In this document: positions 1 to 64,000 of the stretch, in pieces
Position numbering within the stretch: the first letter of the stretch is position 1
How the letters are laid out: each line of letters begins with the position of its first letter
From: a virus
IMG/VR virus record: IMGVR_UViG_3300045988_163304
Coordinates: 64,001-128,000 of that record
Length of the DNA stretch: 64,000 bases
Strand: one strand, 5' to 3'
Position numbers and translations under genes: made by a program
The notes under the pieces: generated by a model
Told to the model about the DNA's origin: nothing
Database searches by the model: none
Seen by the model: the letters and a program-made list of their open reading frames with translations, nothing else

Positions 1-100
1 TATGTTTGATAAAACAGGATTACTTGGATATAAGGATTCGCCAATCGATGATGGTAAAGATATTTTCTTGAAATTATTTAAAGAAAGGATTATAATATAA
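1..100 (+). CDS. 3' end (or complete 33-codon ORF) of an upstream gene; frame from ATG at 2-4, TAA at 98-100
   Basis: Open frame ending TAA that overlaps the next ATG (TAATG). Confidence 0.3.
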   Translation, partial: MFDKTGLLGYKDSPIDDGKDIFLKLFKERIII

Positions 101-276
101 TGAGTGAATTGCATTGGAATAAATATAATGCGGCTGCAGATTTAGATCCATTCCCAGATATAAGATATCAATGTCCATTATGTTATAAAAGTTTTAAAGA
201 AGAATATGATAAATGTCCCAACTGCGGAAAAGCAATAAAAGGAGAATTACACTATGAAAGGTATCGTTTGGGGTAA
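100..276 (+). CDS. small zinc-ribbon protein with two CxxC pairs (CPLC...CPNC)
   Basis: ATG 100-102, TAA 274-276; four Cys in CxxC-x16-CxxC spacing. Confidence 0.45.
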   Translation: MSELHWNKYNAAADLDPFPDIRYQCPLCYKSFKEEYDKCPNCGKAIKGELHYERYRLG

Positions 277-565
277 TCGTTGGATTTCAGCAGTAAATAA
301 ATTAGATTAGATAGCACTAAAATACGAATATCTCCATATTAGCCCTATTCAAATAATTAAAACTAAAAATGAATATACAATTACTTATGAAAATGGAGAT
401 AATTGGCGAGCTATACGAGGTAATACTAATAGTCGAGGATATAAATGTAATATTTCTTATATTGATCGTGAAATTGCTGATGATATTGTTGATACTATTA
501 TTAAACCTTGTACCACTGATTTTCCTTATCATGGGTTTGAGTATTATTATCCAGAAAAGGACTGA
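254..565 (+). CDS. hypothetical protein with one in-frame TAG at 308-310
   Basis: ATG overlaps the end of the previous gene; 103 codons; TGA stop. Confidence 0.4.
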
Positions 566-637
566 TATAAATAATAAACTTAATAAAAAAATTAAAATAT
601 ATAGGTAGTGATTTAATGAAAGGAGGGTGACTATTCT

Positions 638-2383
638 ATGGAATACCGCCTAAGAGCACCCGAGTTCCCGATATATACACCGGTAGAACAAGTGCTAGTA
701 AATCGTGGAATACCCTACGATTAGATTAATCATTATTTAAACACTACTGATAATGACATTTTAGACCCTCGGTTAATACCGCACTTGGATGAAGGTGCTA
801 AAATGCTTATTAAACATATTTCACAAAATGACAAAGTTCTGATATAGGTAGATAGTGATTGTGATGGATATACGTCTGCCGCATTACTTATGAATTATCT
901 ATATTGTCTATTTCCCAGTTTTGTGAATAATAACATTTCTTATCGTGTCCATATGGGAAAACAGCACGGTATCATTCCAGATACAATTCCAGAAGACGTT
1001 AAATTAGTAATAGCTCCAGATTCAAGCTCAAATGACTATGAAGCTCATGAATATTTAAATCTAAGTGGAGTTGACGTGCTGGTAATAGACCACCATGAAG
1101 CTGATCACATTTCTAAATATGCTTGTGTAATTAATAATTAGTTATGTGATTATCCTACTAAATCATTATCTGGTGTAGCGATGGTCTGGAAATTTTGTTG
1201 CTACATTGATATGTTATTAAAAACTAACCATGCGTAGAAGTTTTTAGATTTAGTAGCTCTTGGATTGGTGGCCGACATGATGGATGTGCGAGATTTTGAA
1301 ACAAGAAGATTAATAGATAAAGGACTTCAACAAATCCGCAATCCTTACTTCAGAGGTGTGATTGATAAAGACCAATTTCATTTTACAAATGAGATTACAC
1401 CTATTGGAGTAGCTTTTTATATTGCTCCATTAATTAACGCGACAACTCGCGTCGGAACGCAAGAAGAAAAGCTCATGCTATTCGAATCAATGCTTGATTT
1501 TCGGGGATACGAACTTGTCCCATCAACAAAACGTGGATGTAAAGGTCAAGCAGAAACGAGAGTAGAACAAGCTTGTCGAAATTGTACCAATATTAAAAGT
1601 AGGCAAACCAAAATTCGAGACAATAGCTTGGAAAAAATTGAATAGATAATCGTAAATCAAAACTTATTGAGTAATAAAATCTTAATCGTTCAATTAGATG
1701 ATTTGATTACTGACCGCAACCTAACTGGATTAATAGCAAATCAATTAATGAGTAAATATCAAAGACCTGTTTTAATCTTAAATAGAATTGAAAATGAAGA
1801 TGGTACAATAACTTGGGAAGGGTCTGGTAGAGGATACGACAAATCTCGATTGAAAGATTTTAGAGGATTTTTAGAAAATAATAAATATGTTATGTACGCC
1901 GAAGGCCATGCAAATGCATTTGGTGTTGGTATTAAAGATGAAGATATTAGCGCATTTATTGTATCTACAAATTCTGCTCTAGACGGTTTTGATTTCACCC
2001 CAATCTATAATGTAGATTTTATCTACAAATCAGATGAGCTGACTCCTGATAAAGTTATTGATATTGCAGGAATGAAAAGCTTATGGGGCCAAGGAGTAGA
2101 AGAAGCTGAAATTGCAGTAGAAGGTATTAAAGTTCATAAAGACAATATACGTATTCTATCGCCAGATAAAAATCCTACTCTAAAGATAATGTTGCCGAAT
2201 GGCATCAATTTTATGAAGTTTAGGTCGTCTGAAGAGGAATATGATAAACTATATTCCGAATTAGGTTATGTGACAATTAATATCGTTGGTGAATGCGAAC
2301 GAAATATTTGGAATAATAAAATTAGTCCTCAAGTTATGATTAAAGATTACGAAATTGTAGATAGGGCAAATTATTATTTTTAA
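638..2383 (+). CDS. RecJ-like DHH/DHHA1 single-strand DNA exonuclease; five in-frame TAGs at 722, 845, 1139, 1235 and 1646
   Basis: RBS AAAGGAGGG then ATG 638. DHH motifs VDSDCDGYTSAALL and DHHEAD, RecJ-like LSGVAMV and LDLVALGLVAD, and DHHA1 GHANAFGV. The three ORF-track fragments share one frame and are joined only by TAG. Confidence 0.8.
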
Positions 2384-2436
2384 TAATTGACACTTATGAC
2401 TAATAGACCAAAAACCTATTAGGAGGAATTACAATT

Positions 2437-3267
2437 ATGAAAAATACTATTTTGAATAAATGGCTGATTGCATTAAGCTGTGTATTAATTATTGGATGCA
2501 GCATTAAAACTGTTGAAGCATCAGTCATTACTCGAAATGCACTTTCGGAAGCTTACATCCCTTCTGAAATGTCTTCTGTGGTAGATCTTACTACTACGAT
2601 TGAGTATAAACAAATTAGAAATATATCTAAAACAGAAGATACACAAGAATTAAGAACACTAATCCAAGAGTGTAAAACATTAAAAGAATCCGCTGAACAA
2701 ATGCTAGTATTGGCTGATAATTTAGGATATACCGATAAACATCCAGTAGTTAAAACAACGACTGCTGAAATTGAACAATTAAATAAATTGATTACAATTT
2801 ATGAAAATCGGTTAGAACAAAAACGTTGGGAAATTCGAATTGAGAAATACCCAACTGCTTCTAGTATTTGGTTATATTTAAGCGATCAAGGATATAGCGA
2901 TGAAATATGTGCCGGTATCCTTGGTAATATAATGGCTGAGGTTGGTGGACATACTTTAGATATTGAACATACTACCAATACCCATCCAGGATATTATGGT
3001 ATATGCCAATGGAGTTTAAAATATAGTAATACTAAAGGTATGAATTTATCTGAACAATGTCAATATTTAGTTGAAACTATTGAAAATGAATTTAATTCAT
3101 TTGGTAGTGAATATAAATCAGGATTTGATTATGATGATTTTATTGAAATGACTGATATTGAAGAAATTGCATTAGCATTTGCTAAATGTTATGAACGCTG
3201 TGGATCAGGTTCTTATGATGTGAGACAATCAAATGCTTTAATCGCTTTTGAATATTTTGCATCTTAA
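2437..3267 (+). CDS. secreted lipoprotein (lipobox LIIGC) with a coiled-coil region and a C-terminal phage-tail-lysozyme-like domain
   Basis: RBS AGGAGG; signal peptide plus Cys lipobox; C-terminal segment CAGILGNIMAEVGG...GYYGICQWS resembles the AGILGN/GxGQW phage tail lysozyme family. Confidence 0.55.
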   Translation: MKNTILNKWLIALSCVLIIGCSIKTVEASVITRNALSEAYIPSEMSSVVDLTTTIEYKQIRNISKTEDTQELRTLIQECKTLKESAEQMLVLADNLGYTDKHPVVKTTTAEIEQLNKLITIYENRLEQKRWEIRIEKYPTASSIWLYLSDQGYSDEICAGILGNIMAEVGGHTLDIEHTTNTHPGYYGICQWSLKYSNTKGMNLSEQCQYLVETIENEFNSFGSEYKSGFDYDDFIEMTDIEEIALAFAKCYERCGSGSYDVRQSNALIAFEYFAS

Positions 3268-3330
3268 TTATATATGGTTATATGGAGAGGTATTTCTCCC
3301 TATAACCCTTATTTTCATTTATGGAGATAA

Positions 3331-3535
3331 TATGACAAAATTTAAATCAGCTTGGGATATTGCTCAAGACTTACATAATTTACTATATAATACAGAAAAA
3401 TCTGGTAATGAGATATACAATGAAGTATTTGAAATTAGTAAAATTTTCGCAGAGACATTCCTTACAACGCCAGAAGATTTCGCTCGGTCGTTTATGGCTC
3501 TGAGAACCGAAATCCAAAATGAAAAAGTGATTTAA
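3331..3535 (+). CDS. hypothetical small protein
   Basis: ATG preceded by GGAGA; 68 codons. Confidence 0.4.
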
Positions 3536-3563
3536 AAATTTTTATACCAAAATGGTGATATAA

Positions 3564-4760
3564 ATGATTTTAACAAATAAACAAGAACAAGGATTAAAAA
3601 TAGCAGTAGAACGATATAAAAATAAAGAACGATATACAGTAATAGCAGGTTATGCTGGAAGTGGTAAATCAACTCTAATTAAATTTATTATCTCTGCCTT
3701 AGGAGTAAATCCAGAAGAAGAAGTTTGTTATGTGGCATTTACTGGTAAAGCAGCCACAGTTCTCTAGACTAAAGGTTGCCCGAATGCGACTACTGCTCAT
3801 TAGTTATTATATAAAGCGCGGATTACGCCTAATGGAACATATAAATTTTTCCCAAGACCAAGAGAAGAAATAGTACATTATAAAGTAATTGTAGTAGATG
3901 AAGTTTCAATGCTCCCTAAAGCTATGTGGGAATTACTTCTATCTCACGGTATTTATATTTTGGCAACCGGCGACCCAGGTCAATTACCACCAATAGTCGA
4001 TGAAGATAATAATCATGTTCTCGACAATCCACACGTTTTCCTTGATGAAATTATGCGTCAAGCGCAAAATAGTGAAATTATTAGATTTTCAATGTGGATT
4101 CGTGATAACAAACCAATCTCTTCATATAAGGGCACTGAGGAACAGGTTTTAATTCGATTTAAATGGGATGAAATGCTTCCTTAGATGTATAATTGGGCAG
4201 ATCAAATTATTTGCTCAACAAATGAAAAACGAAATGATATTAATCGTATAGTCCGAACTCAAAAAGGATATGACCCAGATCGACCTTGCATTGGAGATAA
4301 ATTAATTGGATTACATAACCAATGGGATTTTATGTCTTCTAGTCATACATGGGCATTAACTAATGGGACTATTGGGATATTAGAAAATTTCTACGTTGAA
4401 GATATACGATTTCCCTATTGGATTTATAAAAATCCTGTACCATTTATGTATGCTCAATTAAGGCTTGACGATGATGATACATTTTGTGGAGTCCCTATTG
4501 ATTATAATCAATTATTAACTGGCAAAAGAACATTTGAAGGAAAACAAATTTATCAAATTAAAAAGAATAAAAATTGTCCTGACCCTCCATTTGATTTTTC
4601 ATATGCCTATGCCATTACTTGCTGGAAAGCGCAAGGTAGTGAATATAATAAAGTATTAGGGTTTGAAGAAGCTCCACCTTATGATAGAGAAACTCATAAA
4701 AAGTATTTATATACCTTAGCAACAAGAGCTAAAGAGAGGTTGGTATTAATTAGAAAATGA
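3564..4760 (+). CDS. Dda/RecD-like SF1 helicase; three in-frame TAGs at 3768, 3801 and 4182
   Basis: Walker A GYAGSGKST, GDPGQLPP, DEVSM, and motifs V/VI CWKAQGSEY and LYTLATRAKERL. The three ORF fragments share one frame. Confidence 0.8.
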
Positions 4761-5362
4761 TAAAAGTATTAACTATTGATTTTGATATTATGCTTTGGAA
4801 ATCTATTGAATTATATAATGGAATGGCTGGGGCTGTTTCTTGGGAAGAAATTGAAAAAAATGAATTATTACATTTTGTTCAATTTGATAGTCAAATTTAT
4901 GAATTATTAACAAAAACAATTTGTCAAATCAGTAAAAATATTCCAAAAGAAAATGTTCATTTTATTACTTCTCATTAGCGTGCAGTAAAATACATTCCTT
5001 AGAATGAATTAGTTGAGTTAACTAATATTGATCATCATCATGATTTACAATATAGTGATTAGGATAATATTGATATTTTAACTTGTGGAAATTGGGTTAA
5101 ATATCTTTTTGAACATAATTATAATATCAGTAAATATATTTGGGTTAATGATCCTAATTCTATTTATTGTCAATTTAATAGCAAAAGATATTGTTAGCAA
5201 TCAGATATAATTTAGGCTTATGATTTAACTATGACTAATTATGATGTATTAATTATTTGTTTATCTCCCCCATGGGTGCCACCTAAATATAGACCATTAT
5301 ATAATTGTTGGATTGATATGTTAAATCGGATTTATGATACAACATTTGTCGTAGATGATTGA
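4757..5362 (+). CDS. hypothetical protein (IDHHHD motif); five in-frame TAGs
   Basis: Continuous frame from 4757 to TGA at 5360-5362 if TAG is sense. Confidence 0.45.
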
Positions 5363-5387
5363 TTTATAATAAATTATATGGTATAAT
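5359..5387 (+). promoter_or_regulatory. sigma70-like promoter upstream of the polymerase gene: TTGATT, 17 nt, TATAAT
   Basis: -35 at 5359-5364 and -10 at 5382-5387 with an exact 17-nt spacer. Confidence 0.5.
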
Positions 5388-5424
5388 ATTATTATAAATA
5401 AAATAAATGAGAAAGAGGTGGATT

Positions 5425-8400
5425 ATGCGACCATATTTTGGCGTACACAACCATACTCACTATTCAAATCTGCGTTTATTAGATTCTATTAATAGACCAG
5501 AAGAGTTGATTAAAACAGCAGAAAAATTAGGATTAAGTGGTATAGCAATTACTGACCACGAATGTTTATCTGCTCATATGGAAGTTAATCAATTTGCAAA
5601 AGATTTTTTAAAAGAGCATCCTGATTTTACTATTGCGTTAGGTAATGAAATCTATTTAACTGATACAAGAGATTGTGGTCAAAAGTATTATCATTTTATT
5701 CTATTGGCAAAAGATGAAATCGGTTATAAAGCATTAAAAGAATTGAGTTCAACTGCTTGGATTAATTCTTATACTGATAGAAAAATGGAACGTGTGCCAA
5801 CACTAAAATCTGAATTAAAAAATGTAATGGCACAATATAAAGGACATGTTATCGCAACAACAGCTTGCATTGGTGGTGAATTAGGTTCTAATTTATATCC
5901 AATGTATGAGGCTGAAGTAGTAGGCGATATACAAACTAAAAGCATTTATTATAATAATGTTGTTAGATTCATTGAATTTTGTATAAATGTTTTTGGTAAA
6001 GACGATTTTTATTTAGAGTGTGCTCCGTCTACCATGAAAGACCAACTTGTAGTAAATCAAAAGATTTATCAAGTAGCAAAAGCATATGATTTAAAAATGG
6101 TAGTTGGAACCGATGCTCATTATTTAACAAAGAAAGATAGACCAATTCATAAGGCTTATTTAAATTCTAAAGATGGCGAACGTGAAGTTGATTCATTCTA
6201 TGAATTCGCTTATGTAATGGATAGTGATGAAGTAGAAGAATTAATGCTACCATATATGGATACTTGGGATAAAAATAAAACTCCTCAAGAAATTATGAAT
6301 TGGATTTTTGATAATACATTAGAAATTCAAAAGAAAATAAAATTTTATTCTCTGGAACGTAAACAACAAATTCCAAGAGTAGAAGTAATTGATTATAAAA
6401 AAGGATTCATTCCAGCAGATTGGCTTGAGAAATATCCTGTTATTTGTTCACTGATTAATAGTGATGATATTCAAGAACGATATTGGGTGAATGAATGTAT
6501 TAAAGCACTGCAAGAAAAACAATTATATGAGAATGAAACATATATATCTCGACTTGAAACTGAAGCTAATGTAATTAAAAATATTGGCGAAAAACTTGAA
6601 GATTGTTTGTTTGCTTATTTTAATGCATTTAAACATTATATTGATTTGTTCTGGGAGTGCGGAAGTATTGTTGGCCCAGGTCGTGGCTCAGCAACTGGTT
6701 TTTTATCTAATTATTTATTGGGAATTACTCAGCTAGATCCAATTCGTTGGGGATTACCATATTGGCGTTTCTTGAACTTAGAGCGCGCAGAGTTGCCTGA
6801 TATTGATATCGATCTTGCGCCAAGCAAACGCCCGGCAATTTTTAGTGCTATTCGTAAAGAGCGGGGAACATTAGGTTTAATTCAAGTTGCAACGTTTGGA
6901 ACTGAAGGAACAAAGCAAGCAATTTTAACTGCTTGTCGTGGTTATAGAAGTGATGATTATCCCAATGGTATTGATGTAGATGAAGCTCAATTTATGTCTT
7001 CATTAATTCCGCAGGAACGTGGATTTTTATGGCCGATGAAAGATGTAGTAAATGGTAATCCTGATAAAGATAGAAAACCAGTAACTACATTTATCCAAAA
7101 GGTAAATCAATATCCTGGTTTATTGGATATTATTGTATACATTGAGGGCATCGTTAATAAACGTTCTTCTCATGCTTCTGGTGTTATTCTATATGGAGAA
7201 GACCCATTTGAAACCGCGTCATTTATGAAAACCCCTAGTGGTGATTTAATTACTTGTTGGGATTTGCATAAGGCTGAAGCCGCCGGAGATACTAAATATG
7301 ACTTCCTGGTAACAGAAGCATGTGATAAAATTATTCAATGTTATAATTTATTAAAAGAGGATAATCAAATTCCTGATATTGGTCTACGTGATTTTTATAA
7401 TAAATATCTTCATCCAGAAGTAATAGATACTTCTGATAAGCGCATTTGGGAACATTTGGCCGCGGGAGATATTCTTGACGTATTCCAATTTTCTACTGGT
7501 GTAGGTTTAGCTATTGCTAAAAAACTGAAACCAAAAGATCCTATGGAAATGACAGCCGCAAATGCTATGATGCGTCTAATGAGTGAAAAGGGCAAAGAAA
7601 GTCAGCAAGATAGATATTATCGAATTCAAAAAGCTGGTATTCAAGTTTTTGATAAAGAAATGAAAGATAATCATTTGCCAGACGAAATGATTGAAAAAAT
7701 GCATAAGCATTGTGATAGATATTATGGATGTTGTCCACTTCAAGAGCAAATGATGGAAATCCTTATGGATGTCGCTGGATTTACATTAGGCGAAGCAAAT
7801 AGCGCGCGTAAAGTTGTTGCTAAAAAACAAATGGCAAAAATTCCTCAATTAAAAGAGCAAGTATTTAGTAAATTTACTAATGAACATAATGCTGAATATT
7901 TTTGGGAAAATGCAATCGCTCCTCAATTGGGATATGCATTTAGTTTAAATCATTCTCTTCCTTACTCATTTGTTGCAATTCAAATGATTTATTTGGCAAT
8001 TAATTTCAATCCTATTTATTGGAATTGTGCTTGTTTGATTGTAAATAGTGGAGCATTAGAAAATGAACCAGAAGAAATGAGCGATGAAGATTATGATTAT
8101 TCTGGCGAAGAATATTGTGGTGTTTCTCCAGAAGATGTAATGGAGAATAAACCAAAAAATAAAAAAGTGGCTAGTACTGATTATGGTAAAATTGCTAAGG
8201 CGATTGGAGATATTCAGTCTGCTGGTATTAAAGTCAGTTTAGCTGATATTAATAAAGCTAAATTTGGATTCGCGCCCGACGTTGAAAACAATCAAATTCT
8301 ATTTGGTTTAAAAGGATTATTGAATGTTGGCGATGATTTGATTAATAATATTATTGCAAATCGTCCATATATATCAGTGAAAGATTTTTATTATCGCATT

Positions 8401-9378
8401 AAGCCAAGTAAGCAAGCAATGATTTCATTGATTAAAAGCGGTGCATTTGATGAAATGATGGACCGTAAAGATTTAATGATTTGGTATATTTGGGAAACAT
8501 GTGATAAAAAATCTCGTTTAACATTACAAAATTTAGCAACTTTAATTCGTTATAATTTATTACCAGAAGATAAAGATGAATATATAATTGCAAGACGAGT
8601 TTACGAATTTAATAGATATTTAAAAGCCGTTTGTAAAGATGGTAATGTGTATAAAGTCGATGAACGAGCAATTAATTTCCTAACTGAAATTGGTTGTGAC
8701 GATTTAATTGGTAGTTGTTACCTCTTAGATTCTAAAGCTTGGGATAAAGTATATCAAAAATATATGGATACATTCCGGGCTTGGATTACAGAGAATAAAG
8801 ATGTTATTTTAAATAAACTAAATAATAAAATATTTAAAGATGATTGGGATAAATATGCATCTAAATCTATTTCTGCGTGGGAGATGGAAGTTTTGTGTTT
8901 CTATTATCATGAGCATGAGTTAGCCCATGTAAATAATAGTAAATATGGATTTGTCGATTTCTTCCATCTACCAGAAGAACCAATTGTTGATAAAGTTTTT
9001 TCTAAGGGTAATAAAACGATTACTATGTATAAATTACACAAGATTTGTGGAACTTGTATTGCTAAAAATAAAACTAAATCAACAGTTACATTACTCACTA
9101 CTTCTGGAGTTGTTGAAGTTAAATTTAGAAAAGAATATTTCTCATTATTTGATAAACAAATTTCAGAAAAACAAGCTGATGGTACTAAAAAAGTAATGGA
9201 AAAAAGCTGGTTTAATCGTGGTAATATGATTGCTGTTCAAGGTATTCGTCAAGGTGATAATTTTATAGCGAAAAAATATGCCAGCTCTGGTGGTCATCAA
9301 TTATATAAAATTGATAAAATTTTAGATAATGGTGATATTGAATTAAAAGATGAAAGATACAATGGAGGATCTAATTAA
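5425..9378 (+). CDS. dnaE: DNA polymerase III alpha subunit (DnaE-type) with an N-terminal PHP domain; no internal TAG
   Basis: PHP motif GVHNHTHYS; palm active site GSATGFLSNYLLGITQLDP...PDIDIDLA; RBS AGAGGTGG. Confidence 0.85.
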   Translation: MRPYFGVHNHTHYSNLRLLDSINRPEELIKTAEKLGLSGIAITDHECLSAHMEVNQFAKDFLKEHPDFTIALGNEIYLTDTRDCGQKYYHFILLAKDEIGYKALKELSSTAWINSYTDRKMERVPTLKSELKNVMAQYKGHVIATTACIGGELGSNLYPMYEAEVVGDIQTKSIYYNNVVRFIEFCINVFGKDDFYLECAPSTMKDQLVVNQKIYQVAKAYDLKMVVGTDAHYLTKKDRPIHKAYLNSKDGEREVDSFYEFAYVMDSDEVEELMLPYMDTWDKNKTPQEIMNWIFDNTLEIQKKIKFYSLERKQQIPRVEVIDYKKGFIPADWLEKYPVICSLINSDDIQERYWVNECIKALQEKQLYENETYISRLETEANVIKNIGEKLEDCLFAYFNAFKHYIDLFWECGSIVGPGRGSATGFLSNYLLGITQLDPIRWGLPYWRFLNLERAELPDIDIDLAPSKRPAIFSAIRKERGTLGLIQVATFGTEGTKQAILTACRGYRSDDYPNGIDVDEAQFMSSLIPQERGFLWPMKDVVNGNPDKDRKPVTTFIQKVNQYPGLLDIIVYIEGIVNKRSSHASGVILYGEDPFETASFMKTPSGDLITCWDLHKAEAAGDTKYDFLVTEACDKIIQCYNLLKEDNQIPDIGLRDFYNKYLHPEVIDTSDKRIWEHLAAGDILDVFQFSTGVGLAIAKKLKPKDPMEMTAANAMMRLMSEKGKESQQDRYYRIQKAGIQVFDKEMKDNHLPDEMIEKMHKHCDRYYGCCPLQEQMMEILMDVAGFTLGEANSARKVVAKKQMAKIPQLKEQVFSKFTNEHNAEYFWENAIAPQLGYAFSLNHSLPYSFVAIQMIYLAINFNPIYWNCACLIVNSGALENEPEEMSDEDYDYSGEEYCGVSPEDVMENKPKNKKVASTDYGKIAKAIGDIQSAGIKVSLADINKAKFGFAPDVENNQILFGLKGLLNVGDDLINNIIANRPYISVKDFYYRIKPSKQAMISLIKSGAFDEMMDRKDLMIWYIWETCDKKSRLTLQNLATLIRYNLLPEDKDEYIIARRVYEFNRYLKAVCKDGNVYKVDERAINFLTEIGCDDLIGSCYLLDSKAWDKVYQKYMDTFRAWITENKDVILNKLNNKIFKDDWDKYASKSISAWEMEVLCFYYHEHELAHVNNSKYGFVDFFHLPEEPIVDKVFSKGNKTITMYKLHKICGTCIAKNKTKSTVTLLTTSGVVEVKFRKEYFSLFDKQISEKQADGTKKVMEKSWFNRGNMIAVQGIRQGDNFIAKKYASSGGHQLYKIDKILDNGDIELKDERYNGGSN

Positions 9379-9974
9379 TGTATAATATATTAGCATTAAT
9401 TGGTGAAGCGGGGAGTGGTAAGGATACCATTCTCCGTAAACTAATTGATGATACAAAACATTATTATAATGGTAAATTACCTCTACATGAAATTATAAGT
9501 TATACTTCGAGACCTCCAAGAGAAAAAGAAGTGGATGGTATTAATTACCATTTTATCTCAGCAGAAAAATTTGCTGAAATGATTTTATAGAATCAAATGT
9601 TTGAAGCTACTGTTTTTAATGAATGGTGCTATGGCACAGGAATTGAGTCAGTCAAAGAAGGCGCTATCAATGTAGGAGTATTTAATCCAGAAGGCGCAGA
9701 GATTCTATTACATGATAAACGAGTAAATTTAATTATCGTTTATATCCACGCAGATGATAAGATTCGATTAATTAGACAGTTAAATCGAGAAGTTAACCCG
9801 GATATTGATGAAATTATTCGTCGATATAAAACAGATAAACTCGATTTTGAAGATGCTGATGATTTATGTAATTGGTTATATATAAATAATACTCCTGCGG
9901 AATTAGAATATATATATAAAGATTTAGCATTGTTCCTGTCTCGATGGCCGGAGCATCTGGACACAACTTATTAA
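9378..9974 (+). CDS. guanylate-kinase-like nucleoside monophosphate kinase; one in-frame TAG at 9591
   Basis: P-loop GEAGSGKDT; TSRPPREKEVDGINYHF...YGTG matches the Gmk family. The two ORF fragments share one frame. Confidence 0.65.
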
Positions 9975-9988
9975 TCTATTTACAACAA

Positions 9989-10035
9989 ACACTAAATATA
10001 GTGGATATCCTAATTTTTTCCACTATATTTAGTGC
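9989..10035 (+). promoter_or_regulatory. tandem NrdR-box-like operator pair (two 16-bp boxes, 31 bp start to start) overlapping the nrdD promoter and RBS
   Basis: acactaaatatagtgg (9989-10004) and ccactatatttagtgc (10020-10035) match the NrdR consensus acaCwAtATaTwGtgt at 14/16 and 13/16. Together they also form a perfect 16-bp inverted repeat. Confidence 0.5.
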
Positions 10036-10046
10036 GGAGGTTATAA

Positions 10047-12296
10047 ATGTTTTATATAATTAAACGTAATGGCGATGTAATGCCATTTAACAAACAAAAA
10101 ATTATTGATGCTATTACTAAAGCATTTATTGCTGTAGATAAAAATATTTTTGAATCAGATAGTATTAATAGCATCGCTGATGAAGTAGAATATAGAGCGA
10201 GTCATTTCCCCGATGGAAGCGTTAATGTTGAAGACATCCAAAATTGGATTGAAGAAGCATTAATGGCATCAGAGCGTCCTGATATTGCTCGTGCTTATAT
10301 TCGCTATAGATATAAAAAAGAAGTTGCTCGCACTCATTCAACTGAATTTATTGCTGCAATTGGTGAAAAAATTCGTGGAGCTAATATTCAAAATCAAAAT
10401 GCTAATGTTGATGAAGCATCATTTGGTGGGCGTATGGGTGAAGCTAATAGTCTCTTAATGAAGCAATATGCTCTTGATTATATCGTATCTCCTCGTACAA
10501 AACGTAATCATGAAGAGAATATGATTTATACCCATGACCTTGACCATTATGCTGTGGGTGACCATAACTGTTTATCAATTCCATTTGATGATTTGCTTGC
10601 TAATGGATTTAATACTCGTCAAACAGATGTGCGTCCAGCAGGTTCAGTAAACACAGCATTTCAATTAGTTGCAGTTATTTTTCAATTACAATCTCTTCAG
10701 TAGTTTGGTGGAGTGAGTGCTACTCATCTTGATTGGACTATGGTTCCCTATGTTAAAAAGAGTTTTAGAAAACATTTTAAAGCATATTTAACTGATGTTG
10801 ATGATTATAGTGAAGGTATGGCTCTACAAATTATGAGTGATTGTGAGCCTATTGAAATTTCTAATAAAGAATTGCAAAGTCAATTTGGTCATCAAAATGC
10901 TTATAATTATGCTCTAAAACAGATAGAAAAAGAAATCCATCAAGCAGTTGAAGGTATGTATCATAATTTAAATACTCTTCAAAGTCGTAGTGGTAATCAA
11001 CTTCCATTTACTTCTATTAACTATGGAACTTGTACTCTTCCAGAAGGAAGAATGATTACAAAAGCCATATTAGAAGTGTCTCTTGAAGGATTAGGTAAAT
11101 TACATAAAACTTCTATTTTCCCTTGTGGAATTTTCCAATGTATGAAAGGTGTTAATAGAGAACCAGGTGACCCGAATTATGATTTATTTAAACTTGCGTT
11201 AAAATCTACTGCTAAAAGATTATATCCTAATTATGCAAATGTTGATTGGTCTGGAAATGCTGGCTATGATATTAATGACCCACGCACCTATTTTAGCACA
11301 ATGGGATGCCGAACTGCTAATGGATATGATATTAACGGTTTAGGTCAATTAAAAGATGGCCGTGGCAATATTTGTCCGGTAACTATTATTATGCCTACAC
11401 TAGCTATGATGGCAAAAGAAGCAGCTGAAAATAGTGATTTTCAATTAACTCCAAAAGCTGCTAGGATTAGAAGTTTTATGACTTTACTTGATGAAAAAAT
11501 CCATGAGGCAAAAGATCAATTAATTGAACGTTTTAATTGGATTTGCTCTCAAAGTCCGGCTTCAGCTAAATTCATGTATGAAAACAATCTAATGGCAGGT
11601 TATATTCCCGAAGAAGGAATTAGAAGTGCGCTTAAACATGGAACACTGGCTCTAGGTCAGTTAGGACTAGCAGAAACTCTACAAATTCTTATTGGCGTTG
11701 ACCACACTACTCCAGAGGGAATGGAATTAGCAAAAAAAATTGAATCCTTATTTAAACAGCGTTGTGCGGAATTTAAGGAACAATATAAATTAAACTTCGG
11801 TGTTTATTATACTCCCGCAGAAAATCTCTGTTATACTGCAATGAAGAAATTTAAGGCTAAATACGGCGAAATTCCTAATGTAAGTGATAAAGAATTTTTT
11901 ACTAATTCAATTCATGTTCCTGTATGGAAAGAAATGAGCCCATTTGATAAAATTGATATTGAGAGTCAATTAACTGGATATAGTAATGCCGGTTGTATTA
12001 CTTATGTTGAGTTAGATTCTACTGTATCTAATAACTTAACTGCTCTTGAGCAAATTGTAAATTATGCTATGGATAAAGATATTCCTTATTTTGCTGTAAA
12101 TGTTCCTAATGACACTTGTCTCAAGTGTGGATATACTGGTGAATTCAATGATAAATGTCCAGAATGTGGTAGTAAAGAAATTCAGCAACTTCGTCGTGTG
12201 ACCGGTTATTTAACTGGTAATTATAAAACTGCGTTTAATTTAGGAAAGCAAGATGAAGTTGAACATCGAGTCAAACATGTAGGAGTGATGGAATGA
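10047..12296 (+). CDS. nrdD: anaerobic ribonucleoside-triphosphate reductase NrdD; one in-frame TAG at 10704
   Basis: LNTLQSRSGNQLPFTSINYGT; C-terminal Zn ribbon CLKCGY...CPECG and glycyl-radical RVTGY. The two ORF fragments share one frame. Confidence 0.85.
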
Positions 12297-12787
12297 GATA
12301 CGCCGGGATAATTAAAAATGATATTGCTGGAGCTCCTGGAGTGTGTGTCTCATTTTTCACTCAAGGATGCGCCAGACATTGCGAGGGCTGTTAGAATCCA
12401 GAAACTTGGGATTTTAATGGCGGAAAAGAATTTACTACAGATACATTAGATGATATAGTAAATGCTCTTACTGCTAATGGTATACATCGTGATTTTTGTA
12501 TTATGGGAGGAGAACCCCTCGCCCCAGAAAATCTATTCCTTGTAGATTTAATTATTGAACATATTAAAGAAGCTCTTCCTAAAACAAAAATTTTTTTATG
12601 GACTGGATATATAATGGATGAATTGGCTATGCGCAGAGAGCCACATCTAAAAAATATTGTTGATAATATTGATTGTATTATTGACGGCCCATTTAAGATT
12701 GAACAACGAGATATCACCTTACCTATGCGTGGCTCACGCAATCAAAAAGTTTATTACGCTCCATTTGACTTATGGGAAAAAATATGA
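12293..12787 (+). CDS. nrdG: anaerobic RNR activating radical-SAM protein NrdG; one in-frame TAG at 12392
   Basis: ATGA start/stop overlap with nrdD. GCARHCEGC-[TAG]-NPETW matches the NrdG CxxxCxxC motif; C-terminus LWTGY...IIDGPF. Confidence 0.85.
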
Positions 12788-12814
12788 TATAATATAGAAA
12801 ATGGAGGATAATAA

Positions 12815-13360
12815 ATGACTAATGGATTAAAATGTATTGGTGTAAAAACCATTGATGAATTAAAATATTCTCCTCAAGTATTTGAAAATGGGGCAGTAGC
12901 ATATACTGATGATAAAAAAGTATATTGTTATATAGATAATAAATGGGAAGAAGTATCAAATTATGGTACTGTTGACAAAATTGATGATACTAAAGCTAAT
13001 TTAAACTTAAATTTATATGATTTAAATAAATCTTTAGTACGTTCATTACCAGACCCCGATACAGATACATTAGGAGATTATCAACAAAAAATTAATAGTT
13101 ATCATCGAAAAATAAATAATAATTATTATCTTATGTTATGTAGAGATTATAATTATTATACTGTATTCCATTATGAACCAACAATTATCGCTGATTCATT
13201 TGGTAAATCTGTATTAGATTGCCTCGCTGATGTTGGTAAGATTAAAACATTAGATTGGAATGAAGAGCAAGGCGCCATTGAAATTTGGATGTCTATTGAT
13301 GATAATATTTATATGTTCTATTTATTTGGATATGATGCAGGGGTGGTGGATTTTTCGTGA
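12815..13360 (+). CDS. hypothetical protein
   Basis: RBS GGAGGA; 181 codons. Confidence 0.45.
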   Translation: MTNGLKCIGVKTIDELKYSPQVFENGAVAYTDDKKVYCYIDNKWEEVSNYGTVDKIDDTKANLNLNLYDLNKSLVRSLPDPDTDTLGDYQQKINSYHRKINNNYYLMLCRDYNYYTVFHYEPTIIADSFGKSVLDCLADVGKIKTLDWNEEQGAIEIWMSIDDNIYMFYLFGYDAGVVDFS

Positions 13361-13392
13361 ATCGTTTATTTTGTAGTTTATAGCCATTTGAT

Positions 13393-13635
13393 ATGGTTCA
13401 ACAAATTTATGCAGTAGATAATAATGGCAATATCATAGATACATTTAGTTGTACGTTCGACGATATGATTGAAGCTGTTCCATCCTATTGCAAAAATAAT
13501 AATATTAATGTAATTCATTTGTTAGGTATTACTGATTACACATTTGAAATGAAACAAAGAATGATGGAATTTTGTAAAACTAATTACGCATATGAAAATT
13601 TAAATCTAATTATTGATTGTGGAGAAGAAAAATAA
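13393..13635 (+). CDS. hypothetical protein
   Basis: ORF of 80 codons. Confidence 0.4.
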   Translation: MVQQIYAVDNNGNIIDTFSCTFDDMIEAVPSYCKNNNINVIHLLGITDYTFEMKQRMMEFCKTNYAYENLNLIIDCGEEK

Positions 13636-13886
13636 TGGAATACCTAGTAAGTACAACTGAAGTATATAGAGTTGATGATGAAGCTAGTGCTACTTCTCTA
13701 ATTGAGAAGGCTAAACATGATAGTATGTATGAACTAGCTAAGTATAGTTCTGTAAAGAAGGAAAAGAAACAGAAAGGAGAAATCATTGATGAATGGTATC
13801 AAGTTTCATTAACCAAGAAATTCAATGATGAAAAAGACCCTATTTCTGTTGTTAATATTAAATATGGGGAGCAAATTGATTTCTAA
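13635..13886 (+). CDS. hypothetical protein
   Basis: RBS GGAGAAG then ATG at 13635. Confidence 0.4.
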   Translation: MEYLVSTTEVYRVDDEASATSLIEKAKHDSMYELAKYSSVKKEKKQKGEIIDEWYQVSLTKKFNDEKDPISVVNIKYGEQIDF

Positions 13887-14443
13887 TGATTAAGTTTGAA
13901 AGAGTTTCTAAATACCCTGATGCTGTAATTCCTACTCGTAGCACTGCTAATTCGGCTGGTTATGATTTTACTGTAGCTGAAGACATTGTAATTCCATCTT
14001 ATTCTAATCAAATGAGTGAAATGGTTCGATGGGGTAGAACAGGCCATACTTATACTCTAACTGAAATGGCTAGTTTTACTAAAGAATTAAAAATAAAACC
14101 TACTCTTATTCCTACTGGAATTAAATGTTGTCTTGATGCTGATACATATCTTGAATTATCAGTACGTAGTTCTACTCCATTAAAGCATTGGATTATTCTT
14201 GCTAATGGAGTGGGTATTATTGATGCTGATTATTATAATAATCCTGATAATGAAGGACATATTTATTTTCAAGTAATTAATCTTACTCCATTTGATATTC
14301 AACTTAAAAAGGGAGACAAAATTGGTCAAGGTATTATTAAACCTTATCTAACAACAGATAATGATAATGCTTTTGGTCAACGACTTGGTGGGTTTGGCTC
14401 TACTACAAGTAGTCCAGAAGCCAATCAAGCTAGTCTAACTTAA
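13886..14443 (+). CDS. dut: dUTP diphosphatase (long form); no TAG
   Basis: Motifs SAGYDF, GVGIIDADYY and RLGGFGSTT. Confidence 0.75.
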   Translation: MIKFERVSKYPDAVIPTRSTANSAGYDFTVAEDIVIPSYSNQMSEMVRWGRTGHTYTLTEMASFTKELKIKPTLIPTGIKCCLDADTYLELSVRSSTPLKHWIILANGVGIIDADYYNNPDNEGHIYFQVINLTPFDIQLKKGDKIGQGIIKPYLTTDNDNAFGQRLGGFGSTTSSPEANQASLT

Positions 14444-14952
14444 TGAATATATTATTTTTAGATTTATCATCTAAATCTACTGGATGGTGTTTATCTTCTG
14501 AAAAAGGGGAAATGCTCAAATGGGGATTAATCCCTATTTCAGGAGATAATACTCTTGAACGTATTAAACAAATGACTGATAAAATTGTAGATTTGATAAA
14601 AGAAAATAGTGTTGGTAAAATAGTTGCAGAAGATGTGCATCCAGAAGCATATGGGAATAAGTCTCATACTGAACGTGTTTTGATGTGGCTTCAAGGGTCT
14701 GTGGCCCTAGGCGCTCATAGTGTTGATACTAACATTGATTATGATTTTATTGAATTTATGAATTCATCATCATGGCGAAAATTACTTGGAATGAAGCTCG
14801 GCCCAAAAGTAAAACGAGTCGCTCTTAAACAAGCAGATATTGAGTTTGTAAAAAATAAATATGGTATAGTGGCTAACGATGATGTATGTGATGCTATATG
14901 TTTGTATACTGCATATTTCACTAAACCTCAAGAAGAGTATAATTGGGAATGA
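14443..14952 (+). CDS. RuvC-like Holliday junction resolvase
   Basis: ILFLDLSSKSTGWCL and DDVCDAICLY acidic motifs. Confidence 0.65.
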   Translation: MNILFLDLSSKSTGWCLSSEKGEMLKWGLIPISGDNTLERIKQMTDKIVDLIKENSVGKIVAEDVHPEAYGNKSHTERVLMWLQGSVALGAHSVDTNIDYDFIEFMNSSSWRKLLGMKLGPKVKRVALKQADIEFVKNKYGIVANDDVCDAICLYTAYFTKPQEEYNWE

Positions 14953-14973
14953 GGCCAAAATACAAAAAAAAAT

Positions 14974-15028
14974 AACTCCTTATTTGTAAGAACAAATGGA
15001 TAGAGATTCTTACGGAAAGGAGTTTTTT
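14974..15028 (+). terminator. compound hairpin plus T-run after the replication gene block; its 3' arm contains the RBS of the next gene
   Basis: aactcctt...aaggagtt with inner stem gtaagaa/ttcttac, followed by TTTTTT. Confidence 0.45.
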
Positions 15029-15030
15029 AA

Positions 15031-15525
15031 ATGCTTGATTTTATCGCCAAATATTGGCTTGAGTTTTTATTTGGTATAATCGCATTAGGACTTACGGGTT
15101 TAGCTAAATACTTTTATAATTTATATAAAAAAGAAAAATAGCGTTTAGAAGATGAAGCTCATGAAAAAATTATTAAAGAATTAAAAAGTAAAATTAGTGA
15201 TGAACATAAAACTACAGCTAATTTATTGCAAACTGAGCGAAATTTATCTAAACAAGAAAACGATAGTTTAAAACAAGAAATTTATAATGTAAATGATAAA
15301 ATAGATGTTGTAAGAGATGGTATTTTATCTATTTAGGGAAAACAATTTAAAAATGACTGTCGAAAATTATTAAATCCAGACCATGAAATCACTCTCGATG
15401 AATTTGAAGAAATTGAGAGCGACCATGAGACATATAATAAAATGAATGGAAATCATACAGGAGATAAACTATTCCAAATGGTAGAATAGAAATTTAGGAA
15501 TAGTTTATCTACTTATAAAGAATAA
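15031..15525 (+). CDS. membrane protein (N-terminal TM helix) with a coiled coil; in-frame TAGs at 15139, 15334 and 15487
   Basis: RBS AAGGAG; reads to TAA at 15523 if TAG is sense. Confidence 0.45.
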
Positions 15526-15570
15526 AAAATAGCCGAGAATTAAATAAAACTTAATTCTCGGCTTATAATA
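15526..15570. terminator. bidirectional intrinsic terminator where plus- and minus-strand blocks converge
   Basis: 13-bp stem agccgagaattaa/ttaattctcggct flanked by A- and T-runs. Confidence 0.55.
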
Positions 15571-15572
15571 AT

Positions 15573-16094
15573 TTATTCTTCTATTTTATAATAATATTTT
15601 AAAAATTCAGGGCTAAAATCGTAAGCTAACCCTTCTGTAATCAATCCTTCAATTTCACAAATTTCTGCGGAAACATTTTTAATTAATTTTTTAGCTATTT
15701 TTAATTCATGGAATGCCATATTTTCTTTGAAGTGCATAGCGGCCTCTTTATAAATGCTCACTGTTTCCTTCTCCCAATCGAGCCAATGGTAGAGACTCTC
15801 TTTACTTAATGATTTAATGGCTCCTTTGGTAACATCCATAGATGTTTTACTATACCATTCTGCTGGAATTAATGTTGTGTTTTCCATTTCAAATTGTGGA
15901 ATTGAAAAATATATTTTTGCATAACAATCTTTAATACATTGAAGAGTTTCTAATTCTTCCTAAGATTGATGACAATGGATTTCTTTTAAACCATCTAAAC
16001 ATAAAAAACGGTAATAGTCAGTCATATTTTCATGATAAACTACTCCCTCTGTTTGGCGTTTAATTATAGAAATCATATATTCTTGACAATCCAT
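15573..16094 (-). CDS. hypothetical protein; one internal TAG at 15888
   Basis: Frame continues upstream of the track ORF to an ATG near 16094. Confidence 0.45.
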
Positions 16095-16099
16095 TCAAC

Positions 16100-16522
16100 T
16101 CACCCAACCTTTACGATATCGACTTCAACAGTTGAATAGGTTGTTGCACCAGTGTTAACAAATGTCAAATTGGCATTGTTATTTATAGAACGACATGATG
16201 GTAGTACTTTTACTAACGTAGTAAAATGAACTGTGCCAGTGTCAACTAGACTTGCAATTGCGGCTGGAATGGCAGTTCCATTATTGTAAGCCTAGACTGA
16301 AAATGTGTTGCCAGAGCCAGCATTACCAGTTGCGGTTACCGCAACTAAATAAGTGCCGGTTCGAGTTAAACTAATCGCAGTACTGCCTGCAATATGAGAA
16401 ATACCACAGCCACTTTGGAATATATTATTTTGAAGTGGGATGGGATTACCCGTAGCAAGAGTCTAGCTAGTTGTAGAGGTAGTCTTTAAAATTGGATTAG
16501 AGCAATTTGAACAAGTACTCAT
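16100..16522 (-). CDS. protein with a BclA-C-terminal-like (C1q/TNF-like) domain; two TAGs
   Basis: ISLTRTGTYLVAVTATGNAGSG...VHFTTLV...STVEVDIVKV resembles the Bacillus BclA C-terminal domain. Confidence 0.5.
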
Positions 16523-16579
16523 TCGTATGAACTCCTTTCTTAGTTAGAATAGAGGGAGGATATTTCCTCCCTCAATAAA

Positions 16580-17257
16580 TTAATTACCGCAAGCGCCGCA
16601 TCCACTAAATGCATTATAAATATTACTTGCAGTGTAAGGGCTACAAGTAATATATGCAGGAGTAGGATATGGACGTAAGGTGTTTAATAAGTCAGAAGTC
16701 TGATTCATGTTCTGAATTGTTAAGTTGGCAGACTGTAATTCAGTACGCAGACTCTCAATCTTGTCGGTAGTTAAATAATCAAGAATACGCTGAATACCAG
16801 CGTTTTGATTAGTTAAAATATCACGAGTATTTAAGTTACTAGTATTTACAATATCGCAAGTATTTTTAGCATTCTCATATCTCACAGCGTCAATATTGCG
16901 ATTAGTTGTGCAACAACATTCTTGCTGAGCGAAACGATTATCGTTTAGCCCTTTCATTACTTCATATTGGATATTACCCCAACGATTAGTTGCGTCACGT
17001 TCAAAAGCGCTTACTTCAGAAAGAATCATATCTTGATTGCGGAACATATCTTGGCGGCCTAAACCGTCAGTTAATTCAGCACGAGTTAAAGCGCCTTGGG
17101 TAGAACCACCGCCAAATAGTCCACCGCCTCCCCAAGCCAGTAGGAAGAATAAGAAGAATACCCAAGTCCAAGTGCCGCCAAAACCATTATCGTTGTGGTC
17201 GCCTTGAGTCATTGCCATGATATCAGCAGGAGATAATCCGTTTTCAGTTAGAGCCAT
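16580..17257 (-). CDS. membrane protein, Gly-rich with a Cys cluster (CCCTT; C-terminal SGCGACGN); no TAG
   Basis: Intact 225-aa ORF; TM segment WTWVFFLFFLLAWGGGG; RBS AAAGGAA. Confidence 0.5.
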   Translation of the reverse strand: MALTENGLSPADIMAMTQGDHNDNGFGGTWTWVFFLFFLLAWGGGGLFGGGSTQGALTRAELTDGLGRQDMFRNQDMILSEVSAFERDATNRWGNIQYEVMKGLNDNRFAQQECCCTTNRNIDAVRYENAKNTCDIVNTSNLNTRDILTNQNAGIQRILDYLTTDKIESLRTELQSANLTIQNMNQTSDLLNTLRPYPTPAYITCSPYTASNIYNAFSGCGACGN

Positions 17258-17413
17258 AATTTTTACATTCCTTTCTAATTATATTGAGATTGGAAGATAG
17301 AATAAGCTTCATCAAAATTGATTCCTTTTTCTCGGCAGATATTGCGAGCGATTTGAATAATTTCTGCTTCTGATTTTCCTTGAGCCATTCTTTGTGCCTA
17401 TTGGAATAAGGGA

Positions 17414-17854
17414 TTAGAATTTAAATTCTGTAGCATCGCCATTGGATTCATCATTTGGTTTGGATTCATCTGCGTTAGCTCCTTTCAGTTTATTAATTTC
17501 ATTAACTAGAATTGTGACTGTTTTCTCAAATTCTTCTTTGCTTACGTAAGAAGCGTCAGATGGTGTTGCTTCTGGCTATGCTGTTGGAGGAGGAGTAGCT
17601 TTTAATTCATACATATTCAATGAAGCTGTTCCATCTAAATTGATTTGTTTTGTGTAGATGCGTCGATTTGCTAAGTCTGGAAAATAGAAAACCGACCCGT
17701 CAAAATCAATACCTGTTGCTCGGACTTCTTCAAGACTAGAGACCGGCCGACCTTTTAATCCTTGAAGTTGTTGAGTATATTGATTAGTAGACATATAACG
17801 ATTCAGGTAGGGATTTTGAGATTGAGGATAATAGTTATAACTGTTTGGATACAT
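17414..17854 (-). CDS. hypothetical Tyr/Gln-rich protein; one TAG at 17576
   Basis: ORF reads through TAG to TAA at 17414. Confidence 0.45.
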
Positions 17855-17878
17855 TTTCTAGAAAATACCTCGCTTTCC

Positions 17879-17929
17879 AAATTTTTTACAACGAAGTAAA
17901 AAATTTTACAGTGGTGTAAAAAATTTTAC
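17879..17929. promoter_or_regulatory. repeated near-palindromic element GTAAAAAATTTTAC (2 direct copies 20 bp apart plus an inverted half-copy) in a divergent intergenic region
   Basis: Copies at 17896-17909 and 17916-17929; aaattttttac at 17879-17889. Confidence 0.35.
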
Positions 17930-18045
17930 TAAGCTCCTCCATTATATAATGTAAATTAAGATGGACTAATTAATAATTTTTGCCTGGTTATTTTCGGGAA
18001 AACTATCTAGAATATTTTTCATATTAAATAGGAATTGGTATTTTA

Positions 18046-18074
18046 TTGACTTTTCCAAAAATTTATTTTATAAT
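18046..18074 (+). promoter_or_regulatory. consensus-like sigma70 promoter: TTGACT, 17 nt, TATAAT
   Basis: -35 at 18046-18051 and -10 at 18069-18074. Confidence 0.55.
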
Positions 18075-18103
18075 ACAGAAAATAGAAGAGGAGGAAATAA
18101 TTT

Positions 18104-18517
18104 ATGGATTGGCTAGAAATGCTACAACAAATTTTCAATATTCTTATTGTCCCAGTATTAACAGCTGTCTCTCTATTCTTGGTTCGTTTTATTTAGTCTA
18201 AAACTAATGAGTTGAAGGCTAAAACCAATGATGAAACTCTTCAAAAATATATGGACATGCTTAATAAAACAATTACTGATTGTGTATTAGCAACAAATCA
18301 AACATATGTTGAAAGTCTGAAGGGACAAAATGCATTTGATAAAAATGCTCAATTGGAAGCATTCAAAAAGACTTATGACGCTGTAATGGGTATTCTGACT
18401 GAAGATGCTAAAGAATATCTTAATGAAGCCCTTGGCGATTTGAGTGGATATATTACCACTAAAATCGAATCTGAAGTCAATACAAATAAAGCTCAACCTA
18501 AAAAGGCCGAAGATTAA
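18104..18517 (+). CDS. membrane protein (N-terminal TM) with a coiled coil; one TAG at 18194
   Basis: RBS GAGGAGG; the frame joins the 18212 track ORF through TAG. Confidence 0.5.
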
Positions 18518-18850
18518 TTGATTATCTGTTTGTGCGGGAGTACTAAATTCAAAGAGTCCTTCGAGAAATTAGAAGCAATCCTATCTCTCGAAGGACATAT
18601 TGTTTTATCTCCTCGAGTATTTGCTCACGCAGATAATATTATATTACCGTCAGACACAGAAACTAGATTATTAAATTCTAGCAAGGATAAAATTAATATG
18701 GCTGATGCTGTTTATTTTATTACTGGAGAAAATGAATATATTGGAACAACTGGCTATCAAGAAATTTGTTATGCTAGAAAATTAAATAAACCAATTACTT
18801 ATTTCTCTAATGAAAAAATTGATGAATATGGTTATAATGTTATCCGATAG
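18518..18850 (+). CDS. nucleoside 2-deoxyribosyltransferase-like (DUF4406/NDT-fold) protein
   Basis: N-terminal ICLCGSTKF; GTTGYQEICYARKLNKPI matches the NDT-family xGTxxExGyAxAxgKPv motif with its conserved Glu. Confidence 0.5.
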   Translation: MIICLCGSTKFKESFEKLEAILSLEGHIVLSPRVFAHADNIILPSDTETRLLNSSKDKINMADAVYFITGENEYIGTTGYQEICYARKLNKPITYFSNEKIDEYGYNVIR

Positions 18851-18876
18851 TATGTGAATAACATGATGGAGCAAAC

Positions 18877-18932
18877 AAAAAATAGCGATTAAGAAAAACA
18901 TTACAAGTTTTTTCTTAATCGCTATTTTTTTA
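18877..18932. terminator. bidirectional terminator: 20-bp perfect inverted repeat with flanking A/T runs
   Basis: aaaaatagcgattaagaaaaa / tttttcttaatcgctattttt. Confidence 0.6.
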
Positions 18933-18940
18933 TTTATAAA

Positions 18941-21049
18941 TTAAAATACTTTAATCCATACACGCCCATTAACTTTAACTTTTCCCGTTCCCCATTCTTC
19001 ATAATCAGGAACTGCTGAAATAGTACCAATCGCGCAATAGCCTTTATCTCTATATTCTTCATCAGTCATAATAGAAACTGTTCCATCAGGACCAGAGCAT
19101 ACTGGACGCCCAATATTCTTTTTAAATTCTTCATGAGATTCATATGGATAAGCAAGAACACGTCCACTTACTGCTATTGGAGTTTTTGCCTATTCAGTTT
19201 CACCAATAGCAAAACCAAATGTGTCAGATGTAATATTAGCGCCCGGCATCATGCGCTCAGTTGAAGTAATAAGAGTATCGTCACCCACTTCAATCACACA
19301 TTTGCCTGGTTCAATAGTATCTCCTTCACGGAACTCAGCATAGTCATTCCATACTGCTCCATATAAAGGTTGATAAGCTGTAATTTTAGACCCACTCATA
19401 TTCATATAAGAAGTATAAGTTGAGCCATTATTAGAAATATTACCCCAAAAATTAAAACCGCCATTAGCACAAAAACTAATATCTTCACAGTCAACTAAAT
19501 TAGAATTTAATTTACTTGGGAAGACACAACCACCCTCACCAGATGTTATAAATGTAGCTCCATTAGTTGAACCAAAACGCACTGCAGCATTATTTACATT
19601 TGTAGATGCTGTTCCTATCATATCCACTAAATCTGTAGAATAATATGCCCCAGATCCATTTTGATACTATCCAGATAAAACTGGTAATCTGACACCTCTA
19701 GCTGGTTTAGATGTTGTAAATTTAAATGTTATTTTTCCACTCATTGTGTCACCAGTTTTTTTAACATAATTAGAATCATGATTATGAGAATTTGAAGCCG
19801 CTCCAATATTAGCTGGAGTTATATTAATATCTTTAGCAGCACTACCATTATAAGTAAATTGGTTTGTTCCTTCAGTAGTTCCACTGTTTAGTTTAATGAC
19901 TAAATTATTATTAACTTTATCGGCACTACCAGCTTTAGTAGCCGTTGTTGCAGTAGTCGCATTACCATTTAAATTGCCATGGAACCCATTGGGCTAAATG
20001 GAAGCAACTAACTCTCCATCAGCGGCAGTTCCCTTAGTATTTCTATAGAAATTCCAAATTCCACCATATTCATGAAAATCAACTTGATTATGTCCACTAT
20101 ATCCAAAATCAATAGCATGATAATAGGTATTAGCATTACCTTCACCACGGAATTTTGCACTTTGAAAATAATGAGTTTTATCAGTGCCCGTAGCGATATA
20201 AGGAGCAGTAAATAATCCAGTATCATTAATAGTAACTGTTAAATTATTTTTAATGACTTTACCTGTTGCATCAGCAAATGTAGAAACAGCATTTGCAGTA
20301 GAAGTATTAGGTCCTATCACCGCGCCATCAATATTTGTTTGGGCAACAGTCCAATGAGAATCATTTGCTGATAACCCATCAGCAATACAGATAACTAAAT
20401 CTCCTATTTCACAAACTTTTCCGGCATAAGTTCCCGCTTTATTAACACGATAAGTCCAACCTGTTTCATGGGTATCTGGTAAGTTATGAGTGTTATCAAG
20501 AATGCCTTTAAATATCATAGCATCATTGGCACTCAATATTTTATCAACATACTATTTAGTTGTTAATTCTAAATTATCTACTGGGTCTTTGGCTACTTTA
20601 ATACCTTTACCAGCTGTAATTTCAATAGCATGGCCCGTCCCATTAGTATTGTCAATGACAATACCGCGACCTGCTCCAGTATTAGAAATTAAAATTTCAT
20701 CTTTTCCAGCTACATTAGGAATAACTAAAGAACCATTTTTAATACCAATCTAAGTATATTTAGCTTCAATTAAATTTTTTGTAGTATCTTTTAAATTAAA
20801 TGCTAAAATAGGATAAACGATATTATCATTAGTAGGCATTTCAGATGCTTTTAACAAATCACTGGCATAAGCATTTAATGGAATACGATTAGTTCCTATT
20901 TCTGCTTTTGTTGTTGAAGTACCATCACCCGCAATATCAATATAGAACTTGCCATCATCTGTAGTAAAATAAGCAAATCCTTCTTTAGCATTCGGGACAT
21001 TGGTTGTTAAATTTTTAGCCAAGCCCTTACTTACTTTAAATAAAGCCAT
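18941..21049 (-). CDS. tail fiber protein (conserved Gram-positive fiber N-terminus; C-terminal domain shared with gene 22523-23512); at least five TAGs
   Basis: The four same-frame track ORFs are joined by TAG. N-terminus FAYFTTDDGKFYID; RBS AAGGGAG; TAA at 18941. Confidence 0.65.
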
Positions 21050-21218
21050 TGTTTTTATAAACTCCCTTCTCTGAAAAAAAGTTTAAAATATTTATTTTAT
21101 ATAAATATTAAGAATTTTTATTTGTATATTATTTTAATTTGGCCATAAATATATAATATCGCAATTAATTTTTTTATTATTTAATAGAATAAAATGAGTG
21201 AAAGGAGACTTGAAATAA

Positions 21219-22478
21219 ATGGATATTGCAAAAGTTGTAGGGTTAAATAATTTAAAAACTTTTTATGCTGAGTTAAAAAAGAAATTTGCTCCTAAACAAT
21301 TGGATTCTATAGTAGATGAAACAGGCAATCCAATTTTAGATTCTAATGGAAACCCACAATATTATGAATATATTACAACTAAAAATGGGTATACTGCTGA
21401 ATAGATTGATGATCGATTAAGTGATATAAGCTTACCAGAAGGAAGTCACTATTTACGAAGTGACACTGGAACAAAAGGATATACTCAAGAAGAAGTTAAT
21501 AATAATTTTATGCCACAATTATTAGGACGTTCTTATTTAATTTGCACAAATACAGATCCGGAAAATTTAAATCAAATTACTGTTTAGGGATATAATAAAA
21601 CTGAAATAGATAATAAATTTGTAGCAAAAAGTGATGAATTTTATTATTTAACAAATACTAATGGCGATAAAGGATATACACAAACAGAAGTTGACCAAAA
21701 ACTAGAAGATTTAGTTTCTAATTAGAATAATTGGATTCAAGGATTAAGATTAATTACAGATTTGTCATCTATAGATTATAATAATTTTTTATATTTTTAT
21801 ACAATTAATGATACAAATTATTATCCATTACTGCCCGATGATTTTGAAAGTTTACAATCAAAATATGGTGAACAATTAAAAATTTATTCACATAATTGTT
21901 TAACCTATGGAGTTAATCCTAATTATATTAATAGCAATATTGTAAAAACAGTTCAAGGATTAATTAATCAAGATAAAATGATTTTAGCAACTACAGATTT
22001 ATTTCCTACGGTTGAGAGTATCCCATCTTATTTAAACTTTATTGAAATAAATTCTGATACTAATGAGGCAACGATAATAACAAATCCAATAGAAATTTTT
22101 AATAAGCTTCCTACTAATAATATTTATGTATATCAAGGAACAATTTTGAATATAATGGATAGCGTCCAAAATATTGTAAACAATAACACTCAAGATGCTA
22201 TAAATAACTATATAAATCAATATGTTCTTTATAATAATAATGATTATAATTTTTATACTTATCCTGATTACATACCATATTTTACTTTAGATGAAAAAGG
22301 TAATTACAATAAAATTACTTCTGCCCAAGCAAAAATTTTAGGAAAAACAAATGATATTTATACAGTTCAATTAATGCTATATACAGTAAATGATTTAGAA
22401 AATATTATTGAAGTAGAAGTAAATAATAAAATTGAAGAAAAAATCCGTTCTATGGTAAAACCTGATTCTTTACAATAA
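21219..22478 (+). CDS. structural or fiber-like protein with repeated KGYTQxEVD motifs; three TAGs; opposite strand to its flanking fiber genes
   Basis: The 21219 and 21762 track ORFs share a frame, with the gap spanned by TAG only. Confidence 0.5.
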
Positions 22479-22488
22479 AATAAAGGCA

Positions 22489-22528
22489 CATAGTAAAAAT
22501 ATACTATGTGCCTTTATTTTTTTTACCT
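22489..22528. terminator. bidirectional terminator hairpin
   Basis: aaaggcacatagt / actatgtgccttt followed by T8. Confidence 0.55.
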
Positions 22529-23512
22529 AATTCTAATCCATATACGCCCATTTACTTTAATATTATCTGTTCCCCAAGTATCATAATAAGGGATTTCACT
22601 TACATACCCAACTATCGCATCAGGCCATTCTTTAATTTCTTCACGAGTCATTAATGATATTGTTCCATTCGGACCACTACAAACAGCCGCTCCCGGCTTA
22701 TATAATTCTTTATCTTCATTAGGATAAACTAATACTCTACCGCATACAGCAATAGGAGTTTTTGCTTTTTCAGTTTCTCCAATAGAAAAACCAAATGTAT
22801 CTGAGATAATATTAGCTCCTAACTATAAACGCTTAGTTGATAATTCTAAATCTCCAAAACCAGTTTCAATTATACAACGGCCTGGTTCTTTAATATAAGA
22901 TTCTCTATACTCAGCATAGTCATTCCAAACTGCACCACGGATTTTCCCTGAGCAATCTAGAAACCCATCTTCCTTACATTCTAATCGTAAATTATAATGT
23001 TCTTTACCATCTGTATATTTAGAAATATTAAAATTAATACCACTTTTATCAGCAGTTGATTTAGGGTATAAGGTAAGTTGACCATTTTCTAAATAAGTCT
23101 AATTATAATTATTAGTCTATCTTATTAAGATTTTATTAGTAGTAAGATTTCCATTTTTGAATCCAGAAATTAAAACTTTTTTAGAAGTATCTCCTTCTTT
23201 ATAGTTTAAATATCCAGTATCAGATAAAGAACCATCACTAAATGATAGACATTTATTAAGAATGGCAGTGAGATTAGAATCAGGATTGTTTTCATCAGTG
23301 ACAGTTAGAATATAATTATCGTTTTTATCTTTTTTCAATGTAACTTTTCTTGTGTTCTATATCTATAAATGAGTTCCATCTTTATTTAAGCGCAATCGAA
23401 TACCAGTATCTTTACCCGCTACTGGATAGGCTTTTATTATTTCTAATAATTTAATTAGCGCGCTATTCTATAAAACTACTGTATCTTTATATGGAGATTT
23501 ATATTCTGCCAT
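22523..23512 (-). CDS. tail fiber protein paralog (C-terminal ~150 aa homologous to gene 18941-21049); multiple TAGs
   Basis: RBS AAAGGAG; AVWNDYAE...DTFGFSIGETEKAKTPIAV...KVNGRIWI aligns with the other fiber. Confidence 0.6.
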
Positions 23513-23589
23513 AATACTTCTCCTTTCACACTTTATATATCTATTTATTATCAAAAATTATAACAAATCATTATTTATATTTACCCAAA

Positions 23590-23630
23590 AAAATAAAGGG
23601 AAGACTAATTTAAAGTCTTCCCTTTATTTT
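23590..23630. terminator. hairpin terminator
   Basis: aaagggaagact / agtcttcccttt plus a T-run. Confidence 0.5.
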
Positions 23631-24246
23631 TATTTTATTAAAAATTATCAATCCACTCTAAAGCAAATGTACCTTTCTAATGTGCTTGTTCTAAATCATG
23701 AATTGCCTAAATAAATGCTTTATCAAAAACAAATTCTTCTTGAGAGATATTATCTAAATCCCAATTCTGACCTTGTTCTACAATCGCTTCTGCAACTAAT
23801 GTATTCAATTCATACATTAAATGGCCAGCAGCATTAAGACTAAAGAATTTAATAGCAAATTTTACAGTACCAGCATATTTAGTAGCGGCATTTTGAATTA
23901 CCCAAGGCATAATAATTTTTTGATTTACATTATCAGTAGTAATATCCATATAAGGTACTACATAATAATAGGCTTCACCTTTTGCATTTTGAAATTGAAT
24001 AATGCAACAAGTATTAGATAAATCCATGCCATCAAAATATCGATCAAATGTAAAGTATAAAGTCTCAGCCGAATGGTCCTGAGAGACGATAATGAAGGAC
24101 TTAGGCACTTTTATTTTACGTTCATTCAAATCGATAGGGATTAATTCTTCTTTAGGTGGAGTTGGAAGGAGAATGGCTTTGGAAGTTCGCATCTATTTGT
24201 CAATTGACCAAAGCTTATTCTCATAATCTTGATAATTAGTAATCAT
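23629..24246 (-). CDS. structural protein; N-terminus paralogous to gene 24276-26210; two or three TAGs
   Basis: MITNYQDYENK vs MITKYKDSVRL; shared ...AETLYF..DRYFD.MDL core. Confidence 0.5.
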
Positions 24247-24275
24247 GATTATTCATTCTCCTTTCTCCTAATTTA

Positions 24276-26210
24276 TCACTTAATATTAATATAGAATGCA
24301 TCACTATTTAGTGAATAAGCACTTCCATTATATTTATTAGTTACACGAATAAAATAATTACCTTCTTGATTACCAACCATTGAAGAGGTAATTGTAGTAT
24401 GCTTTCCACCTTCAATATTAGAAGATTCCAATTCACAAACAGGAATAGGATTAGTATCATCACTTTCTTCATTAGGTAATTGATATAGAGCACAAACTAC
24501 TTTATCGCTATATACTTTTTCATTAGTGGGTGTTAAAACATATTTAACATCAAATGATTTTTGAGTATACTTATCTGTAACTCCATCAGTAGATGCATTT
24601 AAATTAATCCAATATTGTCCACCTTGCTTGCTTAAACCTAAAATAATACTATTCTCTTCAATCTTAGAAGCTAAAGGAGAAACAATATATTCTTTAGATT
24701 TAGTTTCATCTAAAGTAGTTTGATTATTTAAAAATGTTTTAACTCCAACAATATATTTGCCTTCTTCTCTAATAGCAAAGCTATTATTTTGAGTAGAACG
24801 AATCCACTTTGAAGTGTTAACAGGAGTTTTATTCCCATCTTTATACCAAGCATATTGGACTAAAGCCTTAGGTTCAACTCCTACAGCAGGAGCCTCATAA
24901 GCGTCTTTATTATCATATCCAGAAGCAATAGCAGTCAGAATAACTTCATTACCAGTTAAAAATGCCACAGAATCAGCTACAGATAAATCAATATCATAAC
25001 CTTCATCTTTTAAATCACTATTATTAGAAGTAATTGTAATTTCAGCAGGAGCATCGGGCTCAGGACAAATTACCACTGGAGTATGCTCAAGAACGCCTTG
25101 ACCAATTTTCTTATTTTCTTTATCAAAAATAATTCCTTGAGCTTGAATATAATATTCACCAACGCCATTTACTTCAATAGTAGCATAACGGGCATATAAT
25201 TCACTCTTATTTGGAATAGCAATCTCTAAATCATTCCAAGTTCTAACATCTTCACTAGATGCGAGATTATAAACACTGCCCTCTTTAATGTAATAAGTGC
25301 CAGCAGGGTCTAAAGGAATACGTTTATCATTTTCATCTTTTTTAGAAACTAAAACATATTCATCTACAGGATCATCTTCTCCAGCAGGAGTAGAATACTT
25401 AATATCGGCGGCACCGGCTTGAGCACGAGCATATAATTTTACAGGTACAGAAGATAATTTTTGAGAATTGCCACTATCTACCGCATTACCTGCTAAATTT
25501 ATAGTCTATAAAGCTACTGTGGCACCAGGGTCAGTAACCAAGCCATTGGTAAGCCATTTTAAATCCTCAACTTTAGCTTCGCCTTCACCGAAACTACTAT
25601 TTTGAAGCATATTTAAAATATCATCATTAACATTAATAACTGTGGGATTAATTAAAACCAATCCCTCTTTAATATTAATTGTTGAAACTAAAGTATTTAA
25701 ACTATAGCTAGTAATATTATCACGCTCAGTATAAAATTCAACTGCGAAACTTAAAGTACCGCTTTTGCCAGTTAAATCTTTAGCTACAGGCCAACCAAAA
25801 ACAATTTTTCCAGGTTCAGCATCAACGCTCTTAGAGAAATTGACAGATTGGCCAGAAATGTCACCAATTTTCCAATTGATACGAATATTACAATTGTTTA
25901 AATCCATATAATCAAAATATCTATCAATACTAAAGAAAACAGTTTCAGCTAAATGATCTCCTTGAACTGATAAACCATTAGCAGTAAAATCAGAAGGAAT
26001 TGTAATTTTGCGGCTATTAGCATCAATTTCAAATAAAGGCTCATCCAAAGGAAGTCTTAAAAACTTTTTATCTAACTCACCAATTTCTTGTATATATCCA
26101 AAAAAGCTCTCAAGGTTATCAATTTGAATTTTACCATTACTAGCTTTGTCAATATCTTCATACAGTTTTTGATAAGCTAATCTAACAGAGTCTTTATACT
26201 TTGTAATCAT
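24276..26210 (-). CDS. tail or baseplate structural protein with Ig-like C-terminal repeats; one TAG at 25506
   Basis: Two same-frame track ORFs joined by TAG; the gap has no other stop. Confidence 0.55.
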
Positions 26211-26322
26211 AGACTAGAAAACCTTCCTTTCTAAAATAATTTTCCCTTATAGAGAGAAGAGAATTAATCTCTTCTCTCTATTTTTCAAAAAAGTTATATA
26301 TTAGATAATTGGAACTACCCAA

Positions 26323-26520
26323 TTAAACTTCTTTCCATTGATTTAATTCTTCTTCTGGAATAATTACATTTTGAACAAAATCTTTTCCATTTTTAGTAAG
26401 ACGTTTGTCATGGTCAGCAATTAAACGAAGTTTTCTAATGTAATATATATCTTCAAGATGCACGGGAGAAAGAATTGTTCCGTTTGTGCCTAAATATTCA
26501 TACATCACAATTTTAGTCAT
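26323..26520 (-). CDS. small hypothetical protein
   Basis: Intact 65-aa ORF with RBS AAGGAG. Confidence 0.4.
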   Translation of the reverse strand: MTKIVMYEYLGTNGTILSPVHLEDIYYIRKLRLIADHDKRLTKNGKDFVQNVIIPEEELNQWKEV

Positions 26521-26539
26521 TTTCTTTTCTCCTTTTTAA

Positions 26540-29500
26540 TTAATGAATAATTGTCAGTGCTCCATCAGGAATATCAGTAAATTTCTGGAGAGCAATACTT
26601 TTATCAAGATCAGTATACCATTCGATAGAATTTATCTATACAGGGCTTACACTAAAATAACCTTGAATAGCTTCATTTTGCATATTAGCATTTGTAAGTT
26701 TTGATTTACTATCAGATGTACCAATAATAATTTCATTAATACCAGAACTTCTTGCACTATTATAGTCACTCATACTACTAAATACAATACTTGCACTGCC
26801 CATTTTTTGAACTTCTGATCCAATAATAAGAGTAGTTAAACTAGGAGCCCAAGCATTCTTAATAGCATCAGTTTGAATTTCTGCGATAGTACCATTTAAA
26901 TTACTATTTATTAAAGAAGGCGTATTAACTGTTCCACTAGAGCCTATTCCTTTAAAAGTATAAGCTTTTAATATTCTTAATCCTTCTGGGAATTCAACCC
27001 ACACTAATTGGTTAGAACTATCAAACGTACCTTTGCTAAAATAACGTAGATTACATTTAGTCTATCCATTTTCTTCAAATTTTTGGAAGAATACATGAGT
27101 TAAATTTTCACCATAACAAACAGGAACAAGAACTGAATCGTAACCATTAAGTATACCTTCAGTTTTTCCTACAGGATTAGTTAATCGTTTAACATCTTCT
27201 AAAGTAGAACACCATAAATCACCAGGAGTACCAAATGTGGCATCAATACCTATTACACGTTTTTCTACACCATCGACTGTGAAAAATGCTGGTACTGTTA
27301 GTTTTCCTTTAACTTTTTTATTTAAAGCTAAAACGATACCATTATCTAAACTCCAACGAGGATCTAAATTATCTATATACCGTGAAGAAGTGTCTTGAGT
27401 TGAAGGAGTGAAATACTCAGGATGAATATCTTCATATACATTAATAGGATTATTATCAAATACTGCATAAAATGTAGTGTCTTCAGTAATCATATACTCT
27501 TCTAATTTCATAGCAGAGGAAGCAGTTGCAGAACGATTATAACCTAAGAATTTATAAGTCTACTCTAATGGTAAATCGCTATCATCTTTCCAAGGAATAA
27601 TAGTAGACATTACAGCATAATTACCATGAGGAATTTTTTTCTCTTCGATTAATGTATTATCTTTATAATAATATTTAACACTCCATTTGTGGATAGGACA
27701 AATAGCATAGAATGTATAAGTGTGAATATTATTATCAAGAGTTTGTTCACTCCATTTATTAATACTTTTATCAATATTAATAAGAATATCAGCACTAGCA
27801 GAATTAGTTAATGCCCAACCATAGAAATCATGATTTGGCTTTTTCTCACTAACATCGCCAAATGCATCAATAGGATCTGCAAACCAAGTTTCGCCTTCTT
27901 TTAAGGTCATAGAACCAATTAATTGATAACGACCATCATTACCTTCATCTTCATCCATAATTACAAATCTAGCAGTATATCCCTGTTCTACATTTGCACA
28001 GAAGATTGTTAAATCAGGATAAGCAACTTGAATAGTATTACGCAATTCAGATTCTTTAATAACTTCTGTATTATTAATATAAATAATACCAGAGATATCA
28101 GGAATGTTTTTACTAGAATTTTTAATCCATTTCTTATCACTAATAAATTCTTTAAACATAGCTAAATCAGTAATTTGATTTATTTTATCTTCTGGGATTG
28201 TTTCATCCTTACGATAAATTTCGCCATTTTCAACTTTAATAGTCCATGCATCAAAATTAGTATAAGTGTAAGGTTCTAGTCCATAATGACCATTATCTAC
28301 ATAATAAGTAGTAGATGGATTGCGCTCATCGTCGACTGTCATCTAAATATATGGACACCAATTAACATTAGTCATAGAAATCTAAGAAGTGTTAGTCTAT
28401 TGGCTACGAATAGTATAATATTGCTTTAATAGCTTATAACTATCATAACCTAAACCACCACCAGCGATATTTAGAGAAGCAATCACTGTATCTCCTTTAT
28501 CTCCAGTTGAAGTCTTATCAAAGAAACCTTGGAGGTATAAACCAGGATTAGCATGTAAATTACCTTCATCATCACGAGTAGGATTTTTATATTCATCTTC
28601 AGTAATTATATTCTTTAATAAGTTGGCTTCAACCAATTCAAGATTTGTAATACTAGTAGGTAAATATACAGTATTTAATGCTACACCCTTAGCAAATTGA
28701 ACGTTAATTAAATTAGATCCAGTAGCACGGAAATTCTCTAATTTTTCACAACTAGTTAAATCTAATACAGGAGAAGCAGCATTAAACTGAATATTACTCA
28801 TATTTACTTCTTTTAATAAAGGCATACCTTTACTATCAGAAGAGCTGGCAGGAATACTGAATTGGTTAACATTATCATTATGCCAACGCTCTCCATTTAC
28901 ATCCAAACCATCATATCCTAATTTCAAACTAGTTAATTTAGTAGCATCACCAGAAATTTCAAACTCTTGCCAATATAGATTACTCATATCGCCAAGGTCT
29001 TTCATTTGGTTAATGCCATAAACATATAGTAATTGTTCAGGATAATTTTCACTCTTACGGACACCATTTTCAATAGAGTCAATATTAAATCTTAATGCAT
29101 GAACACCATCATATTTACGAGAAGGATAGGCTTCATTATCATCACCAAGAGTAACATAAGAAGAATGGGCTGGAGTTAATGTCATCCAATATTCAGCATC
29201 AAATAAATGATTTTTAGTTAAAGTGCTTTCATCCTTGAAATAAGGATCGCTAGCCGTTTCAATCCATTTATCTGAAGTCTTATTTTTATTGTTCGCGGCT
29301 ACACGACCACGAATGCGGTTCGCACCACCACGTTGATAGTTACCTTCATTTAACCAAGAGTCAATATACTCTAAACGGTTAGATAAAAATTGTTGACGAG
29401 ATAGACTTCTATTTCCTTGTAAAGCATAGAAATAAGTACCATTAGTATCAACAGTATATACACCAGTTGTATCACTGCTAATATGTCCAGTAGTACCATC

Positions 29501-32500
29501 TAAGTAAGAAGCATCATTTGTAATAGTGATATATTTATAATATTCATCTAAGTTAACTGCTACCAATGGACGAGTGCCCAAGTCAGCTAAATTATTTGTT
29601 GTATTATAATCAGTTAAATAATATGATTCAATACGATCAACAGTTTTTAAAGGTGGCTGTTTTAAATTAGAACCAAATACACTGGTAGTAATACCACGTA
29701 AATGTCTATACTTAGGAATAATTAAGCCAGTTTTAAAATATTTATAGAAGTTATTCCATAAAACACTATCAGAAGTAGAATAGTTACCATCTTCAGTAGC
29801 ATCAACATTATATTCAAATGAAGGAATACCAGTATTATTAATACCTAATTGAGTATCAATATCATAGAAAAGTGGATACCAAATATAATCTCCACCTTCT
29901 TTTTGAGGGCCCCAAGAAGCCATCATGCAGTTTTTACCACGAGAGTCATAACATTCAAAAATTTCTGTCATAACAAAATAAGTAGCCATATATTCTTTAT
30001 CGAAGTGGTCACTTAATTCATAAGTAAATTTATCACCACGATATTCTTGCGTGTCATATTTATAAGAGCGATCACCATAAATAATAGTGGTTCCAATATA
30101 ATATTTATTTGGCTCATAAGTTTCAGCAGTCACAGTAGCTTTAGTTACTGCTTTACCGCATTTAGCATTTCCATCATAGTTATAATATGTCTTACTTGCA
30201 TCAAATGCTTCATCTTTACATAAAATAACTAATCTATCAGCCTTTGTGTCTAGCTCTTCATCGCTATAAGATTCCAAAGTATAATAACGCTTATCAGGAT
30301 TGAATGTATCAGTACTATAACAAGGAACATAAGTAATATTATTATTTTTATCAACTTCACCAGTATATAATTTAGTTTTAATAGCACTAAATAATACTGT
30401 TCCAACATAAGCAACGATATATTCATGACTATTTTCTTGATTGGGATTATAATCAGGATTCTTTTTATAATAAGTAGTGCCTTCTATATATTCTTTAGCT
30501 AAGGTATAAATCTACTCAGAAGTTGATGGATTAGGTGTCATAATATAATGTTTATTACTATCAAATAATTCTTCACCAACATCACAGATTTTATAAGTAC
30601 CATTTGATACAACTTTTTCAGTACAAGTACTCCAAACCCAAGCTACAGCACGTTCCCAATTAGAATAATCTTTCAATAAATGTTGAGCGCGATTTTCTTG
30701 ATTTAATGTAATATCATCCTTAGAGAATGTTAATGTTGGGTCTTTCTTACATTCTCCATCAGGAGCCATAATATAATCAAGGAGATCCTCATCATTATGA
30801 TAACGATATTCAAATGAGTCTGCTACCACAGGAGCAGATTGAACAGCATTTAATACACGAGAACCATCAGCATTAAATACATCAAACTTTAAATCTTTAC
30901 GATCTTGTGGATCGCGATATGAGCAGAAGGTACGACTATTATTTTCAAACTCCCAACATTCTGCTACTTTAGGCATACTCTTAGTACCATCGTCTATGAA
31001 TTTAGCTTTTGGGTCTTTGCCAGTAGTATTATCAAGAGCGAATCCATATACTTCGTCAGAGCCTTTATCTAAAAGCATGTTATACATACCAATAAATTGA
31101 TAGATAGGTTCTGTGCTACCATCAACTGGTTTCTTTTTGTGGAACGCAAGTACACGGAAACCTCGTACAGAAGTACGATAATCATCAGTATTTTCAACTT
31201 TAAAATCACTATATCCAGGTTTCATAATATACCATTTATTATATTTAGGATTACTTGAATCAGCTACTTTTAATTTTGAATAAACAGTTGGATTTTCAGC
31301 CATTAATTTTTGATATAAGGCATATGGGCCTAAATCAAAATCTTCTTTACTAGTAATCACAATATTATCTTCTAAGACTGTATTACTTGCTGTTTTTGGA
31401 TTGCCTTTATGATTATAATAAGTATAAGTAGCATCAGGGATATATTCAGTTGTTTCAGTTTCAACAGTTTTGTCAGAATCTAAAACCTAAAATGCTTTTG
31501 CATTATTATAATCGTCTAATGGATGTTTAGAATAAGCATTTTTAACCATATTTGCAAATCCCATATTATAAGTTCCAGAAGATTCCATATAGTCAATCTT
31601 CATAGTAAATTTAGTAGTACCGCAAGTATAGTTATTAAAATACCAATATTTTTGACGAGTTTTTTCATCGCCACGTTTTACATAAGCAGTATTTTCAATA
31701 TAGAAAGTATTAGGTTTATAAGGATTAGTTTCGCTAAATGTAACTTCCTTTTCACCATTTTCATCTTCATAATATTTAATTTTTAATTGGCCAGTAGCAG
31801 AATCAACTAGAGGACCTAATGTTGTACTTAAAATATAAGGCTTCTAAGTAGAACCTAATACATCAGCATTATACTATTCTCTGAATGGTCCACGGTTTAA
31901 GAAAATGTTAACACGCTTTTCGCCATCTACCGCATCGTTATTTTTAGTTTTAACTTTATAATTTCTACGAGGATAGAATTCAGATGAAGTTCCTTGAACG
32001 CTCATTGATGCGCTATCACTAATAAATGAAGGACAATGATATTTATAATAAGTTTCAACAGCTTTTTGTTTTTCAGCTGCTGTCGCACCATCACCAAATA
32101 ATTTATCAGCTTTAGCTAATTCTTCCAATTTACCTTTATTATAATACATTTCAAGCGGAGTATTAACAAATTCAACTCCAACATTTAATTTAACTTTTTT
32201 AGAGTAAGGAAGTTTATTTTCACTATCTTCTAATTTAGTAGTATCAAAAATAATATAAGGCATTAATGGAGCATCAGGATGCTCATTATTATACTTTATC
32301 ATATTAGTATAACTAAATTGGAATTCATCGATAGCAGTATTTTCTTCTGCTAATTTATTTTGATCATAAATATCTACATTCTCAAAATCAGCAGCATAAT
32401 TCATGACAATATCATTAACATTTAAATCAGTACGATATACACGGACTTTATATAAATCAATATCGCAATAATCACTGTTAAATTCAATTTTATCATTTTC

Positions 32501-34702
32501 TACAGTAAATCCATTTTCTTGAGTATTTCTAACAACACTAGTTAATACACCATTTAAATAAATGTAAATTAAGTTTTGAATTTCTTCTTTGCTATATTTA
32601 CAAACAACAGATAAAGTAATAATTTTATTTTCAACATAAGACACATTTACTGTATTAATACCATTAGAGAAAAATGCATCCTATGGACCTAAACATAAGC
32701 CAGTAACGGCCTTAGTATTGCCAGAATAATAACCGCCTATGACATTATTTAAATTAATTTGTTTTTCAGTTTTAGCAAATTTTAAATCATCATATTCCAT
32801 TCTACGTTTAACGCCATTTTTATCAACAAATTCAACTTCATAAGTTTTTAAATACCAAGCTAAAAATGCATCATAGTTAGTGTATGTAGTATTAAATTTA
32901 CCAGTTTCTTCATTATAAAATGCTTTATATAAATCACCATCATTTTCATAGCGAGTAATAGTACGAATTAAATTTGAATAGTCTTGAACATTACGAATTT
33001 TAAATGTTAATTCAATGGTATGAGATTGTTTAGTATCTTGAGGACCATCAGGATTTGCAAATACAGTAGGTCCAATAGGAATAGATAATTTAGCACCATT
33101 ACTAATACGTAAACAAGTTTTATTATCTTCGTCAGTGGTCCAGCCATTATTATACCAATTAAAATTAGTAAATGTTGCTGTGCAAGGTTCAGCTCCTAGA
33201 GCAGTAGAAGAATTTACTAAAGTAGTACGTTTAGCTAACGTTTCAGAATTAGAACGTCCGCTACCTACTGTATTTAATAAATAAGTTAAAAAGCCCTGCT
33301 TCTAAATACCAAAGTCTGTTCTTGTTGGGTCGTTTACAACACGAATTTCAATTTTACGAGTAGTCTCACGCGCTCCATCACCACAAGTAATAGTGTAGTG
33401 ATTAATTACATCTAATTCAGGATTAGCAATTTCAAAAATCGCATAATTTTTAGAATCAGTAATTGTTTGAGGAGAATAAGAAAGTTCAATATTGTTACGT
33501 TTAAAATGCACTATTGGGTTTTCAGCCTATGGATCAAAAACCCGGAAAGGAATTTGAATAGTGTCATAACTATAATATTCATCTTTATAATCTCCCAACC
33601 AAATAATTGGAGGAGCTTGAGGGTTTAAACCATCATAAACAGCTACTTCAAAAATTAAAGGATTAACTTCAATTCCTTTTTTACCATTAATAGATTGGAA
33701 TAAACGAATCCAAACTTTATGATAACCATTAGTTACAGTTGTATATTGTGAAACATTAACACTCTATAAAGTAGTTGCATTCGCCGTTAGAGGCACGCTT
33801 AAAAATGGTTCATCTTCATTGTCGAAATAATATTCAACAATTTTATCCATCGCACCATTAACATTACATTGTAATACTAATTTATTGGGATCAAAATAAC
33901 TTAAATTAGAAAAACTACTTGATTCTTGTAATTCTAATTTAGAAGTTTTAAATGTTATTAAACGAGTAACTGTGCTTGAATGGTTAGTTTGGCTAGCTAC
34001 TAACACTAATCTTGAAGAAGCATCATCCTTAGCTAATTTACCAAATTCAAAAGCATATTTCTCCCCATCAGGTACTTGAAATGTTCCTGAATTATACTGA
34101 TTATAGTTAGTACCATCATCAGTATACTCTAATTTCCAATTAATTGTAAGGATAGAATCATAAGAATTACCCTTTTTATTTTTGGCTGATGTAGCAACAA
34201 ATGTTACTTCTTGAGAGCGTCCATTAATTAAGTTAACAGTAGGTAATGGGTCTACAGTTAATTCGATGTCAGAAGCCAATGAACCAGGGGCATCTCCACC
34301 ACCACCACCAGCAACAGTTAAACGACGACATAGCACATTTTGAAATGCTCGCTGAACTTTTATTACACGATAAAAACAATTATCGCCTAAGTTGATAATT
34401 AAATCATCTTCTTCGGGATACTCTCCGCCTTCAATAGCTCCGATTGGAATATTGATTTCATCTTCTAATTTTTCAGCATCAGTCGGAGTATAATTGGCAT
34501 AATAAATACCAGAATTACTTCCTGAGCCACCACCACTACCGCTTCCTAAAAGCTTTCGTGATACCATTGTGCCATCAGCTTGAGTATAGTCTATGAAAAT
34601 TTTACCAGTATCGACTGCAAAATAAACATATCCATCATTAAAACCCATTAAATCCAATTTCGCTTCAGTACCACGAACAGGGATGAATCGTTTATTGCTC
34701 AT
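26540..34702 (-). CDS. giant (~2720 aa) tail fiber / host-recognition protein, read through 11 in-frame TAGs
   Basis: Nine consecutive track ORFs (33764, 33302, 31874, 30512, 28397, 27560, 27062, 26636 ...) are all in one frame, each bounded by cta (= TAG) on the plus strand. The gaps 32645-33301 and 33512-33763 were checked codon by codon and hold only TAG. N-terminal fiber motif GYVYFAVDTGKIFIDY; TAA at 26540. Confidence 0.55.
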
Positions 34703-34762
34703 GCAAGTATCTCCTTTCTATCTTAAATTTTATATAAAACAAAATTATATATAAAAAAAATG

Positions 34763-34788
34763 GGAGAGGAATTTTCCTCTCCCAAATT
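34763..34788 (-). terminator. hairpin terminator (minus-strand sense)
   Basis: gggagagga / tcctctccc with T8 on the minus strand. Confidence 0.5.
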
Positions 34789-34843
34789 CCTTCGTTGATT
34801 TTTAAAAAAACCACGAATATAATTATTATAAACTGTCCTTAAA

Positions 34844-36475
34844 TTAAAAAGTACCCCAAGTTAATTCAACGCTTAAGGCATTAGCGTCAGCGCCTTTAGT
34901 AAGAGTTAAAGTATCAGATACTATAGTTCCAGTACCGCTACCAACGCTTGAGCCATTAGCAGTAATAAAGTGAGTAATAGTAGCAGTATTACCAGTTACA
35001 GCAACAACATCATTACCAGTTCCATAAGTAGGTAATTTAGTAGGAGTTGAAGTAATTTCAGTAACGTGACCCTGTTTATTAGAAGTAACTTTATTAACAA
35101 CAGTGAAAGTACCACCATTACCTAATTGAGACGTATCAGTTTTGTTGTCAATTGTTTGAGTAACATCAGCGTGTTTAATAGTAACCTCTAAATTTTCTCC
35201 AGGGTTAGCTGTAGAAGAAATATCTAAAGCTGTTCCTTTTACAAATTTAATAGAACCAACTTGATCAGTTTTTGAACCAGCGTTAGAGTTTACTGTCCAA
35301 GAATTTTGAGTAGCATCACCAGCAAAAGTATAATGAGTGTCAATAATAGTATCATCGCCAGAAGGAATATAAGTCCAGGTAATAGCTTTTAAGACTCCAT
35401 TCTCTTCTTTGCCTGTAGCAATTAAAAGGTCGCCCTACTTAGCTGTTTTTCCTGATGCGTAAGTAACCTCAGCATCAACTAAGAACATATCACCATTATG
35501 AACAGGCTCTAAAGTGGCAGCAGTTCCTTTGGTTATCTGATAAGTTCCATTCATCTGGTAAGTTGCACTAGAACTGCCAACAGTACCACAATAAGTAACA
35601 CCATTTAAATCAGTGAATAATTGATCAACTTCTTTTTTGGTATATACTGGTAATTCAGAAGTTTTAGCATCTGAACCAATACCATAGAAAGTAGAACCAA
35701 TATTATATCCTAACTTTAATGCATCGCTTGAAACTGCCTTATCATCAGTAATAGTAGATACTAAACCTTTGTCAGTAAGAGTTAAGGCAGCACTCTTATT
35801 AACTGTATTTTTACTACTAATTTTAATGCCCTTACCATCAGCATCAGCAGCAATAGTAACATTATCTCCGCCCTCTACTTTCACAGTAGAATCATCTTGT
35901 AGAGCACTATCTAAAGTTAAAGTCGCAGTATTACCAGTGACAGCAGAAGATAAAGTATAAGTATCTCCAGTAACTGTTACGCCTTTAGTACCATCAGGTG
36001 TTACTTGAGCGCCTTTAGCCCCTTTAATAGTAAGATTATCATAAACATTTTTATTCTTAGTATCAGTAACTGTAGTTTTAATATTTACACCATGAGTAAC
36101 ATCAGAAACAACATTAGTTAATGTTTTATTAACGGTATCAGTAGAATAGTTAATCTGAATCCATTGAGTGCCGTTATAATAAGCAAGAATATTACCCTTA
36201 CCAGTATTGCCATTTCCATCTGTGCCAGTACTAGAACCAGAAATATAAGCAAAATCGCCTTCATGAGCTTTACCAGTGCCAGGTAATTGGTCTAGACTAC
36301 TATATACTTGAACAACTTTATTTAATAATTGAATGCCATCAGCTTGGCCAACATATAAACGATTACTATCAGAAGTTAGATAAAAAGTACCAACTTCCCA
36401 GCCAGTTCCACCATTAAGATATTCATTAATTTTAGTTTGTAAACCAAGTTTAAATTTTACAGGAGTATTAGGCAT
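34844..36475 (-). CDS. tail fiber protein; one TAG at 35435
   Basis: N-terminus GTFYLTSDSNRLYVG fiber motif; reads to TAA at 34844. Confidence 0.6.
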
Positions 36476-36513
36476 ATATTAAACCTTCCTTTCTATTATT
36501 AGAAATTAACTTA

Positions 36514-37449
36514 TTAAGTTATTTCTTTCCAAGTTAATCTTTCATAAACTTTATTAATTTCATTAACAATATTAGTGCTATCTCCTTCAGTAGGAGCATT
36601 TCCAATATCAGTTAAAGAGCCAATAGTAGAATTAAATACCTTTAATGAAGTATATTCTGTAATTAATTTTTGTTCAACAGCCTATAAATCTGAAGTTTTC
36701 GCGTAGCCTGTTAAATCTGCATTACCAAAAACACCTAATCGTTCTGGTTTTGCATTAACAATCATATACTCATCATAAAAATTATTATTATCACCACTGT
36801 TATTTGGAACTAAATAAACAACATTTTCTTTATTATTTTCTTCAGAAGTAATATCTTCTAAACTACTAACTGGCTTATAAGATAAATGATTTGCATTAGC
36901 AATTTCATTTTTTATAACAGTAGTAAAATTATCAACATCAGTACGTAACCCAGCTAATTTTTCACTAATTGCATTAAAATCTTCAGCAGGTTTAACCCAT
37001 TGAAGTTTACCAGTTTCACCCTTTTGTAAATAAGCTCCATTACTGGCATCAGTAAAACCTATTAAATTTAATTCAGGATTTTGACCTTCAATAGATTTAA
37101 ATTCAAAAGTATTTTCATTAACATTAATTTCTAATTGACTAGCAATTAAATTAGCAACGTCAGCTAAAGATTTACTTTCCCATTTACCGCTATCATTTTT
37201 AACTAAAAACGCACCAGCATCGGTTACAGTTTCTAAAACATCGCTAATATCAGATAATTTAGTAATATTAGTGCCTGAGCCAGAACCACTAATTAATTTA
37301 TCTCCTAAATACAAATATCCATTTTTTCTATCAGCAGCTTCATAAATAAAATATAGAGTATTAGGATCAATTAATTTTCGGGCTCCTAATGAATTATAAG
37401 CAGCAACTGTGCCACGTTGAAACTTTACATAATTAACATTATTTGGCAT
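36514..37449 (-). CDS. tail fiber protein; two TAGs
   Basis: N-terminus NTLYFIYEAADRKNGYLYLGD fiber motif. Confidence 0.6.
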
Positions 37450-37523
37450 ATTAATCTCCTTTCTTTTAAAATTATTTATAAATCATAAAAGAAATCTTTT
37501 CCCTTACTATTATTAATAAAAAA

Positions 37524-37552
37524 ACTTGGCCTATAATTAAACATTATAGGCC
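37524..37552 (-). terminator. hairpin terminator
   Basis: ggcctataat / attataggcc with T7 on the minus strand. Confidence 0.5.
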
Positions 37553-37566
37553 AGTCGTTTAACTCT

Positions 37567-40500
37567 TTACTCATTAAATATTTTAATAATTTCTTCCTCA
37601 GAATAATAAGAAATAGAAAAAATCTACTAGTTTTCCAAATAGTATTCTTCTTTATTATTTGGATCAACTAAAATATTTTTCCAAATACTATTAATATTTA
37701 ATGAATCAAAAGGATACTTATCTATATTTAATTTATAATAATGCGCGGTATCTTTATATTCTAAATCAGTATCATTTTTAATAATTTTATACTAAGGATT
37801 CTAAATATTATCTAAATAATACATAATTAAACATTCATTTTCATTTAAAGAATTAAAAATAGTTTGTAAATTTTCTAAATTGGTCACTTTAATTTCTGTT
37901 AAAGGATTAATTCCAAAATCATTTTCTTCTGCATTATTATAATCTAATAAATATTTTGTTGTTGCTGCCTCAGTGCTAAAAATAATATTAGGTCTATTTA
38001 AAATATATCCAGGAACACCAGGTTTATCTTCTTCCCAATTACTTTGATAATTATCTCGACTATTTTGGAATTCTCTCAATAATCCCCACAATGAATTTAA
38101 ATTACGATAATACTAAATTGTAGGACTATAAACAGACGCTTTTTTATATAAGCAATAAGGTTTATAATAAATGACTCCATCTTTAAATTCATTAGTATAA
38201 ATATCATTATTAAAGTCCTTATCACATATTAAATTTATAGTATCAATTATTTGATTATTATCATCAAAAATAATAGCATCTTTAATAATATAATCTTTCT
38301 TTTTAGGGTCAGTTAAATCATTAGGAGTAGCTTTTATAAAATAGGCTAAAGATGAATTAAATTTTTCAGTTGCTGAAACTTGATGCCAAATTGGAGAATC
38401 ATCATCTAATACATATAAAGGACCAAAAGCGCCATCGTGTAATTTATTAAAGGTTTTACTATTTTGAATATAGCCAAATGTTATATCTCCAGCATGATCG
38501 CCCTATAACAATGTTTCCTGAGTTGGGTATTCATAACGATTATAATAAGTTCTTAAAGGTAAAAATTTATCAATATTATAATTATCACTATATTTTCCTA
38601 ATAACTCAGAAATTCCATTATATAAACCCCATAGGCTTTCTTCACTAGGAATATCATAATAATCATTATCAGTTTTTAAACCTAATATTTTATAAATATA
38701 TCGAATTAATCCTGCTAATGTAGTTGGATATTCATCTGAATGAATTTTATCTCTATCATTACCAATAAATAAATAACGAGGAGCATCTAATGAAGTATTA
38801 TCCTCTTTAAAAATGTAATAAGTAGTATTTGGGTCAAGAATATCATCTTTACTAACTTGAATATAATAAGATCCATTCTTATAATATAAATCGCCATTTA
38901 AATAATATTTATTGTTATAATAGGCATTTGGATTATCAGCGCCTCCATGAATATCTGGATACTCTTCCCAAATTCCTCTTGGATAAACTAAATCCCATAA
39001 ATCTGATACAACGTTACCCAATTCTGGTAAATTAATATCAAAAGTTCGCTGGTCGATTTGTTTAGCATATTTTAATGCACCATTTACATAATATCCTGCG
39101 TCAGATAACTAAAAATCAAATGGATGAGTCGCATTTGAATATACTCCTTCTTCACTTTGATTTAATAGTTTCTAACCTTGCATATCCATATGAACTGGAT
39201 ACAATTCACCAGAACTAGTTTTAGTTAAATAAATCTAATTTTCAGCACTTTCAATATAATTACGACGTTCAGGATTAAAACCTGCTTTATTATAATGAAA
39301 TTTAGTATAAGTATCAAATTTCCAATTTCGAGGAATATGTAATTTATAATCTAAATCAGTACTTCTAAAAGTATCTATGTGGGGACCACCATTTACGCGC
39401 ACTTTAGTACGTTCAAAATATTTCTAAGTGGAATCATATTCATCATCATTGGTAATTTCAATTAATTTATTATTTTTAAATGTATATATTTGCTAAGGTA
39501 CAACTTTTAAACGATCAAATAATTCTTTAGAAATATACCCTGATTGCTAAAAAGTTTTATGATAATAGCGATAACGAGTGCCGATACCATCTGTGGCTTG
39601 ATATTTCCATCCTGGATAAATACCATCATAAGTAGTTATTGCTCCACTATAATTATTAGAAATAAAAATATTTCCAATGCTATTTAAATAACTGTCTAAT
39701 GTATCTTGGCTTTTTATTAATTCATTTCCTGTTTCATCAACTAACCAATCATAAATAACTAAATCGCTTAAAATTTCTTTGTATTGAAAATAAGGGCCTA
39801 TATAAACATCTTTAATAGGAATTATTTCATTCTAATTTTTTTGATATTGAGGAATTTCATTTTTTCGAACTATAATTGCGTTATCGATTGCATTTTGCCA
39901 AGTTAAATATACTGCATTATAATTATTCTATATTGTATTAAATCTAGTAATTAAACCATTATATAATTCTACATTTTCAGCCTATCCTAATTTTTCAGCC
40001 ACATCTTTCTAATTTTCTAACTAAGTTAAATAAGCATCAGCGCCATTAATTTTTCCATTATGTTCTTCAGAAAATGATAAATTATTCTCAATAAACAAAG
40101 TAGTATTTTTATTATTATTTTCAAAAGTTATAACTTCTTGTAAAGCTGTTTTAATTTTTGCTTCAGCCTCAAGAACTATTTGAGATTTTGTATTCCAAAC
40201 ATTTTTAATAAATTCTATTGGTAATTCTTCATATAAATCAATAGTTGTAACAGAATCATCAAAACCAATTTCTTTTTCTCCAGATTTATAATAATAAGTA
40301 TTTAATAAAGATAATTCATTACGATTACCATCTTCATATTTGATACTTACAATTTGATATTCATCATTATCAGAAGGAGCATCTACTATAGCTTCAAATT
40401 TTGGGGCTTTAGCGTCTAAACTAGATACCATAATATATTTTTCAGTAATAGTAGAATTACTTCCTACTGAACACCAAATTTTTTGCCAAACAGTATGATC

Positions 40501-41040
40501 ATAATTATCTTGATATTCTTTTTTATCAATTTCTTTATTAATAGCATATTCACAATTTTCGTCTATGCCATCAGGAGTTAATCGATTATTATCTTTTAAT
40601 ACATCGCTTTTTTTTATATAATACTAAATAGTATCATCATAACTCTCGCTCTTTTTAACTTCACAATATTCTCCATAAGGGCGAGTTCTTAAAGCTGTAG
40701 TATAATCATCATTTGTATTATAAATACTATAATTCTTTTTCTAAATATCTTGACCAATTTTATAAGTATATAATATTGGACATTCATTAGTAAATACATT
40801 TTTTTGATGCCAAACATCTTGAATATCAACTGATTTATAAGGACTATATCTACGCTCTCCATAGTTAATTAAAACATATCGCGTATTATAAACTCCATCG
40901 CCGAGAGTGTCTGCTTTATTAGATTTATCCTAATGAATTTTACTAATGGCTTCTTCCATAGCAGCTCGATTAGGATAAGTTTTATCAAAAACTAAAGAAA
41001 TTCTAGAATTAGTTTTTATATTACCATAAAAAGAACCCAT
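37567..41040 (-). CDS. large (~1150 aa) baseplate or tail structural protein; about 20 TAGs, including a tandem TAG-TAG at 37624-37629
   Basis: The 37801, 38503 and 40021 track ORFs and the start at 41040 share one frame. Explicit translation across 38100-38520 and 39000-39120 needs only TAG. Confidence 0.5.
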
Positions 41041-41381
41041 TAGCTTCCCTCCTTTTCATAAAGCATATCAATTAATAAATACGCATCTTGATTTTCATCT
41101 ATATTTGTTAATGACATTTCATCAAAATTAATAGAAGTTATAACTCCAGTGCCTTGAGTCATATCTAATTCATACAACCCAATCCCACCTAGCATAATAT
41201 AATCTTGATTAGCATTAAGTCTAAATTTTGTACCTGGTAAACTCTGAATACCTATTTTTACAATAGGAGTATAATCATCAAAAATTGTTCCAGACATTAA
41301 TTTAGCTTTACTAATAGTTGTTGGATAATTTTTTTCATTCAATTCTCCAAAATATCTAAACTAAACAATTCCTTTAGACAT
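41040..41381 (-). CDS. small baseplate-like protein; one TAG
   Basis: RBS GGAGAAGGAG; TAATG overlap with the downstream gene. Confidence 0.4.
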
Positions 41382-41398
41382 TTACTCCTTCTCCTCTC

Positions 41399-44005
41399 TT
41401 ATAATAACCTTGGCGGTGCTTTTGTTGCTGTAATTGTCATTGTTCCATTGTGTGTTAATTGTAATGATATTTTATTAAGTATATATTCACCATGTATATC
41501 ACTTTTATTATCATCTACTGTAATAATACTATTTGGTTCTAAATAATATATAGGGATAGTTTTTAAACTAATCTTTTCATTCATATAAGCATATTGATAA
41601 AGTAAATCATTTAATTCAGTATAAGCTGTTTTGCTCTATGAAGTAATATTAAATTTATTTTCATAAATAGAAGATAAAGGCATATAAGCATACCCATCCT
41701 ATAACATATTCTATTTTTTATATAATTCATATTTTTCAGGATTAATATAAATAATATTAGGAGTATCTCTATAAATAATAGACTTAATAGCATCATTATT
41801 AACAATTTTCGGCCTATCTCCAATAGCTTTTACAGAATACTTGCCAATAAAACTACTAGCGTCTTCTATAAAATCCATCCAATAAACAAGAGCAGAAGGA
41901 TCATTAACATAAGTGCGATTCCAACCATAATACACTTTTTCCTAATCCGTTAATTTATTTGTATGTCCCGCTTTAACAACATAATATTTATCTTCATCAT
42001 CAGAAGTAGGATTATAAATATCTCTCCAATATAATAACATATCGGCATAATAACTTTCATATCCAGTCTATCCATTTTTATAAGTTGGATTTAATTTAGC
42101 TAAACGTATAGCATAATCATCATCATGACCATATTGCTAATAATCACAAGCCATTTGGTATATTAATTCACGCCAATTCTATTTTGTATAATAAATATTT
42201 TCAGAATCTTGAGTAGGAATAATTGGTTTGTAAACAAAAGCTCTACCACCATGCTAATACAATGGATCAAAATAACTATTCCAAGGATGAGTGCAAGAAG
42301 CGCCATGACCAACATATCCAATAGTATTATCTGATAGTAAATCAAAAACATATAAATCTTCTTTCTCATTATCCCAACTACCATAATAAGGTCCAATTTT
42401 TGCTCCATTATAAGTATAAGCCATTAAATCATTATCAGTTGCAGGAGTATAAATTTCATTTAAATTAATTTTCGCGCCGTTTTCTTTTTTATAATATTTA
42501 CTTAATACACCGGCAGGATAATCACCAAAATATAATTTATATAATTCTGCCCAATCTTTAACGTCCCACCAATCTTCACTCAATGGCTCTCCTGTTAAAG
42601 TATCATTTGGGTTAAGCGTTTTTGCAAACTCTCCAGTGGCTTCTGGATCATAACTACGATAAGTAATACCAGCGAACGTAGTATAAATCTTTGGTTTTTC
42701 ATCAATAGCATATCGTAAATGAATTGGAGCTCCCTCACTATTAGAAGAAGTTGAATTTTTTTTACCCCAAATAATAAAATTATTTTTTATTTTAGAAAAA
42801 TCTGGCGTATTCTAAAATGAAGTAATTAATATATTATCAGAAAAATTATATTTGCTCTTAGAAGTTAACATAGCATTTTCTTCATATAATTGGTTATATT
42901 CATAATTAGTTAAACTATTTTTATCAATAGCTTTTATTTCTTTATCTTGTATTACATCAGCACTATTTTCTGTTCGGACAACACTCGTCCAAGATTGATT
43001 AACATAAGTCATTTTTTTCTAAAAAATAAATTGTCCATTAATATCATAAAAATATTCATAAGTCCCAAAAGTAGAGCAAATTTTATCTAATACAGAAGTA
43101 ACTGTATCTCCTACATTTACAGCTAATCCATCTTCTGTTGGCCAATATAATTCTACATCTCGATATCCAGCAGTAGAATTAGCTTCAATCTTAGAAACAT
43201 AATATCCTATCTTATCAGTAATACCATCTTTTAATTTTATTTTAAAATCTGTCGATCCAATAGGAGTTAATTCATTATTAGTTAAATCTTGTAACTAAAC
43301 TTTTCTACCATCCATAGTATATTTTGTCATACTGCCGTCAAAAGTAATATTTACATAAATACCATTATCATCTAAGAAAGCATATAAATCGCCATCATTA
43401 TATTTCAAAAGCTCTAACCCCCGATCAGTTAAATCTTTTATTAAAATATTATGAAAAGGTTCATTGCCGTAAAAATGAATCATTTCTCGGACAATCTAAA
43501 AAATAGGAATTTTAACATTAGTAAAACTACCATCTGGATTTTCTCTGCGCTCAACAGCAAAGTCTATCGGATTCGGGAAATTTCCTCCCACTTCTCCATT
43601 TAATAAACACATTTTATCTTTTCCAGAAATTGAAATCATACATTGATTAGAAGATAAAGAGGTGTTAAAATTAGTAATAACAAATACTCCTTGCGGAAAC
43701 CAAATAATATTTTCATAATCATCATCAATATTATTAATTAAACCAATATATAGTTTAAATTTAGTAGTCAAACCCCAATAAACATCGGTAATATTTACTC
43801 CAGTAGAAACAAGAGAAATCGAACAAGACCGACGTATAGCGGAGGATCCATCAATATTAATGGATCCTCCAGTGGCCTTTCCTTCAATTAACTCTATAGG
43901 CTCTTCATCTTTATTTAAACTAATTATTTTTATAAAAATTTCTTTCTAATTATTTAAATCTAATTTTTTTAAAAATTTTGTATCTAATAATGGATTATTT
44001 TTCAT
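41399..44005 (-). CDS. tail or baseplate protein (~865 aa); many TAGs
   Basis: Six track ORFs (41399, 41711, 42254, 42812, 43295, 43496) share one frame. Confidence 0.45.
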
Positions 44006-44022
44006 TGATACATACCCGCCTT

Positions 44023-47000
44023 TATCTCTCTTGTATAGCCTTTATCTAATTCAAGGATAAAATTATTCCAAGCATCTTTTACTTGCTATACTAATTTTTT
44101 CATTTGAGCGTCTTTTGAAGAAGCATCTGATTTATAATACTCATAATACTATTTAGAATTGGAGTCAAGAAAACCAGTAAAAATCTAGAGATATTCAGTA
44201 TATTTTGATTCATAATAATCTTTTTTTGATTTATATAATGTTTGTTTATTTGTATACATTGTTTCTAAGATTTCAGCCTATTTTACTGCTGCTTCACAGG
44301 CTTTAATATCTTTACTTAAAACTAAATCAATATACCAATAAAAAATACCAATAGAAGTAATAGCGGGGTAAGTATCATCAGGTTTATTTGAAATTGTAGG
44401 TTTATTTGTAAATAGCTCCAATAGTAAAGGATTAATACGATATTTATTAAATAACTAACTATTGCACCAATAATACAAAATAGCAATATTAGAAATTCCT
44501 TTCAACAAACTTAAATACTAAAATTTTCTCCAAGTAATTGAATCCGTTTCATTAAGAGCAGTAATTTTATAATTTGCAGGATTATTAATTTTTACATTTT
44601 TATTAAAAATATTTCTATTATTTTTATTATAAGCTAAATATAAATTATATGCCGTTCCTGATGCATCTAATAATTTATTATAAGCAGAGATAATATTATC
44701 AATTGTGCCCCGTTCAGTTAAAGCATTATCTCCTCCAATAGTATTATTTAAAAATGTCAAACGAGAACCAGTATTTAATCCTATGGTTTTTTCTATCATT
44801 TGTCGCTCAGGATAAATAATTTTATTATCTTTCATAAAAGTATTAAAAGACTCACTATTATTTGCCGTAAGAGTAATATTATCTTGATATTTATTATTAA
44901 TGTATAAATTAATTGTACCCCCAAATAATTCTGCCTGTTTAGGATTGTTTAATTCTAAAAATTGACTAATAAAATTATAAGTATTATTTTTTTTATCCAA
45001 ATCCGCTACTGGCAAATTATTATAATATTCTATAAATGTTTTTGCCAAAGCATCTCTATCTTTCATATAATATTGCACTGAATCATCAAAAACAGTAGCT
45101 ATTTTATAATTAGAATTTTCATAAATATAGTATTTTTTCTATTTAAAAAATTCATCATTCTCTATAACATTATTAACTTTAATAAATTCATCAGTCAGGC
45201 CTTCATTAATTAATATAGATTGATAGGACTAAATTAAAGTATTATAAGCATTTATAATATTATTTAATCCATTACCCTGCTCTGATAAATCAAATAATGA
45301 TTCAAAACATTTATCTCCATAACTATTTGAATTAATATAAGAAATCTAATCGGATAAAACATCTAATACTTTACGATAACCATCAGATACATAAGGCTTA
45401 CAAGTATTATCAATTAAATTAATTAAAGCTTTAATTTTAGCAGCCCGCATCGAATTTTCTTCAACAGTATATACTGGTTCATCAAATTCAATACTATTAT
45501 ACATACTATTATCAATAATTTCTTCAGAATTTGATAATTCAAAAATGAGGCCTCGACTTGTCTCTGCTTTGATATTTTCTTGAATAGTAGAAGTTAAAAT
45601 AGCTAAATATGATTCTGATTCTTGTATACCCTATGGCTAATCTATATATTTAAATCTATTTAACAATCTATATCTCATTAGAAAAACCTAGGTCCAAGCT
45701 TTTGCCTATGTCTCATATGATAAATAATTATTAATAGCTAATAAACCATAATGGTTTTTCGCACTTTCTTCAGCGCACCACTATTTTATATTTAATGTTT
45801 GATTCAAATAATTTTTATAAATACTATTTATCATAAAATTAGACCATTTTAAATCTAAAGAGGCTTGATAAATACTTTCAATTTTATCAGCATATAAAAT
45901 TAGAGTTTTAATAGTTTCACTATCACTATCTGACAAATTATTTGTTTTTCCTTCGCTAATAAACTTATCAGCTAATGATTGATAAGCTGAAAAGGCGTTA
46001 GTAGCATAATCTCCACCAACAGCATACTAAAATAAATCTTTTACTGTTTTAAATCCGCTGTTATTTAAATGAATATTTCCAATTTTTTCCATTGTACTTG
46101 CAACCTATTCATAAGGATATAAAGCTTGATTAGTTTGTTGATTAATACCAATATATTGAATTAACGCCTCAGAGTCTGGCTCTCCTTCTTTTATCCCAAA
46201 TAAAAATCGTAAATTATTATGAGCTGTTTTTATTTTCCAATAATTTTCCAAACAACTAAAAATATCACTAGAAATTGAAGTTAAAAATAGATTATCTAAT
46301 TCAGTATCATTTTCTCCATCAATTACCATATCTTGATAAGTAGCTATAGATACAGATAATTGAGTTAAATTATTCCAACTTTCTAAATAATATTTTAATT
46401 GTTTCAATCGAGCTTGAGCTTCAGTAGAACTAGTATCAGAAGTTCCATCTATTTGTTGATAATGATTTTTAATTGAATTTAAAATTTTCTCAATAGAAAT
46501 TGAAGACTCTAAATTAGTTAAAAACTTTTCATCATCTTTATATTTATTATAGTTTGTAGACTAAAAATCATCTAATATTAAAGCAATATGCTACATAATT
46601 AAATTATATAACCATAAACCTGCTTTATACTAATAAATATTAGTATTATATTCATCAGCTTTAGTTTCTAATCTATTAATCTAAAGTACATAATTTTGTA
46701 CTAACATTAAAGCATTTTCAACAACCCCATTGCGCTAATTATATAATTTTTTTAATAAAGTTGTAATTTTAGCTAATTTATCATTAATACCAATTTTAGA
46801 AGTTTTTTGAATTAAATCAACTAAATCATTTTCTTCATTTTCAACTAAATTTAATTCATTATACATTGTTTTATTTATCTATAATTTACGAATTAAATCT
46901 TCTACTTTTTGTTTATCTGCCATTTTTTGTTCTTCTGTTGTGCCTTTAGCCCAAAGATCAGCTATATTATTACGCTAAGTTATTTGAGCCTAATTTGTAT

Positions 47001-50000
47001 TTAAAATTTCATTTAATAATTTTCTATCCTAATAATTTATTTTTAAACCTAAATTTGACTAATAATTATTAGTATTCTCATAAGGTAAATTATTATTTTC
47101 AGTTAATCCCTATAAAAGAGTATCATATATACGAGTTAAAGTTAAATAACGCTAAAACCCGCAATCAGCTTCTGCAATAATTTCATAATTACGATATAAA
47201 TTTTTCAAGAAATCTGATAATTTTAAATAAGTTTCTTTCGCTCCTTGAACATACTAATCGTTTTCTTCAGTAAAATAATCAAAAATTTCTAACTAAAAAG
47301 TTACTTCTCCAATTAATCCAGTGCCTATTTTTATTACTTTTGGAGAACCTAAATTAGAAAAATATTGTTCTTCCCCTTCATTCATTTGGACCTAATTCTC
47401 ATACCTTAAATAAAAATCTGGAATCTAAGAAGCTTTTACAATAGCTTCAGCTTGATTATTCTAATCAATAGTCCAGTCTGTATGTTTATAATTTGGTAAA
47501 GAATCATAATCTTCTTTATTCACCCATTTGATAGCTGTTTCTAAATAATTAATATCATCAATTAATTTATCATTATTAGAAATACTTAAGAAATAAGAAT
47601 CTTTACTTAACTATTCTTTTAATGGATTTATTTTAGCATCATATTCTTTTCTAAGATTGTTTTTTTGGTCCTCATCTGTTGAAAGGTCTAATTTTTTCTA
47701 TAATTCATTTTCTAATGTTTTAATAGTATTAGTTAATTCTGGATTTCCTTTAGGATAAACAAATACCTCATCAATAGGTAAATAAACATTATTTCTTTTA
47801 ACATAAATATTTAAATTATTATCTAAATATTTTTTTTCACCATTAATTATTACATAAAAGAAATTATTAGTTTCATCTTGTTTAAAATCAGAAATTTTTT
47901 CATATCTATATTTATCATCAATATAAAATGAAGTATCATACTCATTAACAACAGACTCCCAATAGCAATCATAATACTATCCAGTTTTTACTCCAAAAAT
48001 ATTAGTTCGCTACGTTGGCATCCAAGTCTAAAATTTTGAAGAATATTCATACATCTAGAAAATACAAAATTCATCATTGATATCATAATAATGCTATACT
48101 TGAGGTGTAAGCTCATCAATAGGATAAGGAACTCCAAAAGGTGTAACAGAGTAAAGTAAATACTAACTTCCAATAACTTCATCATAGTCTTTTTTGGTAT
48201 AAGTCCCATCAGCCAAAGGTAAAACCTTATTAGTTACTTGTCCATTTGTCACAGCCCAAGGAATCCCATCAGGATACTTTTTAGTTAATTTATTCCATCC
48301 TTCTAATGTGACCTATTCGTAAGGAACGGCATAGATAGGAATTAATTCACGAACTCTTATTTTTAATTGTTCTAAATTTAAAATTTTTAATTTCTCTTTC
48401 TAATAATTATAAAAAGTAGTTATAATATGTTGTAGAATATCACCAGGTTCAAAATTCTTTTTAGAAAGTTCTTGATATAATAAATCTAAAGAAGAACTAT
48501 AAGTTTCATTATTTAATAAAATTCTATCATTAATTGACTATATAGCTTTTATTATTCTATTCTAATCTTCTGGCAATAATGTTATTTTATTCTTTTCAGA
48601 AACTAAAGTATTTAGCTCTGTTAGCACTGGATCAATTCCTACAAATTGATTACTTAAAATAGTTTTTAATTTAACTGCTGTAATAGCGTCAAAATTAGAA
48701 TATCTTACTCCTTGATACTAACATTCTAAGATACCTACTGGATGAGTTTCTGGAGAATTTGGAATACGAATCTATTCTATTAAAGAATTACTATTATTAT
48801 AATTATAAGAGCCAGTAATACCAATAACTATTTCTTCTTCAGTTTTTTCAGAACGATCTCCATAAGTAAGAAAAATACTTGAACCAGGTTTCATATCTTG
48901 AACAGAGAATGAACTTATATTAGATTCAAATTTTAAAATAATATCTCCAATTGGCTCATAATCATTTAAATAATAACTTCTCCACATAGAAATATATTTA
49001 CTAATTAAATCAGTCTATATAAAACCATATTGTAATAAATTTGAATAAGAAAAATCAGCAACTTCTACGCATTGAGCTGTAAATGAATGTAACATTCGCC
49101 CTAAACTATCTACTGGAGACAATGAAACATTCATAATGCGCACAATATAGTTCCCCTCTGGCCCCGATCTAAATAATTTTGGTTTCCCATTATTTAGCCA
49201 ATCTAAAACTTCCGTTTTAAAATCACGTTCTTTATGGATATTATTTTCGATTAAATCACAAGGATTCTCTAAAACTCGCTCCATTTCAGAAAAAAATTCA
49301 GCACTATTCTTTTTATTAGAGGTTTGAGTACAAGAACGAATATATTCATTTACTTCTCTATCATAAAATAATAATTCATCATCCATCTAATAAGATAATA
49401 AACCACTAATAGGAAATTCTTTATATCCAACATTTCCATTTCTAAAAATAAATGGATATTTATTACCAATAGTATTTGTTTTCTATTCTAAAATAGTAGT
49501 TTTAAATGAAGAAATTTTTGGATTAAATTTAATCTTTAAAATTCTTTCTCCATCATATAAAAATATATCTTCAAAATCAACTGATATTGGTTCACTCTCA
49601 ATTCGTGAAGAATAAATGCCAAATAAATTATATTGAATAACTCCATAAATATATTTTACACCCTATTTTACAGTATAATCATTATATTTAATTAATGAAG
49701 GACGCATATTTTCCAGTTTAAATTTTTTAATTTCTAACCAAGATCTATAATCATCTTCTTCACTCGCACGAACTAATATATATTGACCAAAATAAGCCTC
49801 TTCTTGTTTATCGACTTGATACTCAGTAATTATATCATATCCTAAAAGAGAAAAATATTCTTTAATTAAAGATGTTGACATATTTACTGTTGAAATAATA
49901 TTTTGGCATAAATTAATAAATTCTTTATTAGTAACTTTTTCATCTATTAATGTATTATCATTTTTAATAGCATCCTATAAATATTTTAAGTAAGCAATAA

Positions 50001-51300
50001 CTCTTGTCTAAATTATAGCATCTAATTTATTAAAATCATTAAATTCTACTGTTAAATGCTCAATTGTTATATACAAAAAATTCATTAAATTATTATAATG
50101 ATTTTTTTCTCCATCAACAGTTCCTATCCCTTCTACAAAACTCTTTAAAAAACTTCCTAAATTAATAATATAATCTCTTGATGTTTCTATCAAAGAACTT
50201 AAAAGACCTGTTGGAATACCAGTTAATTCATTTAATAAATATAAATTATTTTTAATATGACTCTAACAATTTTTCAACGCTAAAGAATTTTCGGAGGCTG
50301 ACAATAAATTTACCCAATGAGCAAAATTATTACTTTCATAAAATGTTTTTATTTTAAGACATAAATTTTTATTATATTTATAATATGTATTAGTTTTTGT
50401 CATTGAAAGAATAATATTTTCTTCTCTTAAAACTCTTTCTTTGCCTTTAAATCCAACTTTAATACAACCATTATTAGGTTCAGCAGTTGTAGTAATAGTT
50501 AAATCTTTTCCCGGAGCTAATAAAGTTTCTGTTGTTACTCTATAACTTGGGCTAGAAGCAACAAATCCATTTAATGTAGTTACTGTGTATATTAATTTAT
50601 AAATTTCATTTGTTTTAATAAAACTACTTAAAGTAATAGTGTCGGTAGATATTCCATATTCAATATCATTAGCATTATTATGTAATAATTCTCTTGTGGT
50701 ATAATATAATTCATCATCTTCTGTATAAAATGAAAAATTATAAGAATATACCTTTTCACTCTAATCTAAATCATCAGATAGCTAATATACGCCATGTAAT
50801 TCATTATTAAAAACATTTACACTATCAATAGTATAATTTTGAATATAAACCACTGGATTTTGAATACATTTAATAATTCCAACAGTAGAATAATATCCTA
50901 TTAATTTTTTAAAAGTAGTAATTGTCTAAATATTTCCTTCACTATCTTTATAAGTATTAGTAGAGTCAACATATTTTGATATATAAGCAATCTAAATCTT
51001 ATAATACTAACCTTCATTTAATAATTTTCCATATTTAGAAGGAATAGTAAATGTAACTGTAGATTTTTCTATATCAAAATTAGTAGATTCAATAGGATCA
51101 AATAAAAAAGTATTTGTAGATGCCGTTCTTAAGCGCAAACTAAATCCAACAAAATCTCCATTATTAACAGCTACACTGGCAGTAAAAGGAATAACTAACT
51201 AAATATCTTTTAAAACTTTAGTTTCACCTGTTATTGTATAAGTTTTACAAAAAGCTGGTAACGTTCCAGCTATTTGCGGAGGATATAATCTTTCAGGCAT
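44023..51300 (-). CDS. giant (~2425 aa) Tal-like tail-tip protein; dozens of TAGs
   Basis: Seven track ORFs from 44518 to 50008 and the start codon at 51298-51300 share one frame. RBS AAAGGAGAG; the 3' end translated explicitly to TAA at 44023. Confidence 0.45.
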
Positions 51301-51322
51301 ATTTTTCTCTCTCCTTTATCTC

Positions 51323-54241
51323 TTAAGATTTTGCTTTTTCTAAAACTTCAACGCGTTTCTATAAATTAGTAATAGTTATTTGTAAGTTAGTAATAGTTTT
51401 TTGTAAATCAGTAATAGTTGTTTGTAATTTTCTATCTTTATTTTGTAAATCTTTTATCTAAGAATTATAACTATCTAAAGACACATAAGTTTTACCAAGT
51501 TTAGGAATACCATTTGTAAAATATACTGGCTAAATCTCTGAGCCTATAGTATATTCAATTCCTGTATTATCAATTAACTATTGAGATGTTTTAGAAGTGT
51601 CAGACTGAGCAATTCTAGCAATACCAGAATCGGTTAATTCAAATATAATATTATCTTTAGAAATTCCATATAATCCATAAGTTGTATATGTATAATCTTT
51701 TCCATCTATTTTTACAGTTTTTAAAAAGGTCCCCATTAAAATCCCTGAGCGCTAAGTATCATTTAATTGACCAACAGTAGTAGATAACAATTTTAAATTT
51801 TCATTGTTAAAAAATATATCTTTACCTTTTATATCATTCCACATAGCAATAGGATAATTATTATTAATCATAATTATTGGCTATATCCAAAATAACTCAT
51901 TATTATTCTAGATATTTGTACCCTAAACATATAAATTTGTCTAAGCCATATTATTAGAAGTGGAATAAATAGTAGGTGGGATAATCATATTATTATCTTT
52001 ATTAAAATTCCAAAATTTAGCTCCATCACCTTTTAATGTCCACTCAACATTTAAAACAACTTCTAAAGAATTTTTATTATTTAATTTATATAATTTATAA
52101 GGAGTTTTTTCATATACCGGTTTTTTCCCAGTTATATCATAAGTAACAATAGAACACCCATCGGCACAAACGTATTTATCATTAAAAGAACACGGCAAAG
52201 TAATATAACTTCTTATAGTATTCATATTATAAGTACCTTCAGCGACAATCACTAATTTAGACATTAAAGTCGTATCACTGCTATTTAAATTTTCTTTGAA
52301 TGTAATTTCACCTTTATCAGTTAATTCAACTTTTGTTTCGCTATTTAATGAATTATAATACCATTTATAAGATAAATTTAATTTATTAAGAGCTTCCCAA
52401 GTATATCCATAAAGATTTGCTTTAATTAAATAAACATTATCTTTTAAAGGACGCACCATTTTTACTTCTTTTTCTTCTAATCCATTTTTTTTATACAAAT
52501 TTAACTATAATACACAATCGGCACCAGTAGATCCACTATTACCAAATAATAAATCAATACTATTTGAATACGTTTGATTATTAATTTCAACAGAACATTT
52601 AATAGTATTATTTTTATATAATGGATTATAGAGAGAAGCTATCTTAAATGGAATATAATATAAACCAGATTCTATTTTATTATAAATAGAAGCATTATCC
52701 CCTTCTTCAAGGATATGTTCAAAGGTATACCATGAGTCTTTTGCTATTCCTGGTTCGACTGGTAAAATCATACTATTAGTAGCTGGAATTGAATAAGTTA
52801 ATTTTATTCCTTTTGCTAAAGTTGTGTATTCTTTACTCGAATCTCGACTATTAAATTCAACAGCAATATTATGTATTTTTTCTCCATTTGAACGGGCTAA
52901 TAACTAATTATCTTGCCCATAAATATAAAATGTATTATCATTATTCTATGGAATCATATTTAAAGTATCTAATAAACCTACATTATCAATATAAGACCCA
53001 TTATCAAAAATACAAGGTTCTGAATGTGTTGTTAAAATCTCTCCAGTTAAAGGATCTTTTACCTATATTTGAACTCTTAATGGGCATTCTTTAATTTGAT
53101 CTCCTGTAGGCAAAGCATAAAAAAATTCATCATTTTTATTTTTTAACAATTCCATTGGTTGATAAATTCCATTTTTTATTGTTCCAGTTGCTTTCCATCC
53201 TCTACCATAAATACCATGATTATCCATATAATTTTTTAAATAAATAAATAAATAAATAGTAGGGTTAGTATAAGTAACAACTCGTTCTGTTTGACGATTA
53301 ATTATACGAATACCTAATGTTTTAATTCGCTCGTTTTCAGAATTAGAACCATAATATTTTAAACTTCCAATAGAATATAAATAAGCTCCTAAATTATCAG
53401 TATCATAAGAAGATAAATTTTCTTTATAATATCCCGCAATGATTTTTAAATTTCTAAATTTAATTTCAAAATCATCTGGATTATCTATTTTATCACTATC
53501 ATCTTTTTTAAATTTTCCATCTTGCCAAATATCTACTTTTATATCAGCAATAATTTTATTTTTAATATCTATATCAAAATATTGAGATACATATCCACCA
53601 GTTTTATATGGATTCATTAATAACATTTCATTATTTGAAATTAGCTAAGAAATTGTTCGTGTTTCTAACTTTTCTGTAGTCTAATCTTTATAAATTATAC
53701 TAATTTTTAATCCATATTTCCCAGAATTAAGATTCTGACTAGCCACATATAAATCCGCCGCGATATGATAAGAAAATCGTAATACAGTATAACCTATAAT
53801 ACCATTTGAATTTCCATCAATAAAACTTTGATTTGGAAGAATATTTTTCAAAGTTGTAGTTTGAGTAGAAGTGGGGTGTAAAATAAATTCATTAGGCGAA
53901 TCAATATAAGCCTATGATGCAAAAAAAGTCTTTGAATCATCTTTTCCTTCTGTTTTATAATTATTTATAACTATACCAGTAATAAGTTTTTTTGCTGTAA
54001 AGTCTCCTTGAGGTATTAATACATAAACTTCATCATCAATATTATAAACTTTTTCTTCATTATTAGAAAAAACAGCTAGTAATGCTCCTTTATAATCAAC
54101 AATATATTTATGAATACCATTTTCTAATAAAACTTCTTTTATTACACCAACTATCGTCTAGTCAAATGGTAAATTCTATAATCGAGCAGATACAATTGTG
54201 TCTACTGATCGGAATATTTTTTCATTTAATTCATTAGACAT
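51323..54241 (-). CDS. large (~970 aa) Dit-like distal tail protein with a C-terminal coiled coil; many TAGs
   Basis: The 51941, 52505 and 53063 ORFs share a frame with the start at 54241. RBS AAAGGAGAG; a 3x21-bp tandem repeat at 51366-51432 encodes the coiled coil. Confidence 0.45.
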
Positions 54242-54320
54242 AATTCGCTCTCCTTTTTCTCATATTCTAATAATTTTTAAGAAAAAATCTTATTTTATTA
54301 TTTATATTTGACCAATAAAA

Positions 54321-54352
54321 AATGGCGAGGTAATTAAACCTCGCCATTTAAA
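54321..54352 (-). terminator. hairpin terminator immediately after the TMP stop
   Basis: aatggcgagg / cctcgccatt plus a T-run on the minus strand. Confidence 0.55.
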
Positions 54353-57300
54353 TTAAATAGTCTTTCGACTAGCATATTGACTTGCTTCGTTCTCCATCAT
54401 TTCAAATGCTTCCATAATTTCATTACTATCAGTCACATTCGGGAAATCAGCATTAATAGAAATTTGTTGCATAAACTCTTGTGCAATTCTATCAATACCA
54501 AGAGAAGAAGGAGTTAAATTAGATAAATAATTTACAATAGTCTAAACATTTAACCCTATACTTTGTAAAATACTTGAAACATCTAAACTATCAATTAATG
54601 CAGTATCAATTGTTAATTCATTATTCTGCATCTATTCATCTATCTATTTACTCATATCTAATCTATCAAATATATCATAAGTTAAGGGGAAAGATTGTTC
54701 TGTAACATAATCAGTATTACTAAAACTTCTAGAATTATGTTGCGTGCTAATAATATTATTATCTGTCGTGGTTAACTGAGAATTTGTCTTTTGATTATAT
54801 TTACTATAATCAATATTATCCATACCAGATAATAATGCAACCATTTTATTAAGACTCGCTACAAGAGCCTCATTTCTATCAATAGCACTATTAATTTTTT
54901 TAGTATAAATATCTTCCCATCTACCAGCCGCTTCAATAACATCTTTAAAGGAATTGGTAGCGTTTTTAACTATGCCATCCATATCAGCTAATGCTTTATT
55001 AGAATCACCAGTAATCTTAATAGACCAACCAGAAGCTTCGCTAGCAAAATCGCCTTTAATACCAGCGGTTTGATTTATTTCATCCTATTTTTTACTTAAA
55101 TCATCTAATAATTTCATTGAATCATTTAATACAGTATCATGATTATCCCAGAAACGTTTAAACATTTCATCTAATGATTCATATCCACCCTTAATTGCTA
55201 AATTAGTTTTTTCAAACGTGTCTTTAATATTATCGGTATTAACCTAATAATATGAAGTAAATTTCGCTGTTGCGTCTTGGCTATTTCCAAATAACTTTTT
55301 GTATTCCCCTTCAAGATATTGCATCTTGTTTAAATACCAATCATTTAAACTAGCAATTTGCGCTTCGGCCTCTTCTTTTGTTAATTCGCCATCAGCTAAA
55401 CCTAATTCTATTTCTTTAAGTTTTTCTTTATAATCAGCCTATACTTGAAGAATATTACTTTCAAGAGTTTTTAGGTATTCTTCATTTGCTTTTTGATAAG
55501 CATTTAATTTATCTTCATATTCCTATTCAGCTTGAGCAATTTTATCTTCATCCGCGCTATATACATATCCCCAATTACCATTATTATCGCGAGTTAAACG
55601 AACAGTTTCATTAGAATTTTGAACATCTTCTAATTTCTATCTTGCTAATTCTAATTCATATTTAGATTGCAAAATTTTCAAATCATATTCACTAATTTGA
55701 GAACCATCTTTTAATTTTTTATTTAACTCATCCTGTAATTTATTCAATGCTTGTTTATGCGCGATAATATCAGTATCTTCTATAGAACCTTCAATCTAAC
55801 GTCTTAATTTATTTAATTCATAAGTTTTATCAGTATCACTTAAATATTGTTCATTAATTTCATTAGCCTATTCAATAGCTTCTTGTAATGCATCAATGGT
55901 GCCTTGAATAGGAGCAATACCTTTTTCAAATTCTTGGATAATGTTATCCATTTCTTCATCAAAGATATCTTTTGCTCTCTATAGAGCTTCTTGCCAACTA
56001 TCTAAGAAACTTTCTTCTACACCATTAATTTTATCATCAATTTCTTGTAAGGTTTTATCCCATTTCTTAATAGCTTGTTCATCGCCGTTAGCTGCTACTT
56101 TATCACGCTCAGCTTGAGCATCAGCGCGCATCTATTTCAATGCTTCTAATTCTTTTTTAGTCCCAGCTAAATTATTAATACTGTTATTCATTAATGAACG
56201 ATTTAAATTGCGAATTACTATTTTAGACTGTTCTCCCAACTACATTCCTAGTAATGATGTAATATCTTTAACACCTTCTAAAATATTTTGATAATGATCA
56301 AATAATTCAATTTGATGCTCGATATCTTCACTGAATTGATTGAAACTATCTAATACTTTTTCTTGAATTGTATTACGCATTTCAAGTAATTCTTGATTAC
56401 TAGATAATAATTCTGAACGCCAGTCTCTTAATTGCTCAATTTCTTTAGCAGTAAATCCTTTAGCTTTTAAATCAGCTTCAGACATTCCCTCTAATTCTTC
56501 TATTGAATCAATACCATGATTATTTAATAATTCCATTAATCCTTTTTGATAAGTAGTAATTTTATCAAGAGTATTCTAAGTTTTATCACCAATTAAAACT
56601 ATAGCCTCAGCCGCTGAATAAGCTTCATCTTCAATTTTACTTAATAAATAATCAAGATATTCTAATTCATCATCTTTAACAGCAATTTTAATTTCAATTT
56701 TATATTGAGTTTTTTCAAAAATTACATCAGCTAATTCAGTCTTTAAATCATATAATTTTTCTAATTGCTCTTGGCGCAAATTATTAGTTTCTTCATACTA
56801 TTCTAAAGCTTTAATAAAATCATCATAAGCATCTTCAGCGGCATCATCAGCATCTTCATTTTTACCAATAGACGAATTATATTTATCAATCTGGCGCTTC
56901 ATAATTTCATCATAATTAGTAATAGCACCAGTTTCATCAAATTCAGCGCCATAAGATGCAATTAAAGCTCTATCTTCATCCCAATATTTATTAATTTCAT
57001 CAAGATATTGATTCTATAAATCAATCATTTCATCATATTTTTCAATTTCTTGATCCATTAATTCTAATTTAGAAGTGCCAAACGCCCGCTCTTTAGCTTT
57101 CGCTAAATGCTCCATTACCTCTTCTAAATCTTCAATTTTTTGCTTAATTACATGATAACGCTCAATTTCATCTTTATATTCTTTTGGGGGAGGAGGAGTA
57201 TATGAACTTCCACCACCGCCTCCATTACCACCATCGCCACCATTTCCTCCAATGGTTCCAGAAGATTTTGTGCCTCCAGTGACTTCACCACCCATTTCTA

Positions 57301-60300
57301 AGCCACCACCAGTTACAGCCTTAACTGCTGCGGGGTATTCAATTACGTCTTCTCCATCTAAAGATTTAATAAAAACTCCGCCTGGAACATGATGGGTACC
57401 ATCAACGGTATCAGTTTCATTAGTGGCTACTAATGTATCAAAATGTTTTTTAGTCACTTGAGGTTCGACAGGATTTAACTCTAAATTAAATCCCATTTTA
57501 GCGAATTCTTTTTGTGCTTGTTCAGATGTCCATCCACTAGCTGCAATTATTTTATTACAAGCATCAATAAATCCAGCATCATTAACTTCTGCTCCGACTT
57601 CAATCGGATTGTTTTCTATGTAATTAGAAATATAATCAAAAGCATTTTGAACGTCTGATTCAACTGTTCCGGCCGCAGCACCTGCAGATTCTTCTAATTG
57701 GGCCATTGCTGAACGGGCTTTAGTATTATTAACATCTAAAACAATTTGACGCTATGCTTCCACTCTAAATTGTTGAACAGCTTTAGTATCGCCCTTCATC
57801 ATTTTAGGAATTAGTGGACCAGATTTTCTAATAAAATCTTTATTATGAGCAAGCATCTAATCAAATGTATCTTGACTTACTCCAGCTAAAGAAGCAAAAC
57901 TGTCAGAATTAGCATCTAAAAAATCCCCGAAAGATTCATATTCGGCTTCTGTTAAATCTTTATTTTTTTCTAATTTTTCAATATATTTATTTAATTCTTT
58001 ACTATTATCATTCCAAGCATCCTAAATATCTTTAATAGTACCAATATTAAGACCAGTTAATTTTCGTAATTCATTTACAGCTTCAGCGTCTCCTTCAACT
58101 GCTTTCTTAATTAAATCATAATGTTCAATAATATTATCACTATCACTAATCCATTCTTCGAAACCTTCTTTAGTCATGTCAAACATAGAAGCATATTCTT
58201 CAGAATTCTATTTTAACATATCTGACATAGCTTGAGCTTTTTCTTTTAACTAATCTTGATAATTATTATAAGCCGCTTGATAATCTTCTGTATTATCAAA
58301 AGAATCTTCGTTTGGAGTTCCCTGTTGATTTATTTGTTCAAATTCATTTACAGTTGATTGATTTTTATCCCAAGTTTCTTTTGCCTTAGAAGCATTTTCC
58401 CAAGTTGTTTTACTATCAGCTTCTATTCCTACATAATCATCAATATTAGCCACAGTATCTTCAGAGGCTAATTTATTTTCTAGCCAAGCTCGTAACTCTG
58501 AAACAGAAATATTTTTAGTCTCTTTCTAATCTTCATCTGTATATACTTCAATAGTTTTATCATTCTATAATTTAGATAAATTACCCCAAAAATTATTATC
58601 TTTATAAGTATATCCTCTCTCTTTTAAAAACTCTTGAATATTTTCATTTGAATTATTTAAAACATTAAAAGCAGTAGCAGACTAGTCGGTATAATCTGTA
58701 GCATTAGAATTACGGACTGCATCTTCAGCCATTTTATAAGCAATATCAGAGACATATTCATCACTAACTCCTGCCTCTTTTAAATCTTCTAAAATCCCTT
58801 CAGAAACCATTTTATTATACATATCATTAGTTTCTGTGTCAGCAATTCGTTGTGCCTATACAGTCAATTCTTTAATAGCATCTTGTAATTCAGTATTATT
58901 ATCAATTAAATCAATAACACTCTAATCTAAACCTAAATCTTTTAATGTATCAGAATCAATTTCTAAGTTTGGATTACGTAATTTAGCATTAATAATAGTG
59001 TCTAGATCTTTAGAAGTAATCTATTCTACATCATTATCATAATGGGTCTATCCGTGTTTAGTATAATCAGAAACAATTTCTTTTTTGCTCTAATCATATT
59101 CATATTTATCTTTAAATTTCTATTGAGCAGCTTTTGCTGATAATAAATTAGAACGTTCTTCATCCATTGAAGTACGCATAGTCTCCGCGCCAGTGTCTGT
59201 AATATACTTACGCCCCTGAGCATCAATATCCCAGTCCTATCCTTTTATTAAACCATATTTTTCAATTAAATCATCAACTTCATCATTTAACTCATTAACA
59301 GCATCTCGCCATTCTATAGTTCCATAAGTGAGATTATCAATATTTTTACGTTTATCATTTAACCCAGATAAAGTACTATTTAATGTATTTAATCTACTAT
59401 TTACATCATCTAAAGCAGTTTTAGTTTCTTCTAAATTTTTATTATTCTATTCAGCGTTTTCAGCTGCTGCTCCAGTAGCATTGTCATATATCGCCCAAGC
59501 CGCTACCAAAGCTCCTAAAGCTACAATTAAAGGCCAAATAGTAGCTAAAACTGGAACAATATTTAACCATAGACCTTTTAGAGCTGTAGAAAAAGCATTA
59601 GTTGTTACCGCCGCCTTTCCTGCTACAATAGCTTCAGCTTGCAATGCTGTAGTTTCAGTAACTACTCCTCCCGCTGCTAAAACTGCTTGGATAGCATTCT
59701 TTTTAAAAGCATCATTTAATTTTTTACTAGCTAATATATTATCTATTTTCTTTTTTTGATTCTGGGTTAATACTATTGTATTAGCCCCTATTGCTACATT
59801 TTCTAAAGAAAGTGTAAGAAATTGTTTCTAGGACTATTGTTGTAAAAAAGCATTAGCAGTACCTAATCCTCGTAAAACACTAGACACCCCAGGAACAATC
59901 ATAGAAATACTAAATAAAACAGATGTAAATTTTTCCCATCCAGAAATATCAGGATCAGATAATGTTTGCATCATAGAATTAAATGATTGTAATGCCATTG
60001 CAGCAGAACCACAAGCAGAAGCCAATGATATTATACTCTAAGTGAAAGGTATTTTATGAATTGGTTTAAAATTAATAACTGCTTGATTGAGTCCTTCTTG
60101 TGCTTCTTTTGCTTCTTTAGTAGCCTATCCCCACTATTTTAATGCTTTACTATGCGCCTAAATATCACCTTTAGCCTATTCCATTGATTTACTTGTTGAA
60201 CGACCCATTTGTTCTAAAGCATTAGCCGCATTTTTTCCTTCAACAGTAGTATTTTTTAGAACTTCTGCTAACTGCTTAAAAGCCTAACTTACTTCTTTTG

Positions 60301-62650
60301 GCTTTCCTCCATCTAATGCACTTTCAATAGCTTCTAAAGCATTTTGAAAATCTTTTGAAGATTTTGTGACTTCATCTACTGGGCCAATAAGCATATCAAT
60401 AGAAGTTCGAACCGTTTCAAAATCAATTTCACCATTTAATTTAGTATACTAAGTCCCTAATTTTTTAAGTCCTTCAATTGTTAAAGAGTATAAATCATTT
60501 CCTGATAATAAAGTTTCATTTGTTTCATGCCCAACTTCAATAAAAGTTTTATAAGTATTTGTTAATTTTTCAACTGTTTGTGCTAATTGAGACGCTGCCT
60601 GTTCCTGAATATCTAATTTATCATTCTAGAAAAAAGCTAAATCATTTCTAGCAGCGACTAAATCTGCCTAATTATTTTCAGATGGATTATTACGATATAA
60701 CTACTAAGCTTTATCTTTATTAGCTTTTAACTTCTGTAAATAACTAGTACCATAATCATAAATTTGATTAGGAGCATTTAAATCAATAGGATTAGTATCT
60801 TTATTTAATTGTTCTCGTAATTTAATTAATTTTACTGTTTCCTACTATTGTTTTTCAATAAATTGAATTTCATTTTCATAATATCTTTTTTCACTAATAG
60901 ATAAATTTTCAGATACGGTTGCTAATTTATTTTTTACTCCTAATAATTCCTAAGAATTTTTTAATTCCTATTCTTGAGCTGGAGTAAAATTAGTTCTTGT
61001 CTCTAACTATAATTTAATATTATCAGAAGTTTCTTTAGATATTTTAGCATAAACTTTATCTGCTCCACCTACTAAAATTTGAATATTATTTATTGCATTA
61101 TCTAAAGCTGGCTAAATTTTAGAGCTTAATGTCTAACCAATTAATGATAAAAATCCTAATAATAAAGGTTTAATTCCACCAATTTTATCAATAAAAGAAT
61201 CAACCCCATCAACCATATCAGATAAGAAATCTGTAAATTTAATAAAAAATTTATCATCAATTAAATCAGTATATAAAGATTCAAAAGAAGCTTTTAAACG
61301 TTTATTAGCAGCTTCCCAAGACTCTTCATAAATTTTCTATTGTTCAGTTAATGTTCCAGTAGCATTACGAGCAGTTTCGAGATTTTCTTTCATAAAATCC
61401 CAATTATCCATTAATGCCATTAATTGCGTATATTGACGAACACCAGCAACGGTTTGAGCCAATGCTACTTTAGCATCTTTAGAAATTAATGGATTACCTT
61501 CAGCATCAAATGAATTCCACTTTTCACCTAAATCACTAAGGATATCATCCATCTCTCGCAATCCGCCATCTGCTGTTTTAATAGAAACACCAACAGTTTC
61601 AAGAGCTTGAGAATATTTGCCTAATGTAGTACCATCATCAAGAGTTTTACCTAATTCTAAATCTTGAATACGAGCAAATAATGTTTTGAATGCAGTACCA
61701 ACTACATCAGCAGATTGACGAGTCGTTGCGGTTACAGTCGCTAAAGCTGAAGTAGCATATTCATAACTTAAACCTACTGTATTAGACACAGCTGCAAATT
61801 TTTCTAATCCAGCCGCAATTTCATCTGTGCTGGAAGCTGTTGCTGCACCTAATGCAGTCATAACATCAGCGTAATATTCTAATGATTGTGAGCCATCATA
61901 GAAGTTATTCCAAACAGCAGTCAATTGGTCTGATATTTTATCAGCACTTTCACCAGCGGCATTAGCCATTTTAATCGTAACAGCAGTTCTATCTTCTACT
62001 TCTTTATCTGATAAACCCTGTTGATAGTAAATCAAAGAAGCATCAGTATAATTTAATGTAGAAGTGCTTAATGCCTTTGCTGCTTTATTTGCTCTATCAG
62101 CAAATTTATCCATATAGTCAATATTATGACCAGTAACAATTCGGATATCATTTAATGAACTATTTAAATTCTAAGCGTAATGATAAGCTCCTTGCAAAGC
62201 CCCCATTACACCATGAATCATACTTGAAGAAATTTGCCATTTAACTGTATTTTTAACAGTAGTTAAAAAATCTTGTAAACGAGCATTTAATGTAATCATT
62301 GGCTAATCAGCCGCCGCTATTGATTGAGCTAATTTTATAAATGCTTGTTGTCCAGTTGTTCCCGCTTGAAGTAAACTGGTAGATAATTCAGTCACATTAG
62401 TTTTTGATTTAGCTAAACTAGCATTTAATTTACTTAAATCATAATTACCAGTTTTCTAATTATATGCTTCATTTAAATGAATAGCTAGCTCTTTAGCCGC
62501 AGTAGAAGCTGCTTTCATTTGACTGGGATCAATACCTAAATCAGTACTATATGCTACTTTAGTTAATAACTACTGCAATTCCTAAATCTGCTATTTCGCT
62601 TGAGTAGTATTCGCAGTAAAATCTAATGCAACATTTAATTGTTTTGCCAT
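54353..62650 (-). CDS. tail tape measure protein, ~2765 aa, dozens of in-frame TAGs
   Basis: All nine track ORFs here sit in frame 2 (54644 ... 61337). TP901-type TMP core (61337-62113 fragment), TM helices at 59447-59644 and a Gly-rich linker. RBS AAAGGAG; TAA at 54353. Confidence 0.75.
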
Positions 62651-62689
62651 AAACGGGACTCCTTTCTCTCATAATATAAACAAAAAAAA

Positions 62690-62728
62690 TGGGTGTGAGA
62701 AATAATCTTCTCACACCCATACACTTGA
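62690..62728 (-). terminator. hairpin plus T-run between the 62766-63290 gene and the TMP start (possible attenuator)
   Basis: gggtgtgagaa / ttctcacaccc with T8 on the minus strand. Confidence 0.45.
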
Positions 62729-62765
62729 TTATTCCTATTTAATTTTAAAAAATTAAATAGTTTAA

Positions 62766-63290
62766 TTATCCCAACTTGGTCAAAACATCTTTTAGCAATC
62801 CTAATGTTTCAGGATTCTGAATGTCATTAGTTAATTGTTCCATATCAAATGTTGTATCTTTATAATCCGTAGAAATAATATCTAAAATACCCGCCGCAGA
62901 ATTTTTATACTCATAAATTGAATGAATAGTTTCTGCCACCCAACTTTTAATTTGTGCATATTCTCCTGGATTAATTTCTCCAAATACCTTAGCAGAAAAA
63001 CCAGAACCTACTACTAAATCATATAATTTCTTTGGGTCTTCTTTTTGTTTATCAGTAAAACTTACATTTGTATATGCCATAATCATTTTTAAAATAGTAT
63101 GAAGATATACACGAGCAGGGTTATAATAACCGTTTTTATCAATGGAATCATTAATGATTTCTGAAATAAGATTTAACTTATCTCCAATAGGAAGATAATC
63201 TTTGACTTCAATAATCTAATCTCCCCATTCAAAGGTTGATACTTCTGTATTTTTATTTAAATTTAACTTTGAAAATGATACTTTTGCCAT
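62766..63290 (-). CDS. tail protein upstream of the TMP (assembly chaperone or tube protein); one TAG
   Basis: RBS AAAAGGAGG; 175 codons. Confidence 0.45.
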
Positions 63291-63319
63291 TTCAAAATCC
63301 TCCTTTTACACTTATTTAT

Positions 63320-63348
63320 ATTATACTAAAAATTTAGTTTATTGTCAA
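63320..63348 (-). promoter_or_regulatory. perfect-consensus sigma70 promoter on the minus strand (TTGACA, 17 nt, TATAAT) driving the tail operon
   Basis: -35 at 63348-63343 and -10 at 63325-63320 read on the minus strand. Confidence 0.55.
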
Positions 63349-63352
63349 TTTT

Positions 63353-64000
63353 TATTTCGATATTTTTAAAATATTTAATAATTTATCAACAGCTTTTTCT
63401 GCCGTCTCTTCCATAGCTGCTTCAGTTTCAAATTTTGCTTTATTTAAAAACAATTTAGAAATCTTTTCTTGATATGATGCTTTATCAATTAATCCTCCAG
63501 AAATAATATCTTTTATAATTTTTAATTGCTAATAAATTGTATTATAATCATATAAATCTGCACGATTTGCTTTAATACTAGTGTTTGTAAAAGGATTATC
63601 ACCACCCTATGAAGCAATAATATTGTCATAGGCTAATGCAGTACCAAAAACATCATTTTTAATCTATTGATCATCAATCTATTTTTCTAATTCTATCTAA
63701 TGAGAAATAGCAATATCCAATGCTTCAAAAATATGGCCTTGATTAAAGAACTAATACTAACGAGGATTTTTTTTCTATTTTAATCCAGAGTTACGATTTC
63801 CATATTCTTGCATAATTGATTTTCTTACAATATATCCGTATTTTCCTAAAGAAGTAAAATAATCATTTTTTTCATTTTTCGCTGGAACATATTTATTAAA
63901 ATATTTTGTCATTAATTCGCTGTATTTTGCATTAATTGCATCATTATTCTATTTTAATAAAGTAGGATTTAATTGTAATGCCATTTTACCAAATTTCACA
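63353..64000 (-). CDS. tail protein (tube or major tail candidate), partial at the window edge; about nine TAGs
   Basis: Explicit translation gives a continuous protein ending ...AVDKLLNILKISK-TAA; the frame is open to the window edge. Confidence 0.4.

What the first reader, a model, noticed from the sequence alone, without database searches (positions are those of the whole stretch)
26540..34702. Nine ORF fragments collapse into one 8.2-kb (~2720 aa) fiber gene
Consecutive track ORFs 33764-34702, 33302-33511, 31874-32644, 30512-31360, 28397-30277, 27560-28342, 27062-27511 and 26636-27004 are all in the same frame. Each is separated from the next only by TAG (cta on plus), and the gaps checked codon by codon have no TAA or TGA. 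The chance of eight independent frame matches is about 1/6500. This would be an unusually large host-recognition protein with a conserved fiber N-terminus and Ig-like repeats.
Basis: seen in the sequence. Interest (0 to 1): 0.6.

Follow-up and report, generated by a model that had tools for sequence, protein, structure and literature searches.

The report
Giant amber-recoded phage tail protein gene
The ORF fragments are one 2,720-codon phage tail-module gene in which 14 TAG codons are read as glutamine, a real but already well-known kind of stop-codon recoding in gut phages; the protein belongs to a large, uncharacterised family of giant multi-domain proteins.

Summary
On the minus strand, ATG 34702 to TAA 26540-26542 is one frame of 2,720 sense codons. 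It holds 14 in-frame TAGs and no TAA or TGA; shuffles expect about 168.

The whole window is TAG-recoded. ORF coverage is 46% under code 11 and 95% under code 15.

Ninety-one near-full-length homologues (2,431-2,871 aa) exist in public metagenomes. Near-identical relatives swap TAG only with CAA or CAG, with one AAA exception. Seven 54-57% identical relatives have no TAG in the 1,360 codons fetched and carry mostly CAA/CAG at four of six window TAG sites. Every segment between TAGs is under purifying selection (dN/dS 0.09 overall). So this is one gene, and TAG means glutamine.

The gene lies in the tail module, about 20 kb downstream of a 2,765-aa tape measure gene. Family-level domains are:
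- a conserved N-terminal motif followed by beta-sandwich domains;
- a CotH-kinase-like domain split by large insertions;
- an internal leucine-rich repeat region;
- a Listeria-Bacteroides repeat;
- a C-terminal BspA-type leucine-rich repeat region.

"Fiber" and "Ig-like repeats" are only partly supported. No suppressor tRNA was found in the sequence I could reach. I rate this a new member of a known kind, of modest interest.

The parts
26540..34702 (-). Single coding sequence: 2,720 sense codons with 14 in-frame TAG read as Gln, ATG at 34700-34702, terminal TAA at 26540-26542.
   Evidence: frame and stops. (91 near-full-length homologues). (TAG exchanges with CAA/CAG). (dN/dS 0.09).
34710..34717 (-). 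Shine-Dalgarno sequence AAAGGAGA, 7 nt upstream of the ATG.
   Evidence: upstream sequence read directly.
34761..34784 (-). Terminator-like hairpin (10-bp stem, 6 G-C pairs, followed by a T-run). It lies between the upstream 543-aa fibre-like gene and this gene. No terminator-like site was found inside the gene on this strand.
   Evidence: This is a consensus scan only; the total count is not above shuffles.
33764..33766 (-). First in-frame TAG (codon 313). The other 13 are at 33527, 33302, 32681, 31874, 31844, 31487, 30512, 28397, 28382, 28343, 27560, 27062 and 26636 (lowest coordinate of each codon).
   Evidence: Codon 674 (32681-32683) is Gln in 90 of 91 homologues and is CAA in L003 and L005.
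34547..34702 (-). Family-conserved N-terminal motif, aa 1-52 (F-PVRG-E...GY-YFA-DTGKI--D), followed by Gly-rich linkers. It may be the tail-attachment module.
   Evidence: conservation. (Mtd_N Pfam hit in distant relative P0111 only). (no Pfam hit for the window sequence).
33767..34285 (-). Beta-sandwich (Ig/FN3/macroglobulin-like) domains, aa about 140-312.
   Evidence: AlphaFold model, pLDDT 85. (Foldseek E 2e-4 to 5e-3, low TM scores).
29273..32065 (-). CotH-kinase-like region, aa about 880-1810, split by large insertions. The conserved core is aa 1548-1651 (window 29750-30061), with family-invariant D1586-x-R-x-K-N and Y-D1614-x-D1616-T-Q-L-G.
   Evidence: Pfam CotH above the gathering score in relatives P0110, P0095, P0117. 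(mapping to the window). (invariant residues). The window sequence itself is below the Pfam threshold.
28403..29035 (-). Internal leucine-rich-repeat region, aa about 1890-2100.
27443..27715 (-). Listeria-Bacteroides repeat (Flg_new)-like segment, aa about 2330-2420.
   Evidence: (Pfam hit in P0065 above the gathering score), mapped to the window.
26543..27385 (-). C-terminal BspA-type leucine-rich repeats (LRR_5), aa about 2440-2720.
   Evidence: window: 17.6 bits, below the gathering score. (15 of 18 family members hit). (family profile against PDB 4gt6, E 6.7e-30).
26323..26520 (-). Small 65-aa ORF directly downstream. A 65-69-aa ORF is called at this position in all five related loci examined; homology was not tested. 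Function unknown.
   Evidence: synteny; translation.

Best explanation
The interval 26540-34702 (minus strand) is one gene of a roughly 198-kb, low-GC (29.5%) phage of the human and possibly animal gut. The phage decodes TAG as glutamine (genetic code 15). Ribosomes start at ATG 34702, read through all 14 TAGs as Gln and stop at TAA 26540, giving a 2,720-aa protein.

Shown:
- the single frame;
- conservation of the full-length protein;
- TAG exchanging with CAA/CAG in relatives;
- purifying selection across every segment;
- recoding of the whole window.

Inferred from the literature: a phage-encoded suppressor tRNA(CUA), possibly helped by a shift in release-factor balance, makes TAG readable late in infection, so the full-length protein is made only then.

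The protein is most likely a distal tail appendage (fibre or adhesin). A conserved N-terminal module would attach it to the tail. Beta-sandwich domains, two LRR regions and a Listeria-Bacteroides repeat would bind the cell surface of a probably Bacillota host. The function of the CotH-kinase-like core is unknown. It keeps invariant acidic and Asn residues in its core motifs, whose correspondence to the CotH catalytic positions is inferred. It may bind or modify an envelope component, or it may act after ejection. The virion location and all of these functions are inferred, not shown.

The confidence of 0.85 is a blend. I put about 0.97 on 'one gene, TAG = Gln' and about 0.6 on 'external tail appendage or adhesin'.
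For: One gene:
- 2,720 codons carry 14 TAG and no TAA or TGA, against about 168 expected.
- There is a Shine-Dalgarno sequence and a unique start.
- 91 homologues of 2,431-2,871 aa exist, many covering 95-100% of the query.
- A survey of 1.84 billion cluster representatives gives 163 clusters at E<=1e-30, most of 2,100-2,960 aa.
- phrog_14959 (profile length 2,494) matches collinearly.
- Gene order is the same in five related contigs of 150-238 kb.

TAG means Gln:
- Against the 95%-identical L001, all five TAG differences are TAG versus CAA or CAG.
- In IMG/VR relatives at 91-97% identity, the differences are TAG versus CAA/CAG, with one AAA.
- Seven relatives at 54-57% identity have no TAG across about 1,360 codons. 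At window sites 1072, 2102, 2120 and 2381 they carry mostly CAA or CAG.
- Codon 674 is Gln in 90 of 91 homologues and is CAA in L003 and L005.
- TAG sites align to Gln as often as ordinary Gln sites do, 32% against 37%.

Selection: dN/dS against L001 is 0.09 overall and 0.045-0.45 in every segment between TAGs, including the 31 codons after the last TAG.

Genome-wide recoding: ORF coverage is 46% under code 11 and 95% under code 15, and 27 of 36 ORFs contain TAG.

Tail context:
- A tape measure gene lies at 54353-62650.
- The gene at 41399-44005 hits a tail-protein PHROG.
- Two genes flanking this part of the module, 18941-21049 and 22523-23512, share a C-terminal module.

Domains.

Precedent: TAG-to-Gln recoding in gut phages is described in 10.1101/2021.08.26.457843 and proven by proteomics in crAss-like phages in PMC9523058.
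Against: - No tRNA and no Rfam family was found in the 64-kb window, nor in 27 related loci, including about 7.5 kb beyond the window start. The decoding agent is therefore not identified here. About two thirds of the genome could not be read.
- There is no peptide evidence.
- The fibre assignment rests on context and family-level domain hits. The window sequence passes no Pfam gathering threshold.
- The CotH relationship is seen only through relatives. It was not recovered by fold search of the partial model or by a profile-versus-PDB sequence search.
- TAG use in this gene (18% of Gln codons) is lower than in the neighbouring tail genes (34-60%). That is unexplained but not contradictory.
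Confidence: 0.85

Rival explanations
1. Under the standard code the fragments are separate small genes, or the decayed pieces of a pseudogene.
For: Code-11 ORF calling yields 8 or more ORFs of 69-626 aa. Some short representatives in the protein library (96-300 aa) look like such fragment calls.
Against: - Only TAG interrupts the frame; TAA and TGA are absent against about 168 expected.
- The segments between the code-11 ORFs are conserved and under purifying selection.
- TAG positions change between relatives by TAG-to-CAA/CAG swaps.
- Seven relatives have no TAG across the 1,360 codons fetched, which span six window TAG sites.
- Most fragments lack a Shine-Dalgarno sequence and ATG of their own.
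- The whole window gains 49 points of ORF coverage under code 15.
Confidence: 0.01
2. TAG is decoded only partly or only at certain times. Early in infection, or at low suppressor level, translation stops at codon 313 or a later TAG. This would give truncated N-terminal products, or simply keep the protein from being made until late. The TAGs would then act as a timing or dosage switch rather than a plain synonym of Gln.
For: - Borges et al. propose exactly this for late and lytic genes, and Peters et al. find the reassignment late in infection.
- Within the window, TAG use is uneven. It is zero in DnaE, dUTPase and several small genes. It is 34-60% of Gln codons in the tail block at 37.5-64 kb and 18% in this gene.
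Against: - TAG positions are not conserved beyond close relatives, and counts range from 0 (over the 1,360 codons fetched) to 44 per gene. No specific truncated isoform is therefore conserved.
- One TAG sits at an almost invariant Gln inside a conserved motif (codon 674).
- Downstream segments are under strong purifying selection.
- This rival extends the main explanation rather than replacing it.
Confidence: 0.3
3. TAG encodes an amino acid other than glutamine, for example pyrrolysine, tyrosine, serine or leucine.
For: ARAGORN labels any tRNA with a CUA anticodon as tRNA-Pyl (in unrelated phages). At site 1397 most homologues have Tyr.
Against: - In relatives at 91-97% identity, TAG is exchanged almost only with CAA or CAG: 5 of 5 against L001, and all but one AAA in L171-L175.
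- Across all relatives, Gln codons are by far the commonest sense partner of TAG: 30 of 61 non-TAG partners and 18 of 57.
- The invariant Gln at 674 is TAG here.
- The substitution spectrum at TAG sites mirrors that of ordinary Gln sites.
Confidence: 0.03
4. The protein is not an external receptor-binding fibre. It is instead an internal or ejected virion enzyme, or a non-virion protein, whose main job is done by the CotH-like kinase domain. That job might be phosphorylating host or phage proteins after injection.
For: - The CotH-like core keeps invariant Asp, Asn and Lys residues across the family. In B. subtilis CotH, D228 and D251 are required for activity (PMC7821199).
- A kinase needs ATP, which is not available outside the cell.
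- CotH domains in phages are noted as unstudied (PMC8008677).
Against: - The position among distal tail and fibre genes, downstream of the tape measure.
- The surface-adhesin domain types at the C-terminus: BspA LRR, Listeria-Bacteroides repeat and internal LRR.
- The N-terminal motif resembles the Mtd_N-type fibre N-terminus by eye; one distant relative (P0111) carries a true Mtd_N at that position.
- CotH proteins can also act as surface adhesins or invasins in fungi (own knowledge, not tested here).
Confidence: 0.25

Closest known systems
TAG-to-Gln (code 15) recoded gut phages: crAss-like, Lak and the Jade/Sapphire/Agate-type clades of Borges et al.
   Same: - In-frame TAG occurs only as a sense codon, while TAA and TGA serve as stops.
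- Standard-code gene calls are fragmented and coding density is restored under code 15.
- Recoding is heaviest in structural genes and absent from some replication genes.
- Related contigs of 186-238 kb, one of them a circular 197.7-kb genome, match the mean sizes reported for two of the large clades, which from the order of the list appear to be Jade (210 +/- 35 kb) and Sapphire (201 +/- 22 kb).
   Different: - Clade membership was not tested, because no terminase phylogeny was made.
- No suppressor tRNA or release factor was found in the sequence I could reach.
- The replication module resembles SPbeta-type Bacillota phages: a YorL-like DnaE at 39% identity and a YorF domain.
- There is no nucleotide match to any GenBank phage.
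CotH protein kinases (PF08757; B. subtilis spore-coat kinase CotH) and the unstudied phage CotH-domain proteins
   Same: - Relatives of this protein pass the Pfam CotH gathering score (47.7, 33.7 and 28.9-33.4 bits against 23.8).
- The matched core maps to window aa 1548-1651, where the D-x-R-x-K-N and Y-D-x-D motifs are invariant in the family.
- Hankyphage and Bacillus phage G gp353 share this region at about 25% identity.
   Different: - The window sequence itself is below the Pfam threshold.
- The domain is stretched over about 930 aa by insertions, against about 270 aa contiguous in P0110.
- It is embedded in a 2,720-aa multi-domain protein.
- No C-type lectin or DGR target is present, and no DGR-like repeats were found.
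- The CotH fold was not recovered from the partial model.
- Kinase activity is untested.
BspA-type leucine-rich-repeat surface proteins of gut bacteria (PF13306; PDB 4gt6, 4fs7, 4h09)
   Same: The C-terminal 280 aa belong to this repeat type at family level. The family profile matches 4gt6 at E 6.7e-30, and 15 of 18 relatives hit Pfam.
   Different: Here the repeats form the tip of a phage protein rather than a bacterial cell-surface protein. The window sequence scores 17.6 bits, below the gathering score of 27.7.
Mtd-type and other phage tail fibres with the Mtd_N N-terminal domain (Bordetella phage BPP-1 Mtd)
   Same: There is a short N-terminal R-G...G-x-x-Y/F-x-x-D-T-G-x-I-Y-x-D-like motif at the start of a tail-module protein. 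One distant relative (P0111) has a true Mtd_N hit at the equivalent position.
   Different: There is no Pfam hit for the window protein or its three fibre-like neighbours. There is no C-type lectin variable domain and no DGR.
phrog_14959 / phrog_24896 (PHROGs families of unknown function)
   Same: There are collinear matches. Window aa 130-577 match profile positions 501-932, and aa 1550-1810 match positions 1472-1711 of 2,494 (E 1.8e-18 and 1.3e-27).
   Different: The PHROG family is unannotated, so membership says nothing about function. Only about a quarter of the protein is covered by the matches.

Membership tests
Genetic code 15 (TAG = Gln) phage gene | The reading frame is interrupted by TAG only; TAA and TGA are absent from the frame and serve as the terminators. 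| tested here: met
   14 TAG and no internal TAA or TGA in 2,720 codons, ending in TAA. Shuffles expect 168.
Genetic code 15 (TAG = Gln) phage gene | Genome-wide rise in coding density and gene contiguity when TAG is read as sense. | tested here: met
   46% rises to 95% over the window and 66% to 100% over the gene. Recoding TGA instead gives 48%.
Genetic code 15 (TAG = Gln) phage gene | TAG positions align with Gln (CAA/CAG) in homologues, including homologues without TAG. | tested here: met
   All 5 differences against L001 are TAG versus CAR. Seven relatives with no TAG in the part fetched carry mostly CAA/CAG at four of the six window TAG sites covered. Q674 is Gln in 90 of 91.
Genetic code 15 (TAG = Gln) phage gene | A suppressor tRNA with a CUA anticodon (and/or RF2) is encoded by the phage. 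| tested here: inconclusive
   None was found in the window or in 27 related loci. However, only about one third of the roughly 198-kb genome could be read. Some recoded phages are reported to lack such tRNAs (PMC10607447).
Genetic code 15 (TAG = Gln) phage gene | Peptides spanning TAG positions carry Gln. | not testable with these tools
   No proteome data are available. Precedent exists only in crAss-like phages (PMC9523058).
CotH kinase family (PF08757) | A Pfam CotH match above the gathering score. | tested here: not met
   The window protein has no hit at E<=0.1. The feature is met only by relatives: P0110 at 47.7 bits, P0117 at 33.7 and P0095 at 28.9-33.4, against a cutoff of 23.8. These align to the window at E 1e-26 to 1e-30.
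CotH kinase family (PF08757) | Conserved catalytic and metal-binding Asp residues (D228 and D251 in B. subtilis CotH). | tested here: inconclusive
   D1586, N1591, D1614 and D1616 are invariant in the family and lie inside the stretch that matches CotH profile positions 151-249. A residue-by-residue correspondence to D228 and D251 was not established.
CotH kinase family (PF08757) | The atypical kinase fold of CotH. | tested here: inconclusive
BspA-type LRR (PF13306 LRR_5) | A Pfam LRR_5 match above the gathering score, or a match to solved BspA-like LRR proteins. | tested here: inconclusive
   The window scores 17.6 bits and the 89%-identical P0004 scores 22.5, against a cutoff of 27.7. Fifteen of 18 relatives match, best E 2.2e-60. 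The family profile matches PDB 4gt6, 4fs7 and 4h09 at E 6.7e-30 to 5e-15.
Phage tail fibre / receptor-binding protein | Encoded in the distal tail module, downstream of the tape measure and baseplate genes. | tested here: met
   Tape measure at 54353-62650, tail-protein PHROG at 41399-44005, and the same gene order in five relatives.
Phage tail fibre / receptor-binding protein | A recognised fibre N-terminal attachment domain (for example Mtd_N). | tested here: not met
   There is no Pfam hit for window aa 1-312. Only the distant P0111 has Mtd_N. BLAST to neighbouring fibre-like genes is marginal, E about 4e-4 in a 36-protein database.
Phage tail fibre / receptor-binding protein | Presence in the virion and a role in adsorption. 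| not testable with these tools
   This needs virion mass spectrometry, imaging or genetics. The phage is uncultivated.
phrog_14959 | A significant, collinear HMM match. | tested here: met
   E 1.8e-18 for the N-terminal half and 1.3e-27 for the C-terminal half, in collinear order.

The most novel reading that the evidence does not exclude
The family could be a previously unrecognised class of giant tail appendages, about 2,200-2,900 aa long, found in roughly 200-kb gut phages that probably infect Bacillota. These appendages would carry a catalytically competent CotH-type kinase domain expanded by lineage-specific insertions, displayed or delivered by the tail together with LRR adhesin modules. 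That would make it a virion-borne kinase that modifies the host envelope, or host proteins at entry. Variable TAG loading (0 in the part fetched to 44 per gene) would tune when and how much of it is made.
Probability: 0.15. Interest if true: 0.6.

Novelty: new member of a known kind. Interest (0 to 1): 0.3.

Why it matters
Practically, any standard-code annotation of this phage shatters its largest tail genes into dozens of false ORFs. This gene alone becomes eight or more. That hides host-range determinants from homology and structure searches. Code-aware gene calling, which the public protein collection already uses, fixes the problem.

Biologically, the result adds a well-documented example outside crAss-like and Lak phages. 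It includes relatives with no TAG across half of the same gene, which give clean, non-circular evidence that TAG means Gln.

The protein family is large, with 163 clusters at 50% identity at E<=1e-30. It is unannotated and combines a CotH-like core with adhesin repeats. If the CotH-like domain is active, it would be an unusual enzymatic component of a phage tail and a lead on how these uncultivated phages recognise their hosts.

Tried and rejected
- Nucleotide search of the gene against GenBank phages found no match. tblastn gave only distant hits at 25-26% identity.
- Pfam on the window protein itself gave only a sub-threshold LRR_5 hit. Pfam on the N-terminal 312 aa and on three fibre-like neighbours gave nothing useful.
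Only TAG-free segments could be modelled, so the CotH fold test was done on half a domain and was uninformative.
- A profile of the CotH-like region against PDB sequences found no CotH hit.
- Suppressor tRNA hunt:
  - ARAGORN on the window and 27 related loci, and Rfam on the window, found nothing.
  - A generic tRNA(CUA) pattern scan of IMG/VR hit only unrelated phages of higher GC content.
  - A scan with the window-end gene 63352-63984 found no relatives.
- DGR hypothesis (CotH proteins in phages are often DGR targets): there are no template/variable-repeat-like direct repeats involving this gene.
- Internal sequence repeats ('Ig-like repeats'): self-BLAST found none.
- A first 92-sequence MAFFT run timed out. 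I replaced it with pairwise global alignments.

Full report
**1. The observation**

Their offsets from 34702 are multiples of three, so they share one frame. Translating that frame from ATG 34702 gives 2,720 sense codons, ending at TAA 26540-26542. The frame holds 14 internal stops and every one is TAG.

There are therefore 15 segments, not 8 or 9. The chance estimate of 1/6500 is far too modest. Shuffles of the same sequence give a mean of 168 in-frame TAA+TGA (minimum 134), against none observed. The other two frames carry 185 and 507 stops.

Only nine codons lie upstream of the ATG before a TAA/TGA, and none is a start codon. AAAGGAGA sits 7 nt upstream of the ATG. A strong terminator-like hairpin (34761-34784) separates the gene from the one upstream. 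No terminator-like site lies inside the gene on this strand.

**2. The whole window is TAG-recoded**

Reading TAG as sense turns 49 scattered ORFs covering 46% of the window into 36 ORFs covering 95%. Recoding TGA instead does nothing (48%). Twenty-seven of the 36 ORFs contain TAG.

TAG use is uneven across genes:
- It is zero in the DnaE-type polymerase (5407-9378), the dUTPase and a tail-lysozyme-domain gene.
- It makes up 34-60% of Gln codons in the tail block at 37.5-64 kb.
- It makes up 18% of Gln codons in the gene under study.

**3. One gene, and TAG means glutamine**

A search of 5.8 billion proteins returned 119 hits. Ninety-one are near-full-length homologues of 2,431-2,871 aa, the best 96% identical, on contigs up to 238 kb. 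The collection's gene caller had already called these as single genes. Their DNA (five loci, 28-95% identity) again contains only TAG in frame, with 6 to 44 per gene, and ends in TAA.

The codon-level comparison is decisive:
- Against the 95%-identical L001, all five differences involving TAG are TAG versus CAA or CAG.
- Five IMG/VR relatives at 91-97% identity show the same pattern, with one AAA exception.
- Seven relatives at 54-57% identity have no TAG at all across the roughly 1,360 codons fetched. They carry mostly CAA/CAG at four of the six window TAG sites in that stretch. This part of the gene is therefore an uninterrupted standard-code ORF in some lineages.
- Codon 674 is Gln in 90 of 91 homologues and is CAA in L003 and L005.
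- TAG sites align to Gln as often as ordinary Gln sites do, 32% against 37%.
- dN/dS against L001 is 0.09 overall and 0.045-0.45 in every segment between TAGs, including the last 31 codons.

Assembly error is excluded, because independent samples carry the same TAGs.

**4. What the protein is**

The gene lies in the tail module. Reading the minus strand from high to low coordinates, the order is:
1. a 2,765-aa tape measure protein, 54353-62650, with PHROG tape-measure hits down to E 1e-44;
2. large distal-tail ORFs;
3. a gene with a tail-protein PHROG hit, 41399-44005;
4. two fibre-like genes;
5. this gene;
6. a 65-aa ORF whose position is kept in all relatives examined;
7. four further ORFs, two of which (22523-23512 and 18941-21049) share a C-terminal module.

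This order is the same in all five related contigs.

The window protein passes no Pfam threshold on its own. The family gives a consistent domain map, which I transferred to the window through pairwise alignments:
- **aa 1-52:** a conserved N-terminal motif followed by Gly-rich linkers. One distant relative, P0111, has a true Mtd_N hit at this position.
- **aa about 140-312:** beta-sandwich domains. The AlphaFold model has pLDDT 85 and gives weak macroglobulin, FN3 and arrestin-like matches.
- **aa about 880-1810:** a CotH-kinase-like region.
- **aa about 2330-2420:** a Listeria-Bacteroides repeat.
- **aa about 2440-2720:** BspA-type LRRs. The family profile matches PDB 4gt6 at E 6.7e-30.

The CotH link is by transitive homology. 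P0110, P0117 and P0095 pass the CotH gathering score (47.7, 33.7 and 28.9-33.4 bits against 23.8). They align to the window at E 1e-26 to 1e-30. In P0110 the CotH match is contiguous over 273 aa. The corresponding window segments lie at about 890-964 and 1556-1650, so the domain has been stretched by insertions.

The core motifs YDSRGKN and YDIDTQLG are invariant across the family. In B. subtilis CotH, D228 and D251 are needed for activity (PMC7821199). Their equivalence to D1586 and D1614/D1616 is plausible but not established.

Fold-level confirmation failed. Only a TAG-free half of the domain could be modelled, and a profile-versus-PDB sequence search found nothing.

A phmmer survey of 1.84 billion cluster representatives found 858 relatives of aa 1398-2101. 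Of these, 163 have E<=1e-30, and most are 2,100-2,960 aa long. The family is large and unannotated. Its PHROG counterparts are of unknown function.

**5. The phage**

There is no nucleotide match to any GenBank phage. The DnaE is closest to SPbeta-type YorL polymerases at 39% identity. A related contig from a human-gut cohort carries a YorF-domain gene upstream. With 29.5% GC, this suggests a Bacillota host, but that is an inference.

Close relatives in IMG/VR are 166-198 kb. One contig of 197,697 bp has this very gene split across its ends, so the genome is circular or complete at about 198 kb. The size and the TAG recoding fit the large clades described by Borges et al.. Clade membership was not tested.

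**6. Mechanism and its gaps**

Shown: TAG is a sense codon equivalent to Gln in this gene and across the window.

Inferred from the literature: a phage suppressor tRNA(CUA), sometimes with release-factor changes, switches decoding during infection. This confines full-length synthesis of TAG-containing genes to the late phase.

I found no tRNA and no Rfam family in the window. I also found none in 27 related loci, including about 7.5 kb beyond the window start. About two thirds of the genome was out of reach. A generic tRNA(CUA) pattern scan found only unrelated phages.

**7. Verdict**

The 'fiber with Ig-like repeats' description is only partly right. The protein is a multi-domain tail-module protein dominated by a CotH-like region and LRRs.

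The recoding phenomenon is well known and experimentally validated elsewhere, and public gene calls already treat this family as single genes. This is therefore a new member of a known kind. The modest residual interest lies in the uncharacterised family and its possibly active CotH-like domain.

Noticed in passing
window 54353-62650 (-) and 44002-51300 (-): There are two more giant recoded ORFs. One is a 2,765-aa tape measure protein with 59 in-frame TAGs (PHROG tape-measure hits). The other is a 2,432-aa ORF with 60 TAGs and no PHROG hit. Under code 11 this 26-kb block is only 21% covered by ORFs.
   Followed up: partly
window 1-15550 versus 37500-64000: TAG use differs sharply between genes. 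It is zero in DnaE (5407-9378), the dUTPase (13886-14443), the tail-lysozyme-domain gene (2437-3267) and several small ORFs. It reaches 34-60% of Gln codons in the tail block. Some plus-strand replication-side genes (638-2383, 3564-4760, 4757-5362) nevertheless carry 3-5 TAGs each.
   Followed up: partly
window 18941-21049 (-) and 22523-23512 (-); 23638-24246 (-) and 24276-26210 (-): Modules are shared between neighbouring tail genes. The first pair shares a C-terminal stretch of about 110 aa (nucleotide repeats D1 and D4, 73-75% identity, motif GAVWNDYAE-RE). The second pair shares an N-terminal stretch (repeat D5, and both hit phrog_25888).
   Followed up: no
L031, L034, L038, L048 (IMG/VR relatives of DnaE, 56-60% identity): The DnaE match spans about 5.1 kb instead of 3.97 kb. 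This suggests a roughly 1.1-kb insertion (intron, intein or homing element) in the polymerase gene of some relatives. The window's DnaE is uninterrupted.
   Followed up: no
L176 and L185 (IMGVR_UViG_3300045988_140174, 197,697 bp): The homologue of the gene under study is split across the two ends of this contig. This indicates a circular or complete genome of about 198 kb for the lineage.
   Followed up: partly
L189 (human-gut contig that reaches beyond the window start) and window 5407-9378: The replication module resembles SPbeta-like Bacillota phages. It has a YorL-like PolIII-alpha (39% identity to SPbeta), a YorF-domain protein, a DnaB helicase, RecJ, an anaerobic ribonucleotide reductase and its activase.
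   Followed up: partly
L177-L179, L181, L184, L186, L188 (IMG/VR relatives, 54-57% identity): These relatives have no in-frame TAG in the roughly 1,360 codons of the gene that were fetched. L180 and L183 have 19 there, and L007 has 44 in the whole gene. TAG load in one orthologous gene therefore varies from none to heavy between lineages.
   Followed up: partly
window 302-733 (-) and 16651-17220 (+): These code-15 ORFs overlap longer genes on the opposite strand. One has 3 TAGs and no CAA/CAG; the other has 8 TAGs. Both are probably artefacts of reading TAG as sense on the non-coding strand.
   Followed up: no

What the first reader, a model, noticed from the sequence alone, without database searches (positions are those of the whole stretch)
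54353..62650. Tape measure protein of ~2765 aa implies an extremely long tail
Under TAG read-through the TMP reading frame is continuous for 8.3 kb. TMP length scales with tail length at about 0.15 nm per residue. That predicts a tail of roughly 400 nm, among the longest known.
Basis: partly seen in the sequence, partly recalled or inferred. Interest (0 to 1): 0.5.

Follow-up and report, generated by a model that had tools for sequence, protein, structure and literature searches.

The report
Giant TAG-recoded phage tape measure gene
This is one real 2,765-codon phage gene for the tail "ruler" protein, readable only if TAG means glutamine; it predicts a tail about 400 nm long, but many related phages have rulers as long or longer, so it is an ordinary member of a known group.

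Summary
Observation confirmed. On the minus strand, 62650→54353 is one frame of 2,765 sense codons (ATG…TAA) with 59 in-frame TAG and no internal TAA or TGA.

It is a single translated gene. dN/dS against a 93%-identical relative is 0.11, and low in every 400-codon block. Twenty IMG/VR relatives carry the same ORF at 2,743–2,805 aa, one of them almost free of TAG. TAG stands for Gln: CAA and CAG are enriched 7–9 fold opposite TAG.

It is a tape measure protein. Pfam PF10145 scores E=3e-22, several PHROG tape-measure families match, a hydrophobic pair sits at one third of the length, proline is 1.2%, and the gene sits in an SPβ-like tail module.

Homologous rulers of cultured siphoviruses give 0.14–0.16 nm per residue (Perkons 2,439 aa/381 nm; Tsamsa 3,123 aa/440 nm; the 949 group about 3,334 aa/480–500 nm). 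The predicted tail is therefore about 390–430 nm.

This is not new. TAG-recoded gut phages with rulers of 3,149–3,209 aa were published in 2023. Of the 150 nearest cluster representatives, 130 are 2,434–3,506 aa (median 2,913).

Most notable finding: length varies by only 0.6% (CV) across relatives that are down to 24% identical.

Verdict: new member of a known kind; modest interest. No virion has been imaged.

The parts
54353..62650 (-). Tape measure protein gene: 2,765 sense codons, ATG start, TAA stop, 59 in-frame TAG read as Gln
   Evidence: frame and stops. (PF10145, PHROG tape-measure families). (dN/dS 0.11 over the whole length). (orthologues of 2,743-2,805 aa).
61502..62089 (-). PhageMin_Tail (PF10145) core, aa 188-383; the most conserved part and poor in TAG
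   Evidence: E=2.8e-22, 80 bits against a cut-off of 33.2; invariant columns concentrate between aa 114 and 492. TAG is 15% of Gln codons in aa 161-437, against 29% elsewhere.
59864..59929 (-). First hydrophobic, membrane-helix-like segment, aa 908-929
   Evidence: Kyte-Doolittle 19-mer mean 1.8; the same relative position (about 0.33 of the length) in most of the cultured and metagenomic homologues examined.
59474..59560 (-). Second hydrophobic, membrane-helix-like segment, aa 1031-1059
   Evidence: 19-mer mean 2.41, the strongest in the protein.
57185..57328 (-). Gly-rich linker ending in PPPP, aa 1775-1822, at 0.65 of the length, followed by the conserved motif KEYKDEIERYH
   Evidence: the linker sits at relative position 0.65 in the window's clade, the L014-L016 clade and phAss-1; modelled as disordered, at low confidence; a short DNA repeat at 57210-57244.
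62659..62665 (-). Shine-Dalgarno-like AAAGGAG, 8 nt upstream of the ATG
   Evidence: read directly from the sequence.
62679..62720 (-). Terminator-like hairpin (14-bp stem plus a T-run) between the upstream 174-aa gene and the tape measure gene
54310..54349 (-). Terminator-like hairpin (12-bp stem plus a T-run) starting 4 nt after the TAA stop
62766..63290 (-). 174-aa gene directly upstream (phrog_30570; YomO-like). Its position suggests a tail assembly chaperone
   Evidence: phrog_30570, E=1.6e-12; the same PHROG lies upstream of the tape measure gene in Enterococcus phage VRE9_3; the near-identical L005 orthologue is 48% identical to a protein with a weak Pfam YomO hit. The chaperone role is inferred from position only.
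63320..63348 (-). Perfect sigma-70 consensus match (TTGACA-17-TATAAT) upstream of the 174-aa gene
   Evidence: 12 of 12 positions. This is a consensus match only; function is not shown.
63352..64000 (-). 3' part of the next upstream gene (363 aa in relative L005), cut by the window end; 9 TAG in the visible part
51323..54241 (-). 972-aa gene directly downstream (18 TAG). It occupies the distal-tail/baseplate position but has no family match
   Evidence: Assigned by position only.

Best explanation
The region is one gene for the tail tape measure protein of a large SPβ/Tsamsa/949/phAss-like phage that most likely has a long non-contractile tail. The phage is predicted to be 130-200 kb with low G+C, and its host is probably a Firmicute; the gut origin is inferred from its relatives, since the window's own source is not known. 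Late genes of this phage are written in genetic code 15, where TAG means Gln. Shown here: the frame is intact, it is translated along its whole length, TAG stands for Gln, the protein belongs to the PF10145 tape measure family, and its length is held almost constant among relatives. Inferred from the established ruler mechanism (Katsura 1987, phage lambda): a few copies of the mostly helical protein extend from the tail-tip complex, tail tube protein polymerises around them, and polymerisation stops at the protein's end. Using 0.14-0.16 nm per residue measured on homologous rulers, the tail should be about 390-430 nm. The hydrophobic pair at one third of the length probably acts in membrane penetration during DNA injection, by analogy with other tape measure proteins; this was not tested. 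With 59 TAG codons, full-length product needs about 99% or better decoding per TAG, since 0.99^59=0.55 and 0.95^59=0.05. The ruler, and so tail assembly, can therefore only appear once TAG is almost fully reassigned in the infected cell. A phage suppressor tRNA encoded outside this window is the presumed agent.
For: Frame and stops.
Coding constraint: dN/dS is 0.11 against L005 and 0.13 against L004, and 0.03-0.23 in every 400-codon block. Differences by codon position are 98/56/278.
Single gene: 20 IMG/VR loci carry the same ORF at 2,743-2,805 aa with 1 to 87 TAG. L021 has a standard-code ORF of 2,731 codons. MT835936 has about 2,940-2,953 aa with one TAG near the end.
TAG=Gln: CAA is 24.5% of the codons opposite TAG (6.8-fold enrichment) and CAG is enriched 8.9-fold. 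One-step neighbours that code other residues are not enriched. Database proteins P0001 and P0121 carry Q at these positions. The phAss-1 paper reports tRNA-Sup(CTA) typed as Gln (PMC10607447).
Family: PF10145 at E=2.8e-22; PHROG tape measure families 4211 and 34405 at E=1e-44 and 3e-38.
Synteny: the PHROG order 31155, 6123, 4051, 2729, an unmatched gene, 30570, then the tape measure gene is the same as in Enterococcus phage VRE9_3. A relative's upstream genes hit the Pfam families YonB, YomW, YomV, YomU_Tube and YomO, and the L005 proteins are 41-74% identical to them.
Architecture: proline 1.2%, 2 Cys, hydrophobic pair at 0.33/0.37 of the length, as in Perkons, WRP3, FADO and phAss-1. The AF2 model of a 57%-identical proxy for aa 1-1200 is 80% helix.
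Ruler signature: length CV is 0.6% at identities down to 24%. About 90 indel events involving about 570 residues net to zero against L010, while the downstream gene ranges 926-1,393 aa.
Calibration: Perkons 2,439 aa and 380.6±16 nm; Tsamsa 3,123 aa and 440 nm; WRP3 3,334 aa, with 949-group tails of 480-500 nm.
Against: No virion has been seen, so the tail length is a prediction.
The calibrating phages share only 24-28% identity with this protein, and only over the N-terminal 400-500 aa. The 949-group ratio combines the WRP3 protein length with tail lengths measured on the sister phages L47 and 949.
No suppressor tRNA lies in the 64-kb window, nor within 10 kb of the gene in 15 relatives.
No frameshifted chaperone pair was recognisable upstream.
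About 150 aa around the Gly-rich linker may not be helical (low confidence).
The AF2 evidence comes from a proxy at pLDDT 63, because the window protein itself could not be submitted.
One table lists the relative Enterococcus phage EF1 as 'Myoviridae' (PMC6435515). However, none of the proteins scanned upstream of the tape measure gene in L005 matched a sheath family, and none of the genes called there in L028 carries one. The ruler logic applies to contractile tails as well.
Confidence: 0.88

Rival explanations
1. The 8.3-kb frame is two or more genes, or a fusion whose parts act separately (for example a ruler plus a cargo or enzymatic protein), so only part of the length measures the tail.
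For: Family matches cover only the N-terminal 520 aa or so. A Gly-rich/PPPP linker at aa 1775-1822 looks like a domain boundary or processing site. Tsamsa's tape measure protein runs as 280- and 100-kDa bands (PMC3903500). The 5,002-aa tape measure protein of P23-45 carries an N-terminal RNA polymerase (abstract of bioRxiv 10.1101/2022.12.01.518664).
Against: Relatives that use TAG little or not at all keep one uninterrupted ORF. Cultured homologues are annotated as single CDS of 2,439-3,334 aa. Terminator-like hairpins flank the gene, and none of comparable strength lies inside it on the coding strand. Total length, not domain length, is what is conserved (CV 0.6%). In homologues with the same architecture, tail length scales with the whole protein length. 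No enzymatic domain was found by Pfam or by PDB sequence search.
Confidence: 0.07
2. The TAG codons are real stops. The region would then be a decayed pseudogene or a string of about 60 small ORFs, and the long frame an artefact of low-G+C composition.
For: In the standard code the longest piece is 278 codons. GenBank annotates the homologous region of phAss-1 as many small hypothetical proteins. No suppressor tRNA was found in the window.
Against: There are no TAA or TGA in 2,765 codons, while the other frames carry 108-460. dN/dS is 0.11 downstream of every TAG. TAG alternates with CAA/CAG among relatives. Full-length collinear homology exists with proteins free of TAG. The whole late region of the window behaves the same way.
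Confidence: 0.01
3. The protein is the ruler of a contractile (myovirus-type) tail, not a siphovirus tail.
For: The related Enterococcus phage EF1 is listed as Myoviridae in one comparative table (PMC6435515). The region upstream of 64000 lies outside the window, so a sheath gene cannot be excluded for this genome itself.
Against: The 10 kb upstream in relatives shows no sheath match, and it holds a YomU_Tube-type tube gene in SPβ order. Every homologue with published micrographs found here (Perkons, Tsamsa, L47/949) is a siphovirus. The phAss-1 authors also infer siphovirus morphology.
Confidence: 0.04

Closest known systems
Tape measure proteins of phAss-1 and the proposed Phassvirus group (Babkin et al. 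2023, PMC10607447; GenBank OQ749652, filed under 'Caudoviricetes code 15 clade')
   Same: Human-gut phage of about 136 kb with late genes recoded TAG to Gln. Its giant tape measure gene is riddled with TAG: 3,150 aa and 110 TAG in my reading, 3,149 aa in the paper. It has a PF10145 N-terminal core, a hydrophobic segment at about 0.3 of the length and a Gly-rich linker at 0.65. DNA polymerase III alpha is one of the four signature proteins used for phylogeny in that paper, and the window encodes a 1,323-aa protein that looks like Pol III alpha by eye; this was not tested.
   Different: Only 26% identity overall and 34% in the N-terminal domain. G+C is 29% against 38%. It is 385 aa shorter. So it is not a member of that genus but a separate lineage of the wider group.
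Tape measure proteins of cultured giant siphoviruses of Firmicutes: Psychrobacillus phage Perkons (2,439 aa), Bacillus phage Tsamsa (3,123 aa), Lactococcus 949 group such as WRP3 (3,334 aa), Bacillus phage FADO (3,080 aa), Enterococcus phage VRE9_3 (2,673 aa)
   Same: Homologous N-terminal PF10145 region. Same overall plan in most of them: very low proline, almost no cysteine, and a hydrophobic pair at 0.30-0.35 of the length (no hydrophobic segment reached the threshold in VRE9_3). All are single genes of 7-10 kb. VRE9_3 is collinear with the window protein at the N-terminus, the C-terminal third and the extreme C-terminus, and shares the upstream gene order. Measured tails of 381-500 nm fit 0.14-0.16 nm per residue.
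   Different: These phages use the standard code. Identity is 24-28% and mostly confined to the first 500 aa or so. Perkons, WRP3 and FADO have an integrase gene immediately upstream of the tape measure gene; the window does not.
Bacillus subtilis phage SPβ tail module (YomU tube … YomO … YomI tape measure)
   Same: Relatives of the window phage carry genes that hit the Pfam families YonB, YomW, YomV, YomU_Tube and YomO, in that order, just upstream of the tape measure gene.
   Different: From my own knowledge, not checked here: SPβ YomI is about 2,285 aa and ends in cell-wall-lytic domains. No lytic domain was detected in the window protein.
Thermus phages P23-45 and P74-26
   Same: Ruler proteins of extreme length set extreme tail length: 5,002 aa and about 800 nm (abstract seen); nearly 1 um for P74-26 (PMC10034513).
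   Different: Unrelated lineage with a Gram-negative thermophile host. Their ruler is nearly twice as long and carries an N-terminal RNA polymerase. These phages, not this one, hold the record.

Membership tests
Phage tail tape measure protein (Pfam PF10145 PhageMin_Tail / TP901-type) | Significant match to the family profile | tested here: met
   PF10145 at 80 bits (cut-off 33.2), E=2.8e-22, aa 188-383. Nine of the ten PHROG families matched are annotated as tape measure protein; best E=1e-44.
Phage tail tape measure protein (Pfam PF10145 PhageMin_Tail / TP901-type) | Gene lies in the tail module, after the tube and chaperone genes and before the distal tail genes | tested here: met
   Same PHROG order as Enterococcus phage VRE9_3. 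A YomU_Tube-type gene and a YomO-like gene lie upstream in relatives, and the window's 174-aa upstream gene is the same family. The downstream 868-aa protein hits the tail-protein family phrog_1887.
Phage tail tape measure protein (Pfam PF10145 PhageMin_Tail / TP901-type) | Extended, predominantly alpha-helical protein with few helix breakers | tested here: inconclusive
   Proline is 1.2% and there are 2 Cys. The AF2 model of a 57%-identical proxy for aa 1-1200 is 80% helix, but at pLDDT 62.8. Window segment aa 1634-1878 was modelled at pLDDT 53.7. The window protein itself could not be submitted because of its TAG codons.
Phage tail tape measure protein (Pfam PF10145 PhageMin_Tail / TP901-type) | Hydrophobic (membrane-helix-like) segments | tested here: met
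   aa 908-929 and aa 1031-1059. The same relative position is found in most cultured homologues examined and in 130 metagenomic homologues.
Phage tail tape measure protein (Pfam PF10145 PhageMin_Tail / TP901-type) | Protein length determines tail length (ruler function) | not testable with these tools
   Indirect support only. Length CV is 0.6% across 21 orthologues at identities down to 24%, with compensating indels. Homologues scale at 0.14-0.16 nm per residue. A direct test needs microscopy and length mutants.
Phage tail tape measure protein (Pfam PF10145 PhageMin_Tail / TP901-type) | Upstream chaperone pair made by programmed -1 frameshift (G/GT type) | tested here: inconclusive
   No open alternative frame extends from the 174-aa gene; a terminator-like hairpin fills the gap. 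This feature is common among long-tailed phages but not universal.
Code-15 (TAG to Gln) recoded Caudoviricetes | In-frame TAG in conserved, constrained genes | tested here: met
   59 TAG in this gene. With TAG read as sense, the long ORFs sum to 18,180 codons instead of 7,571 and a non-overlapping gene set covers 96% of the window. dN/dS is 0.11 across the TAGs.
Code-15 (TAG to Gln) recoded Caudoviricetes | TAG aligns with Gln codons in relatives | tested here: met
   CAA is enriched 6.8-fold and CAG 8.9-fold opposite TAG. In the closest relatives, 7 of 8 and 8 of 9 positions where they have TAG and the window does not are Gln in the window.
Code-15 (TAG to Gln) recoded Caudoviricetes | Phage-encoded suppressor tRNA with anticodon CUA | tested here: not met
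   No tRNA gene in the 64-kb window or within 10 kb of the gene in 15 relatives. The window is only part of a genome predicted at 130-200 kb. phAss-1 has three such genes, while some recoded relatives have none (PMC10607447). The feature is therefore open for the genome as a whole.
Code-15 (TAG to Gln) recoded Caudoviricetes | Recoding concentrated in late (structural) genes | tested here: met
   The five genes from 41399 to 62650, together with the 1,157-aa gene at 37567-41040 and the cut gene at 63352-63984, carry 15-43 TAG per 1,000 codons. The replication-type genes carry few: the Pol III alpha-like and NrdD-like genes 0-1.3 and the RecJ-like and helicase-like genes 7.5-8.6 (gene identities by eye).
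Proposed genus Phassvirus | High nucleotide or protein identity to phAss-1 (80-86% nucleotide identity among its members) | tested here: not met
   megablast of window 40000-64000 against 50,697 phage records found nothing. Tape measure identity to phAss-1 is 26%. The window phage is related at family level at most.

The most novel reading that the evidence does not exclude
The ruler's length is under unusually tight stabilising selection. It stays at 2,770±16 aa (about 415 nm) across lineages that have diverged to 24% identity and exchanged hundreds of residues by compensating indels. The TAG load of the same gene meanwhile drifts between 1 and 87. If real, this clade needs a specific tail length, for example one matched to a thick capsule, S-layer or other envelope distance of its host. 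The TAG-dense ruler, of which each tail needs only a few copies and which nucleates tail assembly, could also act as the rate-limiting gate that couples tail assembly to completion of the code switch. Neither idea was tested here.
Probability: 0.2. Interest if true: 0.55.

Novelty: new member of a known kind. Interest (0 to 1): 0.28.

Why it matters
The case shows concretely why recoded phage genomes must be translated with code 15. In the standard code this 8.3-kb gene breaks into about 60 fragments, as happened in the GenBank annotation of the related phAss-1.

It adds a low-G+C lineage, with about 20 relatives in IMG/VR, to the known group of Firmicute phages with very long predicted tails of 400-500 nm.

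The set of orthologues has near-identical length but widely differing sequence and TAG content. That makes it ready-made material for two studies: how ruler length is maintained in evolution, and how efficient TAG reassignment must be. With 59 TAG, at least about 99% decoding per codon is needed for half of the ribosomes to finish.

It does not change what is known about tape measure proteins or about stop-codon recoding.

Tried and rejected
- crAss-like reading (giant virion proteins of a podovirus): considered at first because of the TAG recoding and several ORFs over 2,400 aa. Dropped once the PF10145 and PHROG tape-measure hits and the SPβ-like synteny appeared.
- megablast of window 40000-64000 against the phage collection: no match.
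- The search for homologous proteins with the full 2,765-aa query: failed internally. The two halves were searched separately. The C-terminal half gave only 5 hits, probably because low-complexity words swamp the candidate filter.
A 57%-identical proxy and one TAG-free window segment were used instead.
- Local Pfam on the proteins upstream of the gene in L005: no hits. The Yom/Yon families seen in the precomputed annotations appear not to be in the local copy, so the link was made by BLASTP.
- PDB sequence search: only a spurious Gly-linker match for the tape measure protein and nothing significant for the tube candidate.
- Internal repeats: none by self-BLASTP. Only trivial DNA repeats in the Gly-rich linker.
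- Rfam on the window at gathering thresholds: nothing.
- Frameshift chaperone upstream: not found.
- PHROGs and Pfam on most neighbouring tail genes: no matches.
- Electron-microscopy data for the closest cultured relatives (Enterococcus EF1/VRE9/H1): none found.
- The distant relatives phAss-1 and MT835936 could not show which residue TAG stands for. The closer IMG/VR relatives settled it.

Full report
**Observation**

Window 54353-62650 is 8,298 nt. Read on the minus strand in frame 0, it holds 59 TAG, no TGA and one TAA, which is the terminal stop at 54355-54353. The other five frames carry 137-505 stops. The frame opens with ATG at 62650, preceded by AAAGGAG 8 nt upstream.

The whole window behaves the same way. 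With TAG read as sense, the long ORFs sum to 18,180 codons instead of 7,571, and a non-overlapping gene set covers 96% of the 64 kb. No tRNA gene lies in the window.

**Is it one translated gene?**

Four lines of evidence say yes.

- Coding constraint. Against the relatives L005 and L004 (93% and 92% amino-acid identity, no indels), Nei-Gojobori dN/dS is 0.11 and 0.13 overall. It is 0.03-0.23 in every 400-codon block. Differences fall 98/56/278 on codon positions 1/2/3. The frame is therefore under purifying selection downstream of every TAG.
- Conserved ORF. A scan of IMG/VR returned 21 loci. In 20 of them the orthologous ORF is intact under TAG-sense reading, at 2,743-2,805 aa. All but one end in TAA. 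In-frame TAG counts range from 1 to 87.
- Relatives almost free of TAG. L021 has a standard-code ORF of 2,731 codons, with its only TAG at residue 2,724 of 2,743. The GenBank scaffold MT835936 has a 2,953-aa ORF whose only TAG lies 13 codons before the end.
- Gene boundaries. The two strongest terminator-like hairpins on the coding strand flank the gene exactly, at 62720-62689 and 54349-54320.

**What TAG encodes**

Among the window and its closer relatives, the codon most often aligned opposite TAG (other than TAG itself) is CAA. It makes up 24.5% of such codons against a 3.6% background, a 6.8-fold enrichment. CAG is enriched 8.9-fold. The one-step mutational neighbours that encode other residues (AAG, TGG, TTG, TCG, TAT, TAC) are not enriched. 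CAA is two mutational steps from TAG, so this is not mere mutational adjacency.

Public gene calls for near-identical fragments (P0001, P0121) already carry Q at these positions. For the related phage phAss-1, the authors report three tRNA-Sup(CTA) genes typed as Gln (PMC10607447).

In this gene TAG supplies 59 of 173 Gln codons. Within the window, TAG density is highest in seven late-strand genes: the five from 41399 to 62650, the 1,157-aa gene at 37567-41040 and the cut gene at 63352-63984. These carry 15-43 TAG per 1,000 codons. It is lower in the replication-type genes, at 0-1.3 in the Pol III alpha-like and NrdD-like genes and 7.5-8.6 in the RecJ-like and helicase-like genes.

**What the protein is**

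- Family matches. Pfam PF10145 (PhageMin_Tail) matches aa 188-383 at 80 bits against a cut-off of 33.2. Nine of the ten PHROG families matched are annotated 'tail length tape measure protein'. The best are phrog_4211 (E=1e-44) and phrog_34405 (E=3e-38), whose profiles are 2,625 and 2,675 positions long.
- Homologues in phage records. tblastn finds the tape measure genes of Enterococcus phages EF1 and VRE9, the Lactococcus 949 group, Bacillus FADO/PJN02-type phages, Psychrobacillus phage Perkons and the gut phage phAss-1. These genes are annotated as single CDS of 2,673 (VRE9_3), 2,439 (Perkons), 3,334 (WRP3) and 3,080 aa (FADO).
- Shared body plan. Proline is 1.0-1.7%, there are 0-3 cysteines, and a pair of strongly hydrophobic segments sits at 0.30-0.37 of the length in most of them. 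In the window protein these are aa 908-929 and 1031-1059.
- Collinearity. The window protein aligns with VRE9_3 at three places: aa 1-508, aa 1828-2441 and the last 70 residues.
- Synteny. Upstream of the gene in the close relative L005, the PHROG order is 31155, 6123, 4051, 2729, an unmatched 363-aa gene, then 30570 and the tape measure gene. This is the order in VRE9_3. A more distant relative (L028) has precomputed Pfam hits to YonB, YomW, YomV, YomU_Tube and YomO in the same order, which is the SPβ tail module. The L005 proteins are 41-74% identical to them.
- Morphology. None of the L005 proteins scanned matched a sheath family, and none of the genes called upstream in L028 carries one. 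All homologues with micrographs found here are siphoviruses. One table lists EF1 as Myoviridae without data. Non-contractile morphology is therefore likely but not certain.

**Structure**

The window protein could not be submitted to AlphaFold because of its TAG codons. A 57%-identical database protein covering aa 1-1200, with a 20-sequence alignment, was modelled as 80% helix at mean pLDDT 62.8.

The TAG-free window segment aa 1634-1878 was modelled at low confidence (pLDDT 53.7). The model shows a small mixed alpha/beta part, a disordered Gly-rich linker (aa 1775-1822, ending in PPPP) and then a long helix. This linker and the motif that follows it (KEYKDEIERYH) sit at 0.65 of the length in the window's clade, the L014-L016 clade and phAss-1.

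No enzymatic domain was detected and no internal repeat.

**Ruler signature**

Across the window and 20 orthologues, length is 2,770±16 aa, a CV of 0.6%. Identity to the window falls as low as 24%. The alignment implies about 90 indel events involving about 570 residues between the window and L010, and these net to exactly zero. At this divergence the indel counts depend on the alignment; the lengths do not.

In the same loci the gene just downstream ranges from 926 to 1,393 aa, and the gene two positions upstream from 335 to 489 aa. This pattern is expected if total length, not sequence, is the selected property.

**Tail length**

Three homologous rulers have published tail measurements.

| Phage | Ruler length | Tail length | nm per residue | Source |
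|---|---|---|---|---|
| Perkons | 2,439 aa | 380.6±16 nm | 0.156 | |
| Tsamsa | 3,123 aa | 440 nm | 0.141 | |
| 949 group (WRP3 protein; L47 and 949 tails) | 3,334 aa | 480 and 500 nm | 0.144-0.150 | |

Applied to 2,765 aa, these ratios give 390-431 nm.

It is long compared with the usual 50-200 nm for siphoviruses (PMC10034513). It is shorter than the tails of its cultured cousins and much shorter than P23-45/P74-26, at 0.8 to about 1 um.

**How common is this?**

phmmer was run with the TAG-free core (aa 161-437) against 1.84 billion cluster representatives. It found 1,578 proteins at E≤1e-30. Of the best 150, which are mutually at most 50% identical, 130 are 2,434-3,506 aa long with a median of 2,913. 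In those 130 the hydrophobic peak sits at 0.33 of the length, and in nearly all of the 150 the core lies at the same position as in the window protein. The window protein is thus slightly shorter than is typical for its family.

TAG-recoded members with rulers of 3,149-3,209 aa, interpreted as siphovirus tape measures, were published in 2023 (PMC10607447). NCBI taxonomy already has a 'Caudoviricetes code 15 clade'. The window phage is not a Phassvirus, since tape measure identity is 26% and there is no megablast match. It belongs to the wider group.

**Mechanism**

Shown:
- one constrained gene;
- TAG means Gln;
- membership of the tape measure family;
- length conservation.

Inferred from the established ruler model:
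- the protein sets the number of tube rings, and hence a tail of about 0.4 um;
- the hydrophobic pair acts at the membrane during injection.

Inferred from arithmetic: with 59 TAG, per-codon decoding of 95% would give 5% full-length chains and 99% would give 55%. The ruler can therefore only be made after near-complete reassignment of TAG. That fits the published view that recoding gates late genes.

Not resolved:
- where the suppressor tRNA is encoded, since there is none in the window or near the gene in relatives;
- whether the terminator-like hairpin just upstream lowers transcription of the ruler gene.

**Verdict**

This is a new member of a known and populous kind. Interest is modest.

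Noticed in passing
L022 about 11172-12379 (IMGVR_UViG_3300045988_078292): In one relative the tape measure gene is interrupted by a 1,208-bp insert that is absent from L010, which is 99% identical downstream of the insertion site and 93% upstream. The insert sits in the most conserved stretch of the PF10145 core. It carries a 285-aa ORF with two HNH-like motifs and a sub-threshold Rfam group I intron match (34.8 bits, E=1e-6). The flanking exons sum to 2,762 aa. This is probably a group I intron with a homing endonuclease inside a ruler gene.
   Followed up: partly
window 44002-51300 (-): A second giant ORF of 2,432 aa with 60 in-frame TAG, the densest load among the window's large genes. It lies two genes downstream of the tape measure gene and has no PHROG match. 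Its position suggests a tail-tip or central-fibre protein.
   Followed up: partly
window 26540-34702 (-): A third giant ORF of 2,720 aa with only 14 TAG, at the distal end of the tail module. It is probably a fibre or adhesin. No family search was run on it.
   Followed up: no
window 62679-62720 and 54310-54349 (-), 63320-63348 (-): The tape measure gene is bracketed by the two strongest terminator-like hairpins of the region. A perfect 12/12 sigma-70 consensus lies upstream of the preceding 174-aa gene. Read-through of the upstream hairpin might keep ruler expression low relative to the chaperone. This is speculative.
   Followed up: no
window 54353-62650 (-), aa 161-437 against the rest; same columns in 12 relatives: TAG makes up 15% of Gln codons in the conserved PF10145 core but 29% elsewhere in the gene, pooled over 13 sequences. 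TAG therefore tends to avoid the most constrained positions.
   Followed up: partly
L025, L026, L027 (Perkons, WRP3, FADO): In three cultured long-tailed relatives, a gene annotated as integrase or site-specific recombinase lies immediately upstream of the tape measure gene, inside the tail module. The window and its IMG/VR relatives have no such gene there.
   Followed up: no
window 638-12296 (+): The left arm encodes replication-type proteins with few or no TAG: a DHH/RecJ-like protein, a RecD-like helicase, a 1,323-aa Pol III alpha-like protein with 0 TAG, and an NrdD-like anaerobic ribonucleotide reductase. These identities were judged by eye from the sequences only. The pattern fits recoding concentrated in late genes.
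   Followed up: no
L001 (OQ749652, phAss-1) 5246-14713: The GenBank record of phAss-1 annotates the 3,150-aa tape measure region as many small 'hypothetical proteins', because it was deposited in the standard code.
   Followed up: yes
L028 10001-15904: One relative on a 143-kb ENA contig has a called tape measure product of only 1,967 aa. It ends in TGA near the contig end, with a gene on the opposite strand after it. Whether this is a truly shorter ruler, a TGA issue or an assembly artefact was not examined.
   Followed up: no
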